From positions 558,001 to 622,000 of the forward strand of contig NIVC01000027.1 in the NCBI GenBank assembly GCA_002269645.1: DNA of 64,000 nt. Reading direction: 5' to 3'. How positions within the stretch are numbered: position 1 is the stretch's first letter; every line of letters begins with the position of its first letter. The notes beneath the pieces were generated by a model. It searched no databases. It saw only the letters and a list, made by a program, of their open reading frames with translations, and had not been told where the DNA came from. Source of the DNA: Macrostomum lignano. Taxonomy: Eukaryota. This document shows, one piece after another, positions 1-64,000 of the stretch. The position numbers and the translations under genes were made by a program.

Positions 1-2580
1 TTCTGTGATCACCCTGACATGATTACCTGCAGTTTCCCGTGTGATCCTTTTGACATGATTACCTGCAGTTTCCCGTGTGATCTTCCTGACATGATTAACC
101 TGCAGTTTCCCGTGTGATCTTCCTGACATGATTAACCTGCAGTTTCCCGTGATCTTCCTGACATGATTAACCTGCAGTTTCCCGTGATCTTCCTGACATG
201 ATTACCTGCAGTTTCCCGTGATCTTCCTGACATGATTACCTGCAGTTTCCCGTGTGATCTTCCTGACATGATTACCTGCAGTTTCCCGTGATCTTCCTGA
301 CATGATTACCTGCAGTTTCCCGTGTGATCTTCCTGACATGATTACCTGCAGTTTCCCGTGTGATCTTCCTGACATGATTACCTGCAGTTTTCCGTGTGAT
401 CTTCCTGACATGATTAACCTGCAGTTTCCCGTGTGATCCTTTTGACATGATTACCTGCAGTTTCCCGTGTGATCTTCCTGACATGATTAACCTGCAGTTT
501 TCCGTGTGATCTTCCTGACATGATTACCTGCAGTTTTCCGTGTGATCTTCCTGACATGATTACCTGCAGTTTCCCGTGTGATCTTCCTGACATGATTACC
601 TGCAGTTTCCCGTGATCTTCCTGACATGATTACCTGCAGTTTCCCGTGTGATCTTCCTGACATGATTACCTGCAGTTTCCCGTGATCTTCCTGACATGAT
701 TACCTGCAGTTTCCCGTGATCTTCCTGACATGATTACCTGCAGTTTCCCGTGATCTTTAATTCCTGACATGATTAACCTGCAGTTTCCCGTGATCTTTAA
801 TTCCTGACATGATTAACCTGCAGTTTCTCGTGATCTTTAATTCCTGACATGATTAACCTGCAGTTTCTCGTGATCTTTAATTCCTGACATGATTAACCTG
901 CAGTTTCCCGTGATCTTTAATTCCTGACATGATTAACCTGCAGTTTCTCGTGATCTTTAATTCCTGACATGATTAACCTGCAGTTTCCCGTGATCTTTAA
1001 TTCCTGACATGATTAACCTGCAGTTTCTCGTGATCTTTAATTCCTGACATGATTAACCTGCAGTTTCTCGTAATCTTCCTGACATGATTACCTGCATTTT
1101 CATGTAATCTTGCTGACATGATTACCTGCAGTTTCCCGTGTGATCCTTTTGACATGATTACCTGCAGTTTTCCGTGTGATCTTCCTGACATGATTACCTG
1201 CAGTTTCCCGTGATCTTCCTGACATGATTTCCTGCAGTTTCCCGTGTGATCTTCCTGACATGATTACCTGCAGTTTCCCGTGATCTTCCTGACATGATTA
1301 CCTGCAGTTTCCCGTGATCTTCCTGACATGATTTCCTGCAGTTTCCCGTGTGATCTTCCTGACATGATTACCTGCAGTTTCCCGTGTGATCCTTCTGACA
1401 TGATTACCTGCAGTTTTCCGTGTGATCTTCCTGACATGATTACCTGCAGTTTCCCGTGTGATCTTCCTGACATGATTTCCTGCAGTTTCCCGTGTGATCT
1501 TCCTGACATGATTACCTGCAGTTTCCCGTGATCTTCCTGACATGATTACCTGCAGTTTCCCGTGATCTTCCTGACATGATTTCCTGCAGTTTCCCGTGAT
1601 CTTCCTGACATGATTTCCTGCAGTTTCCCGTGTGATCTTCCTGACATGATTTCCTGCAGTTTCCCGTGTGATCCTTCTGACATGATTACCTGCAGTTTCC
1701 CGTGTGATCCTTCTGACATGATTACCTGCAGTTTCCCGTGTGATCCTTCTGACATGATTAACCTGCAGTTTTCTGTGATCACCCTGACATGATTACCTGC
1801 AGTTTCCCGTGTGATCCTTTTGACATGATTACCTGCAGTTTCCCGTGTGATCTTCCTGACATGATTAACCTGCAGTTTCCCGTGTGATCTTCCTGACATG
1901 ATTAACCTGCAGTTTCCCGTGATCTTCCTGACATGATTAACCTGCAGTTTCCCGTGATCTTCCTGACATGATTACCTGCAGTTTCCCGTGATCTTCCTGA
2001 CATGATTACCTGCAGTTTCCCGTGTGATCTTCCTGACATGATTACCTGCAGTTTCCCGTGATCTTCCTGACATGATTACCTGCAGTTTCCCGTGTGATCT
2101 TCCTGACATGATTACCTGCAGTTTCCCGTGTGATCTTCCTGACATGATTACCTGCAGTTTTCCGTGTGATCTTCCTGACATGATTAACCTGCAGTTTCCC
2201 GTGTGATCCTTTTGACATGATTACCTGCAGTTTCCCGTGTGATCTTCCTGACATGATTAACCTGCAGTTTTCCGTGTGATCTTCCTGACATGATTAACCT
2301 GCAGTTTTCCGTGTGATCTTCCTGACATGATTACCTGCAGTTTCCCGTGTGATCTTCCTGACATGATTACCTGCAGTTTCCCGTGATCTTCCTGACATGA
2401 TTACCTGCAGTTTCCCGTGTGATCTTCCTGACATGATTACCTGCAGTTTCCCGTGATCTTCCTGACATGATTACCTGCAGTTTCCCGTGATCTTCCTGAC
2501 ATGATTAACCTGCAGTTTCCCGTGTGATCCTTTTGACATGATTACCTGCAGTTTCCCGTGTGATCTTCCCTGACATGATT
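1..2580. repeat. Tandem minisatellite, about 34-37 bp unit (GATCTTCCTGACATGATTACCTGCAGTTTCCCGT[GT]); runs off the window edge
   Basis: Directly visible tandem units. The ORFs called here are translations of the repeat. Confidence 0.97.
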
Positions 2581-4031
2581 ACTTTATTTACAAACAGATG
2601 CAAACAGATGAAGATAAAATAAATTATGTCGCTGAAAAATTTCAAGCACGAATTGCAAGCACAGCTGTGATCAATACAATTTGTAAGACAGAGGCTTTGG
2701 CAATCATTTATTTATTTCGCAGGAATATATTTTCCACACTATAGCGATAGCGACGCGTGCGACGCGTGCCAAAAGCCGTCTGGCCGGATTCTGCAAGCCC
2801 CAGTCTCTGAGGGAATTAAAAATTTTCGCTCATCATAATTCAGTGTGCATCCAGCCTGCTGTACATACTCAACAGACAAGCCTGCTGCTGAGATATGCTA
2901 TCAAGCCCAGCCCTCTGGGGAGCAGGTTTCTGGGTGGTTGTCTGAGTTGGTATACTAAATAATACGCCTGACTCTCTCCCTTCTCCCTTCCTCCCCCTCG
3001 CCCCCTCTCCACTCGGCTCAAACCCTGCCAGCGCGGGGTCGCTCTGTCAGATGGATCGATAAGGGGGGAGGGGGTTAGTGGACGAGCGAGCAGGAGAAGT
3101 GGAGAGGTCGGGTCTCAATGCAGGAATTGCCGGGCAAAAAAATTCAGGACCCCGCGAGTCTGGTGCTGCAAAGCCAAGGACTGTTTGAAACTTAGCAGTC
3201 TGGACTGGAAATCCTTCAACTTTCTATTGTCTTGATGTCAATACTAATAAATATTACCGTTGTATATAGAGAAAGATTAATTTTAATTCATATGGAAGAT
3301 AAGCTTTTGCAACGCTTGTATTAACAAAAATATAATATTAATGAGAGTTTAAAAAGTAAGACATTCCTTCAGAGGCACGCATGGGATCAAGAGGTTTCTC
3401 AGCTGTTTCTCTTCCCTTGGATTCATTATTTCAGAATGCTCCGCGGTCGCTAGGTGGCAAAAGTCTGGCTTTAGGAAGAGGAACTGGGCTTGGTTAGAAA
3501 GACGCGTGGGTGGAGACTTGAAGACGCGACGTCTCAGTCCAAGCTTTCTCTCTAGTCAGCTGCTACCCCTGAGGCGAATAAGTGAATGGGGAACTGCAGG
3601 CGTGGGAAGGCGGGCGCGCAGACAGGCAGGTCGTGAGCTCCTTGCTGAGAGAGATTCTATGAAACAGAGAAATAGACGAATGAGAGGCGGCCGGCTAAAT
3701 ATAGATAGAGTGGGCGAGTACAGTTTGAGCAGAGCCGGTCTGAGGCAGGTCTGAGGGGAGGTAAACAGGCGACAGAGAGGAGGGAGCAGGACAGGAAGGG
3801 GAGAGCGAATGCGGTTCACGGAACAGGCGCGGGTAGGGCAGAGGGATCGGGCAGGAGGGAGGGCTACTCTTCGCTTTTTATTAAAAAACGGGCGTCCGGG
3901 ACAGTTCTGAAGCAACAGCTCACGCTTCTCAGGGCTTCTCCGGGCTAGATAACTATTATTTAGGCGCGCCACTTCACTGGGAGATCAGATTTCGACGTAA
4001 AAAAAAGAGTTCACCAAGTCAATCCAAGACT

Positions 4032-4392
4032 ATGGAAGGCCTGGCTGAAGTCAACGGTCACAATGAAGCAACGGAGCTGATGGAGCAGGAGGCTGCAATG
4101 TCTGCGGTGGCGGACGCGGCGGAGACGGAGGACTTAGGCGAGCTGGAGGAGGCCGTGGAGGCGGTTGAGTCCATGTCAAGCAACAGCCGGTACAGCGTGC
4201 TGTGCTTCGAGCAGGTGCAACTGCTCCACGAGTTCATGCAGCGCGAGATCTGCATTCAGGGCCGGGGGCCGTACCCCACTCTGAGGCTGACCCTGCGCGA
4301 CCTGGTGTCCCGAGTTCGAGCCCGGATCGAAGCGGACGGTGTGGCTGTGCGAGATGTCCGGTTGAATGGCAGCAGTGCCAGCTTCATCATCG
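4032..4392 (+). CDS. TENT5: TENT5/FAM46-family terminal nucleotidyltransferase, exon 1
   Basis: ATG at 4032. Encodes family N-terminal motifs YSVLCFEQVQLL, IQGRGPYPTL and DVRLNGSSASFII. Ends at phase-1 donor G|GTGAGT (4393). Confidence 0.92.
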
Positions 4393-5403
4393 GTGAGTCC
4401 TGAGTTGGGGCCGTTCTGTGTGAGGCTATAGGGAAGCTGCCCGTACTCTAAAAGCACCAAAGACTATCCAGTGTACAGACTCGTGACAAACTCTCTTTGA
4501 AAAAGTCACTCTATTTGATTATTTATTTACGGCTAAGTGATTAAAATAAATCACTATGCAGGATTCGGAACGACTGCCTGTCAATCTGTACAATTGAGAT
4601 TAGAAAACGATAACAGCATTAATTAATTTAGACCTATTTATAGCCCTATTTATGAGCTGGTTAATTAGTTAATTGATCAGATGAGCTGCCGCAGCGAGTG
4701 GGGATCTAAATTTAGACACTAATTTATAAAAGGTCTGGTAAAAGGTCTTCGGGTTGAGCAAGGAGTGAGAGAAAATGTCACGGAGTAGTGAGTAGTAGTG
4801 CGCATCTTAGTTCAACGCTGCTTCATGCGGCTCTCACAGGATGCAACCCCCTTCTCCATCATTGTTCCAAGCTTGTCCTATCTGTGCTGCCATCTCCCAT
4901 TCCTCACTGCTTCCCCCTGATTGTGTTGTTAGCAACCAATGCAATGCTGTCAGTTACCTTGGCTTAAAGTGTAATTATATAAGCTCTATAGGCTTGCAGT
5001 ACAGTGCAGAACACGCGAGCTCAAGGAGACAGATTCTGTTTCTTACAAAGAAATTCAATTATTAATGAGGCTGAAACCAGGCAGTGACGCAAGCAAGCAG
5101 ACGGTTAGTTTCGTATCTGGGGATGAATTGGCCGCGTGGAAAATGATTCTTGTAATTTTTTGGTTGCATACCGAATAAACTGTACAAATTTTAAGCTTGT
5201 TTTTTGTAAAGAATTTAATATTATATTTTTAGCCTTAAATTGCAATTTCGTTTGACATTTTAAGCTTACTGCGCGAATGTCACACTCGAAGCACTTGTTT
5301 TTCGAGTCAGTGTGAGAGAAAAAATGTTTTAAAACGTAAAATTCTTTTAAAGCAGATTCAGATCGAGTTGAGCAGTTGGGCAAACCAAGCATTGGAGGGG
5401 GTG

Positions 5404-5987
5404 GCAGAGGAGGGTATGGGAAAGGAGGGTGTGGGAAAGGAGGGTGTGGGAAAGGAGGGTGTGGGAAAGGAGGGTGTGGGAAAGGAGGGTGTGGGAAAGG
5501 AGGGTGTGGGAAAGGAGGGTGTGGGAGAGGAGGGTGTGAGAAAGGAGGGTGTGGGAAAGGAGGGTGTGAGAAAGGAGGGTGTGGGAAAGGAGGGTGTGAG
5601 AAAGGAGGGTGTGGGAAAGGAGGGTGTGGGAGAGGAGGGTGTGAGAAAGGAGGGTTTGGGAAAGGAGGGTGTGGGAAAGGAGGGTGTGGGAAAGGAGGGT
5701 GTGGGAGAGGAGGGTGTGGGAGAGGAGGGTGTGGGAGAGGAGGGTGTGGGAGAGGAGGGTGTGGGAGAGGAGGGTGAGGGAGAGAAGGGTGTGGGAGAGG
5801 ATGGTGTGGGAGAGGAGGGTGTGGGAGAGAAGGGTGTGGGAGAGGAGGGTGTGGGAGAGAAGGGTGTGGGAGAGGAGGGTGTGGGAGAGAAGGGTGTGGT
5901 AGATGAGGGTGCGGGAGAGAAGGGTGCGGGAGAGGAGGGTGTGGGAGAGGAGGGTGTGGGAGAGGAGGGTGTGGTAGAGGAGGGTGT
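5404..5987. repeat. 15-bp G-rich minisatellite (GTGGGAAAGGAGGGT) in TENT5 intron 1
   Basis: About 39 visible tandem units. Confidence 0.95.
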
Positions 5988-6685
5988 ACGCACGGTACTC
6001 AGAGCAGGATCTTGTGACACGGCAAAGCACTCAGGCAAAGCCCTTACTCCTCTTTCGCATTTCCTACTCACGTTTCGAGACTAAAAGCACCCCCACTATG
6101 CACTGATCCAATTCAGGGATTAATCAATACCCATGGTTTGCAAGCGCAACCCTGCCCTGTACAGTTGGTAACTGAGAGCGTCCATTCATGCATTCGCCTG
6201 CTTCTACTATAGGAGCAGGATTTAGCAATGGCTATATTTAGATATGGGGCTGGGGTGGGTTGAAGTCAATTTTTTGGGCTCACAGTTTAGTCCCTGCCAA
6301 AAAGTGCACTCACTTCATACTTCTAACTGGGCGAGGTGCTGGCTAAATGCGCCCCCCCCAACTAGAAGTTTTTTGGTAATAAATAGCCGGCAGTTCATAT
6401 CCGCATGGATAAAAAATACAACTTGAGATAAAACTATAAAATAAATTTTCAGATTTGAGATTATGCTATAGTTCAACACAAAACTGCAGACCGGCCCCAG
6501 TCTGCATTTTCTTTCCTGTTTTTAATATTCAGTGTTGCAAAATTAATTGAGAATATTGAAAATCTGGCAAAAATTTGTTAGATCTATATGCTACCTAAAC
6601 TTTGAGCCCATTTGAGTTTAAGTGTGTCTGTTGCTGAAATTGCTTTGAGCGAATTTCTCTTTATAGATCTTTCCTTATCTTTACA

Positions 6686-6900
6686 GTGTCTACCTCCCAC
6701 TCTAATCTCTCCCTCTTCTCTCCATCTAATCTGTCTCCCTACCATCTACTCTTCCTCCACATCACTCAACTTTTTCTCCTTACTCCTCCACTCTCCCTCT
6801 CCACCTCTCTACCCTCCCTCTTCACCCCTCTACTCTCCCTCTCCGTACCCTCTACTCTCCCTCCACACCCTTCTACTCTTTCTCCTCACCCCTCTACTCT
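6686..6900. repeat. CT-rich degenerate tandem repeat (CCCTCTACTCT core) upstream of the TENT5 exon 2 acceptor
   Basis: Visible low-complexity repeats; homologous flank to 12150-12260. Confidence 0.75.
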
Positions 6901-6966
6901 CATAGTAATAGTGATGCTTAATTGAGCACAGCTTACAGTACTGTCTGCACCTTTCCTCCTGCGCAG

Positions 6967-8372
6967 GCATGAACTCGGCCCAGTCCTACAACGACTTGGA
7001 CCTTCTGTTCGGCGTTGACCTCAGCGCTCCGGACACCGTGGACAGAATCAAACTGTCCGTGCTGGACTGTCTTCATTCGTTTCTCCCCAGCGGCTCCGAG
7101 GAAATCCTGAAGCGCCGGCACTGCTCCGGCCCAGCCTGGGGCCGCTCAGACTCCAACATGATGGAGGGCTACGTGAGGAAGCTGGTGCGCATTCAGAGCA
7201 CAGACAGCTGGTCGCTGATCAGCCTGGGCTACGCCAACTCCAGCCAGCCCGAGGGCCTCACCGTCGAGTTGAAATTCGTCGACAAGATGCGTCGCAAGTT
7301 CGAGTTCACGGTGGACAGCTTCCAGATCATCCTGGACTCGCTGTGCACCTTCTACAGCGTGAAGTCCGAGGAGCCACCAGCAATCAGCGAGCACTTCTAC
7401 CCCACCGTCATTGCCGAATCCGTGAGCGGCAGCTTCGTGGAAGCCTACGGCCACCTCATGAAGAAGGAGATCAGCACGAGAAATCCGGAGGAGATTCGCG
7501 GTGGCGGCCTGCTGAAGTACTGCAAACTGCTGGTGGACGGCTTCCTGCCCGCCCAGGGTGTCGACGTTGTCAATCTGGAGAAGTACATGTGCTCCAGATT
7601 CTTCATCGACTTTCCGGACTTGAAGAAACAGCGCGCCAAGATGGAGTCGTACCTGGCGGCGCACTTTCCATCTGACAGGGACCTGGAGCAGCGGGTGCAC
7701 TACCTGCAGATCCTCCACCAGGTTGTGAAGAGCTCAACAGTCTGTCTTATGCAGCAGGAGCGCCGATCCACCCTGTACCTCATCTCCGACATGATCGGCG
7801 AGATTTACATCGACATCGAGGCCAGAAATCACGTGATCGCTTTGGAACCGTTCAACTCCACAGACTGGGTGCTCGACCAGGTGTTCTACGGTACGCAGTA
7901 CTTTCCAACCCACCTGACTCCAGTTGGATCGCCGCACGCTGCAGCCGCCGCGGCAGCCGCAGCCGCAGCCGAAGTTGGTGCAGCCGACTACTACGGCACG
8001 CCCGTGTACAGCGACGGCACCGGCCGGTTCTACAGCTGCATCTTGTCAACCAGCCAAGGACATTGTTCCGCCCTCCCGGCCGGTCATTTTCTGTCAACCG
8101 GAGGCGATCCGAGGCTTCAGCAGCAGCAACAACAACAGGCGATGATGCCGCAGTCGTCATACTTTGCAATGCCGGCGCTGAGCCTGTCAGAGTCGGTCAG
8201 CAGCGGCTGCAGCAGCGGCGGCGGCTCCGAAAGTCAGCAGTCCTCAAATGCCTCCTCCGCGGTGGAGTTCCTCATGGAATTTCCGCAGCCGCAGAAGCAG
8301 GTGCAGATTCAGACACAGCAACAGCAACTGCCAGCCATCACAGTCACTAGCGACAGCGGTAGCAGTGACTGA
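6967..8372 (+). CDS. TENT5: TENT5/FAM46-family terminal nucleotidyltransferase, exon 2 (spliced product 588 aa)
   Basis: Acceptor ctttcctcctgcgcag|GC completes a Gly codon in frame. Motifs YNDLDLLF (DxD), VELKFVD, KFEFTVDSFQI, EEIRGGGLLKY, YMCSRFFIDF and STVCLM are diagnostic of FAM46. Confidence 0.95.
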
Positions 8373-10425
8373 CTGAATCGGATCTACTAGCAGCAGAAAG
8401 AATCGAACGAACTTGATTTAGAACCGCTTCCATGTGGCTGCAATTGCCAGTCGCGTTCGGAATTTCGCATGGTATTTTAATTTAAAATCTGCTGAGCATG
8501 CGCCTCATCTGCAAAATTGAGCTGCGGGTCTCTCGCGGGCCTGTGCAGCGGCTGTCGTGTTTTTGTCATTCAATTATTTTCGCCTCTAATTATCTACAGG
8601 ACTATATTGAAATTTTGCCTGTCAAAACAAAAAAAATTAAAACGCGTCGTGGTATCCGTGATGTGCACTTCTTTAGCTCCTATATGCCATCATTTTTCCG
8701 CATTTTTTAACAAAAATTAACAAAAAGCAGAGAAAGTTTACGCGAATAACAGGGTAATTCTGCCGATGTAGAGAGTTCGATTTTCAGGTGTTTTTTCACC
8801 TTATTTGATTGCTGTTTTGATCGGCAATAGATTGATATATTTATTGTTATTTGTTGTTAATATGTGAGTATTGTATACCGATAGCTTAGCCAATGATTAA
8901 TCAGTTGTCATTCTCAACAAAAAGACCGGTTCAAATAATTTGTGCAGTTTCTGGATCTGCTTGCAGTGTGGAAATCTGTTTTGTATACTCATAGCTTTCT
9001 CACATGTTGTGCTTCGTGTGTCAAATCTCTCCAAAGCTTATATATTTATTGTTTTTCTGTCTATGGTAATTTAGATCCCTGTTTAACCCAGAGATATCGC
9101 CATGTTATATTTGTGATAAACCTGCCAGTGAGTCTTCTGTCTACCCTTTTGTCTACTCCTCTACCCGATATAATCAAACCGAACTCACTCCTGTCCGCCT
9201 GTGAATATTATTTATAGAAATTACTCGATAAAAAAGTCGCTATTTTTGCTAAATGTTTTTTCTTCTCCAATTTTCAAAACATTTTTAACTCGATAGTAGA
9301 GAGCTGCAACCCCCTGTTTATCCTGCGTGTCTCTCAGTGTTTTACAGCGCGCTTCAATTTTCATTTTTTATTTGACGTCTCGTCCTGTGATAAGCAGACC
9401 AATTTTAGCTATATTTTTCGATAGCAACAAATCTAATACTAATGTAACTGCCTTCCTCTCTGACCCAGAGTTCCCCGGGAGATCTTGGGAGTGCGTTCGG
9501 GTGCAAGCGCACTGATTGCAGACCGAACAGAGGGGAGCAACTCAGGTGCAAAAAGACATTGCCTTGCTTCAGAAGAGGACCCCCTTGGTGTTCCTCTTGG
9601 CCACGCCCGCCCTTTAGCTACTTACCTGCGCTCACAGAGTTAATCCCAGAAAATATTCAATTATAGATTCAGTTTTATCAATTCCACAGTTTTGCCATGC
9701 AAACGGTCGGTGTTGTTAATTAATTAATTATTCCAAAAACTGGAACTCAAAATTACATAACCAATGCGTTTAACTTGGATGTCAATGTTTTTTGTGTCTT
9801 TGGTGGCCTAATTTGTGCAAATCACATTATATATTGATATATAGTGTACAAAATAATATATACGCGTTACCTGTGTAAATCGTAAACCCAACATTTGAAT
9901 TTCATTGTCTGTAAGTCTGTGTATTATCGGTTGTTTAAACTAAACTCGTTATTTATTAAATAAATGCATATGCTAACAGACACCAACCATGTCCCAGCTA
10001 CTCCGCTGTGCTGTGCATCTCGTTTGTCTTCGTTATAACAAAAAAAATTGTCGGAGTGAAAAGCAAAATTTTGTGTCTTTATTAATATTTTGTTTGCCCC
10101 AAACCATCTCATGGGACAGCTGCCAGATCTATGGAGATAATGGCTCCGTCATCACCCTTCCAGCAGCGTTTTGTTAAAAAAGTAACGGATTTTAGTGATG
10201 AACAGCGTCACTGTTTGTCCTTCTCTCTTTCCCCTCTGCACCTCGTATCCTCCATTTACATGTAGTATCTTGCTTTTGGACTTAACACACTTGGACTTCA
10301 TAAGCTCTTGCTAAGTTAACAAGCAGAGGCTTATCAACGGTTTGACTTTGTGCAGTTCCGAGCTCTTAAATTAATTAGGCTTGTGAAGTGAAGATTTTAG
10401 GCTTGTGAAGCTTCCAACTATGCAA

Positions 10426-10800
10426 CTTGTGGATTATCGAGCTTGAGGATTATCGAGCTTGTGGATTATCGAGCTTGAGGATTATCGAGCTTGTGGATTA
10501 TCGAGCTTGTGGATTATCAATATTGTGGATTATCGAGCTTGAGGATTATCGAGCTTGTGGATTATCGAGCTTGTGGATTATCAATATTGTGGATTATCGA
10601 GCTTGTGGATTATCGATATAGTGGATTATCGATTTTGTGGATTATCTAACTTATGGATTATCGAGCTTGGATTATCGAGCTTGTGGATTATCAAGCTTGT
10701 GGATTATCGAGCTTGTGGATTATCGAGCTCGTGGATTATCGTGCTTTTGAATTTTCGAGGATTATCGAGCTTGTGGATTATCGAGGATTATCGAACTTGT
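10426..10800. repeat. 16-bp minisatellite (GTGGATTATCGAGCTT)
   Basis: Visible tandem units. Confidence 0.93.
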
Positions 10801-11413
10801 GGGACAGGTACCAGTTAATTTGAGCTGCGCAGCATAAACGTAATAAGATAATTTTATTTCTTTGTCCAAAAAGTTTCTATCACAAAAAATTGAAGTTGAT
10901 GGTTATAAAATTGCCCTTACGGAGGATCGGGAGAGCCGTCAAATATTGGGCCTGGAGAAACACCTGGGTGTGAACAGGTGGCATAATTAACAAAAAAATC
11001 AAACCTAATCAGAAATGTAAATGTAATTAAATGTAAAATACGAGCGACTTCAGAATCCAAAATAATTTAGTTAGATTACAGTTTCGAGTCGAGATCGGTT
11101 CAGGTGTTTGTGAGCGGATTCAGACTCTTCGAATAATTAATTGCAGTGCCGCTGCGCTCTCCGGTTCGACTGGAGCAGGCCGATCGCACAATGTCCCGGC
11201 TGTGAAATCAATTATTTAGACAATATTGAATTCTGGACAATAACAGAAGACTTTCAAGCGCAATTCTGGCATTGAAACGGCGGAAGGATGTCCGATTGTG
11301 GGGCTTCGGACACCCTGGGAAATTATTGGACACTTGGGTGGGGATAAGGGGAGGACGGACAGGGGTATCTGGGGGTATTGGTGAAATGAAAAGTGGAAAA
11401 CTGAATTAAGAAA

Positions 11414-11823
11414 TGAGACACCTGGGCGAACAGGGAACACAAGGGAATCGAGGCACCTGGGCAAACAGGGAACGCAGGGGAATTGAGACACCTGGGCGAA
11501 CAGGAAACACAGGGGAATTGAGACACCTGGGCGAACAGGGAACACAGGGGAATTGAGACACCTGGGCGAACAGGGAACACAGGGGAATTGAGACACCTGG
11601 GCAAACAGGGAACACAAGGGAATTGAGACACCTGGGCAAACAGGGAACACAGGGGAATTGAGATACCTGGGCAAACAGGGAACACAGGGAATTGAGACAC
11701 CTGGGCAAACAGGGAACACAGGGGAATTGAGACACCTGGGCAAACAGGGAACACAGGAGAATTGAGACACCTGGGCAAACAGGGAACACAGAGGAATCGA
11801 GACACCTGGGCAAACAGGGAACA
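11414..11823. repeat. 35-bp minisatellite (GAGACACCTGGGCAAACAGGGAACACAGGGGAATT), array 1
   Basis: Visible tandem units. Confidence 0.95.
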
Positions 11824-12299
11824 CAGTTATACGAGTACACAGCTAAATATATGCTCTACTAAGATTGCTACAAGGTCCGGGCCCAGAGATAATTACAGGA
11901 TTCCGCAATGGGCGGGGCGGAAGCTGCTCCGTGATAAATGATTTTCAAATCCCTCCCAAGCGAGACTGCCAGGGCACGGAGGTTCGAGTCTGAATGCCCC
12001 TCATTTCCTGTCGCCCCGCCGCTGAGTAGCAATATTCGGGTGAGTCTCACTCAAATCAGCATTTCTAAAAATAGTACCGCAAATTGAATTGAAAATCTGC
12101 CAAAGCTTCCCCGCGAAACTGCTTTAGCCTTTGGGAAATCATGCTTTGCAGATTATTTTGCTTTCACTGTGCCTGTTGCTGATTTTGTTTTGAGCAAATT
12201 TCTCGATACTGTTCTCCAGTGTCTACGCCCTCTAATCTCCCTCTCTGCACCCCTCTATTCTATCTCTCTCCACCCTCTACGCATCCTCTCTGCATAGTA

Positions 12300-13312
12300 G
12301 CACCCTCGACTCTCCCTCCCCACCCTCTACTTTCTCTCCCCACCATCTACTTTCTCTCCCCATCTTCTACTCTCTCTCCCCACCCTCTACTCTCTCTCCC
12401 CACCCTCTACTCTCTCTCCCCACCATCTACTTTCTCTCCCCACCCTCTACTCTCTCTCCCCATCCTCTACTCTCTCTCCCCACCCTCTACTCTCCCTCCC
12501 CTCCCTCTACTCTCTCTCCCCACCATCTACTTTCTCTCCCCATCCTCTACTCTCTCTCCCCACCCTCTACTCTCCCTCCCCATCCTCTACTCTCCCTCTC
12601 CACCCTCTACTCTCTCTCCCCACCCTCTACTCTCTTTGTCCCCATCCTCTACTCTCTCTCCCCACCCTCTACTCTCTTTGTCCCCATCCTCTACTCTCCC
12701 TCTCCACCCTCTACTCTCTCTCCCCACCCTCTACTCTCTTTGTCCCCATCCTCTACTCTCCCTCCCCACCATCTACTCTCCCTCCCCACCCTCTACTCTC
12801 CCTCTCCACCCTCTACTCTCCCTCCCCACCCTCTACTCTCCCTCTCCACCCTCTACTCTCTCTCCCCACCCTCTACTCTCTCTCCCCACCCTCTACTCTC
12901 TTTCTCCCCATCCTCTACTCTCCCTCCCCATTCTCTACTCTCTCTCCCCACCCTCTACTCTCTCTCCCCACCATCTACTCTCCCTCCCCATCCTCTACTC
13001 TCTCTCCCCACCCTCTACTCTCTCTCCCCACCATCTACTCTCCCTCCCCATCCTCTACTCTCTCTCCCCACCCTCTACTCTCCCTCTCCACCCTCTACTC
13101 TCTCTCCCCACCCTCTACTCTCTCTCCCCACCCTCTACTCTCTTTCTCCCCATCCTCTACTCTCCCTCCCCATCCTCTACTCTCTCTCCCCACCCTCTAC
13201 TCTCTCTCCCCACCATCTACTCTCCCTCCCCATCCTCTACTCTCTCCCCACCCTCTACTCTCTCTCCCCACCATCTACTCTCCCTCCCCTCATCTTTCTA
13301 CTCTCCCTCCTC
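12300..13312. repeat. CT-rich minisatellite (about 21-22 bp, CCCCACCCTCTACTCTCTCT-type)
   Basis: Visible tandem units. Confidence 0.93.
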
Positions 13313-13842
13313 ACTGTGATTGAACCCAAGCAATCACAGAGAGATCAGTTCCGCTCCCCAGTTCACTCTTGCATTAAATTTCCGGTGCAATCCGATCCGA
13401 GACCAAAAGACAACAGCAGATCCGCTGCAAGCCTGCTCAAAATGAATTAATTTTGCTAGCAAAAGCTTGCAGAGCAGTCTAGAAGGGGCGGTCTGGACTG
13501 AGCAAGTGAATCAAGTGAATGCAGACAGTATGAATAAATATGTGTAGTTCAATTTAGCAATAATTTAGCATAGCTGACTGGGCAATGATGTAATAAAAAC
13601 AGTTGATCTGGGCAGACATAAAAGTGAGTGTATTTAAGTAGACCTGACTATAGATTTTACACATAACGACTCTGAAAGCGCATCGATAATATTTCGCGAG
13701 GCACTGAGTACGGCAATTAAAATACTCTACTTAAATAACACGAAAATATTATATTGTATTTATCCATTATTCAACTAACATGCACACTAGTCTACTTATA
13801 ACTGGCAGTAAGTAGACAGTATAGCATATGAATTGCACTCAC

Positions 13843-13990
13843 CAGATTAGCACCAATGCAGCGCATGCGGTGGCTACAAACAGAACCACAGCTGCCCCCA
13901 TCGGGATGGTCCACAGGGCGAGAACTGCCTCACTGTGGGCCTGATTGCTGGCGGCACCTGCTTGACAGCACGTGGGGGGGGTTTAAACAC
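13843..13990 (-). other. Possible exon encoding a transmembrane segment (unidentified gene)
   Basis: Acceptor tcccatgcag| at 13991 and donor |GTGAGT at 13842. One frame reads AVLALWTIPMGAAVVLFVATACAALVLI. Continuity with the upstream donor at about 14849 needs one extra base in the G8 run. Confidence 0.3.
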
Positions 13991-14004
13991 CTGCATGGGA
14001 GAAC

Positions 14005-14840
14005 AGGGAACACAAGGGGAATTTAGACACCTGGTGGCCAAACAGGGAACACAAGGGAATCGAGACACCTGAGCAAACAGGGAACACAAGGGAATTGAGA
14101 CACCTGGGCAAACAGGGAACACAAGGGAATTGAGACACCTGGGCAAACAGGGAACACAAGGGAATTGAGACACCTGAGAAAACAGGGAACACAGGGGAAT
14201 CGAGACACCTGGGCAAACAGGGAACACAGGGGAATTGAGACACCTGAGCAAACAGGGAACACAGGGGAATTGAGACACCTGGGCAAACAGGGAACACAGG
14301 GGAATTGAGACACCTGGGCAAACAGGGAACACAAGGGAATTGAGACACCTGGGCAAACAGGGAACACAAGGGAATTGAGACACCTGAGAAAACAGGGAAC
14401 ACAGGGGAATCGAGACACCTGGGCAAACAGGGAACACAGGGGAATTGAGACACCTGAGCAAACAGGGAACACAGGGGAATTGAGACACCTGGGCAAACAG
14501 GGAACACAGGGGAATTGAGACACCTGGGCAAACAGGGAAAACAGGGGAATTGAGACACCTGGGCAAACAGGGAACACAAGGGAATCGAGACACCTGGGCA
14601 AACAGGGAACACAGGGGAATTGAGACACCTGGGCAAACAGTGAACACAAGGGAATCGAGACACCTGGGCAAACAGGGAACACAGGGGAATTGAGACACCT
14701 GGGCAAACTGAGAACACAGGGGAATCGAGACACCTGGGCAAACAGGGAAAACAGGGGAATTGAGACACCTGGGCGAACAGGGAACGCAGGGGAATTGAGA
14801 CACCTGGGCAAACAGGGAACACAGGGAAATTGAGACACCT
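14005..14840. repeat. 35-bp minisatellite, array 2 (same family as 11414-11823), with a 210-bp higher-order duplication
   Basis: Visible tandem units. The variant unit CACCTGAGAA recurs at 14171 and 14381. Confidence 0.95.
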
Positions 14841-15323
14841 AGAACAGCTAAAAGATGCAATATCCTACCTTGAGCAGATCTCTGTCCACCAAAATATTGC
14901 TCCATCACATGAGCTTAGATTTTTGTTCGAACAGTAGAAATAATTTTCCCAGTGAAAAGAAAGTCAGCTTCGAGCGTGCCAGACTGTTTCCCGCTCTCAT
15001 AACGCAGACCCACAGTGCACAGATGCAGTACAAGAATTACAGAATTAGTTGCAGCCTATAGGAGGGACAAACAGAAAATCTTGCCAATCAAAATTCACAA
15101 GGCAGCTGTTCCATAGCTGGGGATTGTGTAGAGTTAGTGAGGATTTCCTTGTCTGCTTGCATAGCATACTGAGCGATGTGCAGAGAATGCAAAGCCAATT
15201 CTTTCGAGGCGTTGCTATACATGTACATGTATATATTAGAAAATGTAAATTGCATTTGAGCAATGGAGCTCTTTCAGATAAGGGTGGTGAATCTATGAAA
15301 GGAGTTGAGAGCGATTATAGTAG

Positions 15324-15465
15324 AGGGGGTGAGAGTAAGATTGAGACTGGTGGAGGGGTGAGAGTAAGATTGAGACTGGTGGAGGGGTGAGAGTAAGATT
15401 GAGACTGGTGGAGGGGTGAGAGTAAGATTGAGACTGGTGGAGGGGTGAGAGTAAGATTGAGACTG
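15324..15465. repeat. 29-bp minisatellite (GAGTAAGATTGAGACTGGTGGAGGGGTGA), left part, interrupted by the retrotransposon
   Basis: The same unit resumes at 20840. Confidence 0.93.
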
Positions 15466-16013
15466 GGGGGCAAACGGCAACTTAAACCGAGGGACTCTGT
15501 GACATCCGCCAGCTTTTCGTTTTTCGAGGAGGCTCTTCCCCCTCCTTTTCGTTCTGGCCTGGCGTGGAAGCGGCTAGCTTCCTCGTCTTGGTCTGCTGGT
15601 GGGGACGGATCCCCCCTGCTGCTTTTTTGCGGGGCAGGTGGCTGCTAAGTAGTTGGCTGCTGGCTAAGCGCCAACTACCCATCGACAGCCCTTAGTTGCA
15701 ACTGGTACCACACGGGTTCTCGAGGGCCGCTCTTGTGGGGGAGGGCTCGGGCGTCGGCTGTCAACTCGACCTGGCGCCTGTGTCCCAAGCCCACAGCCGG
15801 CCTCCCGCCCCCTGATCTTGCAGAGTGTGGACCGGGGGCCTGCCGTAGCCTCGCCTGGGAGCAATCCTGGGATAAGACGGCAACCCAAAGCTTCTCTGCT
15901 GTTTACCGTGGCAGAGGGTAGCTCCACGGAGCTGGCTGGGGGTATATCCAGTCCCCGAGCGGTTACCCCCCCTCTTTTCTACATTTCAGTTTTTCCATTT
16001 CAGCCTACTCTGC

Positions 16014-20752
<4,739 letters not shown>

Positions 20753-20839
20753 TCCTTGTGCTCTTTTACCTTGGGGTTGCGATAGGGGCCTCGCGGCCTA
20801 TTCGCGGCGCCTGCGCCCCCCGTCAGTAGTAAGTAAGTA

Positions 20840-21290
20840 AGTAAGATTGAGACTGATGGAGGGGTGAGAGTGAGATTGAGACTGGTGGAGGGGTGAGAGT
20901 AAGATTGAGACTGATGGAGGGGTGAGAGTAAGATTGAGACTGGTGGAGGGGTGAGAGTAAGATTGAGACTGGTGGAGGGGTGAGAGTAAGATTGAGACTG
21001 GTGGAGGGGTGAGAGTAAGATTGAGACTGGTGGAGGGGTGAGAGTAAGATTGAGACTGGTGGAGGGGTGAGAGTAAGATTGAGACTGGTGGAGGGGTGAG
21101 AGTGAGATTGAGACTGGTGGAGGGGTGAGAGTAAGATTGAGACTGATGGAGGGGTGAGAGTGAGATTGAGACTGGTGGAGGGGTGAGAGTAAGATTGAGA
21201 CTGATGGAGGGGTGAGAGTGAGATTGAGACTGGTGGAGGGGCGAGAGTGAGATCGAGACTGGTGGAGAGGCGAGAGTGAGATTGAGTCAA
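20840..21290. repeat. 29-bp minisatellite, right part
   Basis: Visible tandem units. Confidence 0.95.
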
Positions 21291-21296
21291 AGAAAA

Positions 21297-22320
21297 AGGT
21301 GAGATTGAGTGAATGATAAAAGGTGAGATTGAGAGTCGATGATAAAAGGTGAGATTGAGAGTCGATGATAAAAAGTGAGATTGAGTGGATGATAAAAGGT
21401 GAGATTGAGTCGATGATAAAGGTGAGATTGAGTGGATGATAAAAAGTGAGATTGAGAGTCGATGATAAAAAGTCAGATTGAGTGGATGATAAAAGGTGAG
21501 ATTGAGTCGATGATAAAGGTGAGATTGAGTGGATGATAAAAGGTGAGATTGAGAGTCGATGATAAAAGGTGAGATTGAGAGTCGATGATAAAAGGTGAGA
21601 TTGAGTGGATCATAAAAGGTGAGATTGAGGGGATCATAAAAGGTGAGATTGAGTGGATCATAAAAAGTGAGATTGACGGAATCATAAAAGGTGAGATTGA
21701 GGGGATCATAAAAGGTGAGATTGAGTGGATCATAAAAAGTGAGATTGACGGAATCATGAAAGGTGAGATTGAGGGGATCATAAGAGGTGAGATTGAGTGG
21801 ATCATAAAAGGTGAGATTGAGGGTATTATAAAAGGTGAGATTGAGGGGATCATAAAAGGTGAGATTGAGTGGATCATAAAAGGTGAGATTGAGTGGATCA
21901 TAAAAGGTGAGATTGAGTGGATCATAAAAGGTGAGATTGAGTGGATCATAAAAAGTGAGATTGAGTGAATCATAAAAGGTGAGATTGAGTGGATCATAAA
22001 AGGTGAGATTGAGGGGATTATAAAAGGTGAGATTGAGGGGATCATAAAAGGTGAGATTGAGGGGATCATAAAAGGTGAGATTGAGTGGATCATAAAAGGT
22101 GAGATTGAGTGGATCATAAAAGGTGAGATTGAGTGGATCATAAAAAGTGAGATTGAGTGAATCATAAAAGGTGAGATTGAGTGGATCATAAGAGGTGAGA
22201 TTGAGGGGATTATAAAAGGTGAGATTGAGGGGATCATAAGAGGTGAGATTGAGGGGATCATAAGAGGTGAGATTGAGGGGATCATAAGAGGTGAGATTGA
22301 GGGATCATAAGAGGTGAGAT
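21297..22320. repeat. 24-bp minisatellite (GAGTGGATCATAAAAGGTGAGATT)
   Basis: Visible tandem units. Confidence 0.95.
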
Positions 22321-23108
22321 TGAGGGGATTATAAAAGGTGTAGCAGTGAAGCTGCAGGTTAAAAAGAGATTACATAAGAGGCGGCTCCTTGAAGAGTGAC
22401 TGACACAAGTCGTTCCCCAAGAGACGATGGTGAGACGTGAGTGCATGTTGAGAGAGCAAAGCAATATTGCAGTTAAATGCAGACTAATTTCCCAAAAGCA
22501 AACAGCGTGTGAGAGAGAGTGTGAACGAGAGAGTGAAAATTGCTTTTCACAAAAGAAGTAGCTCGTAACAAGCAATAGAAAACCAACCCAGAGGCTAAAA
22601 AAGGGGATTGGAGAAACACTTGGCAGATCGGGCAGTCATTCATCAACTTCATGCAGCCTTTGACTTCAGCAATTGAAGGGCTGGCAAACCGCCTCGCTTT
22701 TCTACTGGCTTGAGGATCAAAGGAAATGCGTAATTAGAAACCAGCGAACACACATGTGGTGCACAGCTAGCGTAATAGCCTGTATACAATGGGAATTGAA
22801 GCAGCCAGTATACGAACTATCTTCTAATTACGAGCGTACTTTAGTAGATAAATTAATTATAAAGATTAGAAACAAGAAAAGTAACTTTATTGCTAATATT
22901 ACCAATTAATTAGTCAATGCAACAACGTCGTATAAAAAAGTTATATTTATTTGTACATATTCCAGCTGCTACTTATGGAGACTACTAACAGTAGGCTTGC
23001 ATGCAATTTACTTTAGAAAGTACAAAAAGAAGATTAAAGGAACAATTATTATACAATAGTATTAACAAGGTGATACTTAAATTTTACTAATAGGACGCTT
23101 CTCTCCAG

Positions 23109-23885
23109 GTGGATTATCGGGACGATTCTCTCACAGTGAATTATCGGGGCGATTCTCCCACAATGGATTATCGAGGCGATTATCTCAGAGTGGATTATCG
23201 GGGCGATTATCTCAGAGTGGATTATCGGGGCGATTATCTCACAGTGGATTATCGGGGCGATTCTCTCTCAGTGGATTATCGAGGCGATTATCTCAGAGTG
23301 GATTATCGGGGCGATTATCTCACAGTGGATTATCGGGGCGATTCTCTCTCAGTGGATTATCGAGGCGATTATCTCAGAGTGGATTATCGGGGCGATTATC
23401 TCAGTGGATTATCGGGGCGATTCTCTCTCAGTGGATTATCGGGGCGAGTCTCTTACAGGGGATTATCGGGGACGGGGAGATTCTCTCACAGTGGATTATC
23501 GGGGACGGGGAGATTTTCTCACAGTGGATTATCGGGGACGGGGAGATTCTCTCACAGTGGATTATCGGGGACGGGGAGATTCTCTCACAGTGGATTATCG
23601 GGGACGGGGAGATTCTCTCACAGTGGATTATCGGGGCGATTATCTCACAGTGGATTATCGGGGCGATTATCTCACAGTGGATTATCGGGGCGATTATCTC
23701 ACAGTGGATTATCGGGGCGATTATCTCACAGTGGATTATCGGGGCGATTATCTCACAGTGGATTATCGGGGCGATTATCTAACAGTGGATTATCGGGGCG
23801 ATTATCTCACAGTGGATTATCGGGGCGATCATCTCACAGTAGATTATCGGGGCGATTATCTCACAGTGGATTATCGGGGCGATTC
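23109..23885. repeat. 27-bp minisatellite (GTGGATTATCGGGGCGATTATCTCACA), just 3' of the MED23 stop
   Basis: Visible tandem units. Confidence 0.95.
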
Positions 23886-23929
23886 TCCCTAAGTCACCGG
23901 GAGCCAGTCTTCAGACTGAGCTTTTAGAC

Positions 23930-24280
23930 TCAGTTTTCAGACTGAGCGGGAAAGTTAGGCGCATCGGCCGGTCCGTCAGGCTGGTGACCCGGCGCGATGG
24001 ACCGTAGTCGGCTCTGCATGGAAGGGCTCAACCGCTCGATGACACTGGAGGCGACTCGACGAACCCCGTCGCCGACAAACATGTACTTGATGTGATAGAA
24101 ATAGTCGGCTAGGGCGTCCTGGTGCTCAAGACGGCCGGAGCAGGCGGCGTCCACCTCAGCCAGACAGTGGTAGAGCTCGGCCACCAGCTCGTTCTGCACT
24201 GAATTGCAGGCCCGGAGCAGATCGGCGAATAGGGGGCCGATGAGGTGGCAGGACAGCAGCAGCTGGGCCTCGCAGCGGAC
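23930..24280 (-). CDS. MED23: Mediator subunit 23, exon 14 (last)
   Basis: Acceptor cccgcag|GTC. EAQLLLSCHLIGP...DYFYHIKYMFVGDGVRR..IERLSPSMQSRLRSI matches the MED23 C-terminus (FLYHMKYMFTGDSVK..LKPALKLRLRFI). Confidence 0.93.
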   Translation of the reverse strand, partial: VRCEAQLLLSCHLIGPLFADLLRACNSVQNELVAELYHCLAEVDAACSGRLEHQDALADYFYHIKYMFVGDGVRRVASSVIERLSPSMQSRLRSIAPGHQPDGPADAPNFPAQSEN

Positions 24281-24309
24281 CTGCGGGTTTTTGGTTGGGG
24301 ATTGGTGGC

Positions 24310-25040
24310 AGGTGAATATGGGATTCTGGGATTATTGGGGTATGGGATATGGGATTCTGAGGGTATGGAATCTGGGATTCTGAGGGTATGGGATTCTTGG
24401 GGTACGGGATCTGGGATTCTGAGGGTATGGGATTCTTGGGGTACGGGATCTGGGATTCTGAGGGTATGGGATTCTTGGGGTACAGGATCTGGGATTCTGA
24501 GGGTATGGGATTGTTGGGGTACGGGATCTGGAATTCTGAGGGTTATGGGATTCTTGGGGTACGGGATCTGGGATTCTGAGGGTATGGGATCTGGAGATCT
24601 GGGATTCAGGGTCTGGGATTCCTGGGGTACGAGATCTGGGATTCTGAGGGTTATGGGATTCTTGGGGTATGGAATCTGGGATTCTGAGGTTATGGGATTC
24701 TTGGGGTACGAGATCTGGGATTCTGAGGGTATGGGATTCTTGGGGTATGGAATCTGGGATTCTGAGGGTATGGGATTCTTGGGGTACGAGATCTGGGATT
24801 CTGAGGGTATGGGATTCTTGGGGTATGGAATCTGGGATTCTGAGGGTATGGGATTCTTGGGGTACGAGATCTGGGATTCTGAGGGTATGGGATTCTTGGG
24901 GTATGGAATCTGGGATTCTGAGGTTATGGGATTCTTGGGGTACGGGATCTGGGATTCTGAGGGTATGGGATTCTTGGGGTACGGGATCTGGGATTCTGAG
25001 GGTATGGGATTCTTAGGGTACGGGGTTTTTGATTCTGGGA
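24310..25040. repeat. 39-bp minisatellite in MED23 intron 13
   Basis: GGATTCTGAGGGTATGGGATTCTTGGGGTACGGGATCTG units. Confidence 0.93.
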
Positions 25041-25090
25041 TTTAAATCGTAGGATCTAACAGTTAAAAATATGACAGTTACGGGAGTCAC

Positions 25091-25286
25091 CTTAGCCCTA
25101 ACACTGTGCCTGAAGAACACTGGCAGTTGGGCGACTCTGCCAGGTCCAGCGTGGCTGAGGTAGGCGAACCACAGGCAAACCTCTGGCCGACTGGCCAACT
25201 CGTGTCCGAGAGCTTTGTGGGGCGCCGCTCCGGACAGCTGATCGTACAGAGCCAGCAATGGCTGCTGCACCAGGCGAGTTGTGAAC
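25091..25286 (-). CDS. MED23: MED23 exon 13
   Basis: cccacag|G ... AAG|GTGACT, phase 2 to 0. LWFAYLSHAGPGRVAQLP aligns with AVWHHSSIGQLSLIP. Confidence 0.85.
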
Positions 25287-25379
25287 CTGTGGGGTCGGGG
25301 CAGAGACAAAGAGAGACAATCTAATGAATGGAATTGTGACAAAGTTAGGTATTTTTATACTACTTACAATGAACTACTA

Positions 25380-25840
25380 TTCCACCTCACAATGACCTCA
25401 TTTGACCCTAAAGAGTCGTAGGCTACTTATCTACCTCACAATGACCTCACAATGACCCCAATAGTCGAAGGCTACCATTTAATCTCACAATTACCGCATT
25501 TGACCCTAAGAGTCGTAGGCTACCATTTCAAGTCATGACCTCATTTGACCCCAAGAGTCATGGGCTACTGATCTACTTCACAATGACCTCATTTGACCCC
25601 AGGAGTCGTAGGCTATACTATTATTCCACCTCAAAATGACCTCATAGGACCCCAAAAGTTGTAGTGACCTCATTTGATCCCAAAAGTTGTAGTGACCTCA
25701 TTTGACTCCAGGAGTGGCAGTGACCTCATTTGACCCCAAGAGTGGTAGTGACCTCATTTGACCCCAGGAGTGGTAGTGACCTCATTTGACCCTAGGAGTC
25801 ATAGGCTACAATTCCACCTCACAATGACCTCACTTGACCC
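25380..25840. repeat. Degenerate repeat of about 29 bp (ATGACCTCATTTGACCCC core) in MED23 intron 12
   Basis: Visible recurring core. Confidence 0.85.
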
Positions 25841-25864
25841 CACTATCTATCCCAAAGCACCAAC

Positions 25865-26809
25865 CTGGCAGGCATCTGAGCCAGCAGTAGTCCAGCGCTT
25901 TGCCAATCCAATTTGTCAACTTCGTCCTCATCAGCATCCTCAGACTCTTCGCCACCACCTTCGTCGTCTTCCTCGCCGTCGCCGCCATCGTCGGCATCAA
26001 GAAACGCGTCCTGCTCAGCCTCCAATCTGGCCTTCTTCGCTGCAGCGCCGCCATCACTCTGCCTATTGGAATGCGGCTTGGACTTCGACGACAGAATGAA
26101 GCCAGAGGACAACCCGGCAGTTCTTGGCGGCATCACCGGAGCCGGCAGGTCAACCGGGCACAGCAGCAGCTGCAAGGCGCAGCAGTTCACCGCATGGGAG
26201 CAGCTTGAAGGCCACTCGTGACCGAACCAGTCCAGCTGAGGGAAGCCCCGCCGGCCGTGGCTGCTCAGGGCGAGCGACAGGCGGTTCAGCGCCGCCTCAG
26301 GCGGGCCGATGCAGCTGAGCCAATCGGAGGAGCTGGCCTGAGCAGCTGGGGCCGGCAGGCTGGGAGAGGCCAGCAGGGATTTGAAGAACGGCAGGCAGTC
26401 AGACGGCAGGTAGGCCCCATCAGCGGCAGCCTCCATGCGAGGCGCTAAAAGTGCAGCGGCTAGGTAGAGCCGGAGAGGCGCTGGCGGGTCGTAAACAGAC
26501 AGCAGGCTGATCAGACAGGTGCCAGGCGCTGGCATATGGCGCAGGAATGGCGCCAGAGTGGCGCTCAACAAGGCGCAAGAGTCTGGCGGCTGCAGTTGAA
26601 CCAGCCTAGCAAGTGCCGTGTCCATCAGCAGGGCAACGCGGATGGCGGCATGGGAGTACAGACTGGCTGAGCTGCTGCTGCCGCCTGGGGTGTCGTCATA
26701 GACTTGGCGCAGCTGCGACACCAGCGCTGACAGGCTGCCGTTGGCGCCACCGCTTGGCGGGAAGCTGCGGGCGGTTGGGAGCAGAAGGGGGGGTTGAGCG
26801 GGTTGCAAT
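25865..26809 (-). CDS. MED23: MED23 exon 12
   Basis: gatgacag|A ... AG|GTTGGT, phase 2 to 2. FPQLDWFGHEWPSSCSHAVNCCALQLL aligns with FPNCDWRFNEFPNPAAHALHVTCVELM. Confidence 0.87.
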
Positions 26810-26959
26810 CTGTCATCAAGTCAGCCTGAAGTCTTTGATTTATGATAAGGTTACATGTTATTAGGCTAGGCTAATGACCTTATAGACTGCTAGGGTCAAA
26901 TTGGCGTCATATTAGCATGCAATCATTATCAGCTTAGAGATCTAATCAACTAGATATGT

Positions 26960-27260
26960 TTAGGGTCATTAGGGTTGATTAGGGTCATGAGATATCAGAT
27001 TAGGGTCATGAGATATCAGATTAGGGTCATGAGATATTAGATTAGGGTCATGAGATATTAGATTAGGGTCATGAGATATTAGATTAGGGTCATGAGGTAT
27101 CATTTAAGGTCATGAGGTATCATTTAGGGTCATGAGGTATCATTTAGGGTCATGAGGTATCATTTAGGGTCATGAGGTATCAGTTAGGGTCATGATGTAT
27201 CATTTAGGGTCATGAGGTATCATTCAAGGTCATGGGGTAACATTTAGGGTCATGAGGTAT
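26960..27260. repeat. 20-bp minisatellite (TAGGGTCATGAGGTATCATT) in MED23 intron 11
   Basis: Visible tandem units. Confidence 0.9.
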
Positions 27261-27330
27261 CAGCTTAGCTGGATAAGCATCAGCTTGGTCATGAGCTATC
27301 TGAGCAAGCTCATGCCAGCAGTAGAGCTAC

Positions 27331-27878
27331 CTGTTGAGCACAGGCACGAGGCCAGCCATAGGGCTGTTAGGAGTGTCAGCCGACAGCAGATGCCGCAGAA
27401 CTCGAAATGCAGCCAACTCCAGGCGACGCTCAGCAAAAGGCCGCATCAGCAGCACCAGCAGCAGCCGGTGCAACGGGAACAGCCGGTGGGTGTACACCAG
27501 ACTAGTCACGTGATGCAGAGCCGAAACCTCGGCATTGTCGGCCGCGCTAGCGACTTCCCTGGTGAGCAGGTCGCAGAAGATGCGCAGATGCGGCAGGGCG
27601 CCCTTTGGCCCGAGGCTCTCCTGGACTCGAGCGAACAGCTGGGCCGCTGGAAGGTCGCCGCCGCGCTCCCGCAGGCAGCTGAGCGCCACCCAGTACAGGC
27701 AGCCAGCTGAGGGGTCGCTTAGCTGGGCCTCATCGCACTGGCCCTCCTGCAGGATGCGCTGGCTCAGGCGGGTGGCCAGCTCGGCTGAGCCGGTCAGCTG
27801 ATGCGACTGACGCTCAGCTGAGGGCACCGAGATTCTGTCCGGGCTGGCCAACAGGCGCGGCTGCATGGAGATCGGCAC
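27331..27878 (-). CDS. MED23: MED23 exon 11
   Basis: ccccag|GTG ... AG|GTAGCT, phase 0 to 2. LGPKGALPHLRIFCDLL and FPLHRLLLVLLMR align with IGARALVAHVRTFADFL and VTLDRLILCLAMR. Confidence 0.88.
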
Positions 27879-27909
27879 CTGGGGTGGGTGGGAATGAGGA
27901 ATGTGAAGG

Positions 27910-28582
27910 TTATGGGATTTGGGACTATGAAATATGGGATTTGAGGCTATGGGATATGGGATTTGAGGCTATGGGATATGGGATTTGAGGCTATGGGATA
28001 TGGGATTTGAGGCTATGTGATATGGGATTTGAGGCTATGGGATATGGGATTTGAGGCTATGGGATATGGGATTTGAGGCTATGTGATATGGGATTTGAGG
28101 CTATGGGATATGGGATTTGAGGCTATGGGATATGGGATTTGAGGCTATGGGATATGGGATTTGAGGCTATGGGATATGGGATTTGAGGCTATGTGATATG
28201 GGATTTGAGGCTATGGGATATGGGATTTGAGGCTATGGGATATGGGATTTGAGGCTATGGGATATAGGATTAGAGGCTATGGGATATGGGATTTGAGGCT
28301 ATGGGATATGGGATTTGAGGCTATGGGATATGGGATTTGAAGCTATGGGATATGGGATTTAAGGTTATGGGATATGGGATTGAGGCTATGGGATATGGGA
28401 TTTGAGGCTATGTGATATATGATTTCAGGTTATGGGATATGGGATTTGAGGCTATAGGATATAAGATTTAAGGTTATGGGATATTGGATTGAGGCTATGG
28501 GATATGGGATTTGAGGCTATGTGATATATAATTTCAGGTTATGTGATATATGATTTCAGGTTATGGTACATGGGATTTGAGG
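27910..28582. repeat. 22-bp minisatellite (GGGATATGGGATTTGAGGCTAT) in MED23 intron 10
   Basis: Visible tandem units. Confidence 0.94.
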
Positions 28583-28835
28583 CATGTGTCCTTGAGCAAG
28601 ACACTGTTAACTCTGCACTGCTTCAGTTCACCCAGCTGTAGAATGGGTGCCATGGGTGCCCTGACCCTCCAGTCCTTAGACTGAACAGTCGTATGCAGCC
28701 TTCAGTTACGCCGCGCAATCGAAGTTATCAATTATACTGGGACTTATTACTGGGATTAAGCACATAATGATTTACGAGTACTATTGGTTAGCAAGAGATG
28801 AATACTTATAGATGCTATAAAAGTTCATCTTGTAC

Positions 28836-29021
28836 CAGGCATGCAGCCGAGCACTTCTGAAACAGCGGCTGAACAAAGTCGGATAGCAGCAGGCCGTCAG
28901 GATCTGCTTGCTGGTGAATCAGCTGGTGATTGATCTGCAGCAGTAGGTATTTATTCAGCTCCTCCTGGTCGCTGCCGCAGATCCAAGCCACGTACAGCTT
29001 CTTCACGTGGTTGTTGGTGAC
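28836..29021 (-). CDS. MED23: MED23 exon 10
   Basis: ccccag|GTC ... CTG|GTACAA, phase 0 to 0. QEELNKYLLL aligns with SEELNRALIL. The donor is weaker than the others. Confidence 0.8.
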
Positions 29022-29144
29022 CTGGGGGTGGGGGCGGAGTTGTACGGTTTAGTGGACTGCATTGTAACCCATTGCCTACCTGTCTGTTAATGGTAACTAG
29101 TAGTCTATCTACTACTACCCATTGTGCCCCTAATATAACCATAT

Positions 29145-29725
29145 TTATCCCTCATCTACCCTTTATATCCCTCATCTACCGATTACATCCCTAATCTACC
29201 AATTATACTCCTAATCTACCTATTATAGCTTTAATCTACCTATTATATCTTTAATCTACCTATTATATCTTTAATCTACCCATTATATCCCTAATCTACC
29301 CATTATATCCCTAATCTACCCATTATATCCCTAATCTACCCATTATATCCCTAATCTACTCATTTATATCTCTAATCTACTCATTATATCCCTACCCTAA
29401 TCTACTCATTATATCCCTAATCTACTCATTATTATCCCTAATCTACTCATTATATCCCTAATCTACCCATTATATCCCTAATCTACTCATTATTATCCCT
29501 AATCTACCCATTATATCATATAATCTACCCATTATATCATATAATCTACCCATTATATCATATAATCTACACATTATAGCCTTTATCTATCCAATATATC
29601 AATAATATAGCCATTATATCCTTAATCTACCCATTATTTAGCAAATCTACTCATGATATACCAAATCTACCCATTATATCCCCAATCTACCCATTCTATA
29701 CCAAATCTACCCATTATATCCCTAA
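29145..29725. repeat. 20-bp minisatellite (ATCCCTAATCTACCCATTAT) in MED23 intron 9
   Basis: Visible tandem units. Confidence 0.92.
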
Positions 29726-29773
29726 TCCATCAACTATCTAACCCATCCACCCAACTCCCAGCCCACAACCAAC

Positions 29774-30220
29774 CTGCAGAGCGGGAGTGAGCAAGGCCTG
29801 AGCCTGCCTATACAAGCACAGCTCAGTGTCCAGCCCCAGCCGGTTAGCCTTGGCCAGAGTGACCAGGTTCTGCAGTAACAGGTGCCTCTGCATGGGTTCA
29901 ACGCTGTTCAAGTGATAGGTAGCTAGCTCGAACACAAAGGCCAACACTCTGCTTCCACCAGTGTTGCCAGCCTTAGTGAAGGCCTCCGTGAGTACAGATT
30001 TAGGCTGCAAATTCAAATCGTGATGCATGAGCACAGTGATCCTGGCGTACGTGTCCAGCACCACGGGACTGTCGGCATGGGTTGACAGCAGGTTGTACAG
30101 CAGACTGTTGATAGCCAGCAGTGACATTGTGGCTAACTGGCGTAGGCTGGAGTAAGATGGAGCAATGGCGTCTGATTGTTTGAGCGCTTCTACCAGCTTG
30201 GAGTTGAGCGGGCTGACCAC
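29774..30220 (-). CDS. MED23: MED23 exon 9
   Basis: cccgcag|GTG ... CAG|GTTGGT, phase 0 to 0. VLDTYARI and FELATYHLNSVEPMQRHLLL align with LVETYSRL and LEMFSYRMHHIQPHYRVQLL. Confidence 0.88.
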
Positions 30221-30414
30221 CTGCGGGTCATAGGGTCATGGTCTATGATTGTGCGATCATACACTTTTCGGAACTTTGGATGAATGATTTTGGAATCATG
30301 CGATATTAACATAGGGTCATGGAATAACGGAGATCAGTAAGACTTCAAAAAATGCGATTGAGAATGAGAATAGGACCATGTGACCCTGCAGAATATAATT
30401 ATGGGATCATAAGA

Positions 30415-30640
30415 GAATGTGATCATAGTCATAGAGAATGGGATCATAGGGTCATAGAGAATGGAATCATAGGGTCATAGAGAATGGAATCATAGGGTCA
30501 TAGAGAATGGAATCATAGGGTCATAGAGAATGGAATCATAGGGTCATAGAGAATGTGATAATATTGTCATAGAGAATGGGATCATAGGGTCATAAAGAAT
30601 GGGATCTAAGTCATAGAGAATGGAATCATAGTCATAGGGA
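30415..30640. repeat. 23-bp minisatellite (GTCATAGAGAATGGAATCATAGG) in MED23 intron 8
   Basis: Visible tandem units. Confidence 0.9.
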
Positions 30641-30709
30641 ATATGATCATAGTCACACGCACGTAATGGGATTAGGGGATCAATGGGAAAACATCCCAGC
30701 GCTACAAAC

Positions 30710-31092
30710 CTGAGGCTGACCCAGAGGCGCATAAGCATTATAAACGTAGGCGAACCAGCGAAACTCTTCGGGATCCAGCGGGACTTGATAGCTGGGAGAC
30801 TGCGACATCTGCTGGAACTTTTCCATCAGCTCTGACATCATTGGCTGCATCGGAGGCGGCAGGGCTCGAGGCAGCCGCTCGTTGGGCGCGCTGGACTTCT
30901 GGGTGAGGCTGAACCAAACCAGCAGGGTGGTGTCAAATGCCGGCGCCCCGCCTGGAAACAGCGCGTCAAGGATGCGCAGGATGGGAGCAAAATCTACGAG
31001 GGGATTTTTGTTTTGAGCGCCCAAGAAGTTGAACAGCATCCAAGCGATGTGCGGCGCCGAACGGCTGAGCGAATCTCGTCGATCTTGCAGGC
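30710..31092 (-). CDS. MED23: MED23 exon 8
   Basis: aaaccag|GC ... CAG|GTTTGT, phase 1 to 0. HIAWMLFNFLGAQNKNPLVDFAPILRILDALFP aligns with HLMWVLLQFISGSIQKNALADFLPVMKLFDLLYP. Confidence 0.9.
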
Positions 31093-31246
31093 CTGGTTTT
31101 GGTTGAAGGGAGATGAATATTAGCGAAATGTTTGCATTGCTACTCAGTCAGTAGAATAGTTCGGGTATGTTGCAATATCTATCTGAGCCAGGTGAGTGTC
31201 TCAGTTGACGATATGCGAGATTAGGGAAAATAGCTGGCATACTTTG

Positions 31247-31555
31247 GGATCTGGGAGGCTGGCCCAGCAACTGAGGATCTGGGAGGCTGGCCCAGCAACT
31301 GAGGATCTGGGAGGCTGGCCCAGCAACTGAGGATCTGGGAGGCTGGCCCAGCAACTGAGGATCTGGGAGGCTGGCCCAGCAACTGAGGATCTGGGAGGCT
31401 TGCCTAGCAACTGAGGATCTGGGAGGCTGGCCCAGCAACTGACACTCTGGGAGGCTGGCCCAGCAACTGACACTCTGGGAGGCTGGCCCAGCAACTGACA
31501 CTCTGGGAGGCTGGCCCAGCAACTGACACTCTGGGAGGCTGGCCCAGAGCAACTG
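31247..31555. repeat. 28-bp minisatellite (CTGGGAGGCTGGCCCAGCAACTGAGGAT) in MED23 intron 7
   Basis: Visible tandem units abutting the exon 7 donor. Confidence 0.93.
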
Positions 31556-31565
31556 AGCTCAATAC

Positions 31566-32030
31566 CTTCCAAAACTCCAAGACACATCTCGGGAAAGCGC
31601 ACGAGATGCAGCCGACAAAGATGGATGCTGTACAGTCCCAGATGACGCCACATCATGTCTGCCCAAGCCATCTCGCTATCGGATTCGCAGGCCTCGGTCT
31701 CGTCGGCAGTCCACAGAATGGTGTCAATCAAGCATCGCTCCAGAAACAGACACCTGGAGATCTTGCTAGCCCTTGGTGCCGTGTGCAGAGACAGCAGACT
31801 CAACAACAGGTCCATGCTGCCCTGCTGCGTGAGCACAGCCCTGATGAGGCTGGTATGCGGCCTCTGCAAGCACCTGGCATAGGGCAGGGGGCCCTTCAAA
31901 TCCAGGGCGCCAGTCGAGGCCAGCAGATTCACGGGCACATTGGTGACGCTGCTGGGCTGCGGATGCTGCAGAATGGCCGGCGGCATGCAGTAGTTGCCAA
32001 CCCCGGCTATGGGAACGATTTGACGGATCA
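31566..32030 (-). CDS. MED23: MED23 exon 7
   Basis: ccccgcag|TG ... G|GTATTG, phase 1 to 1. LKGPLPY..CLQRPHTSLIRAVLTQ aligns with LKGLLPYDKDLFEPQTALLRYVLEQ. Confidence 0.9.
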
Positions 32031-32101
32031 CTGCGGGGGCGGAGCAGGCGGGTGAGTCATCTGCTGCTCTGATCCAGCAGGAATGATTAGCAGCACCTTA
32101 C

Positions 32102-32171
32102 CTCTGTGCGAGAACATGTTGGCAACGTTTTTGAAGCTATTGCGAAATGTTTCCAGTTTGGTCTTTAAAAT
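32102..32171 (-). CDS. MED23: MED23 exon 6
   Basis: ctccctcag|ATT ... G|GTAAGG, phase 0 to 1. ILKTKLETFRNSFKNVANMFSHR fills the gap corresponding to LVSDFVDTFRPTARINSI. Confidence 0.82.
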
Positions 32172-33760
32172 CTGAGGGAGGAAAGTTATTGAGGATCTGC
32201 TGCTGGACTGATTGTGAATTTATCGATCTGTCTGTATAAAATATAGACACCCGTACGACTCTACTACGACTAGGACTACTACTACAACTTTTCTACTATT
32301 AGTCTACTACTGAAATACAGTGCCCAGTTGCCTGTAAACAGGGTCTGAGCAGACAGCAGTCTGTGAACAGGGTCTGAGCAGACAGCAGTCTGTGAACAGG
32401 GTCTGAGCAGACAGCAGCCTGTGAACAGGGTCTGAGCAGACAGCAGTCTGTGAACAGACGCCGCCAACTGCGACTCGTGACTTGTCTGGCTACATTAATA
32501 ACGTCTACCAGTACGACTCTACTAAGACTACGATTACTACTGAGGCAGAATCCTTATAAACTATTTATATTACTTATAACAGTAGTTAAACCCGAATTTT
32601 AATTACAGCCAATCAGAAATTTTCTTCCCATTCGTTTAAATTCCCTAAACAATTCAATTTCTTTTGTTATAATTTTAGTAATTGTTAAAATGCGTCCCAC
32701 CTTCCCCAAATTTTGTGTATAAAAGGAATCAGGTTAACGCTAAAAAATATAACCTCGGCTCTCGTTCTCAATATTTGCTTTTAACTATTCTTGCGAGAAG
32801 CTTTTAGTGAAACAAATCTAAATTTGGCTAAGACTTATCTCGCCATTTCTTTAATAGGGAAACTTGAGGTCGTGGAGACCCAAAACTAGGGATCGGAATA
32901 GGGAAACTTGAGGTCGTGGAGACCCAAAAATTAGGAATCTGACTAGAGGTCGTAAAGACCCTGAGTTGGGAGAGGTTTAAGGTCGTGCAGACCCTAAGAA
33001 AGCCGTGTAGGCTAAGCCATAGGCATTAGGCGTTAGGAGATTAGGCATTAGGGGAATAAATTAGCTACCGCTGGACACCCTTGATCCTCGGAAAACGCCA
33101 GACTTTTGGACTGAATTAGGAAATTAGACAGTGTCTTACCGCTCGGGCACTACACGCTATCACAAGGTTTCTAGGAAATCGTGAGTTCGAAATTTTCTGG
33201 GAAAAACTCTTAGTTTATGACAGCCAATACTACTGAAAGTAGGCAGCTTAGCGATAATTCGTAGACAGAGTCATTAGGCCTACGACAACTTGGTGGCATT
33301 AGTAGGATTTAAGTAAGGAGCCAGAAGAACTACGACAACTTGGTGGCTTTACGGTGGGATTGCAGCTAGGAACTATTAGGTCTACAACACTACGTTTGTG
33401 ACCAGATGCCGTTAACTGCTACTTGTGGTCGGTCTGGCCTACTCAAACCAATTTAATCTCGTATGTGCATTAAATTATTTACACTTCGTTAACCAGTCAG
33501 AGTTCTCAGTGCTCTATAACAATTAATTATTTTTCTAAATAACTTATTTGTAGTATTTTTCAAGCTGGTTAGTCACATTTCTAAGCTGTAATGCCTTAAC
33601 CAATCAGAGTGCTTTAATTCCCTTTTTGTATTAGCTATATGTGTACCGTGCATTTTTACACAACGTTGCTCAGTGCACCCAGCCAAAGCTGGTACATAAA
33701 TAATAATGATATGAGGAAATAACTTCACAACTAAAATAATTGCTACTTTATATACCCTCA

Positions 33761-33808
33761 AAATAAACCCTGACGAAGGCCATGATTTGGCCGAAATATC
33801 GGTTATTT
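33761..33808 (+). ncRNA. Minimal type-I hammerhead ribozyme motif 1
   Basis: Stem I AAATA(A)ACC/GGTTATTT; core CTGACGA; stem II GGCCA/TGGCC; GAAA; palindromic stem III ATAT; predicted cleavage after AUC (33800). Confidence 0.8.
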
Positions 33809-34182
33809 CGAAGTTTGACACCTGACAACTTCAATCTTCCGTGTGCGTGGTTGCGGCTTCAGAGTGTCTTATACTCGTAGATATCTCTTCTATTTATCTA
33901 TTTATCGATCTTTCGATCTATATATCCATCTATCTTTTTATCTATCTATGGATCAAATATACTTCATTAACTACTAAACGGCAGTGCCCAGTTGTCTGTG
34001 TCCAGGGACTGAGCAGACGGTGATCTGTGTCCAGACGCCGCCAACTGATACTTGTGGCTTGCCAGGATAAACAATTAAATTACTGCATATGCATCAGTAT
34101 GTAATTATTTACCCTTCTTTAACCAGTTTAAGTGAGGTCTTAGTGCTCTGTAACAATTTAATTTACTTTAAAAACATTAGAC

Positions 34183-34370
34183 ACCAGTGAATGCGGCGGA
34201 AAGATCCTCCCAACGCTGCGCATTGAGGGACAGGAATTAACCTACGACCCGACACCCACGTTCCTTGGCCTTCGCCTAGACGACCAACTGACTTTCGCCA
34301 ACCATATAGAGGCAGTGCGCAAAAGATGGCCACCAGGCGGCGTTGTCTGCAAAGTCTCGTTGGCAAATCC
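34183..34370 (+). mobile_element. Fragment of a non-LTR retrotransposon RT (late RT/thumb), Ingi/I-like
   Basis: LRIEGQELTYDPTPTFLGLRLDDQLTFANHIEAVRK then, after a frameshift, MATRRRCLQSLVGKS. Confidence 0.7.
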
Positions 34371-34582
34371 CAGGAAAATACTTCATCTTATTAAAGAGGA
34401 ACCAATTTTTTGGAAGAATCCGGTGATGAAGAAGTCTTGCCTACAGAGTTTTTGGTGGTGGCTGACTCAGCCCCTAATGCTGCTGCTTCTGGGCTTCCAG
34501 GCGGCCCTGCTTCTGCTGATTCTGGGCTTTCCGGCACTCCCGCTGCTGCTGCTGCCGAGGGCGCCCCTGCTGGTGTTGCTAT

Positions 34583-37420
34583 CACTGTAAACTCCAGGGG
34601 TCCACGTGGAGTTCGTGGCCAAAAATGGCTGATTTGGAGTCCGCCCTCAATAAGCTAGAGCGCAATCCTCGGCTTGGAACGGACCTTATGTTAAAGGCGA
34701 ATTTCGTCAACAAGTTTTTAACTTACATCATCAATGACGTCTTTAACAATTATAAAAGCCGGCAAGATCCGTACCTTTATGGAAAAGAGCTAAATGACAC
34801 AAACATCTCCATCGTTTCTATGTACCCAGGAATGCGAGACGGGTCGAGCGATGGGACTGTTTTTTGGTGGCAGAAAATTCCCCGAATATTCAAAGAAATA
34901 CGGTGAAAATTCCAGGAGTTCTGCAGCCTGATAGTCAAAACAATGCGCCAAAAATTTGGACGCAAAAAGCGTGCTGCTAATTCCAGCAACTCCGGCATTT
35001 CCGCGTCGTGCATGGCGGAAAATGATGAGGATAGTGACGAAGAAAACGTAGTCCCATCTGCAAATAAGCGCCGAAGAATTGCTACCATCGTAGATGCGCC
35101 CGATGATGACGAAAACGTAGTACAAGCAAAGCGCCAGCAAGTCAACTGTGAGGATGCTGAGAGTACGACTACATCGACAAGCAAGCTTGTCAAAAGCGTC
35201 ATTTTTGGAGATGTGGAATGCGTTCCTGAAAGTCACGAAGTTGACCGAATTAGGTTGAACAAAAATTTCCACACAATGGAAATCGAAGAGGTATTAAGCA
35301 ATATGAAAAGTCTATTTAGTGTGCGAGTCGTGCGTTGCCAAGAGAGAACTGTTGAAGAGGAGGCTGAATTGTATAAGCCATTATCACTGCCACGTGTTCA
35401 GTTGCAAGAGGCATTTCTTATGATTCAGTTGTATAACTCTAGACGCAAGGCTGACTATGTGTTTCCTCGAACACCTGAGGATATTGAACAAAATGTATGC
35501 GGTGCACTCCGGCATGTGTGGCAAGAACGAGATGCAATGAAGCGGTACTTGTATTGCTAGCCGTTTCTGAACGCTGAATGTGATAACGACGACACCATTC
35601 TAATAAACGGCCTTTGCTTGCACCTTGATCGATTAAGGATTGACCCTGCGAAACTTTTTTGATACTGAGCTGCTAATTCAAATTCTGAAGGAAGGCGAAA
35701 GTTAGCGCGGCATTTCGGTAAACGGTGCAAAATTTGGGTACGATTGTACCAAGGATACGGTGGTCGCAATTGCAATCTGTTCCGTATCGTTTACCTGCAG
35801 CATGTGCCCTATCTGGAAGCCTTCCTCGAGACATATCAGAAGTATTGTGAAAACTACCACGACGTGATGCTGTGTCCCGCGAACCTGCCCAGTCGCTGAT
35901 TGCTACACTTTGTTAAAAAAACTTTTAACTTAGCATTCGACATTTTACTCGTATAATGAAAGTCTATGTTCCCCCTTAAGCACCTACTAAGCTTAAGGTT
36001 TATTAATGTCTCCACTAATAAAAAACCTTTTAAACTTACCTTAATACGTTTAACCCAATTACCGGCTACCTTAATAAACAAATGACAATTTTTGTTAATA
36101 CAGAATTAATACTGCATAGCTATTTTTATACTGTTTATTCTTATATCAAGCTGAAGCTTGTAAATGGTATGTCTGCAACACTGGATCATGTATGACATTA
36201 TGTAATATAAACAATATTTTTTATAAATTATTGTTTTTTGTAATGTTAGCTTCTAATTTCCGTGTAGTTCCATGTAATTTTTGCATACTTTTTGACGTTG
36301 ACGTAATAATTGAAATAGTTTCATGCGTGTGTATGTATGTTTTATTAGTATTTCACATTGCGAAAAAATATTGGAAACACCAAGTAATGAACGTGCATGT
36401 CAATATACACTGCATGTGATAATTATAATACGATAGGGAGCATTCATATGACAGACAGACATTAGTGTTGTAATTAATGGTTACAAATTCAAGACTTGCA
36501 TATCGTTTAATTTTCTTCGTGTCAGTGATTCTTTCATATTATAATACAAATATGATTGTTGTTCTCGATTGTGTGCGTTAACTTTTTATTAAAAAGGATT
36601 TGCATCAGTTGATCTAACTTCTAAGCGTGCGAAAGCCAATAAATCTGCATTTAGCTGGTCAACCTTGCAAACGAAATTACGCTCGTACATGCGGACCCTT
36701 TTTACATTCGGACCTTAGGGTCCGTATATAGCGACGCCGCGGACCCTAACATACGGACCCCTACTGGACCTTTTTTCGGACCTTTAGGGTCCGTATATAG
36801 CGACGCTGCGGACCCTAACATACGGACCCCTACTGGACCTTTTTTCGGACCTATACATTCGGACCTTTAGGGTCCGTATATAGCGACGCTGCGGACCCTA
36901 ACATACGGACCCCTGCCGGACCTTTTTTCGGACATTTAGGGTCCGTATATAGCGACGCTGCGGACCCTAACATACGGACCCCTGTCGGACCTTTTTTCGG
37001 ACATTTAGGGTCCGTATATAGCGACGCCGCGGACCCTAACATACGGACCCCTACTGGACCTTTTTTCGGATCCATACATTCGGACATTTAGGGTCCGTAT
37101 ATAGCGACGCCGCGGACCCTAACATACCGACCCCTACTTGACCTTTTTTCGGACCTATACATTCGGACCTTTAGGGTCCGTATATAGCGACGCCGCGGAC
37201 CCTAACATACCGACCCCTACTTGACCTTTTTTCGGACCTATATACATTCGGACCTTTAGGGTCCGTATTTAGCGACGCCGCGGACCCTAACATACGGACC
37301 CCTACTGGACCTTTTTCGGATCCATACATTCGGACCTTTAGGGTCCGTATATAGCGACGCCGCGGACCCTAACATACGGACCCCTACTGGACCTTTTTTG
37401 GATCCCTGGAGTTTACAGTG
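34583..37420 (+). mobile_element. CACTG-ended (EnSpm/CACTA-like) non-autonomous DNA transposon with a decayed internal ORF
   Basis: 21-bp TIRs CACTGTAAACTCCAGGGGTCC and GGATCCCTGGAGTTTACAGTG (1 mismatch). Internal frame 34625-35560 is broken by one TGA. Subterminal repeat array at the right end. TSD not clear (AT vs TA). Confidence 0.7.
36693..37400. repeat. Self-complementary subterminal tandem array, about 68-82 bp unit (GGGTCCGTAT...ATACGGACCC)
   Basis: Visible tandem units ending at the right TIR. Confidence 0.92.
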
Positions 37421-37624
37421 TACAATTGAGCCGGTGGAGCCAATTCCTGATTGAATCAAGGAGTCTGATCAGACTATCGTGGCGGCAAATATTCTACCCG
37501 GCGTGTCGTTTTTCCTACCGCCTGTCAGCGGTGCCGGGTATGCAGTGACTTAGAAGAACATATATATTTTATTTCCCACTAACAATATAAATTCGTTGCA
37601 TTTTGTCATTAATAATTATACTAA

Positions 37625-37665
37625 GAACCCTGACGAAGGCCAATCCACAGCCGAAGTATCGGTTC
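37625..37665 (+). ncRNA. Minimal type-I hammerhead motif 2 (GAAG variant)
   Basis: Stem I GAACC/GGTTC; CTGACGA; stem II GGC/GCC; GAAG; AUC site at 37660. Confidence 0.65.
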
Positions 37666-38188
37666 ACTAAATTGATTTATATTAGTTATGACCTCTGCGT
37701 CTCTCTTTGAGATTTCTTGGCTAACTTAGTTAGAGCTGCTACTGTGTGAGTGGTCTTTTTCAAACGTCTATTTATCTATCAATGAATCGAATATGCTTTA
37801 TCAACTACTGAACGGCACTGCCCAGTTGTCTGTGTCCAGGGACTGAGCAGACGGTGGTCTACTCGTATGTCCAGACGCCGCCAACTGATAGCCTGATAGC
37901 CTAAGTGAGGTCTCAGTGCTCTATAACAATTTAATTTACTTTTTTTAAAACGTATTCATTATACCTTTCAAGCTGTTTAGTCACACTTTAATAATCGTTA
38001 AATGTGACATTATATAGCTCCTAATGCCTATACTTTTTGTGTGAGGCATTAGCCGCAAAGCTCTAACCAATCAGTGTGCTTTAATACACTTTTTACACAA
38101 CACTGCTTAGTGCACCCGGACAAAGCTGGTGTATAAATAGCCTGGTTATGATGCAATAACTTCACTGTCAAAATTTTAATATTTTTCT

Positions 38189-38227
38189 CAACCTGATGAA
38201 GGCCACGATTTTGCCGAAATATTGGTC
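38189..38227 (+). ncRNA. Minimal type-I hammerhead motif 3 (degenerate stem I)
   Basis: CTGATGA; stem II GGC/GCC; GAAA; ATAT; AUU site at 38223. Confidence 0.6.
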
Positions 38228-38669
38228 ATTTTGAATAAAAGTTCGACTTCAGACGTGCTTAGTTTTTTTTTCAAGTGAGCGGATTGCAATTTCAAACTGC
38301 TTTATTCATATTTATCGATAGAATAGATATCGATAGCTGGTGAAACCCGCAAATCGCAGCATCAGCAGCAGTCAAACCGTAGGAGACCTGATACCCAGTA
38401 CCATCTTCGGAGGGATGGGCGCCGGTCAAGGTCGCAAGACAGAGGCTCTGAGAATGTCACCATCATTGTACTCGTACTCGTAAACGTCGAAGTGCGAAAG
38501 GTGCGATGACAGTAGACAAGGCCCGGCTGGTTCGGTTGGTCAAGAAACTCTTCCCGATCTGTTCATCACTATGAAAACTGTCAGACCATCCCAAAATAAC
38601 TGCAAAGCAAAACAGAACAACTCAAGACTTTTATTCGACCGGCCATGCCAACCAAGAGGACTGAGGAGA

Positions 38670-38969
38670 ACGTCCGATTGAACGCAGACACCTGAGATAT
38701 GAGCACCCAGGACGCAATGCAAAGTCATTGTGAAGAATGAATCTTTTGAACGACTTCCACAATTAAGGGAAGCGTTCAAGGGAGTCGACAGCGAAAGACG
38801 GGTTCAACTGTGACTCGACGGTGTTACGGTAAGTTACGAATTGTGTTTGAAAAAAATGGAACTTGGAAATCCTCGGCTGTTGGCTGCGTACACCAGATCG
38901 AACTCTATAAAAGACATTCTGTGCCCATCCAAACTCCCTGCACTGACTGCACGTGATCAAGCCGAGTAG
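38670..38969 (+). mobile_element. Decayed 3' end of a Penelope-like element ORF
   Basis: HLRYEHPG...MELGNPRLLAAYTRSNSIKDILCPSKL-stop resembles the PLE post-RT motif AYxRxxNLxDxLxPSKL. It contains internal stops/frameshifts and is followed by hammerhead 4. Confidence 0.5.
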
Positions 38970-39103
38970 GTTATCAGTTCATCTCTCATCGCTTCGCTCC
39001 CATCACTTCTAACAATTTATTGATTTTAATGTCCCCAGCAACTCTCTTTGAGTGCTCATATTTTATAAACCATTGCTTTACTGTTTCTAGCAAAATAAAT
39101 TTT

Positions 39104-39145
39104 CGGACCCTGACGAAAGCTACGATTTGGCCGAAAGTTTGGTCG
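39104..39145 (+). ncRNA. Minimal type-I hammerhead motif 4
   Basis: Stem I GACC/GGTC; CTGACGA; stem II GCTA/TGGC; GAAA; predicted site after 39140. Confidence 0.65.
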
Positions 39146-39269
39146 TCTACTTTATCAACAAATCAAATTGTACCTTCTCTCACTGTGTGTGCGGTTTTTT
39201 AATTGATTTCGTCTATCTATCTATCTATAAATCTATCTATCTATCTATAAATCAGCCCAGCAGCCTCAC

Positions 39270-39374
39270 CGGATGCAGATTGGTCTGCTCAGCCGGGGGC
39301 AGTTTAGTCACTTCGTGCAGAGCAAAATAGGCGGGCATCAAGCAAAGCGAGCGATCCATCAGGGTGGTGATGAG
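39270..39374 (-). CDS. MED23: MED23 exon 5
   Basis: cccgcag|CTC ... CCG|GTGAGG, phase 0 to 0. LMDRSLCLMPAYFALHEV aligns with ILERNACLLPAYFAVTEI. Confidence 0.9.
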
Positions 39375-39599
39375 CTGCGGGTTCAGTGGGTGTCACAGAC
39401 AGTTATAAAGCAATAATTTCGAGTTGTAGCTCGTAAGATAAATATTTGATTTAAAAGAAATCGACAGTAAGCAACTTTATTACACACTGGTAAACTTCTA
39501 AATCTTACTAAAGCTTCAATAAATTCCATAGAAATTCTCTACTTATTTCTTGTATTTATTAGCCTCAATTGTCGGATAAAAAAACAACTTGTACAAGTT

Positions 39600-39790
39600 G
39601 AAAGCGTCATTTGTAGGATTTCAAAGGCGCCATTTGTTGAATTTTAAAAGCGCCATTTGTGAGATGTAAAAGGCGCCATTTGTGAGAATTAAAAAACAAA
39701 ATTTGTAGGATTTAAAAAGCGTCATTTGTAGGCTTTAAAAAGTGCCATTTGTTGAATTTAAAAAGCGGCATTTGTGAAATTTAAAAAGCG
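39600..39790. repeat. Repeat of about 22 bp (AAAAGCGCCATTTGT core) in MED23 intron 4
   Basis: About 8 visible degenerate units. Confidence 0.85.
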
Positions 39791-39823
39791 TTGTTAAACA
39801 AACAAAACAATATTGCAACAAAC

Positions 39824-40022
39824 CTTGAACGCAGGAACAAAGACTTTGTCTTCACCTTCGCTGAAAGTCTTGTACAAGCCCAACACTTTGCCAAACAGAT
39901 CCCTGCAGCCTTTGTAGTCCATCTGTCTGACCAGACGATCCATCACTGTTACGGCCTCTTTGAAGAAGGCCGGATTTCGCATGATATCGTCGTGAGAGAC
40001 CAACAACTCGTCACAGATGTGC
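39824..40022 (-). CDS. MED23: MED23 exon 4
   Basis: ctactcag|G ... AAG|GTTTGT, phase 2 to 0. MDYKGCRDL aligns with VDYKGVRDL. Confidence 0.9.
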
Positions 40023-40224
40023 CTGAGTAGGGGGTGATTTTCGTTCGGGGCGACACTTTGAAACTGAGTCTTATAAACTGGGCAAAACGAACCGAATAAC
40101 TCAGCCTTAATGAATCCATGAACAGCTAACTCATTAATAATGTGAAAGTGTGAGAGAGCATCTTAATAATAGATGTTGTACACCATTTATTGTAACCAAG
40201 CAAACATTACTGAAAGGCACTAAC

Positions 40225-40400
40225 TTGGCAGACAGTAACCCGCTGTTAATAAGCGGATAAAATACTTCCAGACAGCTGACTAACACGCGATCAAGGAACT
40301 CCTCCATGACGTGGCTGATGTACAGTTTCACTGCTCGTTTGCGGTCCTCCTGAAAGTTGAGAATGTACTTTTTTGAAGACGAAATATCTTTTTTCAGGAC
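40225..40400 (-). CDS. MED23: MED23 exon 3 (acceptor position uncertain)
   Basis: Donor AA|GTTAGT, phase 2. LINSGLLSAK aligns with AVETGLLPPR. The only phase-0 acceptor I found nearby is gttgaag|GTC, which has a poor pyrimidine tract. Confidence 0.72.
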
Positions 40401-40409
40401 CTTCAACGG

Positions 40410-41130
40410 TTTGCTAAACTTTGTCCCTGAACCTTTAGTGGACTGCTCAGCCTTGTCCCTGAACCTTTAGTGGACTGCTAACCCTTGTTGCTGAACCTTT
40501 AGTGGACTGCTAACCCTTGTTGCTGAACCTTTAGTGGACTGCTAATTCTTGTCCCTGAACCTTCAGTAGCCTATTCAGTCTTGCCCCTGAACCTTCAGTA
40601 GCCTACTCAGTCTTGTCCCTGAACCTTCAGCAGCCTACTCAGTCTTGTCCCTGAACCTTCAGTAGCCTATTCAGTCTTGCCCCTGAACCTTCAGTAGCCT
40701 ACTCAGTCTTGTCCCTGAACCTTCAGCAGCCTACTCAGTCTTGTCCCTGAACCTTCAGTAGCCTACTCAGTCTTGCCCCTGAACCTTCAGTAGCCTATTC
40801 AGTCTTGCCCCTGAACCTTCAGTAGCCTACTCAGTCTTGTCCTTGAACCTTTAGTAGCCTACTCAGTCTTGTCCTTGAACCTTCAGTGGCCTATACAGTC
40901 TTGTTCCTGAACCTTCAGCGGTCTGTTAACTCTTGTCCCTGAGCTTCCAGTGGTTGCTAACTCTTGTCCCTGAACCTTCAGTGTCTGTTAACTCTTGTCC
41001 CTGAGCTTCCAGTGGTTGCTAACTCTTGTCCCTGAACCTTCAGTGTCTGTTAACTCTTGTCCCTGAGCTTCCAGTGGTTGCTAACTCTCGTCCCTGAACC
41101 TTGTCACTGAACCTCCCGTGAACTGCTAAC
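40410..41130. repeat. 32-bp minisatellite (CTTGTCCCTGAACCTTCAGTAGCCTACTCAGT) in MED23 intron 2
   Basis: Visible tandem units. The 32-bp period excludes an in-frame coding repeat. Confidence 0.93.
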
Positions 41131-41163
41131 CATTTTCCTTGATCCTCCTCAATAAAAACTCAC

Positions 41164-41328
41164 CAGATTAAAAGGCCGAAAGGTGTCGATCACATAGCTA
41201 GGCAAAAAGCTGTCAGCATCCTCAGCAAGATAGCTGTTCTCGCTGGCAGAATTTGGCGAAGACTGACTGCCACTTAGTCGCTGGTATGAGCCCAGCCGAT
41301 ACAGAGCAATGTCAGACACATGGTTCTC
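41164..41328 (-). CDS. MED23: MED23 exon 2
   Basis: ttgacag|GAG ... CTG|GTGAGT, phase 0 to 0. Only one open frame (ENHVSDIALYRLG...). Confidence 0.72.
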
Positions 41329-44182
41329 CTGTCAACGATATTTTTAAGATAAATTTTGACATAAAAATAACATAAATCTAGCTAAGAAAAAAGGGTTTAA
41401 AATTCAATTAGTATACACATGGCTTTAATTTCTAATATAAATATATAATTGCTGACATCAGTAGTATATAGTAGAAGAAATTTCCTAGACAATTTTAAAA
41501 GAGTACATTTTTTCATGCATTCACACTTTTAAATGAAATGTGTTTTTAACACAATACGGTTAAGTTTACTTTAGGCACAACTATAGCTTTTTGAATTACT
41601 TGCTTTTTGGGAGTATACTTCAAGCAGTGGGTACCCAAATTACCATATTTTAATATTGAAAAACAACAAGTATCAATAGTTGTAGCTTATAGTACTTTTA
41701 GTACTTACATAAAGTTAGTTTATTCCATTTAGTTAATAAAGTTACTCTGAATCAGTCAGTCTCCATTGATTTAACTTTATGTAAGCTAGGCATCTTAGTA
41801 CAAAGTAGAAGTAGTAGTTGCACCCAAAAGAGCATTAATTTTAAAGGATACTATTAAAAGCAATATGCAATTGCAATACTTGGACTTCTTGAACTTTAGG
41901 TAGATAAAATAGTTGCAGTTTTGATAGGATCATAATTTTGTCTCTATAGAGGTTTTTGATAGTACTGATTTCAAATTTGAGCTTCATTTTTTCATAGCTT
42001 AAAGCCAACCACCGGGACATGGGGAATGGGGGGTTTTAGGGTGGGAAGAATCTTCATGGGGATTGATTTTACCTACTTAAACTTTAATAGAGGCATGGGG
42101 GTCTATTGAAGATTAGATAGGTAAATTCTAAACCCAAGGGGGGGGGATCTGATCAGAGGGGGGGGTGGGGTGGGCCAATAACTACCAACTACTGGGATAG
42201 GGAATGGGGGGTTTAGGGTAAGGAGAATCTTCATGGGGATTGATTTTACCTACCTAAACTTCAATAGAGGCATGGGGGTCTATTGTAGATTAGGTAGATA
42301 AATTTGGAGACTGAGGGGTCCAGGGTGGAAATGTAATGAAGCTTAAGTAAAACATTCAGCAAGTTATCAAATACCTCCATTAAGAAAAAATTTTAATCTT
42401 ATCAAACTAATTGATATAAGCAGCTATAGTTACCATTGAGAATAGAGAAAAAAATGCAGATTAGTAGAAATTAAGTATAGGCAAACAAGTAAAGAATGTA
42501 CAGTTAGTCACAACCATGAGAGAACAACAGCAAATCAAAAGCAGGAGGTGAAGGTGGTGGTGAACCAGGAGTCAGCATTTTTTAAAAACACAAATTTGAT
42601 GTGGCACTCTCCATGCACTATAACAAACTGAGTGAAGAAAAATTAGAATAGACACTCCTTTTATTAGAGTTAAAAATCTAACCTCCTAAATGTTTTTTAG
42701 AGTGAACTAGCAACCTAGTGTGGCCGTGGCCCCCCTTTGGGGCACCCAATAAGCAAGGAGCAAAAATAGTTCATGGAAAGAAAAATGAAAAGAGCACATT
42801 TTCTTAAACACCAATTCCATCTTCAGTTTAAAAAATCACCTTATTCATGGAAAATTTTCACAGACAATGATGTTTGCTATGAATCTCTTTTTCCAAAATC
42901 AACAAACAGACAACAAAATATAGCTTTCACAAAGATAAAAGACATTCCCCTTAAATAGAAAATATTCCTAAGAAAGCAAGCATACCTCTATATAGCAAGC
43001 ACCCCCTCCAAAAGTAAGCAATGGCAGATAGCAAGCATCCCCTAATACTCATAGCAAGCATCCACCTAGATAGCAAGTATCCACCAGATATTGTTGAAGC
43101 ATCCACCCAGATAGCAAGCATCCCCTAGAAATTGCTTGCATCAAATTATCACTAATTATATAGGGGATTAGCAAATTGAGCTCCTGTTAACTCTGAAGGT
43201 AATTTTTTGCAGTTTTCTTTGCTTTATTATCATTTTGGATAGCCTCTAAGACTCTAGTAAAAGTTTCAGAAAAACCAGAAAATTGGACATATTTTATATT
43301 CCTAAAGTTCAAGAAGTCCCAATAATTGTTATTGGCTTAAGAAAGGTATGCTAAACATTGATACAGTACAATATAAATAGCACCAAAAATGTCATGCTAA
43401 AATAGAATGCAATACCAAAATTAAATGCAAAATCTATATATAAAAGCAATGTTTTTTAAATTTTGTCTTTGTATAATATAAAATAAATAAAACATCATAT
43501 TTCCAAAACTTGATACTCCTTGGTCAAATTTGAATGATAGTTGAATTAGCTACATATAGAATTATAAGGTATAGTACCAAGACCACCACATACCAAGACT
43601 GCCACACTTAGGGGAGCTAGGAGAAATTTGGCTCAATGTGTTAATTAGATGGTGCTAGAGAGATGAGTGGATAGGAGAGCTAGCAGGACAAGGCTGTGAG
43701 AAAAGAACCTATGACTTATGAGAAGAATAGCAATGCTAGAAGATTGGTAGCTCCCCCTCAATACCAATAATAGCTACGGCGATCTTGGTTCATGATTGTC
43801 TTAGTCATGCACCAGTTATAAAGCTGAAAATAAGCTTTGCAAAATAGAATGCAAGTTTGTCAAAATTCAATGGAAAAGGTATTAACATACAATATAATCA
43901 AATATATATTTGGCATACATTGATTATTCTATAGAATGCAAATAATAAATAGCTAAAATAGCCATTCTGCTTTTTATATATAGTGACCATAAAAAGCTTT
44001 ACTTTATTCCTTTTACAAGACTTTAACTTTACAAAAATTTTATAGGCTTCTTCAAGTTTATGTTGATAAAATGCTTCCAATTTTTTGATTTTTTTAAAAT
44101 TTTGACCAGACACTTGGGGGTGCTCAAAATGATAAAAAAAGCAATATAATCACCAAAAAACTACATTCTATAATGGTGCAAC

Positions 44183-44467
44183 CCATACATGTGCAACAGT
44201 CGGCCGAGTCGACCGATTTGGCGGCCAACCAAAGAAGTTGCAAAAATGCCCACCCAAAAAAACCCAAAGTAGTAGTACTAAGTAGCTGACGAGGCATTTT
44301 GGCTTAATAATACAGTTATAGTTACTCCTGCCGTTTACCCAAAGTTGTGGTTATTTTACTTTAGGGTTTTTTACATGTAAGTTGCATTTTTGGCCAAAAA
44401 CTATGTCACATTTTTGTTAAAACTAAGTTGCACGGCCGACCGAATTTTGGAGGTTGCACATGTATGG
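44183..44467. mobile_element. MITE, 285 bp, perfect 15-bp TIR CCATACATGTGCAAC, apparent 6-bp TSD TGCAAC
   Basis: TIRs at 44183-44197 and 44453-44467; TGCAAC at 44177-44182 and 44468-44473. Confidence 0.8.
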
Positions 44468-45883
44468 TGCAACCTCAGTTTATTAATTGACTATGGTGTC
44501 AATGAGAATTCAATAAAAATTGCTTCAATGAAATTTTTATTCAAAAAGGAACCATTTTTGAAACAAAAAATAAGTTAACTTGTTTTGTGAATATAAAATT
44601 AAACAATCACAAGTAATATTAATCATTTTCCAATTATAATGTATAGTGAATACAAATTACTTTATCTAATTTGATATTCAGTTTTGTTATAATGTCAAAT
44701 AATTGCCTTGTCATGGTTTCCTCTTTTTTAAATTTTATGGTTTTTTACGGTTCCTTTATCCTAAAAAACCCCCAAAACATTCCTCATGGCATATGCCTTA
44801 ATATTTGGTCATTGATCTTCTAGTAGGGTACCCCTCCACTGAGTCTAGAATTTATCAACACTATCTTGAATAGGTCTCCATGCCTCTATTCAAGTTTATG
44901 TTGATAAAATCAATCCCTATGAAGAATCTCCCCACTCTAAAAGGTACCTAGTCAATCCGGCGACAAGATGATCTGGCAACAGACAATCTGGCAATAGTCA
45001 ATAGATCTGGCAATAGACGATCTAGCAACAGATATTAAATCAATGTATATCAGCATATATATAGAATAGTTAAGCTATTATTTTTTGCTTTTTAATCTAG
45101 TCTTTCTAGTATTCTAAAAATGAAAAAATTGTTTGCTTGAATGCTTGTATGCAATCAATTATCTCCAAAAAGGCTCAACCGATTTTCTCTGTTTCTTCGC
45201 CAAAAGATGTCAAATGTGCCCGGGACAGTACATGTATTTTTATTAAGCTCTAGCTCATTGCTAAAGGGATTAAATATTAGAAAAACTGTTTTAAATGGGC
45301 TTTTTTAATGCAAATTTTATCAGCCTGCGCGCAGCGAGAGAATTCACAGCCAATTTTAATGATTGCATCGACACCAACTGATAAGAAAACAAACTGCGCC
45401 CCACTGCCCAGATAATTACTCTATTTAACTTGCGTAACCAATTAAGGGGGGGGTATAATAAAAATTCTGGATGCTAGCAGACAGCCTACCCTAGCTAGTC
45501 CATATACTAAAAATGAGTTGTTTGTATGTTTGCTTGTGCGCAATTGATTATCTCCCGAATGGCTCAACTGATTTTGTTTAAACTTGCACCATTCAATCAG
45601 AAATTTTTCTATGATGGTACATGCATTGTGGCTAAGAAATTGCTAGATGCTAAAGGGATTAAATATTCAAAAAACTATCTTTTTGCAAAGTATTACCTAT
45701 TAATACTTAAATAATTAAATAAAAATCACATAAAATATAATTCTTGTAGTTATATTTTGATAGCTGTATATGTACATGGCTGTTGATTTTCAAAATGTTA
45801 TTTGCAAATATAATCAATCAATTTAATCTGCTTAGAAAGCAAGTTTGTATGGCTATGATCAATAATGTTGTATATATTAATAT

Positions 45884-46669
45884 GGCTCATTCCATATAAG
45901 ATGGACATATTTGGAAAATAGAAAAAAGTCAATATTTTTGCTTGCCATTGCCTAATTAGCCTATTTTTTTACCAAATGTTTATATTGTGCAATATATACA
46001 ATCTAAGAATAAAGGAATGGTAAAATGTTGGATTAGTATGTTGTCAATTGGCAAAAAGTCATTTTTGTAAAAATTTGGACATTTTTCGAAGCAAAAGACA
46101 TCATTAAAATTTTGTACCTTTTAAAAACAAATAGAAAGCTTTTGAAGGTTGAAACAAACTATAGATAAAAGTATAGTACTTGCATCATCAGATAAAAGCA
46201 TTGGTGACCAAATAATCTATTATATTTTTAATGTATTAGTACCTCAAAGTTACTGAATTGACAGAAAAAAATATGTTACGACCATAATGTTACGACCATA
46301 AGGCTGCCTTTTCTTTTGTATCTTTGTTGCCTTTTGAGTTTATATATTCTAATAAAAGAGTATGATTTCTAAAGATGTTCTTAGTCAAATTTTAAAAATG
46401 TATTGCAAAATATCAAAAATGAAAAATGTTATAAGACTTTTACCTTTTAGTTTCTATATGTCAAAAATCCTGTTGTTACGACCAAAAGTGTCATTTAAGG
46501 TTTAATAGCATCTATACTAATGATGATATCTATATGAAACTCTATAAATATATTCTAGACAAAATAATCTTTCATTTAAAATATTGGTTTAGTATATTCT
46601 ATTATTAGATTTCATTTTATAAGTAAAAATAACCTGTCATGTTACGACCATGCTTATATGGAATGAGCC
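45884..46669. mobile_element. MITE, 786 bp, 17-bp TIR GGCTCATTCCATATAAG, TSD ATAT (or TA)
   Basis: Perfect TIRs; ATAT on both flanks; internal TGTTACGACCA repeats. Confidence 0.82.
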
Positions 46670-46826
46670 ATATTGTATTTGCGTTGACAATATTCGAAAG
46701 TTGATCAAACCAAAAAATTGCTATTTGCATTGCAACTTATACGTGTTTTTTAACATGTACATGTAACCCACATTTAATGTAACAAATGCTACATGGATAA
46801 TAATTATAATATATAATTATAATATA

Positions 46827-48105
46827 CAGTGTTGGGCACTTCCGTTACCGAGTAACTTGTAAATGGTAACGCAAGTTACTTTTTCGTAAAGCGTTCCTTA
46901 CGCAAGTTACTTTCCTATTTTGGTAACGGAGTAACGGTAAGTTACTCAAATTTCGGAAGTCCGTTACAGTTACTTTGCAACAATCGCAATATTTAAATTT
47001 AAAACTGATATGCTTAGCTATTACGCCAGTTGTCACATTTTTAGCATTTTTCATTCCTAAATTCAAAACTAAGTGAATAATATCATACGGTATTACGCTG
47101 TAATTAATAAAGAAATACTTGAAACATGTTTTTACTTTGTTATTTTCGGTAAAATATTTTTGCTTTTCGTTTTTAAGTTAATAAAAATATTTTGTTTAGT
47201 TCTTAGAAACAAACAACCAAAGAAAGAAATTCATCTGTAGTCTCCACAAATCCACTCAGTGATCGACGTAGCCATGCAGGAATTTTAATTGGGGGGGGCG
47301 GGTTGGCCTGGCTGGCCATGCCTCATGCCATTGCCACTTTTAGCGCCGCAGGCACTCATTTTAGCGCCGCAAGCACTCATTTAAGCGCCGCAGGCACTCA
47401 TTTAAGCGCCGCAGGCACTCATTTAAGCGCCGCAGGCACTCAATCGCCTCATGGTTTTTGGTACCCGCCACGCCCAACCCCACCCCCCAGGTGGGGTGTC
47501 TTGCAGGTGGGGTGAAGTTGCCGCCCCAACGATTGTTAAGGCGGCCTCCCTGGCTACACCACTAAAGTCCACTGGCACTGCACTGCACTGCACAATAATT
47601 TAATATTAATGATAATAATTGAAAATAAATAAAAAGACTAGTAAAGCAGACTGTAGAGTGGAGTATAAAGCCAGGTACTTATTACGAGTGATGTATTATC
47701 AAGGACAACTGAAGTTACGTTAAGTTGTCCTTGTGTATTATAACTTATAATGTTATTAAAAATTAAATTGCGTTTTGCCTTTAACGTTTCTGACCTTCAG
47801 CTTCTCTTCTTTTTACGGAAAGGGCCTAAAGTGATTAAAATTTAATACAGTTACTGAAATTAATGTTGTTGTACTCTTCCTCCTGGCTTTCGCGATCATT
47901 TGTGCTGTTCCATCACATTTGCAATGTTAAAAAAGCAGAAAATTTTGTTAATAACATAGGTAACGGAAGTAAGTAACGGAAGTAACTTAAAAGTTACCGG
48001 GTTTTTGTTCAAAGTTACTAGGCTAACGTAAGTTACTTTTTAAAAAGTGGTAACTTAAGTTACAGTAACGCAAGTTACTTTTTTTGAGTAACTTGCCCAA
48101 CACTG
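46827..48105. mobile_element. Non-autonomous hAT-type element, TIR CAGTGTTGGGCA, 8-bp TSD ATAATATA
   Basis: TIRs at both ends; identical 8-bp flanks; many subterminal GTAAC/GTTAC motifs. Confidence 0.88.
47262..47565. mobile_element. Probable nested MITE (GTAGCCA...TGGCTAC ends, poly-G/poly-C subterminals, internal 30-bp repeats)
   Basis: Short inverted ends; GC-rich island inside the AT-rich hAT element. Confidence 0.45.
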
Positions 48106-48891
48106 ATAATATATAATAATAGTATTAATAAGTAATAATAAAAAGCTAAAAATATTAGCTCAACTAATCTATATATATGCTGATATACGTTGATTTAATA
48201 TCTGTTGCCAGATTGTCTATTGCCAGATTGTCTTGTTGCTGGACTGTCTGGAAGCCCTCTAAAACCCCCTATTCCCCATGTCCAAATGGTTGGTTTTAGA
48301 TGCCTATGTATAGTTGGGTTCAAGCTACCAAAAAATGAAGCTCAAATTTGAAATCAGCACTATCAACAACCTCTATAGAGGCAAAATTATGCTCCTATTA
48401 AAATTGCAACTAATTTATCCAGATAAACTTAAAGAAGCCAATTTTTTTACTTAGCTTTAAAACATTAGGGGCTTAACCTAAACCCAGCTCAAGTTTATTG
48501 ACAAAATGGCTTTCACAATCTTCAAAACAGGGCCTGAGACAGTTTAAAATAATACTATTTGCCTTGGTTTAGGCCTAGTTAGGCCAAAAGCCTAACTGAA
48601 ATAAAAAATTGCAGTACCTACATCTATTCTATAATATAAACTATATGCAGACTTACAATCTATAAGATCCTTTAGAAACTGATCTTGCCTTTTGACAATT
48701 TTAAGCCTATCTGGCATAACTAGGACCTACAGATTATTTTAAATCTATTTGTCAAAAGGAATAGCAGTAGCCTAGCTGCCCTAGCAGATAGGCCATAATA
48801 AGTGTTTTGGCTTTGCATTTTAATAAAAATTAAAGGTAGTAATTATACTTGCAAGGAATATAACAATAATATCTGACTATAGATAGCCTAC

Positions 48892-48948
48892 CTTCACAAA
48901 AAGAAAAAACTCTTTCATTTCCTCTTCGATGACACGTGGCGTGACCAT
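48892..48948 (-). CDS. MED23: MED23 exon 1
   Basis: ATG..MVTPRVIEEEMKEFFLFVK|GTAGGC, phase 0. Joined to exon 2 it aligns with METQLQSIFEEVVK-TEVIEE. Confidence 0.72.
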
Positions 48949-51315
48949 ATTATGATTAGGATAAGAAACTGGCATCGACAGTGGCATACTCATGTTTTTG
49001 CTAATTAAACTGAAGCACTAAACTTGAAAATAAAAGAAGTTAGTGATGACAGGCACAATAAATATTATCATTCGGTAATGAATAGATATACTTTATTTTT
49101 AGGTCGAACTTAACATGATAAAACTGTTGCAACAACTACCACCAGCCAGCCAGGCCCCGCGTGCCTAGCATGCACATGATATCGTAAATTTAAAATGCAA
49201 GTTTCATTGAAAGAATAGTCAAGCGATAAACAAAATGCACGAATAAAGCTTATCGGATGAAGAGATAAAATAATGACGATATTATTCACATGATTAAGTT
49301 TATTTTAATGCATACCTAAGTTAAAAACAACGATGAATTGAGAAATATTTCAATTTAGATGTTTAATCAAAATTGATCTGTTAAGTGAATGTGAATCTTT
49401 CCCTTAGTATATTTATAATATTATTTAACAATATACTATTTAGGAAATATGAAAATTACGTATTCAATCTCTTCAGATGAATAATCCACTTAGTAACAGC
49501 GTTAAAAAGTGTATACATGCAATAATTAAATTTGATCACGGCCTTGCATGGGTACTACTACTGCGTACAGAATCTGCAAGGGGCGTGGCTATATGTACAT
49601 TTTCAAATAGCTGGGTACCCATTTCTCTTCTAGTATACGTCATTTAATTCAAGTTTGGAGAGGTGGTGTGTTGGAGCTGGGGAAAAGCTGCAATCTACTC
49701 GATCGGAACATTGTTCTACTGCATGCATCATGGCCAGATCGCCTTATTTGGGCCACCCTCCGCCATTGGTGGAAATTTCCACCTGAAAAAGTCTTCTATA
49801 AGGAATAGATTAATTTATTATGCGAACAACCATTGTATGTACAGCTAATATACTTTGTATTTAATGACTTGCCCGAATTTATGTACGAGCGCGCATCATG
49901 CACCATGTACATGTACATACTCGTACATGACCATAATATGATATCACACGCCATGGCCTTGGCCGGAGAAGAGCTCATACGCAAGAGAGTACATATAATA
50001 TACGGTGCATATATGTATAGTAATTCATTTTGCGGTCCACTTTAAGCTAACATCGTCCCTTCTAGCTCAAGAACCTCTGCAACGGTCGATCATGGTCCCA
50101 CATCGACCAAAGAATGGCTGTAGAAAAGTTCCTATCATAACCGTGAAATTCTAAGCTAAAGTTTACAGTACAGCGCTTTTAAATCAATATAATAAAAACT
50201 ACATGTAATCGTTTTCAGTGGACCGTTCCAGAACGGACAGACAGACTAGTGTAACTGTACGCGCCATTCTGTGGAGTGGCACGGGAGGAGTGTGCAGTCA
50301 AGAGGATTTGATAATCGATTGATTCAACAGGGACTGTGCATAAGCCTCTCTTATATTATGCGAGCTGGGTGCGATCTCGGACCGACTGCTGCTGCAGCAC
50401 AGCTGTGAGGGACTTAGCAAGACGCCATGCTGTACAAAAATGTGACGGACGCATGCACGGTCAATGTAGCTTGTACGTGTAACTCAATATTTTTCTTATA
50501 AGTACCTGTAGCTATATTGTATATCGCACTGAATCCACCTCATAATTGAAGGAGTCACTGAAATTCAACTTTTATGTGTACATGTACGTGTAAATATATA
50601 AATTATACTGTAAAAACAGCAAAAATTTGCATTCTGTCTACATTATGGCTGATGAAAAATGGTAAGTGTTTGTTGATAATGACTTTGTGTCTTACAAAAT
50701 TTCCGGGTTCGCGGGTAGGTTTCGCGGGTCAAGTCCTAATGTGGGCAAGCACATATCCGTATCGTGTACATGATGGCAGACAATTGACCCCCATATTCAC
50801 GTGGATGTTTCTATCACAACAAATGATGGACAAATGGACACCCCGTCCCCCTACCTTGTGTGATGATGTTCCTGTCCCAATGGTGGACATTAGACTTTGT
50901 CTGATGATGCTCCTGTCCTTATATAGACTGATATCCCTGTGATGATTTTCTCGTCCTAATGATGGATAATCAACACCCATATATCCGCGGAATAATGTTC
51001 CTGTCTCAATCAATAATGAAAAATGGACACCTGCTTGCATGGTGTGATAAATAAGAAAGATGCTGCTCTCACCTCAATAGTGGTCAACTATTAACAATTT
51101 GAGCACGAAGAACTACGCACATGAACTAGCCTGATTCTAAGAAATCTCGCGCACGCAGGTTCACAGCTCTGAGCCTCGCCGAGACATTCCTACTGGCCAG
51201 CACGGGGCTCCTACTAGCCGTGATCGCCTGGCGACTCTGGAATTGGTGCGACGCCTGGCTCTCAGAACGACGCAGACGTCAGCAGACCGGCGGTCACCCG
51301 GCCACACAGTTGCCG

Positions 51316-51698
51316 ATGGACCACGCGGCGATGCTGCCGTTGCTTGCGGCATCTCAGACGTCCGATGAGGAACTCGAAGGATTCGATCATGGCAACGCCC
51401 GCGCCGATACGGGAATCCTTCGACGCTGTCGGTTGGAGGCCACCGAGGAGACGCGCCTGTTGAATGCCTACGCCGACGTGGCTGAAACGACTGAAGCTTC
51501 AAGACGAGGCTACAGATCGATGTTCAGCGAGGAGCCGGGAAGGCGCGGCCTGGAGAAGGTGCTGAGCAGCTGCGCAAGTCAGCAGCCGCTGCCGGTCAGC
51601 CCGACGGCGCGGTGCAGCCTTTTTAGCGAGGCCATCTTCATGGAGCAGGCAATGGTGCCCGACAGACATGCCGTCACCGCTTTTAGCGAGGACCCACC

Positions 51699-51702
<4 letters not shown>
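51316..51702 (+). CDS. Hypothetical 128-aa protein (unrecognised)
   Basis: GC-rich, coding-like ORF from ATG 51316; no family recognised. Confidence 0.25.
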
Positions 51703-52075
<373 letters not shown>

Positions 52076-52341
52076 TCGACACACGGAGAAACAATCCTTA
52101 CTTAAACTCTTTTCTATATTACATGTACTTAAAGAAATCTGTTGACTCTGTATCCAGTATTCTAAACTGAGCACATTATTTTCTCTCGATAGTCACCTTG
52201 TGCTGAATTTGTATTTCATAACGACTTGTAAATTTCCCCAGCCGTTTCTGTGCCAATCGTCGAACCTACTGCAACCTATGAAAACATTATTATAGGAGCT
52301 CGAAGAGCCAATAATATTGGCTAAGAAAATACAAAAATACA

Positions 52342-53900
52342 ACTGACTGACTGACTGACTGACTGACTGACTGACTGACTGACTGACTGACTGACTGACT
52401 GACTGACTGACTGACTTGAGTGAGTGGGTGACTGACTGACTGACTGACTGACTGACTGACTGACTGACTGACTGACTGACTGACTGACTGACTGACTGAC
52501 TTGAGTGAGTGGGTGACTGACTGACTGACTGACTTGAGTGAGTGGATGACTGACTGACTGACTGACTGACTGACTGACTGACTGACTGACTTGAGCGAGT
52601 GGGTGACTGACTGACTGACTGACTGACTGACTGACTGACTGACTGACTGACTGACTGACTGACTTGAGTGAGTGGGTGACTGACTGACTGACTGACTGAC
52701 TGACTGACTGACTGACTGACTGACTGACTGACTTGAGTGAGTGGGTGACTGACTGACTGACTGACTGACTGACTGACTGACTGACTGACTGACTGACTGA
52801 CTGACTGACTGACTTGAGTGAGTGGGTGACTGACTGACTGACTGACTGACTGACTGACTGACTGACTGACTGACTGACTGACTGACTGACTGACTTGAGT
52901 GAGTGGATGACTGACTGACTGACTGACTGACTGACTGACTGACTGACTTGAGTGAGTGGGTGACTGACTGACTGACTGACTGACTGACTTGAGTGAGTGG
53001 GTGACTGACTGACTGACTGACTGACTGACTGACTGACTGACTGACTGACTGTCTGACTGACTGACTGACTTGAGTGAGTGGGTGACTGACTGACTGACTG
53101 ACTGACTGACTGACTGACTGACTGACTGACTGACTGACTGACTGACTTGAGTGAGTGGGTGACTGACTGACTGACTGACTGACTGACTGACTGACTGACT
53201 GACTGACTGACTTGAGTGAGTGGGTGACTGACTGACTGACTGACTGACTGACTGACTGACTGACTGACTGACTGACTGACTGACTGACTGACTGACTGAC
53301 TGACTGACTGACTGACTGACTGACTGACTGACTGACTGACTGACTGACTGACTGACTGACTGACTGACTGACTGACTGACTGACTGACTGACTGACTGAC
53401 TGACTGACTGACTGACTGACTGACTGACTGACTGACTGACTGACTGACTGACTGACTGACTGACTGACTTGAGTGAGTGGGTGACTGACTGACTGACTGA
53501 CTGACTGACTGACTGACTGACTGACTGACTGACTGACTGACTGACTGACTGACTGACTGACTGACTGACTGACTGACTGACTGACTGACTGACTGACTGA
53601 CTGACTGACTGACTGACTGACTGACTGACTGACTGACTGACTGACTGACTGACTGACTGACTGACTGACTGACTGACTGACTTGAGTGAGTGGGTGACTG
53701 ACTGACTGACTGACTGACTGACTGACTGACTGACTGACTGACTGACTGACTGACTGACTGACTGACTGACTGACTGACTGACTGACTGACTGACTGACTG
53801 ACTGACTGACTGACTGACTGACTGACTGACTGACTGACTGACTGACTGACTGACTGACTGACTGACCGACTGACTGACTGACTGACTGACTGACTGACTG
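52342..53900. repeat. (GACT)n microsatellite punctuated by TGAGTGAGTGGGT units
   Basis: Visible. Confidence 0.98.
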
Positions 53901-54582
53901 AATGACTGACTGGCTGGCTGTGACTTTTCTTTCCGACTTGAAGTTTGGCTGGTTTTAGTTCAAGCATCTGCAATGTATATTATTTTCTTTGCTGCTGCCT
54001 GACAGCTAGCGCACACTACTGCAAGTAGTGAGTGGCCGGAATAGTGCGATTTGGGTAATTAACAGTGTGAATTCCTGACACTGACCCTGGCACTTACGGC
54101 TGGATTCTAGACACCCTGTCTCTGACATTCTTGCAACCATTCTCATGAGACAGGTCAAAGTTGAGTATTTAACCGTCTTACATTACTGAGTATAAATCTC
54201 ACATATCTCACATAGTAGTAATCAGTACGTTTTTGCGATTTAAAAGAAAGAAATAACAAAATATGACAGACAAATAAAATTATTGAAATGGCAAACTTTA
54301 AATAGCTCAAATGAGCTAGTTTAGCTGTGGCTGTTTTTTAAACAGGAATAGACTTCTTGTTGAAAAATGAACAATGGAGTGAACAAAGAATATATACAGT
54401 GCTGATGAAATTTCTGTGATTATAACACTGTTGCACAATTTTTAAGACATTTTTACGATAAAATATGTTTAATTACAGGAGCTGTTTGGCAGAAAATTAC
54501 TCGTAAAAATAACAATGAAATAAATTCGAGTCAACCGAAATTTTTTTTTTTGGTTCTGACAGGCGGCATCCAGAGTCATCAA

Positions 54583-54722
54583 TCAGTAGGCTTTGACTCG
54601 GAATGAGCAGCCCTCGGTGAGGCAGACCTTGCCTCCAGTTGGCCGGCACAGCACAGTGCTGCAGCCTGAGCAGACCACCACCGTCTGGGCGTGTGAGAAC
54701 ACCGTGCTCACCTTCAGACAGC
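54583..54722 (-). CDS. RPS27: 40S ribosomal protein S27, exon 2
   Basis: ccccgcag|GC; (G)[45 protein letters not shown]-stop. Confidence 0.95.
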
Positions 54723-54741
54723 CTGCGGGGAGAGGTTAGCA

Positions 54742-55262
54742 GCTGACGGATCAGAAAGGGCCTCATGACAATGCTTCGGCTCTCCCAGAGTGACGGATCA
54801 GAAAGGGATTCATGACAATGCTTCGGCTCTCCCAGAGTGACGGATCAGAAAGGGACTCATGACAATGCTTCGGTTCTCCCAGAGTGACGGATCAGAAATG
54901 GCCTCATGACAATGCTTGGGCTCTCCCATAGTGACGGATCAGAAAGGGACTCATGACAATGCTTGGGCTCTTCCAGAGTGACGGATCAGAAATGGCCTCA
55001 TGACAATGCTTGGGCTCTCCCAGAGTGACGGATCAGAAATGGCCTCATGACAATTCTGCGGTTCTCCCAGAGTGACGGATCAGAAATGGCCTCATGACAA
55101 TGCTTCGGTTCTCCCAGAATGACGGATCAGAAACGGCCTCATGACAATGCTACGGCTCTCCCAGAATGACGGATCAGGAACGGCCTCATGACAATGCTTC
55201 GGCTCTCTCAGAGTGACGGATCAGAAATGGCCTCATGACAATGCTTCGGCTCTCCCAGAGTG
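54742..55262. repeat. 47-bp minisatellite filling the RPS27 intron
   Basis: TGACGGATCAGAAA... recurs at a 47-bp period. Confidence 0.93.
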
Positions 55263-55375
55263 GCGGCAGCTGACGAATCAGAAATTTTCTCCCCAATACC
55301 CAAGTATTCCCAAGGATACCCAAATATACCTTCATAGCCTTCATACAGGGAACAGAGAAATGCAATAGCAAGTAC

Positions 55376-55490
55376 CTGGACACTTGACATCAAAGAATTT
55401 CGAGTTTGGCAACTGAACCAGCCTTTTCTTCTTGTGGCGCCGCTTCTCCTGACTGAGCGACGGGTGTAGAAGGTCCCTGGCACGGGGCAT
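55376..55490 (-). CDS. RPS27: 40S ribosomal protein S27, exon 1 (spliced product 84 aa)
   Basis: [39 protein letters not shown]|GTACTT, phase 1 matches exon 2. Missed by the ORF track. Confidence 0.95.
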
Positions 55491-55521
55491 GGCGCTTTGC
55501 GGCACTAACGGAGCTTTGCTT

Positions 55522-55531
55522 GAAAAAGAAG
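55522..55531 (-). promoter_or_regulatory. TCT/5'TOP-like pyrimidine tract (CTTCTTTTTC) upstream of the RPS27 ATG
   Basis: Pyrimidine run about 30-40 nt upstream of the ATG, as is typical of ribosomal protein gene starts. Confidence 0.45.
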
Positions 55532-56175
55532 TTCACGCAACAATCAATGTTTCAGTCCTGAGCTGCAGTTGGGACAACTACTGTCTGCCAATGTGCTCAG
55601 AAGACTGCACTGTCATTAAATAGAGAAGGAAGAAAGTTCTATTTTGAGCACATACGCGTACGAGAGTATTCATGCACATTTCCTTGCGCTGTCTAATGCA
55701 ACTAGAATGCAGAACTAGACGAAAATTGTGTATATAATCGAGGTACACTACTGATGTTATATTAATTAGAAAGTAAGAAACATTCCAAATTTTATTTTAC
55801 AACAACTAGAATGATGACCTCCGACGAACTACGAGCGTATTGATAATAAACCTTAAAATCTTTGAGACGCACAGACTCTCGCCTAGCTCAGCATCCAAGG
55901 TGCTAAACGACTTGTAAATTTCCTCCCTTCGTTGCAGTGCCGATCGGCGATGTAATATTTGTTGCCGTCGATTTTGACAAACACAATCAATAGCCGTAAC
56001 AAATATCTAAAAATAAATGTGCTACGAAAAAGGAAACATACAACGTGAGTTTTTGTGATTTGAGTTGTTGCCGTTACTGTTTTCTCTTTTTTTCTGCTAC
56101 CTGCCGAATGGTGAGTAGTGAGTGGCCGGTAGAGTGCGTTTTAGATGACCGTGTGAGCTCTTGGCACTGACTTTG

Positions 56176-56480
56176 GCACTCTGTCTCTGACACTACGTAT
56201 GACACCCTGTCTCTGACACTACGTATGACACTCTGTCTCTGACACTACGTATGACACCCTGTCTCTGACACTACGTATGACACTCTGTCTCTGACACTAC
56301 GTATGACACCCTGTCTCTGACACTACGTATGACACCCTGTCTCTGACACTACGCATGCCACCCTGTATCTGACACTACGTATGACACCCTGTCTCTGACA
56401 CTACGCATGCCACCCTGTATCTGACACTACGTATGACACTCTGTATCTGACACTACGCATGACACTCTGTCTCTGACACC
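56176..56480. repeat. 26-bp minisatellite (CTGTCTCTGACACTACGTATGACACC)
   Basis: Visible tandem units. Confidence 0.93.
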
Positions 56481-57273
56481 CAGCTGTCCTCAGCCACTTC
56501 AACGCTGAGTATTTGCTCAGTTGACTACTCAGTATAAATCCAGATTGTATAAACCTGTATCCCATGGTGATAGGCGACGCGCATCAAAGAGGAGAACGAG
56601 CATGAGACAAGGCTTGTGCTGTGTTTGCTGCAGCCCCATGAGTATAGTGCCTGGAAGTTTTCCAAGGCCTGACGATCTGGCAAGTTGGAGCGGGATTGCA
56701 CTGGAGTTCTCTCGTTAGAGCCCAGAATGCGGGGCTGGTTGACGAGTTGGAACCATCGCCTGCATGTGCGTGACTGTAGTAGTGATGTCCTTTGCGGACG
56801 ACTGATCGTTGACCTGGATAAAAGGGCTCCGTGTTTGATACTCGTTATGACTGCTTCCGAGGGTTACCTCGAAGGTGATGTGCCGGGGCTCGAACTATGT
56901 GTTTAAATCACCTGAAACCATGCTTCGGCGTTCTCATGGAAGAATGGCGGTAACACCTTGAGGGCTCAGATGAGAGAGCGAAGCAAGGAGATCAGAAGAG
57001 AGAGAGCAGGCAGGTAAGCCCTGGGCTAAGTGAGCTAAGTGAGTTAAGAACTCTCTTAATACCGGTAGAATAAGATTTCTGTAGTAGTTTAAACGAGCGT
57101 TCTAGATAGTATGCGCACTTTCAACTATGCTTATCTTCTGGCTCTTCATCATATTTTTACCCTTCATCATCTTTTATTAGTTGTAGTCTTTTTAAACTTT
57201 TTAAATTTTTCATAAAAGGTTGCTAGCAAAAAAATATCCGTAGCTGAGCACTAAAATCTAGTTTTCGAATTCA

Positions 57274-57995
57274 ATGACGTCTGCTCAGACGCCGGCAGGG
57301 GAGTACCGTTGCGACTTCTACGAGGTCGGCTGTCCATTTGTGACCGGAAGCAGGCAGTCAGAGACGCAGCACTACGGGTCCTCAGATGTCAGACATGAAC
57401 ACCTGCGTTTGATAAACGATAGACTGCGCAGCCTTCAAGACCGAGTCGCTCACTTGGAGCAGAAGTGCGAGCAAAACCAACAGGAAATTGATCAAAACCA
57501 TCGGCAAATCCGTCAATACCGACAAGAAATTCATCATAATCAGCTGGAAATCGAAGGACTCAAGCAGAGGCTGCATCATCTCGAGGAGACTTACAAATGA
57601 GCGGGTGATGTCCGTGTGGGAGCTGAGCATCCCGGACCTGGTGGCTGCGGACCCCGGCTGGCACAGCTGAGTCTCCGATTGACGCCGAGTTTCGCTTCCG
57701 GCTGCGGCTGCGACCGACGCCGCATGACCGAACTCTGCGGTGGCCGTTCCGGTCGGCTGTCAGAGTCGATGTTTTTTCTCCTGACAGCCGCTGGCAGCTT
57801 CCGGAACGGATCTCAGCGACTCTTATTCCGGACCAACTTCCGGCCGATCAGCTGCGGATGCTGGATAGACCCGAGCCTGTTGGAGATGAGGAACGGGAGT
57901 CGCTTGAGTTTGTGGCACCGGCTGGGATCGGCCTGGACCAGCTGCGCGACCTGCCTGATGGGAGCTCGTTCACCGCTCGGGTAGTCCTGCTATAA
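57274..57995 (+). pseudogene. Compact TRAF-like gene (Zn-finger remnant, coiled coil, shortened MATH domain) with two frameshifts
   Basis: CDFYEVGCPF..EHLRL, then a heptad coiled coil. Frame 2 gives SVWELSIPDL. Frame 3 gives HDRTLRWPF, LDRP and DGSSFTARVVL, resembling TRAF-C YDxLLxWPF, FxRP and DDxxFIxxxV. Confidence 0.6.
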
Positions 57996-59489
57996 GACGC
58001 ACATGCACAGTGAATGTATAATACGAGCGTATATCCAAACTGCTGATTTCAATTCTAGCTTTTTTACCAACGACTTGGCTGATGGTTTTTAAAGTGATTT
58101 TTTTGCTGAAAAATTACGCCTGCCGTATTTTTATTCAGCTTAAGATCAGTAGTAGTGATTTTAATTATAGCTTATTCTGTGAATGCGGATTCACAAGCGT
58201 ACGAAATGTGTCTGCTGTAAAATAAACAACTAAGATTATTTTGAACACATAGAAATAGTAGTATACAGTATTGGATTGGTAGATGTCAACGTGCATGCTA
58301 ACACTGCTTGCCTCGTTTTATGCATCTAATTTTTGTTTTTCCTCGATTCTCATTGAACTCAATTAACTGAGAAAATAATGAATCGTCGAATGGGCCAGTC
58401 AAAGCTGCATTGAGGAGCAAATGAAAACAAATACCAAAAGTTACCACAATGGCAGATTGTGCCTATGGTTTTGGAGGTCGAATAATGAGCTGACAGTGTG
58501 AGACATTGAAAAATAACCTTGCTGTAATTTAATCTATATTAAGCAATGACGTCTATTCTATATCTATATCATGTCTGTTACACACATCGTTACACAGTCC
58601 GCTAAGAATGACAAAATAGATTCATATAACCAATGAGACATTTTAAAAAAAATTTAGATACAGGACATATGCAATTGTACGTAGAATAAAAAATTAACAT
58701 AGAGTCCCAATTTTATAAACGAAACGCACTCATGTAAAAAGCGTTGCTACACTCCCAGCCGTGCTTTAGTGGCTTAGAGATAAATTGATCCCCTATAGTT
58801 TTCCTCTTTTTATCCAACTAGCTAATCAACCATTTTTATGACGCATATAAACCCCAAATTCTCATATCACGTGAGAAGTGTCGTCAGCTGATCAACGCGG
58901 GCTCGTGACATTGATTGACGCAGCTCAGCGTCCATCATCCTTTGAGCACTCTGTTTATCAAACAATTCACGGCGCCTCAAAACTCGGAAGCCAACGCAAA
59001 ACGCAGTTTCCGGAATTGAATTAGCCGCGGGCAGTGAGGAAAATTCTCCCCTCGATCCGATATGCAATTAGCCCGCGGAGCTCTTGGTGGTCTCCTTGAG
59101 TTTGGTCACTTCAAGGGACAATCAATGACAGAAAGCTCCCGTAGCAGGGCCTCTTCCCTGCACGTTTTTCCTCTGTTTTTCTCTCGCCGTCCAACGTCCC
59201 GGATATTCTTTCCGTTGCAAATAAAATTTACTCGCAAAAAACGTTCGAGTCAAAGACGCGCGCGGAAACGCGAGCAGGAGTAGTGCCGCTTGATTTTATT
59301 AGACCAGTTTTGTCTAGAAGAATTAATGCTACACTGGCTTCCTCTTTTTGCTTTAGTTTTCTTGCTCCTTCGCTTTCCTTGACCTGCCGATTCTGGGGTT
59401 CTCTATGTAATCTGCAGTTTGCTGTGTCGCTTGCGAGCTGCTCTATATAAGCTCTTAAGCCACTTTATCCATTGTTCACTCTGTCCTTT

Positions 59490-59990
59490 TTCGTCATTCT
59501 GTCATCTTTATCTTGTCACTCTTGTCCTGTCTTTCTGAGCACTCCTGTCCTCTCTATCTGATCACGCATGCCATCTTTATCTTGTCACTCTTGTCCTCTC
59601 TATCTAATCACTCCTGTCCTCTCTATCTAATCGCTCCTGTCCTCTCTATCTAATCACTCCTGTCCTCTCTATCTAATCACTCCTGTCCTCACTATCTAAT
59701 CACTCCTGTCCTCTCTATCTGGTCACTTTGCCCTGTCCTATCTGGTCACTCTCTTTTCTTCTGTCTGGTCACTTTGTCTTCTTTTATCTGGAAACTCGCG
59801 TCCTCTCTATCCGGTCACTCCTGTCATCTCTTTCTGGTCACTCTGTATTTTTCAATCGGGTCACTCTGTTCCTCTTTTTGGTCACTCGCGTCCTCTCTTT
59901 CTGATCACTCATGTCTTTATCTGATCACTCTGTCCTCTCTATCTAGTCACTTTGCCCTGTTCTATCTGGTCACTCTGTCCTCTCTCTCTA
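59490..59990. repeat. CT-rich degenerate minisatellite (about 23 bp, TCACTCCTGTCCTCTCTATCTAA)
   Basis: Visible. Confidence 0.85.
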
Positions 59991-60444
59991 GTCAGAAAGT
60001 GATGTGGCACAAGTTACTTTAAATGTACATGTACATGTATGTATTTACTAACTTACCTATCAGTTCAATATTTCAGCATATTCAATTTATCGATCGCGTA
60101 TCTTACACAAAAATATTTTTTTAACAGTACTTTTCTAAAAATCATTCTTGGAACAATAATATCGATTTACACAGGATCAGGTGCCCCGCATTTTCTATGC
60201 GCTTAGCATAAATTATTTAGCAACATCTTGTCAGTAACATGGGCATGCCTTCAGTAATTCCAATTTTCAGTGGCTCCAATGAGTCAGAATAGGGGTGCAA
60301 TTTTCTAATAACATTCCCTGCTTTCATGGCTGTCAATCAAGAAGTGGAATTTGTCAAAAAGTTACTCAATGACACCTGTTAAATCAGCTGAAAATAAGTT
60401 TTCTTGCTGGTGAATTTATTTGATTTTGCATTTTTTCTAGAAGC

Positions 60445-61130
60445 GTTCTCCTCCCCTTCGAGACCCTTCCCTCTCCTCCCTTCCTCTCCTCCCTTCCCTC
60501 TCCTCCCTTCCATCTCCTCCCTTCCGTCTCCTCCCTTCCATCTTCTCCCTTCCCTCTCCTACCTTCCCTCTCCTCCCTTCCATCTCCTCCTTCCGTCTCC
60601 TCTTTTCCATCTCCTCCCTTCCATCTTCTCCCTTCCTCTCCTCCCTTCCGTCTCCTCCCTTCCGTCTCCTCCCTTCCCAGACCCTTCCATCTCCTCTGTT
60701 CCATCTCCTTCCTTCCCTCAGGGATTCCCTCTTCCTTCCCTCCTTCCTTCCCTTCCGTCTCCTCCCTTCCGTCTCCTCCCTTCCCTCTCCTCCCTTCCCA
60801 GACCCTTCCCTCTACTCCCTTCCCTCTCCTCCGTTCCATCTCCTCCCTTCCCAGACCCTTCCTATTCCTCCGTTCCATCTCCTTCCTTCCCTCTCCTCCC
60901 TTCCCAGACCCTTGCTTCTCCTCCCTTCTCAGACCCTTCCATCTCCTCCCTTCCGGGACCCTTCCTTATCCTCCCTTCGCAGACCCTTCCCTCTCCTCCT
61001 TTCCATCTCCTCCCTTTCATCTCCTCCCTTCCCAGACCCTTCTCTCTCCTCCCTTCCCAGACCCTTCCTTCTCCTCCCTTCCCAGACCCTTCCTTCTCCT
61101 TCCTTCCCAGACCCTTGCCTCTCTCTTCTG
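60445..61130. repeat. CT-rich minisatellite (CTCCTCCCTTCC core)
   Basis: Visible. Confidence 0.9.
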
Positions 61131-61989
61131 AAACCTTTTTCAATCCCTGCACAGACCCGGCCTCACTTCAGCATCAGAGTACTTTGAATTCCATAACTTG
61201 CATAGTTTTCCAATCTCTGACTCCAAACCCAGTTGACTTCAATCTCCTCAACAATAACCTCTGGAAAATAATAAAGCTAGTAAAAAAAAGTTTGTCTGAC
61301 TCGTCTCGAACGGCTGGTCAGATAAGATCAACAAAAGCCCATGGAGTTCAGCAAAGCGAAAGGAAAAAATGCGATACAAAGGCGAATCGCCCACTATCAA
61401 TTAAGATTCTTTCTTCATTTCCCTCAAGAATTGGGGGAGTCGGATCGAGGGGGTAGACCGATCTCAATTCTGATTGGGTCTGAGCAGTCGTCCACCACCG
61501 CATTTTAAATCCCAAAAGCTAGCCTTCTATGGGAAATTTATCCCGCAGTGTGTCTCGTGCTCCCAGATCTGTCTCTGGAACCGGTCTAATCCTAGATAGA
61601 TTACCCCTTAGACCGGCACTTCCTGAAGTCTGAGCGCCTCCCAGCCTCTTTTTGTTGCCTCATCATCATGCCTCTGTTGGGGAAGATTATTTAATCTACT
61701 TCTCCTACTCTCTTTTCTTGGAAATCCCTTTTCGTCGCCGTCATTAATCTACAGGTCAATAATTATTAAAGAAGAAATATTGAGCCCATTTAGAAATTAA
61801 AAAACAGAAAGACTGACTGTTAGCTGCTGGGACTTTTGCGGTTAAGAGGTGAGTAAATTCTTTTCTCTTGGGTGACTGCCATTGCTGAGCGGCCTTGAAT
61901 TCAAGGCACTGTTATCTCTGGGGTGCCGGTCACCCTGTCAGTGACCCTGCTATATCCGTGACCCAAGCATCCTGTTCACCCCTTCAATT

Positions 61990-62265
61990 CGCCACACTGT
62001 CACCCTTCCCCCTGTCATCCATTCCCTCTGTCACTCTGTCACTCTGTCACTCTGTCACTTTGTCACTCTATCACTCTGTCACTCTATCACTCTGTCACTC
62101 TGTCAATCTGTCACTCTGTCACTCTGTCACTCTGTCACTCTGTCACTCTGTCACCCTGTCAATCTGTCACTCTGTCACTCTATCGCTCTGTCACTCTGTC
62201 ACTTTTTCACTCCGTCACTTTGTCACTCTGTCACTATGTCACCCTGTCACTCTGTCACCGATGTC
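61990..62265. repeat. (CTGTCACT)n 8-bp repeat
   Basis: Visible. Confidence 0.92.
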
Positions 62266-62924
62266 ACGCTGACACCACGTCACCCCGTCAACGTTACCCA
62301 GCCCTCCACACTGATTCTACTCTCGACACAAAACGCATAACAACAGAAATAAGGCAGCTCGCATACAGCGTTCCTCAAAAACCCATGAATCGCCCTTATA
62401 GCAGCTCTGCGAAGCAACACCGAATGAGTTGAATTTTATTGATAAGGGAAATAAAAAAACGTGTCCAAAAATCCGTGCTCCAGATAGCAGCAGCAGAACT
62501 CGATAGACAAACACAGCTGATAAAAATTAAGCCTTAGATTTTACGAGTGATGGACTCAATGTCGTAATTTTTTGACAACTCGCTTCCATCGAGAAAAGTT
62601 CAATTCTCTTTTGACAACAAATTATTGTACTTTAGGCAAGAATGCGCACTGGCCTCAGCTCACTGTAGCCTTTCATCCAAAAATATGAATGGCGCAAATA
62701 CTTTGTGTGCCTGGGAGGGTCACTTCACGCCTGCATGAACCGGTTGAGCACAGGTTGCTCAAGCTGGGGATCCAGTCACCCCTCTGCAAAAGTCGTAGCT
62801 ATTGAAGAATTGGGTAGGGTAAGAGAGTGATGGAAACTGATCAAAGGAGTCTCATCTCATTTTCATATCTTATTGGTCTGCTGAGCGAAAGTACGACTGC
62901 ATAATATGGTTGGGCAGTAATATG

Positions 62925-63452
62925 GTCAGTCAGTCAGTCAGTCAGTCAGTCAGTCAGTCAGTCAGTCAGTCAGTCAGTCAGTCAGTCAGTCAGTCAGTCA
63001 GTCAGTCAGTCAGTCAGTCAGTCAGTCAGTCAGTCAGTCAGTCAGTCAGTCAGTCACCCACTCACTCAAGTCAGTCAGTCAGTCAGTCAGTCAGTCAGTC
63101 AGTCAGTCAGTCAGTCAGTCAGTCAGTCAGTCAGTCAGTCAGTCAGTCAGTCAGTCAGTCAGTCAGTCAGTCAGTCAGTCACCCACTCACTCAAGTCAGT
63201 CAGTCAGTCAGTCAGTCAGTCAGTCAGTCAGTCAGTCAGTCAGTCAGTCAGTCACCCACTCACTCAAGTCAGTCAGTCAGTCAGTCAGTCAGTCAGTCAG
63301 TCAGTCAGTCAGTCAGTCAGTCAGTCAGTCAGTCAGTCAGTCAGTCAGTCAGTCACCCACTCACTCAAGTCAGTCAGTCAGTCAGTCAGTCAGTCAGTCA
63401 GTCAGTCAGTCAGTCAGTCAGTCAGTCAGTCAGTCAGTCAGTCAGCCAGTCA
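62925..63452. repeat. (CAGT)n microsatellite punctuated by ACCCACTCACTCA; reverse complement of the 52342-53900 array type
   Basis: Visible. Confidence 0.97.
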
Positions 63453-64000
63453 GTTGAAAGTACACAGCCAATAATTCATGAACTCGCCTGTCCAAAAAAG
63501 GTTAGCTCAATCCCTCTATCGGATCATCAATAACTTTTCTGAGCACAGCAAACATTGGCTAGAAAAGCTTATCCAGAAAGTTCTGGTTTCCTGTATCTAG
63601 CAGACATTTCCAACTGAGGAAGTCGGTCCCAGTCGGTTCCAAAATCTGGTCCTCCGAGAGTGTTTGCTTATTTAAGCCCGCTAAGCTCAAGCCTAACGCT
63701 TGATACTCACTGGAGAGATATAACTCTGTTGAAAGATACATTGTGCATGCTATGCTTCCACATCGAAAAGTACTTGTACATGTATATACCTATACACCTG
63801 TATCTCAATCCACATTCGTGGATAGAGTGCAGAGTGTAGGCTGCTAGCCTTCAAGTGTAAAGTATAATTATTTCAGAAATTCTCTTCTCCAAAGAAAACT
63901 GTTGCTGTATCGATATTGGTCTTCTCTTAACGGATCGCCCGACTCACTTGCATGACCGCATTGCAACCCCACACTGCTGGGTCTCAAGGTCTTGCTTGAT

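Follow-up and report, generated by a model that had tools for sequence, protein, structure and literature searches.

Results

The MED23 intron

The window analysed here is a stretch of 64,000 nucleotides from the genome of the flatworm Macrostomum lignano (contig NIVC01000027.1). MED23 lies on the minus strand, with Pfam Med23 (PF11573) matches running in descending coordinates:

39794-40006, minus strand: Med23 match, profile 108-148
39255-39392, minus strand: MED23 exon upstream of the host intron, Pfam Med23 profile 166-199
31576-32031, minus strand: MED23 exon downstream of the host intron (Med23 match 31201-32031, profile 224-359)
29738-30220, minus strand: Med23 match, profile 561-636
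23993-24286, minus strand: Med23 match, profile 1234-1304

MED23 has large upstream exons, and its N-terminal part was not located. One intron of ~7.2 kb (about 32031 to 39280), with a likely splice donor GTGAG near 39280, holds four hammerhead motifs. All are on the plus strand, antisense to MED23; a pattern search and the minus-strand Med23 matches thus confirmed the positions and orientation given in the initial annotation. Motif anatomy, repeat architecture, host intron and strand can be read directly from the DNA. Between motif copies 1 and 2 the intron also carries an 83-bp minisatellite and a piece of a CIDE-N-domain gene family that is interrupted by an in-frame stop (34625-35560). The plus-strand CIDE-N-like ORF starts about 820 nt downstream of copy 1.

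Four hammerhead motifs, one of them complete

The repeat finder places the four motifs in a single family (D11):

33766-33804, plus strand: hammerhead copy 1, identified by strict descriptor and fold energy
37625-37665, plus strand: hammerhead copy 2, core intact except at position 15.1
38188-38228, plus strand: hammerhead copy 3, all catalytic positions intact (CUGAUGA, GAAAUAUU)
39105-39145, plus strand: hammerhead copy 4, helix I GACC/GGTC, core intact

They had been described as four minimal hammerheads, which holds for copy 1, a complete minimal type-I hammerhead; the other three are defective and are not equivalent intact ribozymes. Copy 1 consists of helix I (AACC/GGTT, 33766-33769 paired with 33801-33804), the core CUGACGA (33770-33776), one unpaired A (33777), helix II (GGCCA/TGGCC with loop TGATT, 33778-33792), GAAA (33793-33796), UA (33797-33798), U16.1 (33799) and C17 (33800), with predicted cleavage between 33800 and 33801. 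It is the only match to the strict descriptor on either strand of the window, where 300 first-order Markov simulations gave an expectation of 0.013. Its hammerhead fold, at -12.5 kcal/mol, comes close to the minimum free energy (-12.6), and a rival hairpin, CGAAAUA/UAUUUCG, equals the hammerhead fold in stability.

Copy 2 has a G at 15.1 (GAAG), a 5-bp helix I (GAACC/GGTTC) and a helix II of only 3 bp (GGC/GCC) with a 9-nt loop. The helix I of copy 3 is broken (C-G, A.G, A-U, C.C), and because of this loss the copy is unable to form the hammerhead fold (+4.8 kcal/mol). Copy 4, about 135 nt into the intron from the putative MED23 splice donor, has an A.C at 10.1-11.1 closing helix II and AGUU in place of the palindromic AUAU of helix III, and its minimum-energy fold differs from the hammerhead fold.

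An unpaired base between 9 and 10.1 is common to all four copies, while G10.1-C11.1 and the palindromic UA at 15.2-16.2 each occur in three. A trans helix III of the AUAU type would consist of four A-U/U-A pairs, worth +1.6 kcal/mol alone, and is weaker than the C/G-containing palindromes ACGU and AGCU in the same energy evaluation.

The motifs are parts of one repeat family

All four motifs fall in three remnants of one non-coding repeat of ~540-630 nt, and are therefore not independent. This bears out the proposal that they belong to a repeated, mobile-element-like unit.

33397-34169, plus strand: remnant A, from repeat finder and alignment
37620-38336, plus strand: remnant B, from repeat finder and alignment
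39101-39254, plus strand: remnant C, from alignment of its tail with the copy-2 tail
33600-33604 (CCAAT) and 33696-33702 (ATAAATA), plus strand: promoter-like module of remnant A, counterpart of that in remnant B
38067-38139, plus strand: promoter-like module of remnant B, with a CCAAT box (AACCAATCAG, 38067-38071) and TATAAATA (38132-38139)

The units form partial tandems with (TCTA)n-type microsatellite junctions, and the hammerhead sits 75-110 nt before the unit 3' end. Remnant A opens with a unit that is truncated at its 5' side (33397-33882) and carries copy 1 close to the 3' end. A (TCTA)n tract (33883-33955) and the first ~215 nt of a second unit follow, and family homology stops at 34169. 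Remnant B starts with copy 2 and its tail (to ~37766) and a TCTA-like junction (37767-37790), and ends with one full unit that closes with copy 3, a tail and a TATCGAT-type repeat (38309-38336). Copies 2 and 3, 563 nt apart, thus flank one unit, the same arrangement as in a partial tandem of Penelope-like element (PLE) pseudo-LTRs. The two unit copies of remnants A and B align end to end at 79% identity. In remnant C, copy 4 is followed by a ~55-nt tail with the shared motif GTGTG.G.GGT and by (TCTA)n (39206-39254) adjoining the MED23 exon; this tail aligns with the copy-2 tail at a score of 35, where shuffles reached at most 24. Every remnant has a microsatellite junction of its own at its boundary.

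The CCAAT and TATA-like blocks are both conserved between remnants A and B (repeat groups D14 and D18), with TATAAATA 61 nt upstream of the copy 3 CUGA; their resemblance to promoter motifs suggests a promoter function. Window ORFs and Pfam revealed no RT or GIY-YIG coding sequence in or beside the repeats, and 48.8 kb of extra M. lignano DNA held no further family copies. The plus strand of the monomer unit folds better than shuffles (z = -3.1), but this signal is not strand-specific, since the minus strand folds equally well (z = -3.3).

Conservation and covariation

Mean pairwise identity is 72% in the 41-nt hammerhead block compared with 49% in the adjoining tail; the best-conserved modules of the unit, at 86-95% identity, lie outside the hammerhead. 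Among the catalytic positions 2 of 56 cells differ from the consensus, against 22 of 108 for other hammerhead positions (Fisher p=0.004). Variation is found at N7, H17 (C/U), loop 2 and outer helix I, which are the sites where a hammerhead tolerates it. The pair changes in stem I that had been reported as covariation are real: in copy 4 the pair 2.4/1.4 is G-C instead of A-U, and copy 2 has an extra G-C. With n=4, however, they are not distinguishable from shuffles: the local copies have two pairs with double changes, and 193 of 500 shuffles scored equally high.

Related motifs in metagenomes

A 24-base search pattern, CTGAYGAAGGCN{5,11}GCCGAAATATYGG, which fits copies 1 and 3, had no match in 596 Gb of bacterial and archaeal genomes or in IMG/VR, and four in metagenome contigs. 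Three of the four contigs (L003, L004 and L006) are AT-rich, unrelated and eukaryote-like, and in their motifs helices I and II are correctly formed, with compensatory changes between them and the MED23 copies. In the seven sequences together, 86% of cells are paired and four pairs show double changes, a result equalled by 15-24 of 500 shuffles. The L003 motif is on the same strand as a PLE-like ORF and 286 nt 3' of its stop codon. This ORF terminates in a GIY-YIG-like segment (VIYRVPCGNCEKAYVGQTKR...R.GEH); its GIY-YIG match is below threshold (E=0.12). Because the MED23 locus is without RT/GIY-YIG coding sequence, its link to PLEs consists of analogy and this one environmental contig.

Discussion

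The hammerhead motifs agree in many respects with the min-HHRs of PLEs (Cervera & de la Pena 2014, PMC4209133). Both have type-I topology without a helix III hairpin, a palindromic 15.1-16.1/15.2-16.2 (AUAU) that implies action as dimers, an unpaired nucleotide between A9 and the G10.1-C11.1 pair, and a helix I of only 4-5 bp that lacks a defined loop 1. The G10.1-C11.1 pair and the palindromic 15.2-16.2 are among the features that the 2014 study names as going beyond what its own descriptor demanded. Both vary highly in sequence among copies, occur in direct repeats near the unit 3' end and are found in a flatworm. With these features present and the catalytic positions spared, the description of the motif as a minimal type-I hammerhead of PLE type is upheld. 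The MED23 locus differs in having a ~550-nt non-coding unit as carrier and no RT/GIY-YIG ORF, in a helix II of 4-5 bp versus 7-8 bp in the main Schistosoma families, and in a helix III that would consist of A-U pairs only. Viroid hammerheads likewise have an unpaired base at the 5' end of helix II, where it is compatible with catalysis (De la Pena & Flores 2001, as cited in PMC4209133); these are type-III with a full helix III, unlike the MED23 copies.

Metazoan non-LTR retrozymes (Cervera & de la Pena 2020, PMC7229834; Li et al. 2026 preprint, 10.64898/2026.07.22.740005) are likewise non-coding, AT-rich, head-to-tail repeats with one type-I hammerhead per unit. PLEs, whose pseudo-LTRs are phylogenetically close to retrozymes, are presumed to mobilise them. 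Their hammerheads are canonical type I with loop 1-loop 2 contacts, and their units measure 150-450 nt, often in long arrays, whereas the MED23 motifs are of the minimal type and the units (540-630 nt) form partial dimers only and are separated by microsatellites. Non-autonomous PLE derivatives with pseudo-LTRs (such as MRC1 of Chlamys elements; Craig et al. 2021, PMC8557442) are also non-coding partial tandems or multicopy head-to-tail insertions with microsatellites at their junctions, and their pseudo-LTR is thought to contain a promoter and transcription start site. The MED23 remnants match the PLE traits of that study in partial tandem, hammerhead near the 3' end and microsatellite junctions. 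The comparison concerns architecture; Chlamys elements belong to a green-alga lineage whose elements mostly lack hammerheads. We infer that the four motifs are probably relics of a non-coding, non-autonomous retroelement from the PLE world, ~540-630 nt long and either pseudo-LTR or 'retrozyme-like'.

Chance resemblance, in which an ordinary interspersed repeat carries CUGANGA...GAAA with flanking complementarity and was never a ribozyme, would account for the abundance of the loose core pattern (5 matches in the window against 3.95 expected) and for the passing of the strict descriptor by a single copy. It would also fit the non-significant local covariation and the Rfam hammerhead models, with which no copy reached the gathering score and even the 81-nt stretch around copy 1 gave nothing at E<=10. 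The copies were first found through a core search, which biases towards conserved cores, but unit homology independently recovered all four and no copy in the window without a core. The rarity of strict matches, the sparing of catalytic positions, the absence of the 24-base pattern from prokaryotic DNA and its recurrence with compensatory helices in eukaryote-like contigs further make chance quite improbable, as does the presence of G10.1-C11.1 and the palindromic 15.2-16.2, PLE min-HHR traits (PMC4209133) that the descriptor did not impose. It is unlikely, too, that the unit between copies 2 and 3 is a functional non-LTR retrozyme, transcribed and self-cleaving to a circular RNA of ~563 nt today. 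Such a reading draws on the full unit between two hammerheads, the folding of the monomer, the CCAAT/TATA block upstream of copy 3 and the like behaviour of metazoan retrozymes (PMC7229834). Against this, with G15.1 in copy 2 and the impossible helix I of copy 3, the pair does not offer the two complete motifs in neighbouring units that published work requires; the minimal motif, the oversized unit and the equally good minus-strand fold also speak against it.

Copies 1 and 2 are co-oriented and 3,860 nt apart, a spacing that fits the ~3 kb between paired Schistosoma min-HHRs (PMC4209133), and they might be pseudo-LTRs around the former RT/GIY-YIG ORF of a degraded autonomous PLE. We consider this very unlikely, as the interior consists of the interrupted CIDE-N-domain fragment, the minisatellite and DNA with no Pfam domain in any frame tested and no RT or GIY-YIG trace, and each remnant ends at its own microsatellite junction. 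Least credible is exaptation by the host, with an antisense hammerhead processing an antisense or nested transcript (e.g. the CIDE-N-like ORF) or being retained as sense copies would cut MED23 pre-mRNA. All copies are antisense, and copy 1 has a promoter-like block upstream of it and the plus-strand ORF downstream; three of the four motifs are damaged, however, and the nested ORF is interrupted by a stop. As there are at most three remnants, with two motifs flanking one unit, the common orientation reflects at most three insertion events (p>=0.125), and the earlier suggestion that sense insertions are purged is not sustained. On genic distribution a single study was found, a Xenopus preprint; it reports that retrozymes are depleted from introns and exons overall, and the parts consulted are silent on strand.

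In the fossil retroelement that we favour, the unit comprises a well-conserved 5' module, several hairpins, the promoter-like block with CCAAT and TATA, a minimal type-I hammerhead that follows the TATA element at ~60-75 nt, and a 75-110-nt 3' tail, with copies joined head to tail via (TCTA)n-type microsatellites. Judging from the literature, active family members may follow the mechanism proposed for PLE min-HHRs. A longer-than-unit transcript would carry two hammerheads, each without a helix III of its own, which would pair via the palindromic A15.1-U15.2-A16.2-U16.1 and cleave, presumably as this dimer, after position 17. The unit-length RNA released, with 5'-OH and 2',3'-cyclic phosphate, may be circularised, and would be copied and inserted by an RT/GIY-YIG protein that an autonomous PLE provides in trans. 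At the MED23 locus the ribozyme system is probably dead or nearly so: no partner for the intact copy lies within 3.8 kb, the other three motifs carry mutations, and an RT gene is absent.

The family had been called possibly undescribed in this lineage. This stands narrowly, as the literature searched contains no paper linking Macrostomum with hammerhead ribozymes, but the flatworm Schistosoma mansoni has about 2,000 min-HHRs (PMC4209133), and retrozyme-like repeats have been reported for platyhelminths in general (PMC4209133; PMC7229834). The ribozyme in the MED23 intron is of a kind already known from Penelope-like elements, and is in this respect an ordinary find.

Placement of the hammerhead motifs in MED23

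The four hammerhead motifs (copies 1-4) lie on the plus strand at 33766-33804, 37625-37665, 38188-38228 and 39105-39145, which confirms the positions and strand given in the initial annotation. The host gene, MED23, was located by Pfam matches among minus-strand ORFs:

39794-40006, minus strand, Med23 match (Pfam PF11573 profile 108-148)
39255-39392, minus strand, MED23 exon match (PF11573 profile 166-199)
31201-32031, minus strand, MED23 exon match (PF11573 profile 224-359)
29738-30220, minus strand, MED23 match (PF11573 profile 561-636)
23993-24286, minus strand, MED23 match (PF11573 profile 1234-1304)

Profile positions run up as coordinates go down, placing MED23 on the minus strand, and all four motifs are antisense to it, as had been proposed. 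The same layout was obtained, as a lead only, by tblastn with a human MED23 query. The host intron spans ∼7.2 kb, from about 32031 to 39280, with large MED23 exons upstream. The N-terminal part of MED23 was not located, and a search of an index of 5.8 billion proteins with a MED23 query returned no relatives. A 28/84-bp tandem repeat (31247-31594) remains in frame within a long ORF on the minus strand, one that includes a MED23 exon; as the Pfam match ends upstream of the repeat (about 31576), an intronic position is probable. The hammerhead locus has no evident consequence for MED23.

Anatomy of the four copies

Copies 1-4 can be aligned without gaps over 50 nt. In copy 1, helix I is AACC/GGUU, the core CUGACGA is followed by a single unpaired A, and helix II (GGCCA-UGAUU-UGGCC) leads into GAAA, U15.2, A16.2, U16.1 and C17 at 33800. 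Judged by its sequence, copy 1 is a minimal type-I hammerhead of textbook form, and it is the sole match on either strand of the window to a strict descriptor written for this analysis, with an expectation of 0.013 per 64-kb window (300 Markov simulations). The predicted hammerhead fold of copy 1 (-12.5 kcal/mol) is isoenergetic with its minimum free energy structure (-12.6 kcal/mol, ViennaRNA), a competing 7-bp hairpin, CGAAAUA/UAUUUCG (33792-33810), that would sequester G12-A15.1 and the predicted cleavage site. Copy 3 also has a G.U-containing version of this hairpin, which may represent an alternative fold or have arisen coincidentally.

All four motifs had been taken for minimal hammerhead ribozymes; their order and position hold and copy 1 is complete, but copies 2-4 are damaged. 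The core, C3 U4 G5 A6 N7 G8 A9...G12 A13 A14 A15.1...U16.1 H17, is retained at 14/14 positions in copies 1 and 3. Only G15.1 (GAAG) deviates in copy 2, whose helix II has 3 bp. Copy 3 keeps every catalytic base, helix I cannot form, and the hammerhead fold is put at +4.8 kcal/mol. Every core base is also kept in copy 4, but G10.1 is replaced by A, giving A.C at 10.1-11.1; AGUU replaces AUAU, and another fold is preferred. Open helix I comprises 4 bp in copies 1 and 4 and 5 bp in copy 2, and is absent from copy 3. The unpaired A after A9 is found in 4/4 copies and G10.1-C11.1 in copies 1-3. A helix III hairpin is absent; the 15.1-16.1 stretch reads AUAU in copies 1 and 3 and GUAU in copy 2, and 15.2-16.2 is palindromic in three of the four, the AGUU of copy 4 being the exception. 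Taken alone, an AUAU/AUAU trans duplex has a predicted energy of +1.6 kcal/mol.

Chance and constraint

Several lines of sequence evidence suggest that the hammerhead motifs are beyond chance. Departures from the consensus affect 2 of 56 cells at catalytic positions versus 22 of 108 elsewhere in the hammerhead (Fisher p=0.004); N7, H17 (as C or U), loop 2 and the outer part of helix I are the sites that vary. Mean identity among the copies is 72% in the hammerhead block and 49% in the adjoining tail. The unpaired base between 9 and 10.1, G10.1-C11.1 and the palindrome at 15.2-16.2 are traits that Cervera & de la Pena (2014, PMC4209133) saw emerge in the minimal hammerheads of Penelope-like elements (PLEs) although their own descriptor had not required them. 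The pattern CTGAYGAAGGCN{5,11}GCCGAAATATYGG, which fits copies 1 and 3, was matched nowhere in bacterial and archaeal genomes totalling 596 Gb, nor in IMG/VR. A looser pattern, CTGANGAR...YGAA, was uninformative, with 5 matches versus 3.95 expected.

Covariation in stem I had been claimed for the local copies: the pairs are real, but their covariation is not significant among these four. Together with three metagenomic relatives (L003, L004 and L006, described below), the seven sequences have 86% of cells paired and 4 pairs changed on both sides, values reached by 15-24 of 500 shuffles; the support is modest, because the alignment was fitted to the hammerhead model.

The Rfam models Hammerhead_1, Hammerhead_3, Hammerhead_II, HH9 and HH10 gave nothing at the gathering score or at E<=10, either in 13 kb or in 81 nt around copy 1; our guess is that they penalise the additional nucleotide following A9 and the lack of a helix III hairpin. 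Weak Rfam matches to STnc150, ST7-OT3_4 and sR38, from scans at three scales, were dismissed as chance. Searches with a covariance model of copies 1-4 yielded no additional copy, either in the window or in a further 48.8 kb of M. lignano DNA (two loci).

The carrier repeat and its orientation

Copies 1-4 are parts of a single repeat family, whose unit carries the hammerhead near its 3' end. Its degraded copies in the intron are:

33397-34169, plus strand, remnant A: unit lacking its 5' part and bearing copy 1, followed by (TCTA)n and the beginning of another unit
37620-38336, plus strand, remnant B: copy 2 and tail, junction, full unit with copy 3 and tail
39101-39254, plus strand, remnant C: copy 4, tail and (TCTA)n, adjoining a MED23 exon

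When remnant A is rearranged into a composite (33765-34169 plus 33536-33764, 634 nt), it can be aligned end-to-end with 37625-38187 (563 nt) at 79% identity. The unit starts after a (TCTA)n-type microsatellite with a well-conserved module, GGCAGTGCCCAGTTGTCTGTGTCCAGGGACTGAGCAGAC..., of 86-95% identity between copies, and continues through several hairpins, a conserved AACCAATCAG and then TATAAATA. The hammerhead follows 60-75 nt past TATAAATA, succeeded by a 75-110-nt tail with a common GTGTG.G.GGT motif and the next microsatellite. The immediate 5' flanks of copies 2 and 4 have no homology to the unit, indicating that these fragments begin near the hammerhead. Two remnants (A and B) are partial tandems, two (A and C) have been truncated, and TCTA-type repeats occur at every junction. 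A third CCAAT/TATA pair (32608-32725) was dropped, its similarity to the promoter-like block of the unit being non-significant (score 29 versus a shuffle maximum of 36), and ARAGORN detected no tRNA/SINE head.

The shared strand of the motifs had been attributed to purging of sense insertions that would cut the pre-mRNA. The four motifs fall within no more than three insertion remnants, and two of the motifs surround a single unit; this explains their common strand and sets the probability of an all-antisense arrangement at 0.125 or more. A Xenopus preprint, the only study found on where retrozymes lie relative to genes, reports them as depleted from introns and exons overall; the text consulted does not address strand. 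The idea of selection thus receives no support from this locus, yet is not refuted by it.

Sequence between the remnants

No ORF or Pfam domain for a reverse transcriptase (RT) or GIY-YIG nuclease was found in 34170-37620 or 38236-39100, so that the locus does not have the one ORF with TERT-like RT and GIY-YIG between pseudo-LTRs that marks an autonomous PLE. The 3.4 kb separating remnants A and B contain two identifiable items, a CIDE-N family fragment and an 83-bp minisatellite. Copies 1 and 2 were therefore rejected as the frame of a PLE ORF, the interior being without RT or GIY-YIG domain and holding the CIDE-N family fragment.

The fragment is a plus-strand ORF within the MED23 intron (34625-35560), interrupted by a single in-frame stop (34904-34906). 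It shares 40-46% identity with the central region of proteins of ∼450-570 aa, a small family with a CIDE-N domain at the N-terminus, and represents a pseudogene fragment or else a nested gene. The 69/83-bp minisatellite (36689-37405), directly upstream of remnant B, is rich in GGACC/GGTCC palindromes, and its minus-strand matches to the hammerhead model (E 0.14-0.9) were discarded, as they have no CUGANGA and consist of GGACC palindromes only. A LINE RT fragment suspected by eye at 34190-34400 was unsupported by Pfam or by tblastn with the window's own LINE.

Other features of the window

A 467-aa ORF (6969-8372, plus strand) is 100% identical to M. lignano BOX15_Mlig028556g3, a TENT5/FAM46-type nucleotidyltransferase, whose gene has two exons on the plus strand (4032-8372). 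RPS27-like exons (54676-55490, minus strand) were recognised from peptide strings only. An intact 961-aa LINE ORF2 (17742-20627, plus strand) with RT, RNase H and a zinc-knuckle-like end is preceded by ORFs at 16337-17508 and matches numerous M. lignano UniRef proteins at 98-100% identity, a subset of them annotated as host-domain fusions; the family looks young, possibly active, and to be contaminating gene models. Long minisatellite arrays (5347-6084, 11216-14908, 21473-22285, 23109-25045, 51499-53973 and 60384-63533) are open in several frames at once and generate spurious ORFs of 100-550 aa, consistent with published descriptions of the genome as rich in tandem repeats. Two ORFs of the window were looked up by exact sequence, without a recorded match.

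Environmental relatives

Four JGI metagenome contigs match CTGAYGAAGGCN{5,11}GCCGAAATATYGG. One (L005, 69% GC) has no helix I and was rejected as a chance match. In the other three (39-41% GC), both helices form correctly and vary through compensatory changes, with CC/GG, UGGCC/GGCCA or GAUC/GGUC in helix I and GGCU/AGCC, GGCUAA/UUAGCC or GGCC/GGCC in helix II:

L003, Ga0075479_10057994: hammerhead 268-304, minus strand; ORF 588-1643, minus strand
L004, Ga0126336_10030068: hammerhead 3620-3671, minus strand
L006, Ga0075429_100297523: hammerhead 289-334, plus strand; ORF 438-1403, minus strand

In L003, the same hammerhead variant as the local one lies 286 nt 3' of the ORF, whose C-terminus resembles, by eye, the end of a PLE RT plus a GIY-YIG nuclease (RYRDDTF; VIYRVPCGNCEKAYVGQTKR...R.GEH). 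The ORF has no PDB match, and its exact sequence is absent from the protein collection. With Pfam scoring the GIY-YIG segment at E=0.12, the PLE link is suggestive and unproven. The hammerhead of either L004 or L006 adjoins a piggyBac-type transposase gene (DDE_Tnp_1_7, E=1e-38).

Identity of the element

PLEs and their non-autonomous derivatives are characterised by pseudo-LTR partial tandems, a 3' hammerhead, 5' truncation and microsatellite junctions (PMC8557442), and the M. lignano carrier has all four. From these traits and the context of L003, we read the locus as the fossil remains of a non-coding retroelement dependent on PLEs. For active copies, the literature leads us to expect the following: two hammerheads on a longer-than-unit transcript would pair via AUAU to form helix III, each would then cleave after position 17, and the resulting unit-length RNA, possibly circularised, would be copied in trans by a PLE enzyme. 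Strong autonomous cleavage by the M. lignano motif is unlikely, given the all-A/U helix III with its predicted +1.6 kcal/mol and published findings that minimal hammerheads have low activity in vitro (PMC4209133).

Non-LTR retrozymes in the published sense consist of at least two consecutive units of 150-450 nt with complete canonical type-I hammerheads and loop-loop contacts. The M. lignano unit, in contrast, measures 563-634 nt and carries a minimal motif without loop contacts, and one unit only is flanked by two motifs, both defective. Without a canonical hammerhead or two consecutive complete motifs, and exceeding 450 nt, it is not a non-LTR retrozyme in that sense. A bolder proposal, which we consider improbable, is that M. 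lignano has active, lineage-specific non-autonomous PLE satellites of ∼550 nt, in each of which a minimal hammerhead with an all-A/U helix III is preceded, 60-75 nt upstream, by a CCAAT/TATA Pol II promoter belonging to the unit. If it were true, every unit would be both a transcription unit and a processing site, and the ribozyme would remove a short capped leader to yield unit-length or circular RNA. Such satellites would be an intermediate linking PLE pseudo-LTRs to canonical retrozymes, which are shorter, and would be directly testable in a transgenic model flatworm.

Novelty and significance

Our literature search found no paper linking Macrostomum to hammerhead ribozymes, and the M. lignano genome paper mentions neither ribozymes nor Penelope. 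Minimal hammerheads are abundant in another flatworm and across animals from cnidarians to reptiles (PMC4209133), and retrozyme-like repeats have been noted for platyhelminths (PMC7229834). Reading the locus as PLE-dependent fossils, the free-living M. lignano (Macrostomorpha) would join the animals known to have PLE-type minimal hammerheads. The ∼550-nt carrier unit, combined with the covariance model, could serve to annotate the family in a genome that is more than half repetitive. Dimer cleavage by minimal hammerheads and their need for host factors were left open in the 2014 description (PMC4209133); since M. lignano is tractable to transgenesis, an intact family member could allow both to be tested in vivo.

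Follow-up and report, generated by a model that had tools for sequence, protein, structure and literature searches.

Minimal hammerhead ribozymes (min-HHRs) located in the pseudo-LTRs (pLTRs) of PLEs cleave poorly in vitro (PMC4209133). The HHR resides in the pLTRs of PLEs, and in Penelope so does the transcription start (PMC8557442); in an Anolis PLE the HHR lies at the junction between the pLTR and the ORF (PMC11167929). In vitro work on the Anolis PLE indicated that cleavage is dispensable for insertion. Animal retrozymes, which have been proposed to be derivatives of pLTRs, have consensus lengths of 51 to 972 bp (bioRxiv 10.64898/2026.07.22.740005), and canonical metazoan retrozymes possess a type I HHR in which helix I is 6 bp, helix II is 4 bp, and loop 1 contacts loop 2 (PMC7229834). 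HHR-bearing derivatives of PLEs have been recorded across the animals.

The 64,000 nucleotides of Macrostomum lignano DNA analyzed here (the window) contain four hammerhead motifs on the + strand, which were designated HH1 to HH4. The initial annotation described a unit delimited by HHRs with predicted cleavage after 37660 and 38223, and both motifs were recovered at those positions. HH2 (37618 to 37672), the left boundary of the unit, has the core motif CTGACGAAGGCC..GCCGAAGTATC (in full, CTGACGAAGGCCAATCCACAGCCGAAGTATC) at 37630 to 37660. HH3 (38181 to 38235), the right boundary, has the core motif CTGATGAAGGCC..GCCGAAATATT (in full, CTGATGAAGGCCACGATTTTGCCGAAATATT) at 38193 to 38223. The distance between the two predicted cleavage sites is 563 nt, and this is the single uninterrupted HHR-to-HHR unit at the locus. 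A third HHR of the array, HH1 (33758 to 33812), has its core motif at 33770 to 33800. HH4 (39098 to 39152), found at 39110 in a repeat search of the window, was absent from the initial annotation. The spacings between successive HHRs, from HH1 to HH4, are 3860, 563, and 917 nt.

The 31-nt pattern shared by the HHRs had three matches in the 64 kb, compared to 0.00 in 100 dinucleotide shuffles. When a covariance model was built on the four HHRs and run against 114 kb of M. lignano DNA, exactly those four were recovered. The HHR is also the sole segment common to all four HHR-bearing copies of the repeat, including the last one (copy C), the flanks of which can no longer be aligned. None of the Rfam hammerhead models (Hammerhead_1, Hammerhead_3, Hammerhead_II, HH9, and HH10) matched in the window at the gathering threshold, and none matched at an E value of ≤10 in positions 32500 to 39500 or in an 86-nt slice around HH1. 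This silence is understandable because the motifs do not have a helix III, and as a consequence the assignment as HHRs rests on published descriptor features of min-HHRs rather than on a curated model. Matches to the Rfam families STnc150, mir-310, and sR38 (E values, 1.6 to 8.7) were attributed to chance. An exact-pattern scan for the HHR of this repeat family gave 0 matches in metagenome and viral contigs.

HH1 consists of CUGACGA, a bulged A, a GGCC/GGCC helix II, GAAA, UAU, and C17, with predicted cleavage after 33800 and a helix I of GGUU/AACC with an extension. Every conserved core position (C3-U4-G5-A6-N7-G8-A9, G12-A13-A14, A15.1-U16.1, and H17) is occupied as expected, and the minimum free energy (MFE) fold (-13.9 kcal/mol) is the Y shape of a hammerhead with an unpaired core. 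HH1 also has all of the features described for the min-HHRs of PLEs: one unpaired base separates A9 from G10.1, the closing pair is G10.1-C11.1, helix I is 4 to 5 bp, and the palindromic 15.1-16.1 stretch AUAU takes the place of helix III. On these grounds, the motifs of the locus are assigned as minimal type I HHRs of the kind found in PLE pLTRs, in which a base is predicted to bulge ahead of helix II, helix I is short, and helix III is absent except for the palindromic AUAU. An ATG is located inside loop II of HH1, and the frame that it opens stops after 32 codons.

Each of the other three copies departs from this pattern. HH2, with the core CUGACGA..GAAG, has a G in place of the conserved A15.1 (GAAG where GAAA is required); its helix II is 3 bp with the bulged A kept, and its helix I is 5 bp (GGUUC/GAACC). 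HH2 is 68% identical to HH1 in the repeat family comparison. The core of HH3 (CUGAUGA..GAAA) is intact and its helix II is likewise 3 bp with the bulged A kept, with U17 as the cleavage-site base. Helix I of HH3 is mismatched at 1.2/2.2 and 1.4/2.4, so that two of four pairs remain, and its MFE structure is not a hammerhead. In HH4, which has a GGUC/GACC helix I, the core boxes are present and the G10.1-C11.1 pair is lost (A10.1). The palindromic AUAU is found in HH1 and HH3; the corresponding stretches of HH2 (GUAU) and HH4 (AGUU, forming loop 3) are not palindromic. A compensatory change in helix I replaces the U-A pair of HH1 and HH2 with C-G in HH4, but with only four sequences the observed covariation score was reached by shuffles in 82 of 500 runs. 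Judged by core, helices, and predicted fold, HH1 appears to be the only intact, consensus-grade hammerhead at the locus, and both of the ribozymes that bound the 563-nt unit deviate from the functional consensus in ways expected to impair them.

The HHRs belong to repeat units that are all on the + strand and confined to 32.2 to 39.3 kb of the window. The oldest and most diverged unit, copy Z (about 32222 to 32830), retains a TCTA-like remnant, the CAGTGCCCAGTTG.. block in the form of a 29-nt repeat with 4.3 copies, the GACGCCGCCAACTG block, and promoter-like boxes (CCAATCAG at 32609 and TATAAAAG at about 32712); an HHR was not detected in copy Z with the covariance model. Copy A1 (33397 to 33955) comprises a promoter-like module, HH1, a spacer, and a TCTA microsatellite (33889 to 33949), and is followed in tandem register by the partial unit A2 (33955 to 34169), which ends at about 34170. 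Positions 33397 to 33528 are 70.8% identical to positions 34026 to 34163, which gives a period of about 630 nt (repeat spacings, 634 and 629).

Copy B (37661 to 38223) is the 563-nt unit. It starts with a spacer, a degenerate TCTA tract, a CACTGCCCAGTTG..GAGCAGAC block, GACGCCGCCAACTG, CAGTGCTCTATAACAAT, and CAAGCTGTTTAGTCACA; it continues with CCAATCAG (38067), GTGCACCC..AAAGCTGG, TATAAATA (38132), and AATAACTTCAC (38155), and it ends with the 5' part of HH3. The proposal that the unit is non-coding agrees with our results, as copy B gave no coding signal. In a search for other copies of the family by way of spurious ORFs, a chimeric protein query joining the six translated frames of the unit had no match. 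The fold of copy B (-141.8 kcal/mol; z = -3.09 versus shuffles) is predicted to be only moderately more stable than that of shuffled sequences. Copy C (39098 to 39262) consists of HH4, a spacer, and a (TCTA)n tract (39204 to 39262).

The blocks listed for the 563-nt unit had been reported to recur around HH1, and they do so as collinear matches of 72.5 to 95% identity: 37767 to 37890 with 33933 to 34050 (86%), 37902 to 37942 with 34129 to 34169 (95%), 37907 to 37985 with 33500 to 33577 (80%), 38051 to 38085 with 33584 to 33618 (83%), and 38090 to 38235 with 33653 to 33812 (72.5%). The description of the family as tandem and circularly permuted is borne out as well, with the same circular order of blocks in the copies and periods of about 630 and 563 nt. 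Weighted over the aligned blocks, copy A shares about 81% identity with copy B (∼20% divergence). Neither the sequences that precede HH2 and HH4 nor the 870-nt spacer between HH3 and HH4 gave alignment scores above those of shuffles, whether compared with the promoter module or among themselves.

Two insertions of other origin interrupt the array. Positions 34185 to 34390 (+ strand) hold the tail fragment of a LINE-type RT, encoding ..FLGLRLDDQLTFANHIEAV.., which is outside the HHR family. Its product aligns to positions 487 to 526 of ORF2 of a LINE in the same window (E value, 0.018). It was considered as a remnant of a PLE RT and rejected as such; it has the LINE-type tail ..(Y/F)LG..LD..L.F..H.. 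and aligns at that position in the LINE. The second insertion is a 2.8-kb element (34583 to 37420), unrelated to the HHR family, with 22-nt inverted repeats at its ends, a 205-amino-acid ORF, and a 69/83-nt minisatellite. The 205-amino-acid ORF had no family or structure match, and a sequence look-up returned no record for it. A match of this element to the parvovirus family NS1_C of Pfam was an artefact, the sum of weak hits on the translation of the 69/83-nt minisatellite.

A CCAAT box at about 38067 and TATAAATA at about 38132 had been noted ahead of HH3, with similar motifs ahead of HH1, and both pairs are present, the latter as CCAATCAG at 33600 and CATAAATA at 33695. The CCAAT box CCAATCAG has three sites on the + strand of the window (32609, 33600, and 38067), all inside copies of the family. 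A TATA box follows each of them after 65 to 104 nt (TATAAAAG at about 32712, CATAAATA at 33695, and TATAAATA at 38132), and an identical AATAACTTCAC is found about 30 nt after the TATA box in copies A (33718) and B (38155). All four HHRs have a TATAAA/ATAAAT match at a distance of 43 to 74 nt on their upstream side, compared to a background of 1.28 per kb; for HH2 this motif is the TATA-like ATATAAAT, 44 nt away. AATAACTTCAC may be regarded as initiator-like, as it stands where an initiator would be expected, and the conserved CCAATCAG, TATAAATA, and AATAACTTCAC upstream of the HHR would fit a promoter of the pLTR type. With a putative start ∼30 to 40 nt before the ribozyme, transcription would begin in one unit and read into the next, which is the logic of the pseudo-LTRs of PLEs.

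The entire array lies antisense within an intron of MED23 (about 32208 to 39273, - strand), between two small exons (32108 to 32207 and 39274 to 39392, - strand) that were recognized by a spliced-peptide match. The conceptual spliced MED23 peptide aligned with positions 90 to 358 of Pfam Med23 in one stretch (106 bits). When the two small exons were taken by themselves, they aligned with positions 166 to 221 and reached the curated cut-off (25.6 bits). The MED23 exons used as a query for the paralogous introns had no match. Because the four HHRs are antisense to MED23, they are represented in the host pre-mRNA only by inactive complements. No consequence of this locus for the host is evident. 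The window has a single long RT ORF, which belongs to a LINE with RNase H (17742 to 20627). Two paralogous loci are 97 to 98% identical to the window; both end about 10 kb short of the array, and neither holds a copy of the family or an HHR. The window is 100% identical to contig NIVC01000027.1 of assembly GCA_002269645.1, at about 558001 to 622000. Elsewhere in the window, a 467-amino-acid ORF (6969 to 8369) is 100% identical to M. lignano BOX15_Mlig028556g3, a nucleotidyltransferase of the TENT5/FAM46 type.

The most probable explanation for these results is that the region is one unit of an old and partly broken head-to-tail array (about 32.2 to 39.3 kb) of a non-coding, PLE-derived repeat, which is pLTR-like and has no ORF, as in the class of non-LTR retrozymes or solo pLTRs. 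The link to PLEs rests on the architecture of the ribozymes together with the literature, in a window that contains no PLE ORF. If an intact family operated in the way its layout suggests, a Pol II-type promoter in each unit (CCAATCAG, TATAAATA, and AATAACTTCAC) would fire about 30 to 40 nt upstream of the hammerhead, and the transcript would continue into the next unit. The minimal type I hammerheads might then pair through the palindromic AUAU, either in dimers or from one unit to the next, with cleavage after C17. Such cleavage would free RNA one unit long, bearing a 5'-OH and a 2',3'-cyclic phosphate at its ends, which could be ligated into a circle or reverse-copied into DNA by a PLE RT/GIY-YIG enzyme encoded elsewhere. 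We infer these steps of transcription, cleavage, circularisation, and mobilisation from motifs and their arrangement. The present locus itself seems to be a fossil, in which a decayed 563-nt unit lies between two ribozymes predicted to be impaired and has diverged ∼20% from the neighbouring copy. The extent of decay can be gauged from the identity of about 81% between copies A and B versus differences of 2 to 3% between the paralogous loci.

One alternative is that the HHR units are the pLTRs of one or more full-length PLEs whose ORF was later deleted or overwritten. The 3860-nt interval between HH1 and HH2 is the size of a PLE, the min-HHR architecture is typical of PLE pLTRs, and in Schistosoma PLE ORFs are flanked by paired HHRs separated by about 3 kb. 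The ATG in loop II of HH1 is also reminiscent of an Anolis PLE in which the ORF starts inside the HHR. However, the frame from that ATG is soon closed, and the interval between HH1 and HH2 is made up of unit A2, the LINE-type RT tail, and the element bounded by inverted repeats with its minisatellite. Furthermore, no RVT (RVT_1) or GIY-YIG domain was matched in any of the 79 stop-to-stop segments of at least 40 amino acids in the MED23 intron, and the intron contains no ORF for an RT, with or without GIY-YIG, flanked by pLTRs, as an autonomous PLE would have. Degradation of a full-length PLE at this site is thus considered unlikely.

It is less probable still that the array arose by repeated target-primed insertion of a SINE-like element into (TCTA)n in a once-small intron, with 5'-truncated copies that share a common 3' part and with no rolling-circle or circular RNA templates. 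PLEs and their relatives do favour microsatellite targets and are often 5' truncated and arranged in partial tandems. A TCTA-type tract follows every HHR after about 60 to 110 nt (33889, 37762, about 38310, and 39204), and TCTA-type tracts occur at both ends of the intron, with the copy Z remnant 14 nt and the (TCTA)n of copy C 11 nt from the splice sites. However, the copies share a homologous spacer, with a GTGTG(N)GTGG motif, between HHR and microsatellite, and homology runs across the microsatellite itself (33933 to 34050 versus 37767 to 37890, 86%), which places the TCTA tract within the unit, with no clear sign that it marks a terminus. Decay has also blurred the boundaries of the copies.

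The initial annotation regarded the 563-nt unit from HH2 to HH3 as a complete monomer, that is, a working retrozyme that would be transcribed, cut at both ends, and circularised to a circRNA of ∼560 nt. This part of the annotation found no support, and we consider the working monomer very improbable. Two HHRs in direct orientation are indeed 563 nt apart without an ORF between them, the size is inside the published consensus range for animal retrozymes (51 to 972 bp), a promoter-like module is present, and the fold is somewhat more stable than that of shuffles. Against this, HH2 has G15.1 and a 3-bp helix II, and HH3 has U17, two mismatches in helix I, and an MFE structure other than a hammerhead. 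The unit's own promoter is downstream of HH2, and RNA spanning both cleavage sites would therefore not be driven by it; all that lies upstream of HH2 is a TATA-like motif that does not align, and then the 2.8-kb foreign element. With the divergence of about 20% from copy A in addition, the 563-nt unit is not likely to be a source of circular RNA.

Chance resemblance, that is, an ordinary local tandem duplication with hammerhead-like boxes and no ribozyme ancestry, might be suggested by the missing Rfam match and by the lack of statistical support for covariation among four sequences, but it is hardly credible for a 31-nt pattern with 0 matches expected by chance, for HH1 with all core positions, four descriptor-independent features of PLE min-HHRs, and the correct MFE fold, and for an HHR that is the one segment shared by all four HHR copies, including copy C.

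Under the preferred reading of the locus as part of an old, PLE-derived array, intact copies might exist elsewhere in M. lignano, and the promoter-then-ribozyme layout, in which the CCAAT box, the TATA box, and the initiator-like block have been kept between copies, would be testable in them. M. lignano is amenable to transgenesis and RNAi. It is conceivable, but rather doubtful, that at other sites in the genome the family has young, active copies and forms a self-contained retrozyme, with its own Pol II promoter (NF-Y-type CCAAT, TATA, and initiator-like block) ∼30 to 40 nt upstream of a dimer-dependent minimal hammerhead. If so, every transcript would decap itself and yield circRNAs of about 560 to 640 nt, and the family would be the first animal retrozyme with a defined promoter, found moreover in a flatworm that is genetically tractable. 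Among the top-ranked literature matches, none combined M. lignano with a hammerhead, a PLE, or a retrozyme, which is a weak sign of novelty at the species level only.

Among known systems, the Sm-alpha SINE-like repeats of Schistosoma are also short, non-coding repeats with a type I hammerhead in a flatworm genome. Sm-alpha elements have a canonical HHR and Pol III-type features. The repeat described here has instead a Pol II-like CCAAT/TATA pair, and A and B boxes were not noticed by eye.

The initial annotation further proposed a relationship to retrozymes and PLEs, and only a part of this proposal can be retained. The architecture of PLE min-HHRs (PMC4209133) is present, but the canonical retrozyme HHR with loop-loop contacts is not. 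Like the non-LTR retrozymes of metazoans (Cervera and De la Pena 2020, PMC7229834; Li et al. 2026, 10.64898/2026.07.22.740005), the family appears to consist of non-coding head-to-tail repeats with a type I HHR, a low GC content, and a unit length within the range of 51 to 972 bp, and the proposed derivation of those retrozymes from PLE pLTRs would apply equally. Classic retrozymes, in contrast, have monomers of about 170 to 400 nt and RNAs with a high degree of self-pairing, whereas the units here are 563 to 640 nt with a moderate fold (z, -3.1). Their HHRs are canonical with contacts between loop 1 and loop 2, whereas those of M. lignano are minimal and have no defined loop 1. The array is also short, diverged, and interrupted compared to those of classic retrozymes. 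A conserved CCAAT/TATA module within the unit is not described in the retrozyme literature that was compared (the words "promoter" and "TATA" are absent from the text of 10.64898/2026.07.22.740005). Strict membership in the canonical retrozyme group fails on the minimal type of the ribozyme and on the modest predicted fold stability of the unit.

Penelope of Drosophila virilis (PMC8557442) and Poseidon PAc of Anolis (PMC11167929) resemble the family in that a promoter or start in the repeat precedes the body, which makes a tandem arrangement necessary for expression, and in that the HHR is located just downstream, at the junction between pLTR and body. They differ in that they encode an RT-GIY-YIG protein, with its start at the HHR or beyond it, whereas here the frame from the loop II ATG of HH1 ends after 32 codons.

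A close comparison can also be made with the min-HHRs of PLEs (Cervera and De la Pena 2014, PMC4209133). Helix II is 4 bp here (3 bp in the decayed copies) compared to 7 to 8 bp in the Schistosoma families (PMC4209133), and there is no nearby PLE ORF. In other respects the two agree: both have the type I topology, the core sequences CUGANGA and GAAA, a base left unpaired ahead of helix II, the G10.1-C11.1 pair, a helix I of 4 to 5 bp (mismatched in HH3), and an ill-defined loop 1. In both, a palindromic 15.1-16.1 stretch stands for helix III, which implies dimeric action, and the copies within one genome are highly heterogeneous and mostly located away from full PLEs.

The MED23 gene, which has large exons and an intron that holds the decayed array of hammerhead repeats, probably Penelope-like-element (PLE)-derived, lay at 25843-40162 on the minus strand, and a 28-nt tandem array (31247-31557) fell within a long open frame (31201-32031) of this region. 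A 425-aa concatenate of the MED23 exons had zero matches in the protein collection searched. Because the query did not retrieve even itself, M. lignano MED23 seems to be absent from that collection.

Within the hammerhead repeat family, the block GTCTGTGTCCAGGGACTGAGCAGAC was conserved between 33983-34019 and 37817-37853, and its ends were inverted (GTCTG...CAGAC). At 86%, it counted as one of the more strongly conserved segments of the unit, second to the CAGTGCTCT..TAACAAT block (95%). In copy Z, the oldest and most diverged unit, the block was amplified into 4.3 copies of a 29-nt repeat (32332-32457).

The array was interrupted by an unrelated 2.8-kb element (34583-37420), a possible non-autonomous DNA transposon bounded by 22-nt inverted repeats (CACTGTAAACTCCAGGGGTCCA). 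The element showed no clean target duplication, and its 205-aa ATG ORF (34943-35560) had no match in Pfam or PDB. The element also contained a 69/83-nt minisatellite (36689-37399). A viral origin of 36686-37400 on the minus strand was rejected, as the match there to the parvovirus Pfam domain NS1_C (25.6 bits, 0 separate stretches) was a spurious repeat artifact of the translated minisatellite units.

Upstream of the array, an apparently intact LINE was located at 16109-20627 on the plus strand, with RVT_1 and RNase H domains in one ORF of 961 aa starting at 17742, preceded by further ORFs at 16337-17508. Alignment comparisons suggest that this LINE inserted recently, because two paralogous loci 97-98% identical to the window (L001 and L003) stopped aligning at 15466 and lacked the LINE.

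Minisatellites repeating every 20-40 nt formed arrays that were unusually dense over the whole window (for example, 5347-6084, 11216-14908, 21473-25045, 40293-41128, 52321-53973, and 62910-63533) and generated long spurious ORFs in all frames. A long array of ∼36-nt period (1-2582) lay upstream of the TENT5 gene, and its length varied among paralogous loci (the window versus L001 and L002, the latter the window's own locus).

Loop II of HH1, the intact minimal type I hammerhead motif, contained an ATG 18 nt upstream of the predicted cut, which opened a frame of 32 codons (MIWPKYRLFRSLTPDNF...) at 33783-33881 on the plus strand; the equivalent triplet in the other three hammerhead copies was ACG or AAT. 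This ATG recalls the Poseidon PLE of Anolis, the ORF of which begins at stem II of its own hammerhead (PMC11167929).
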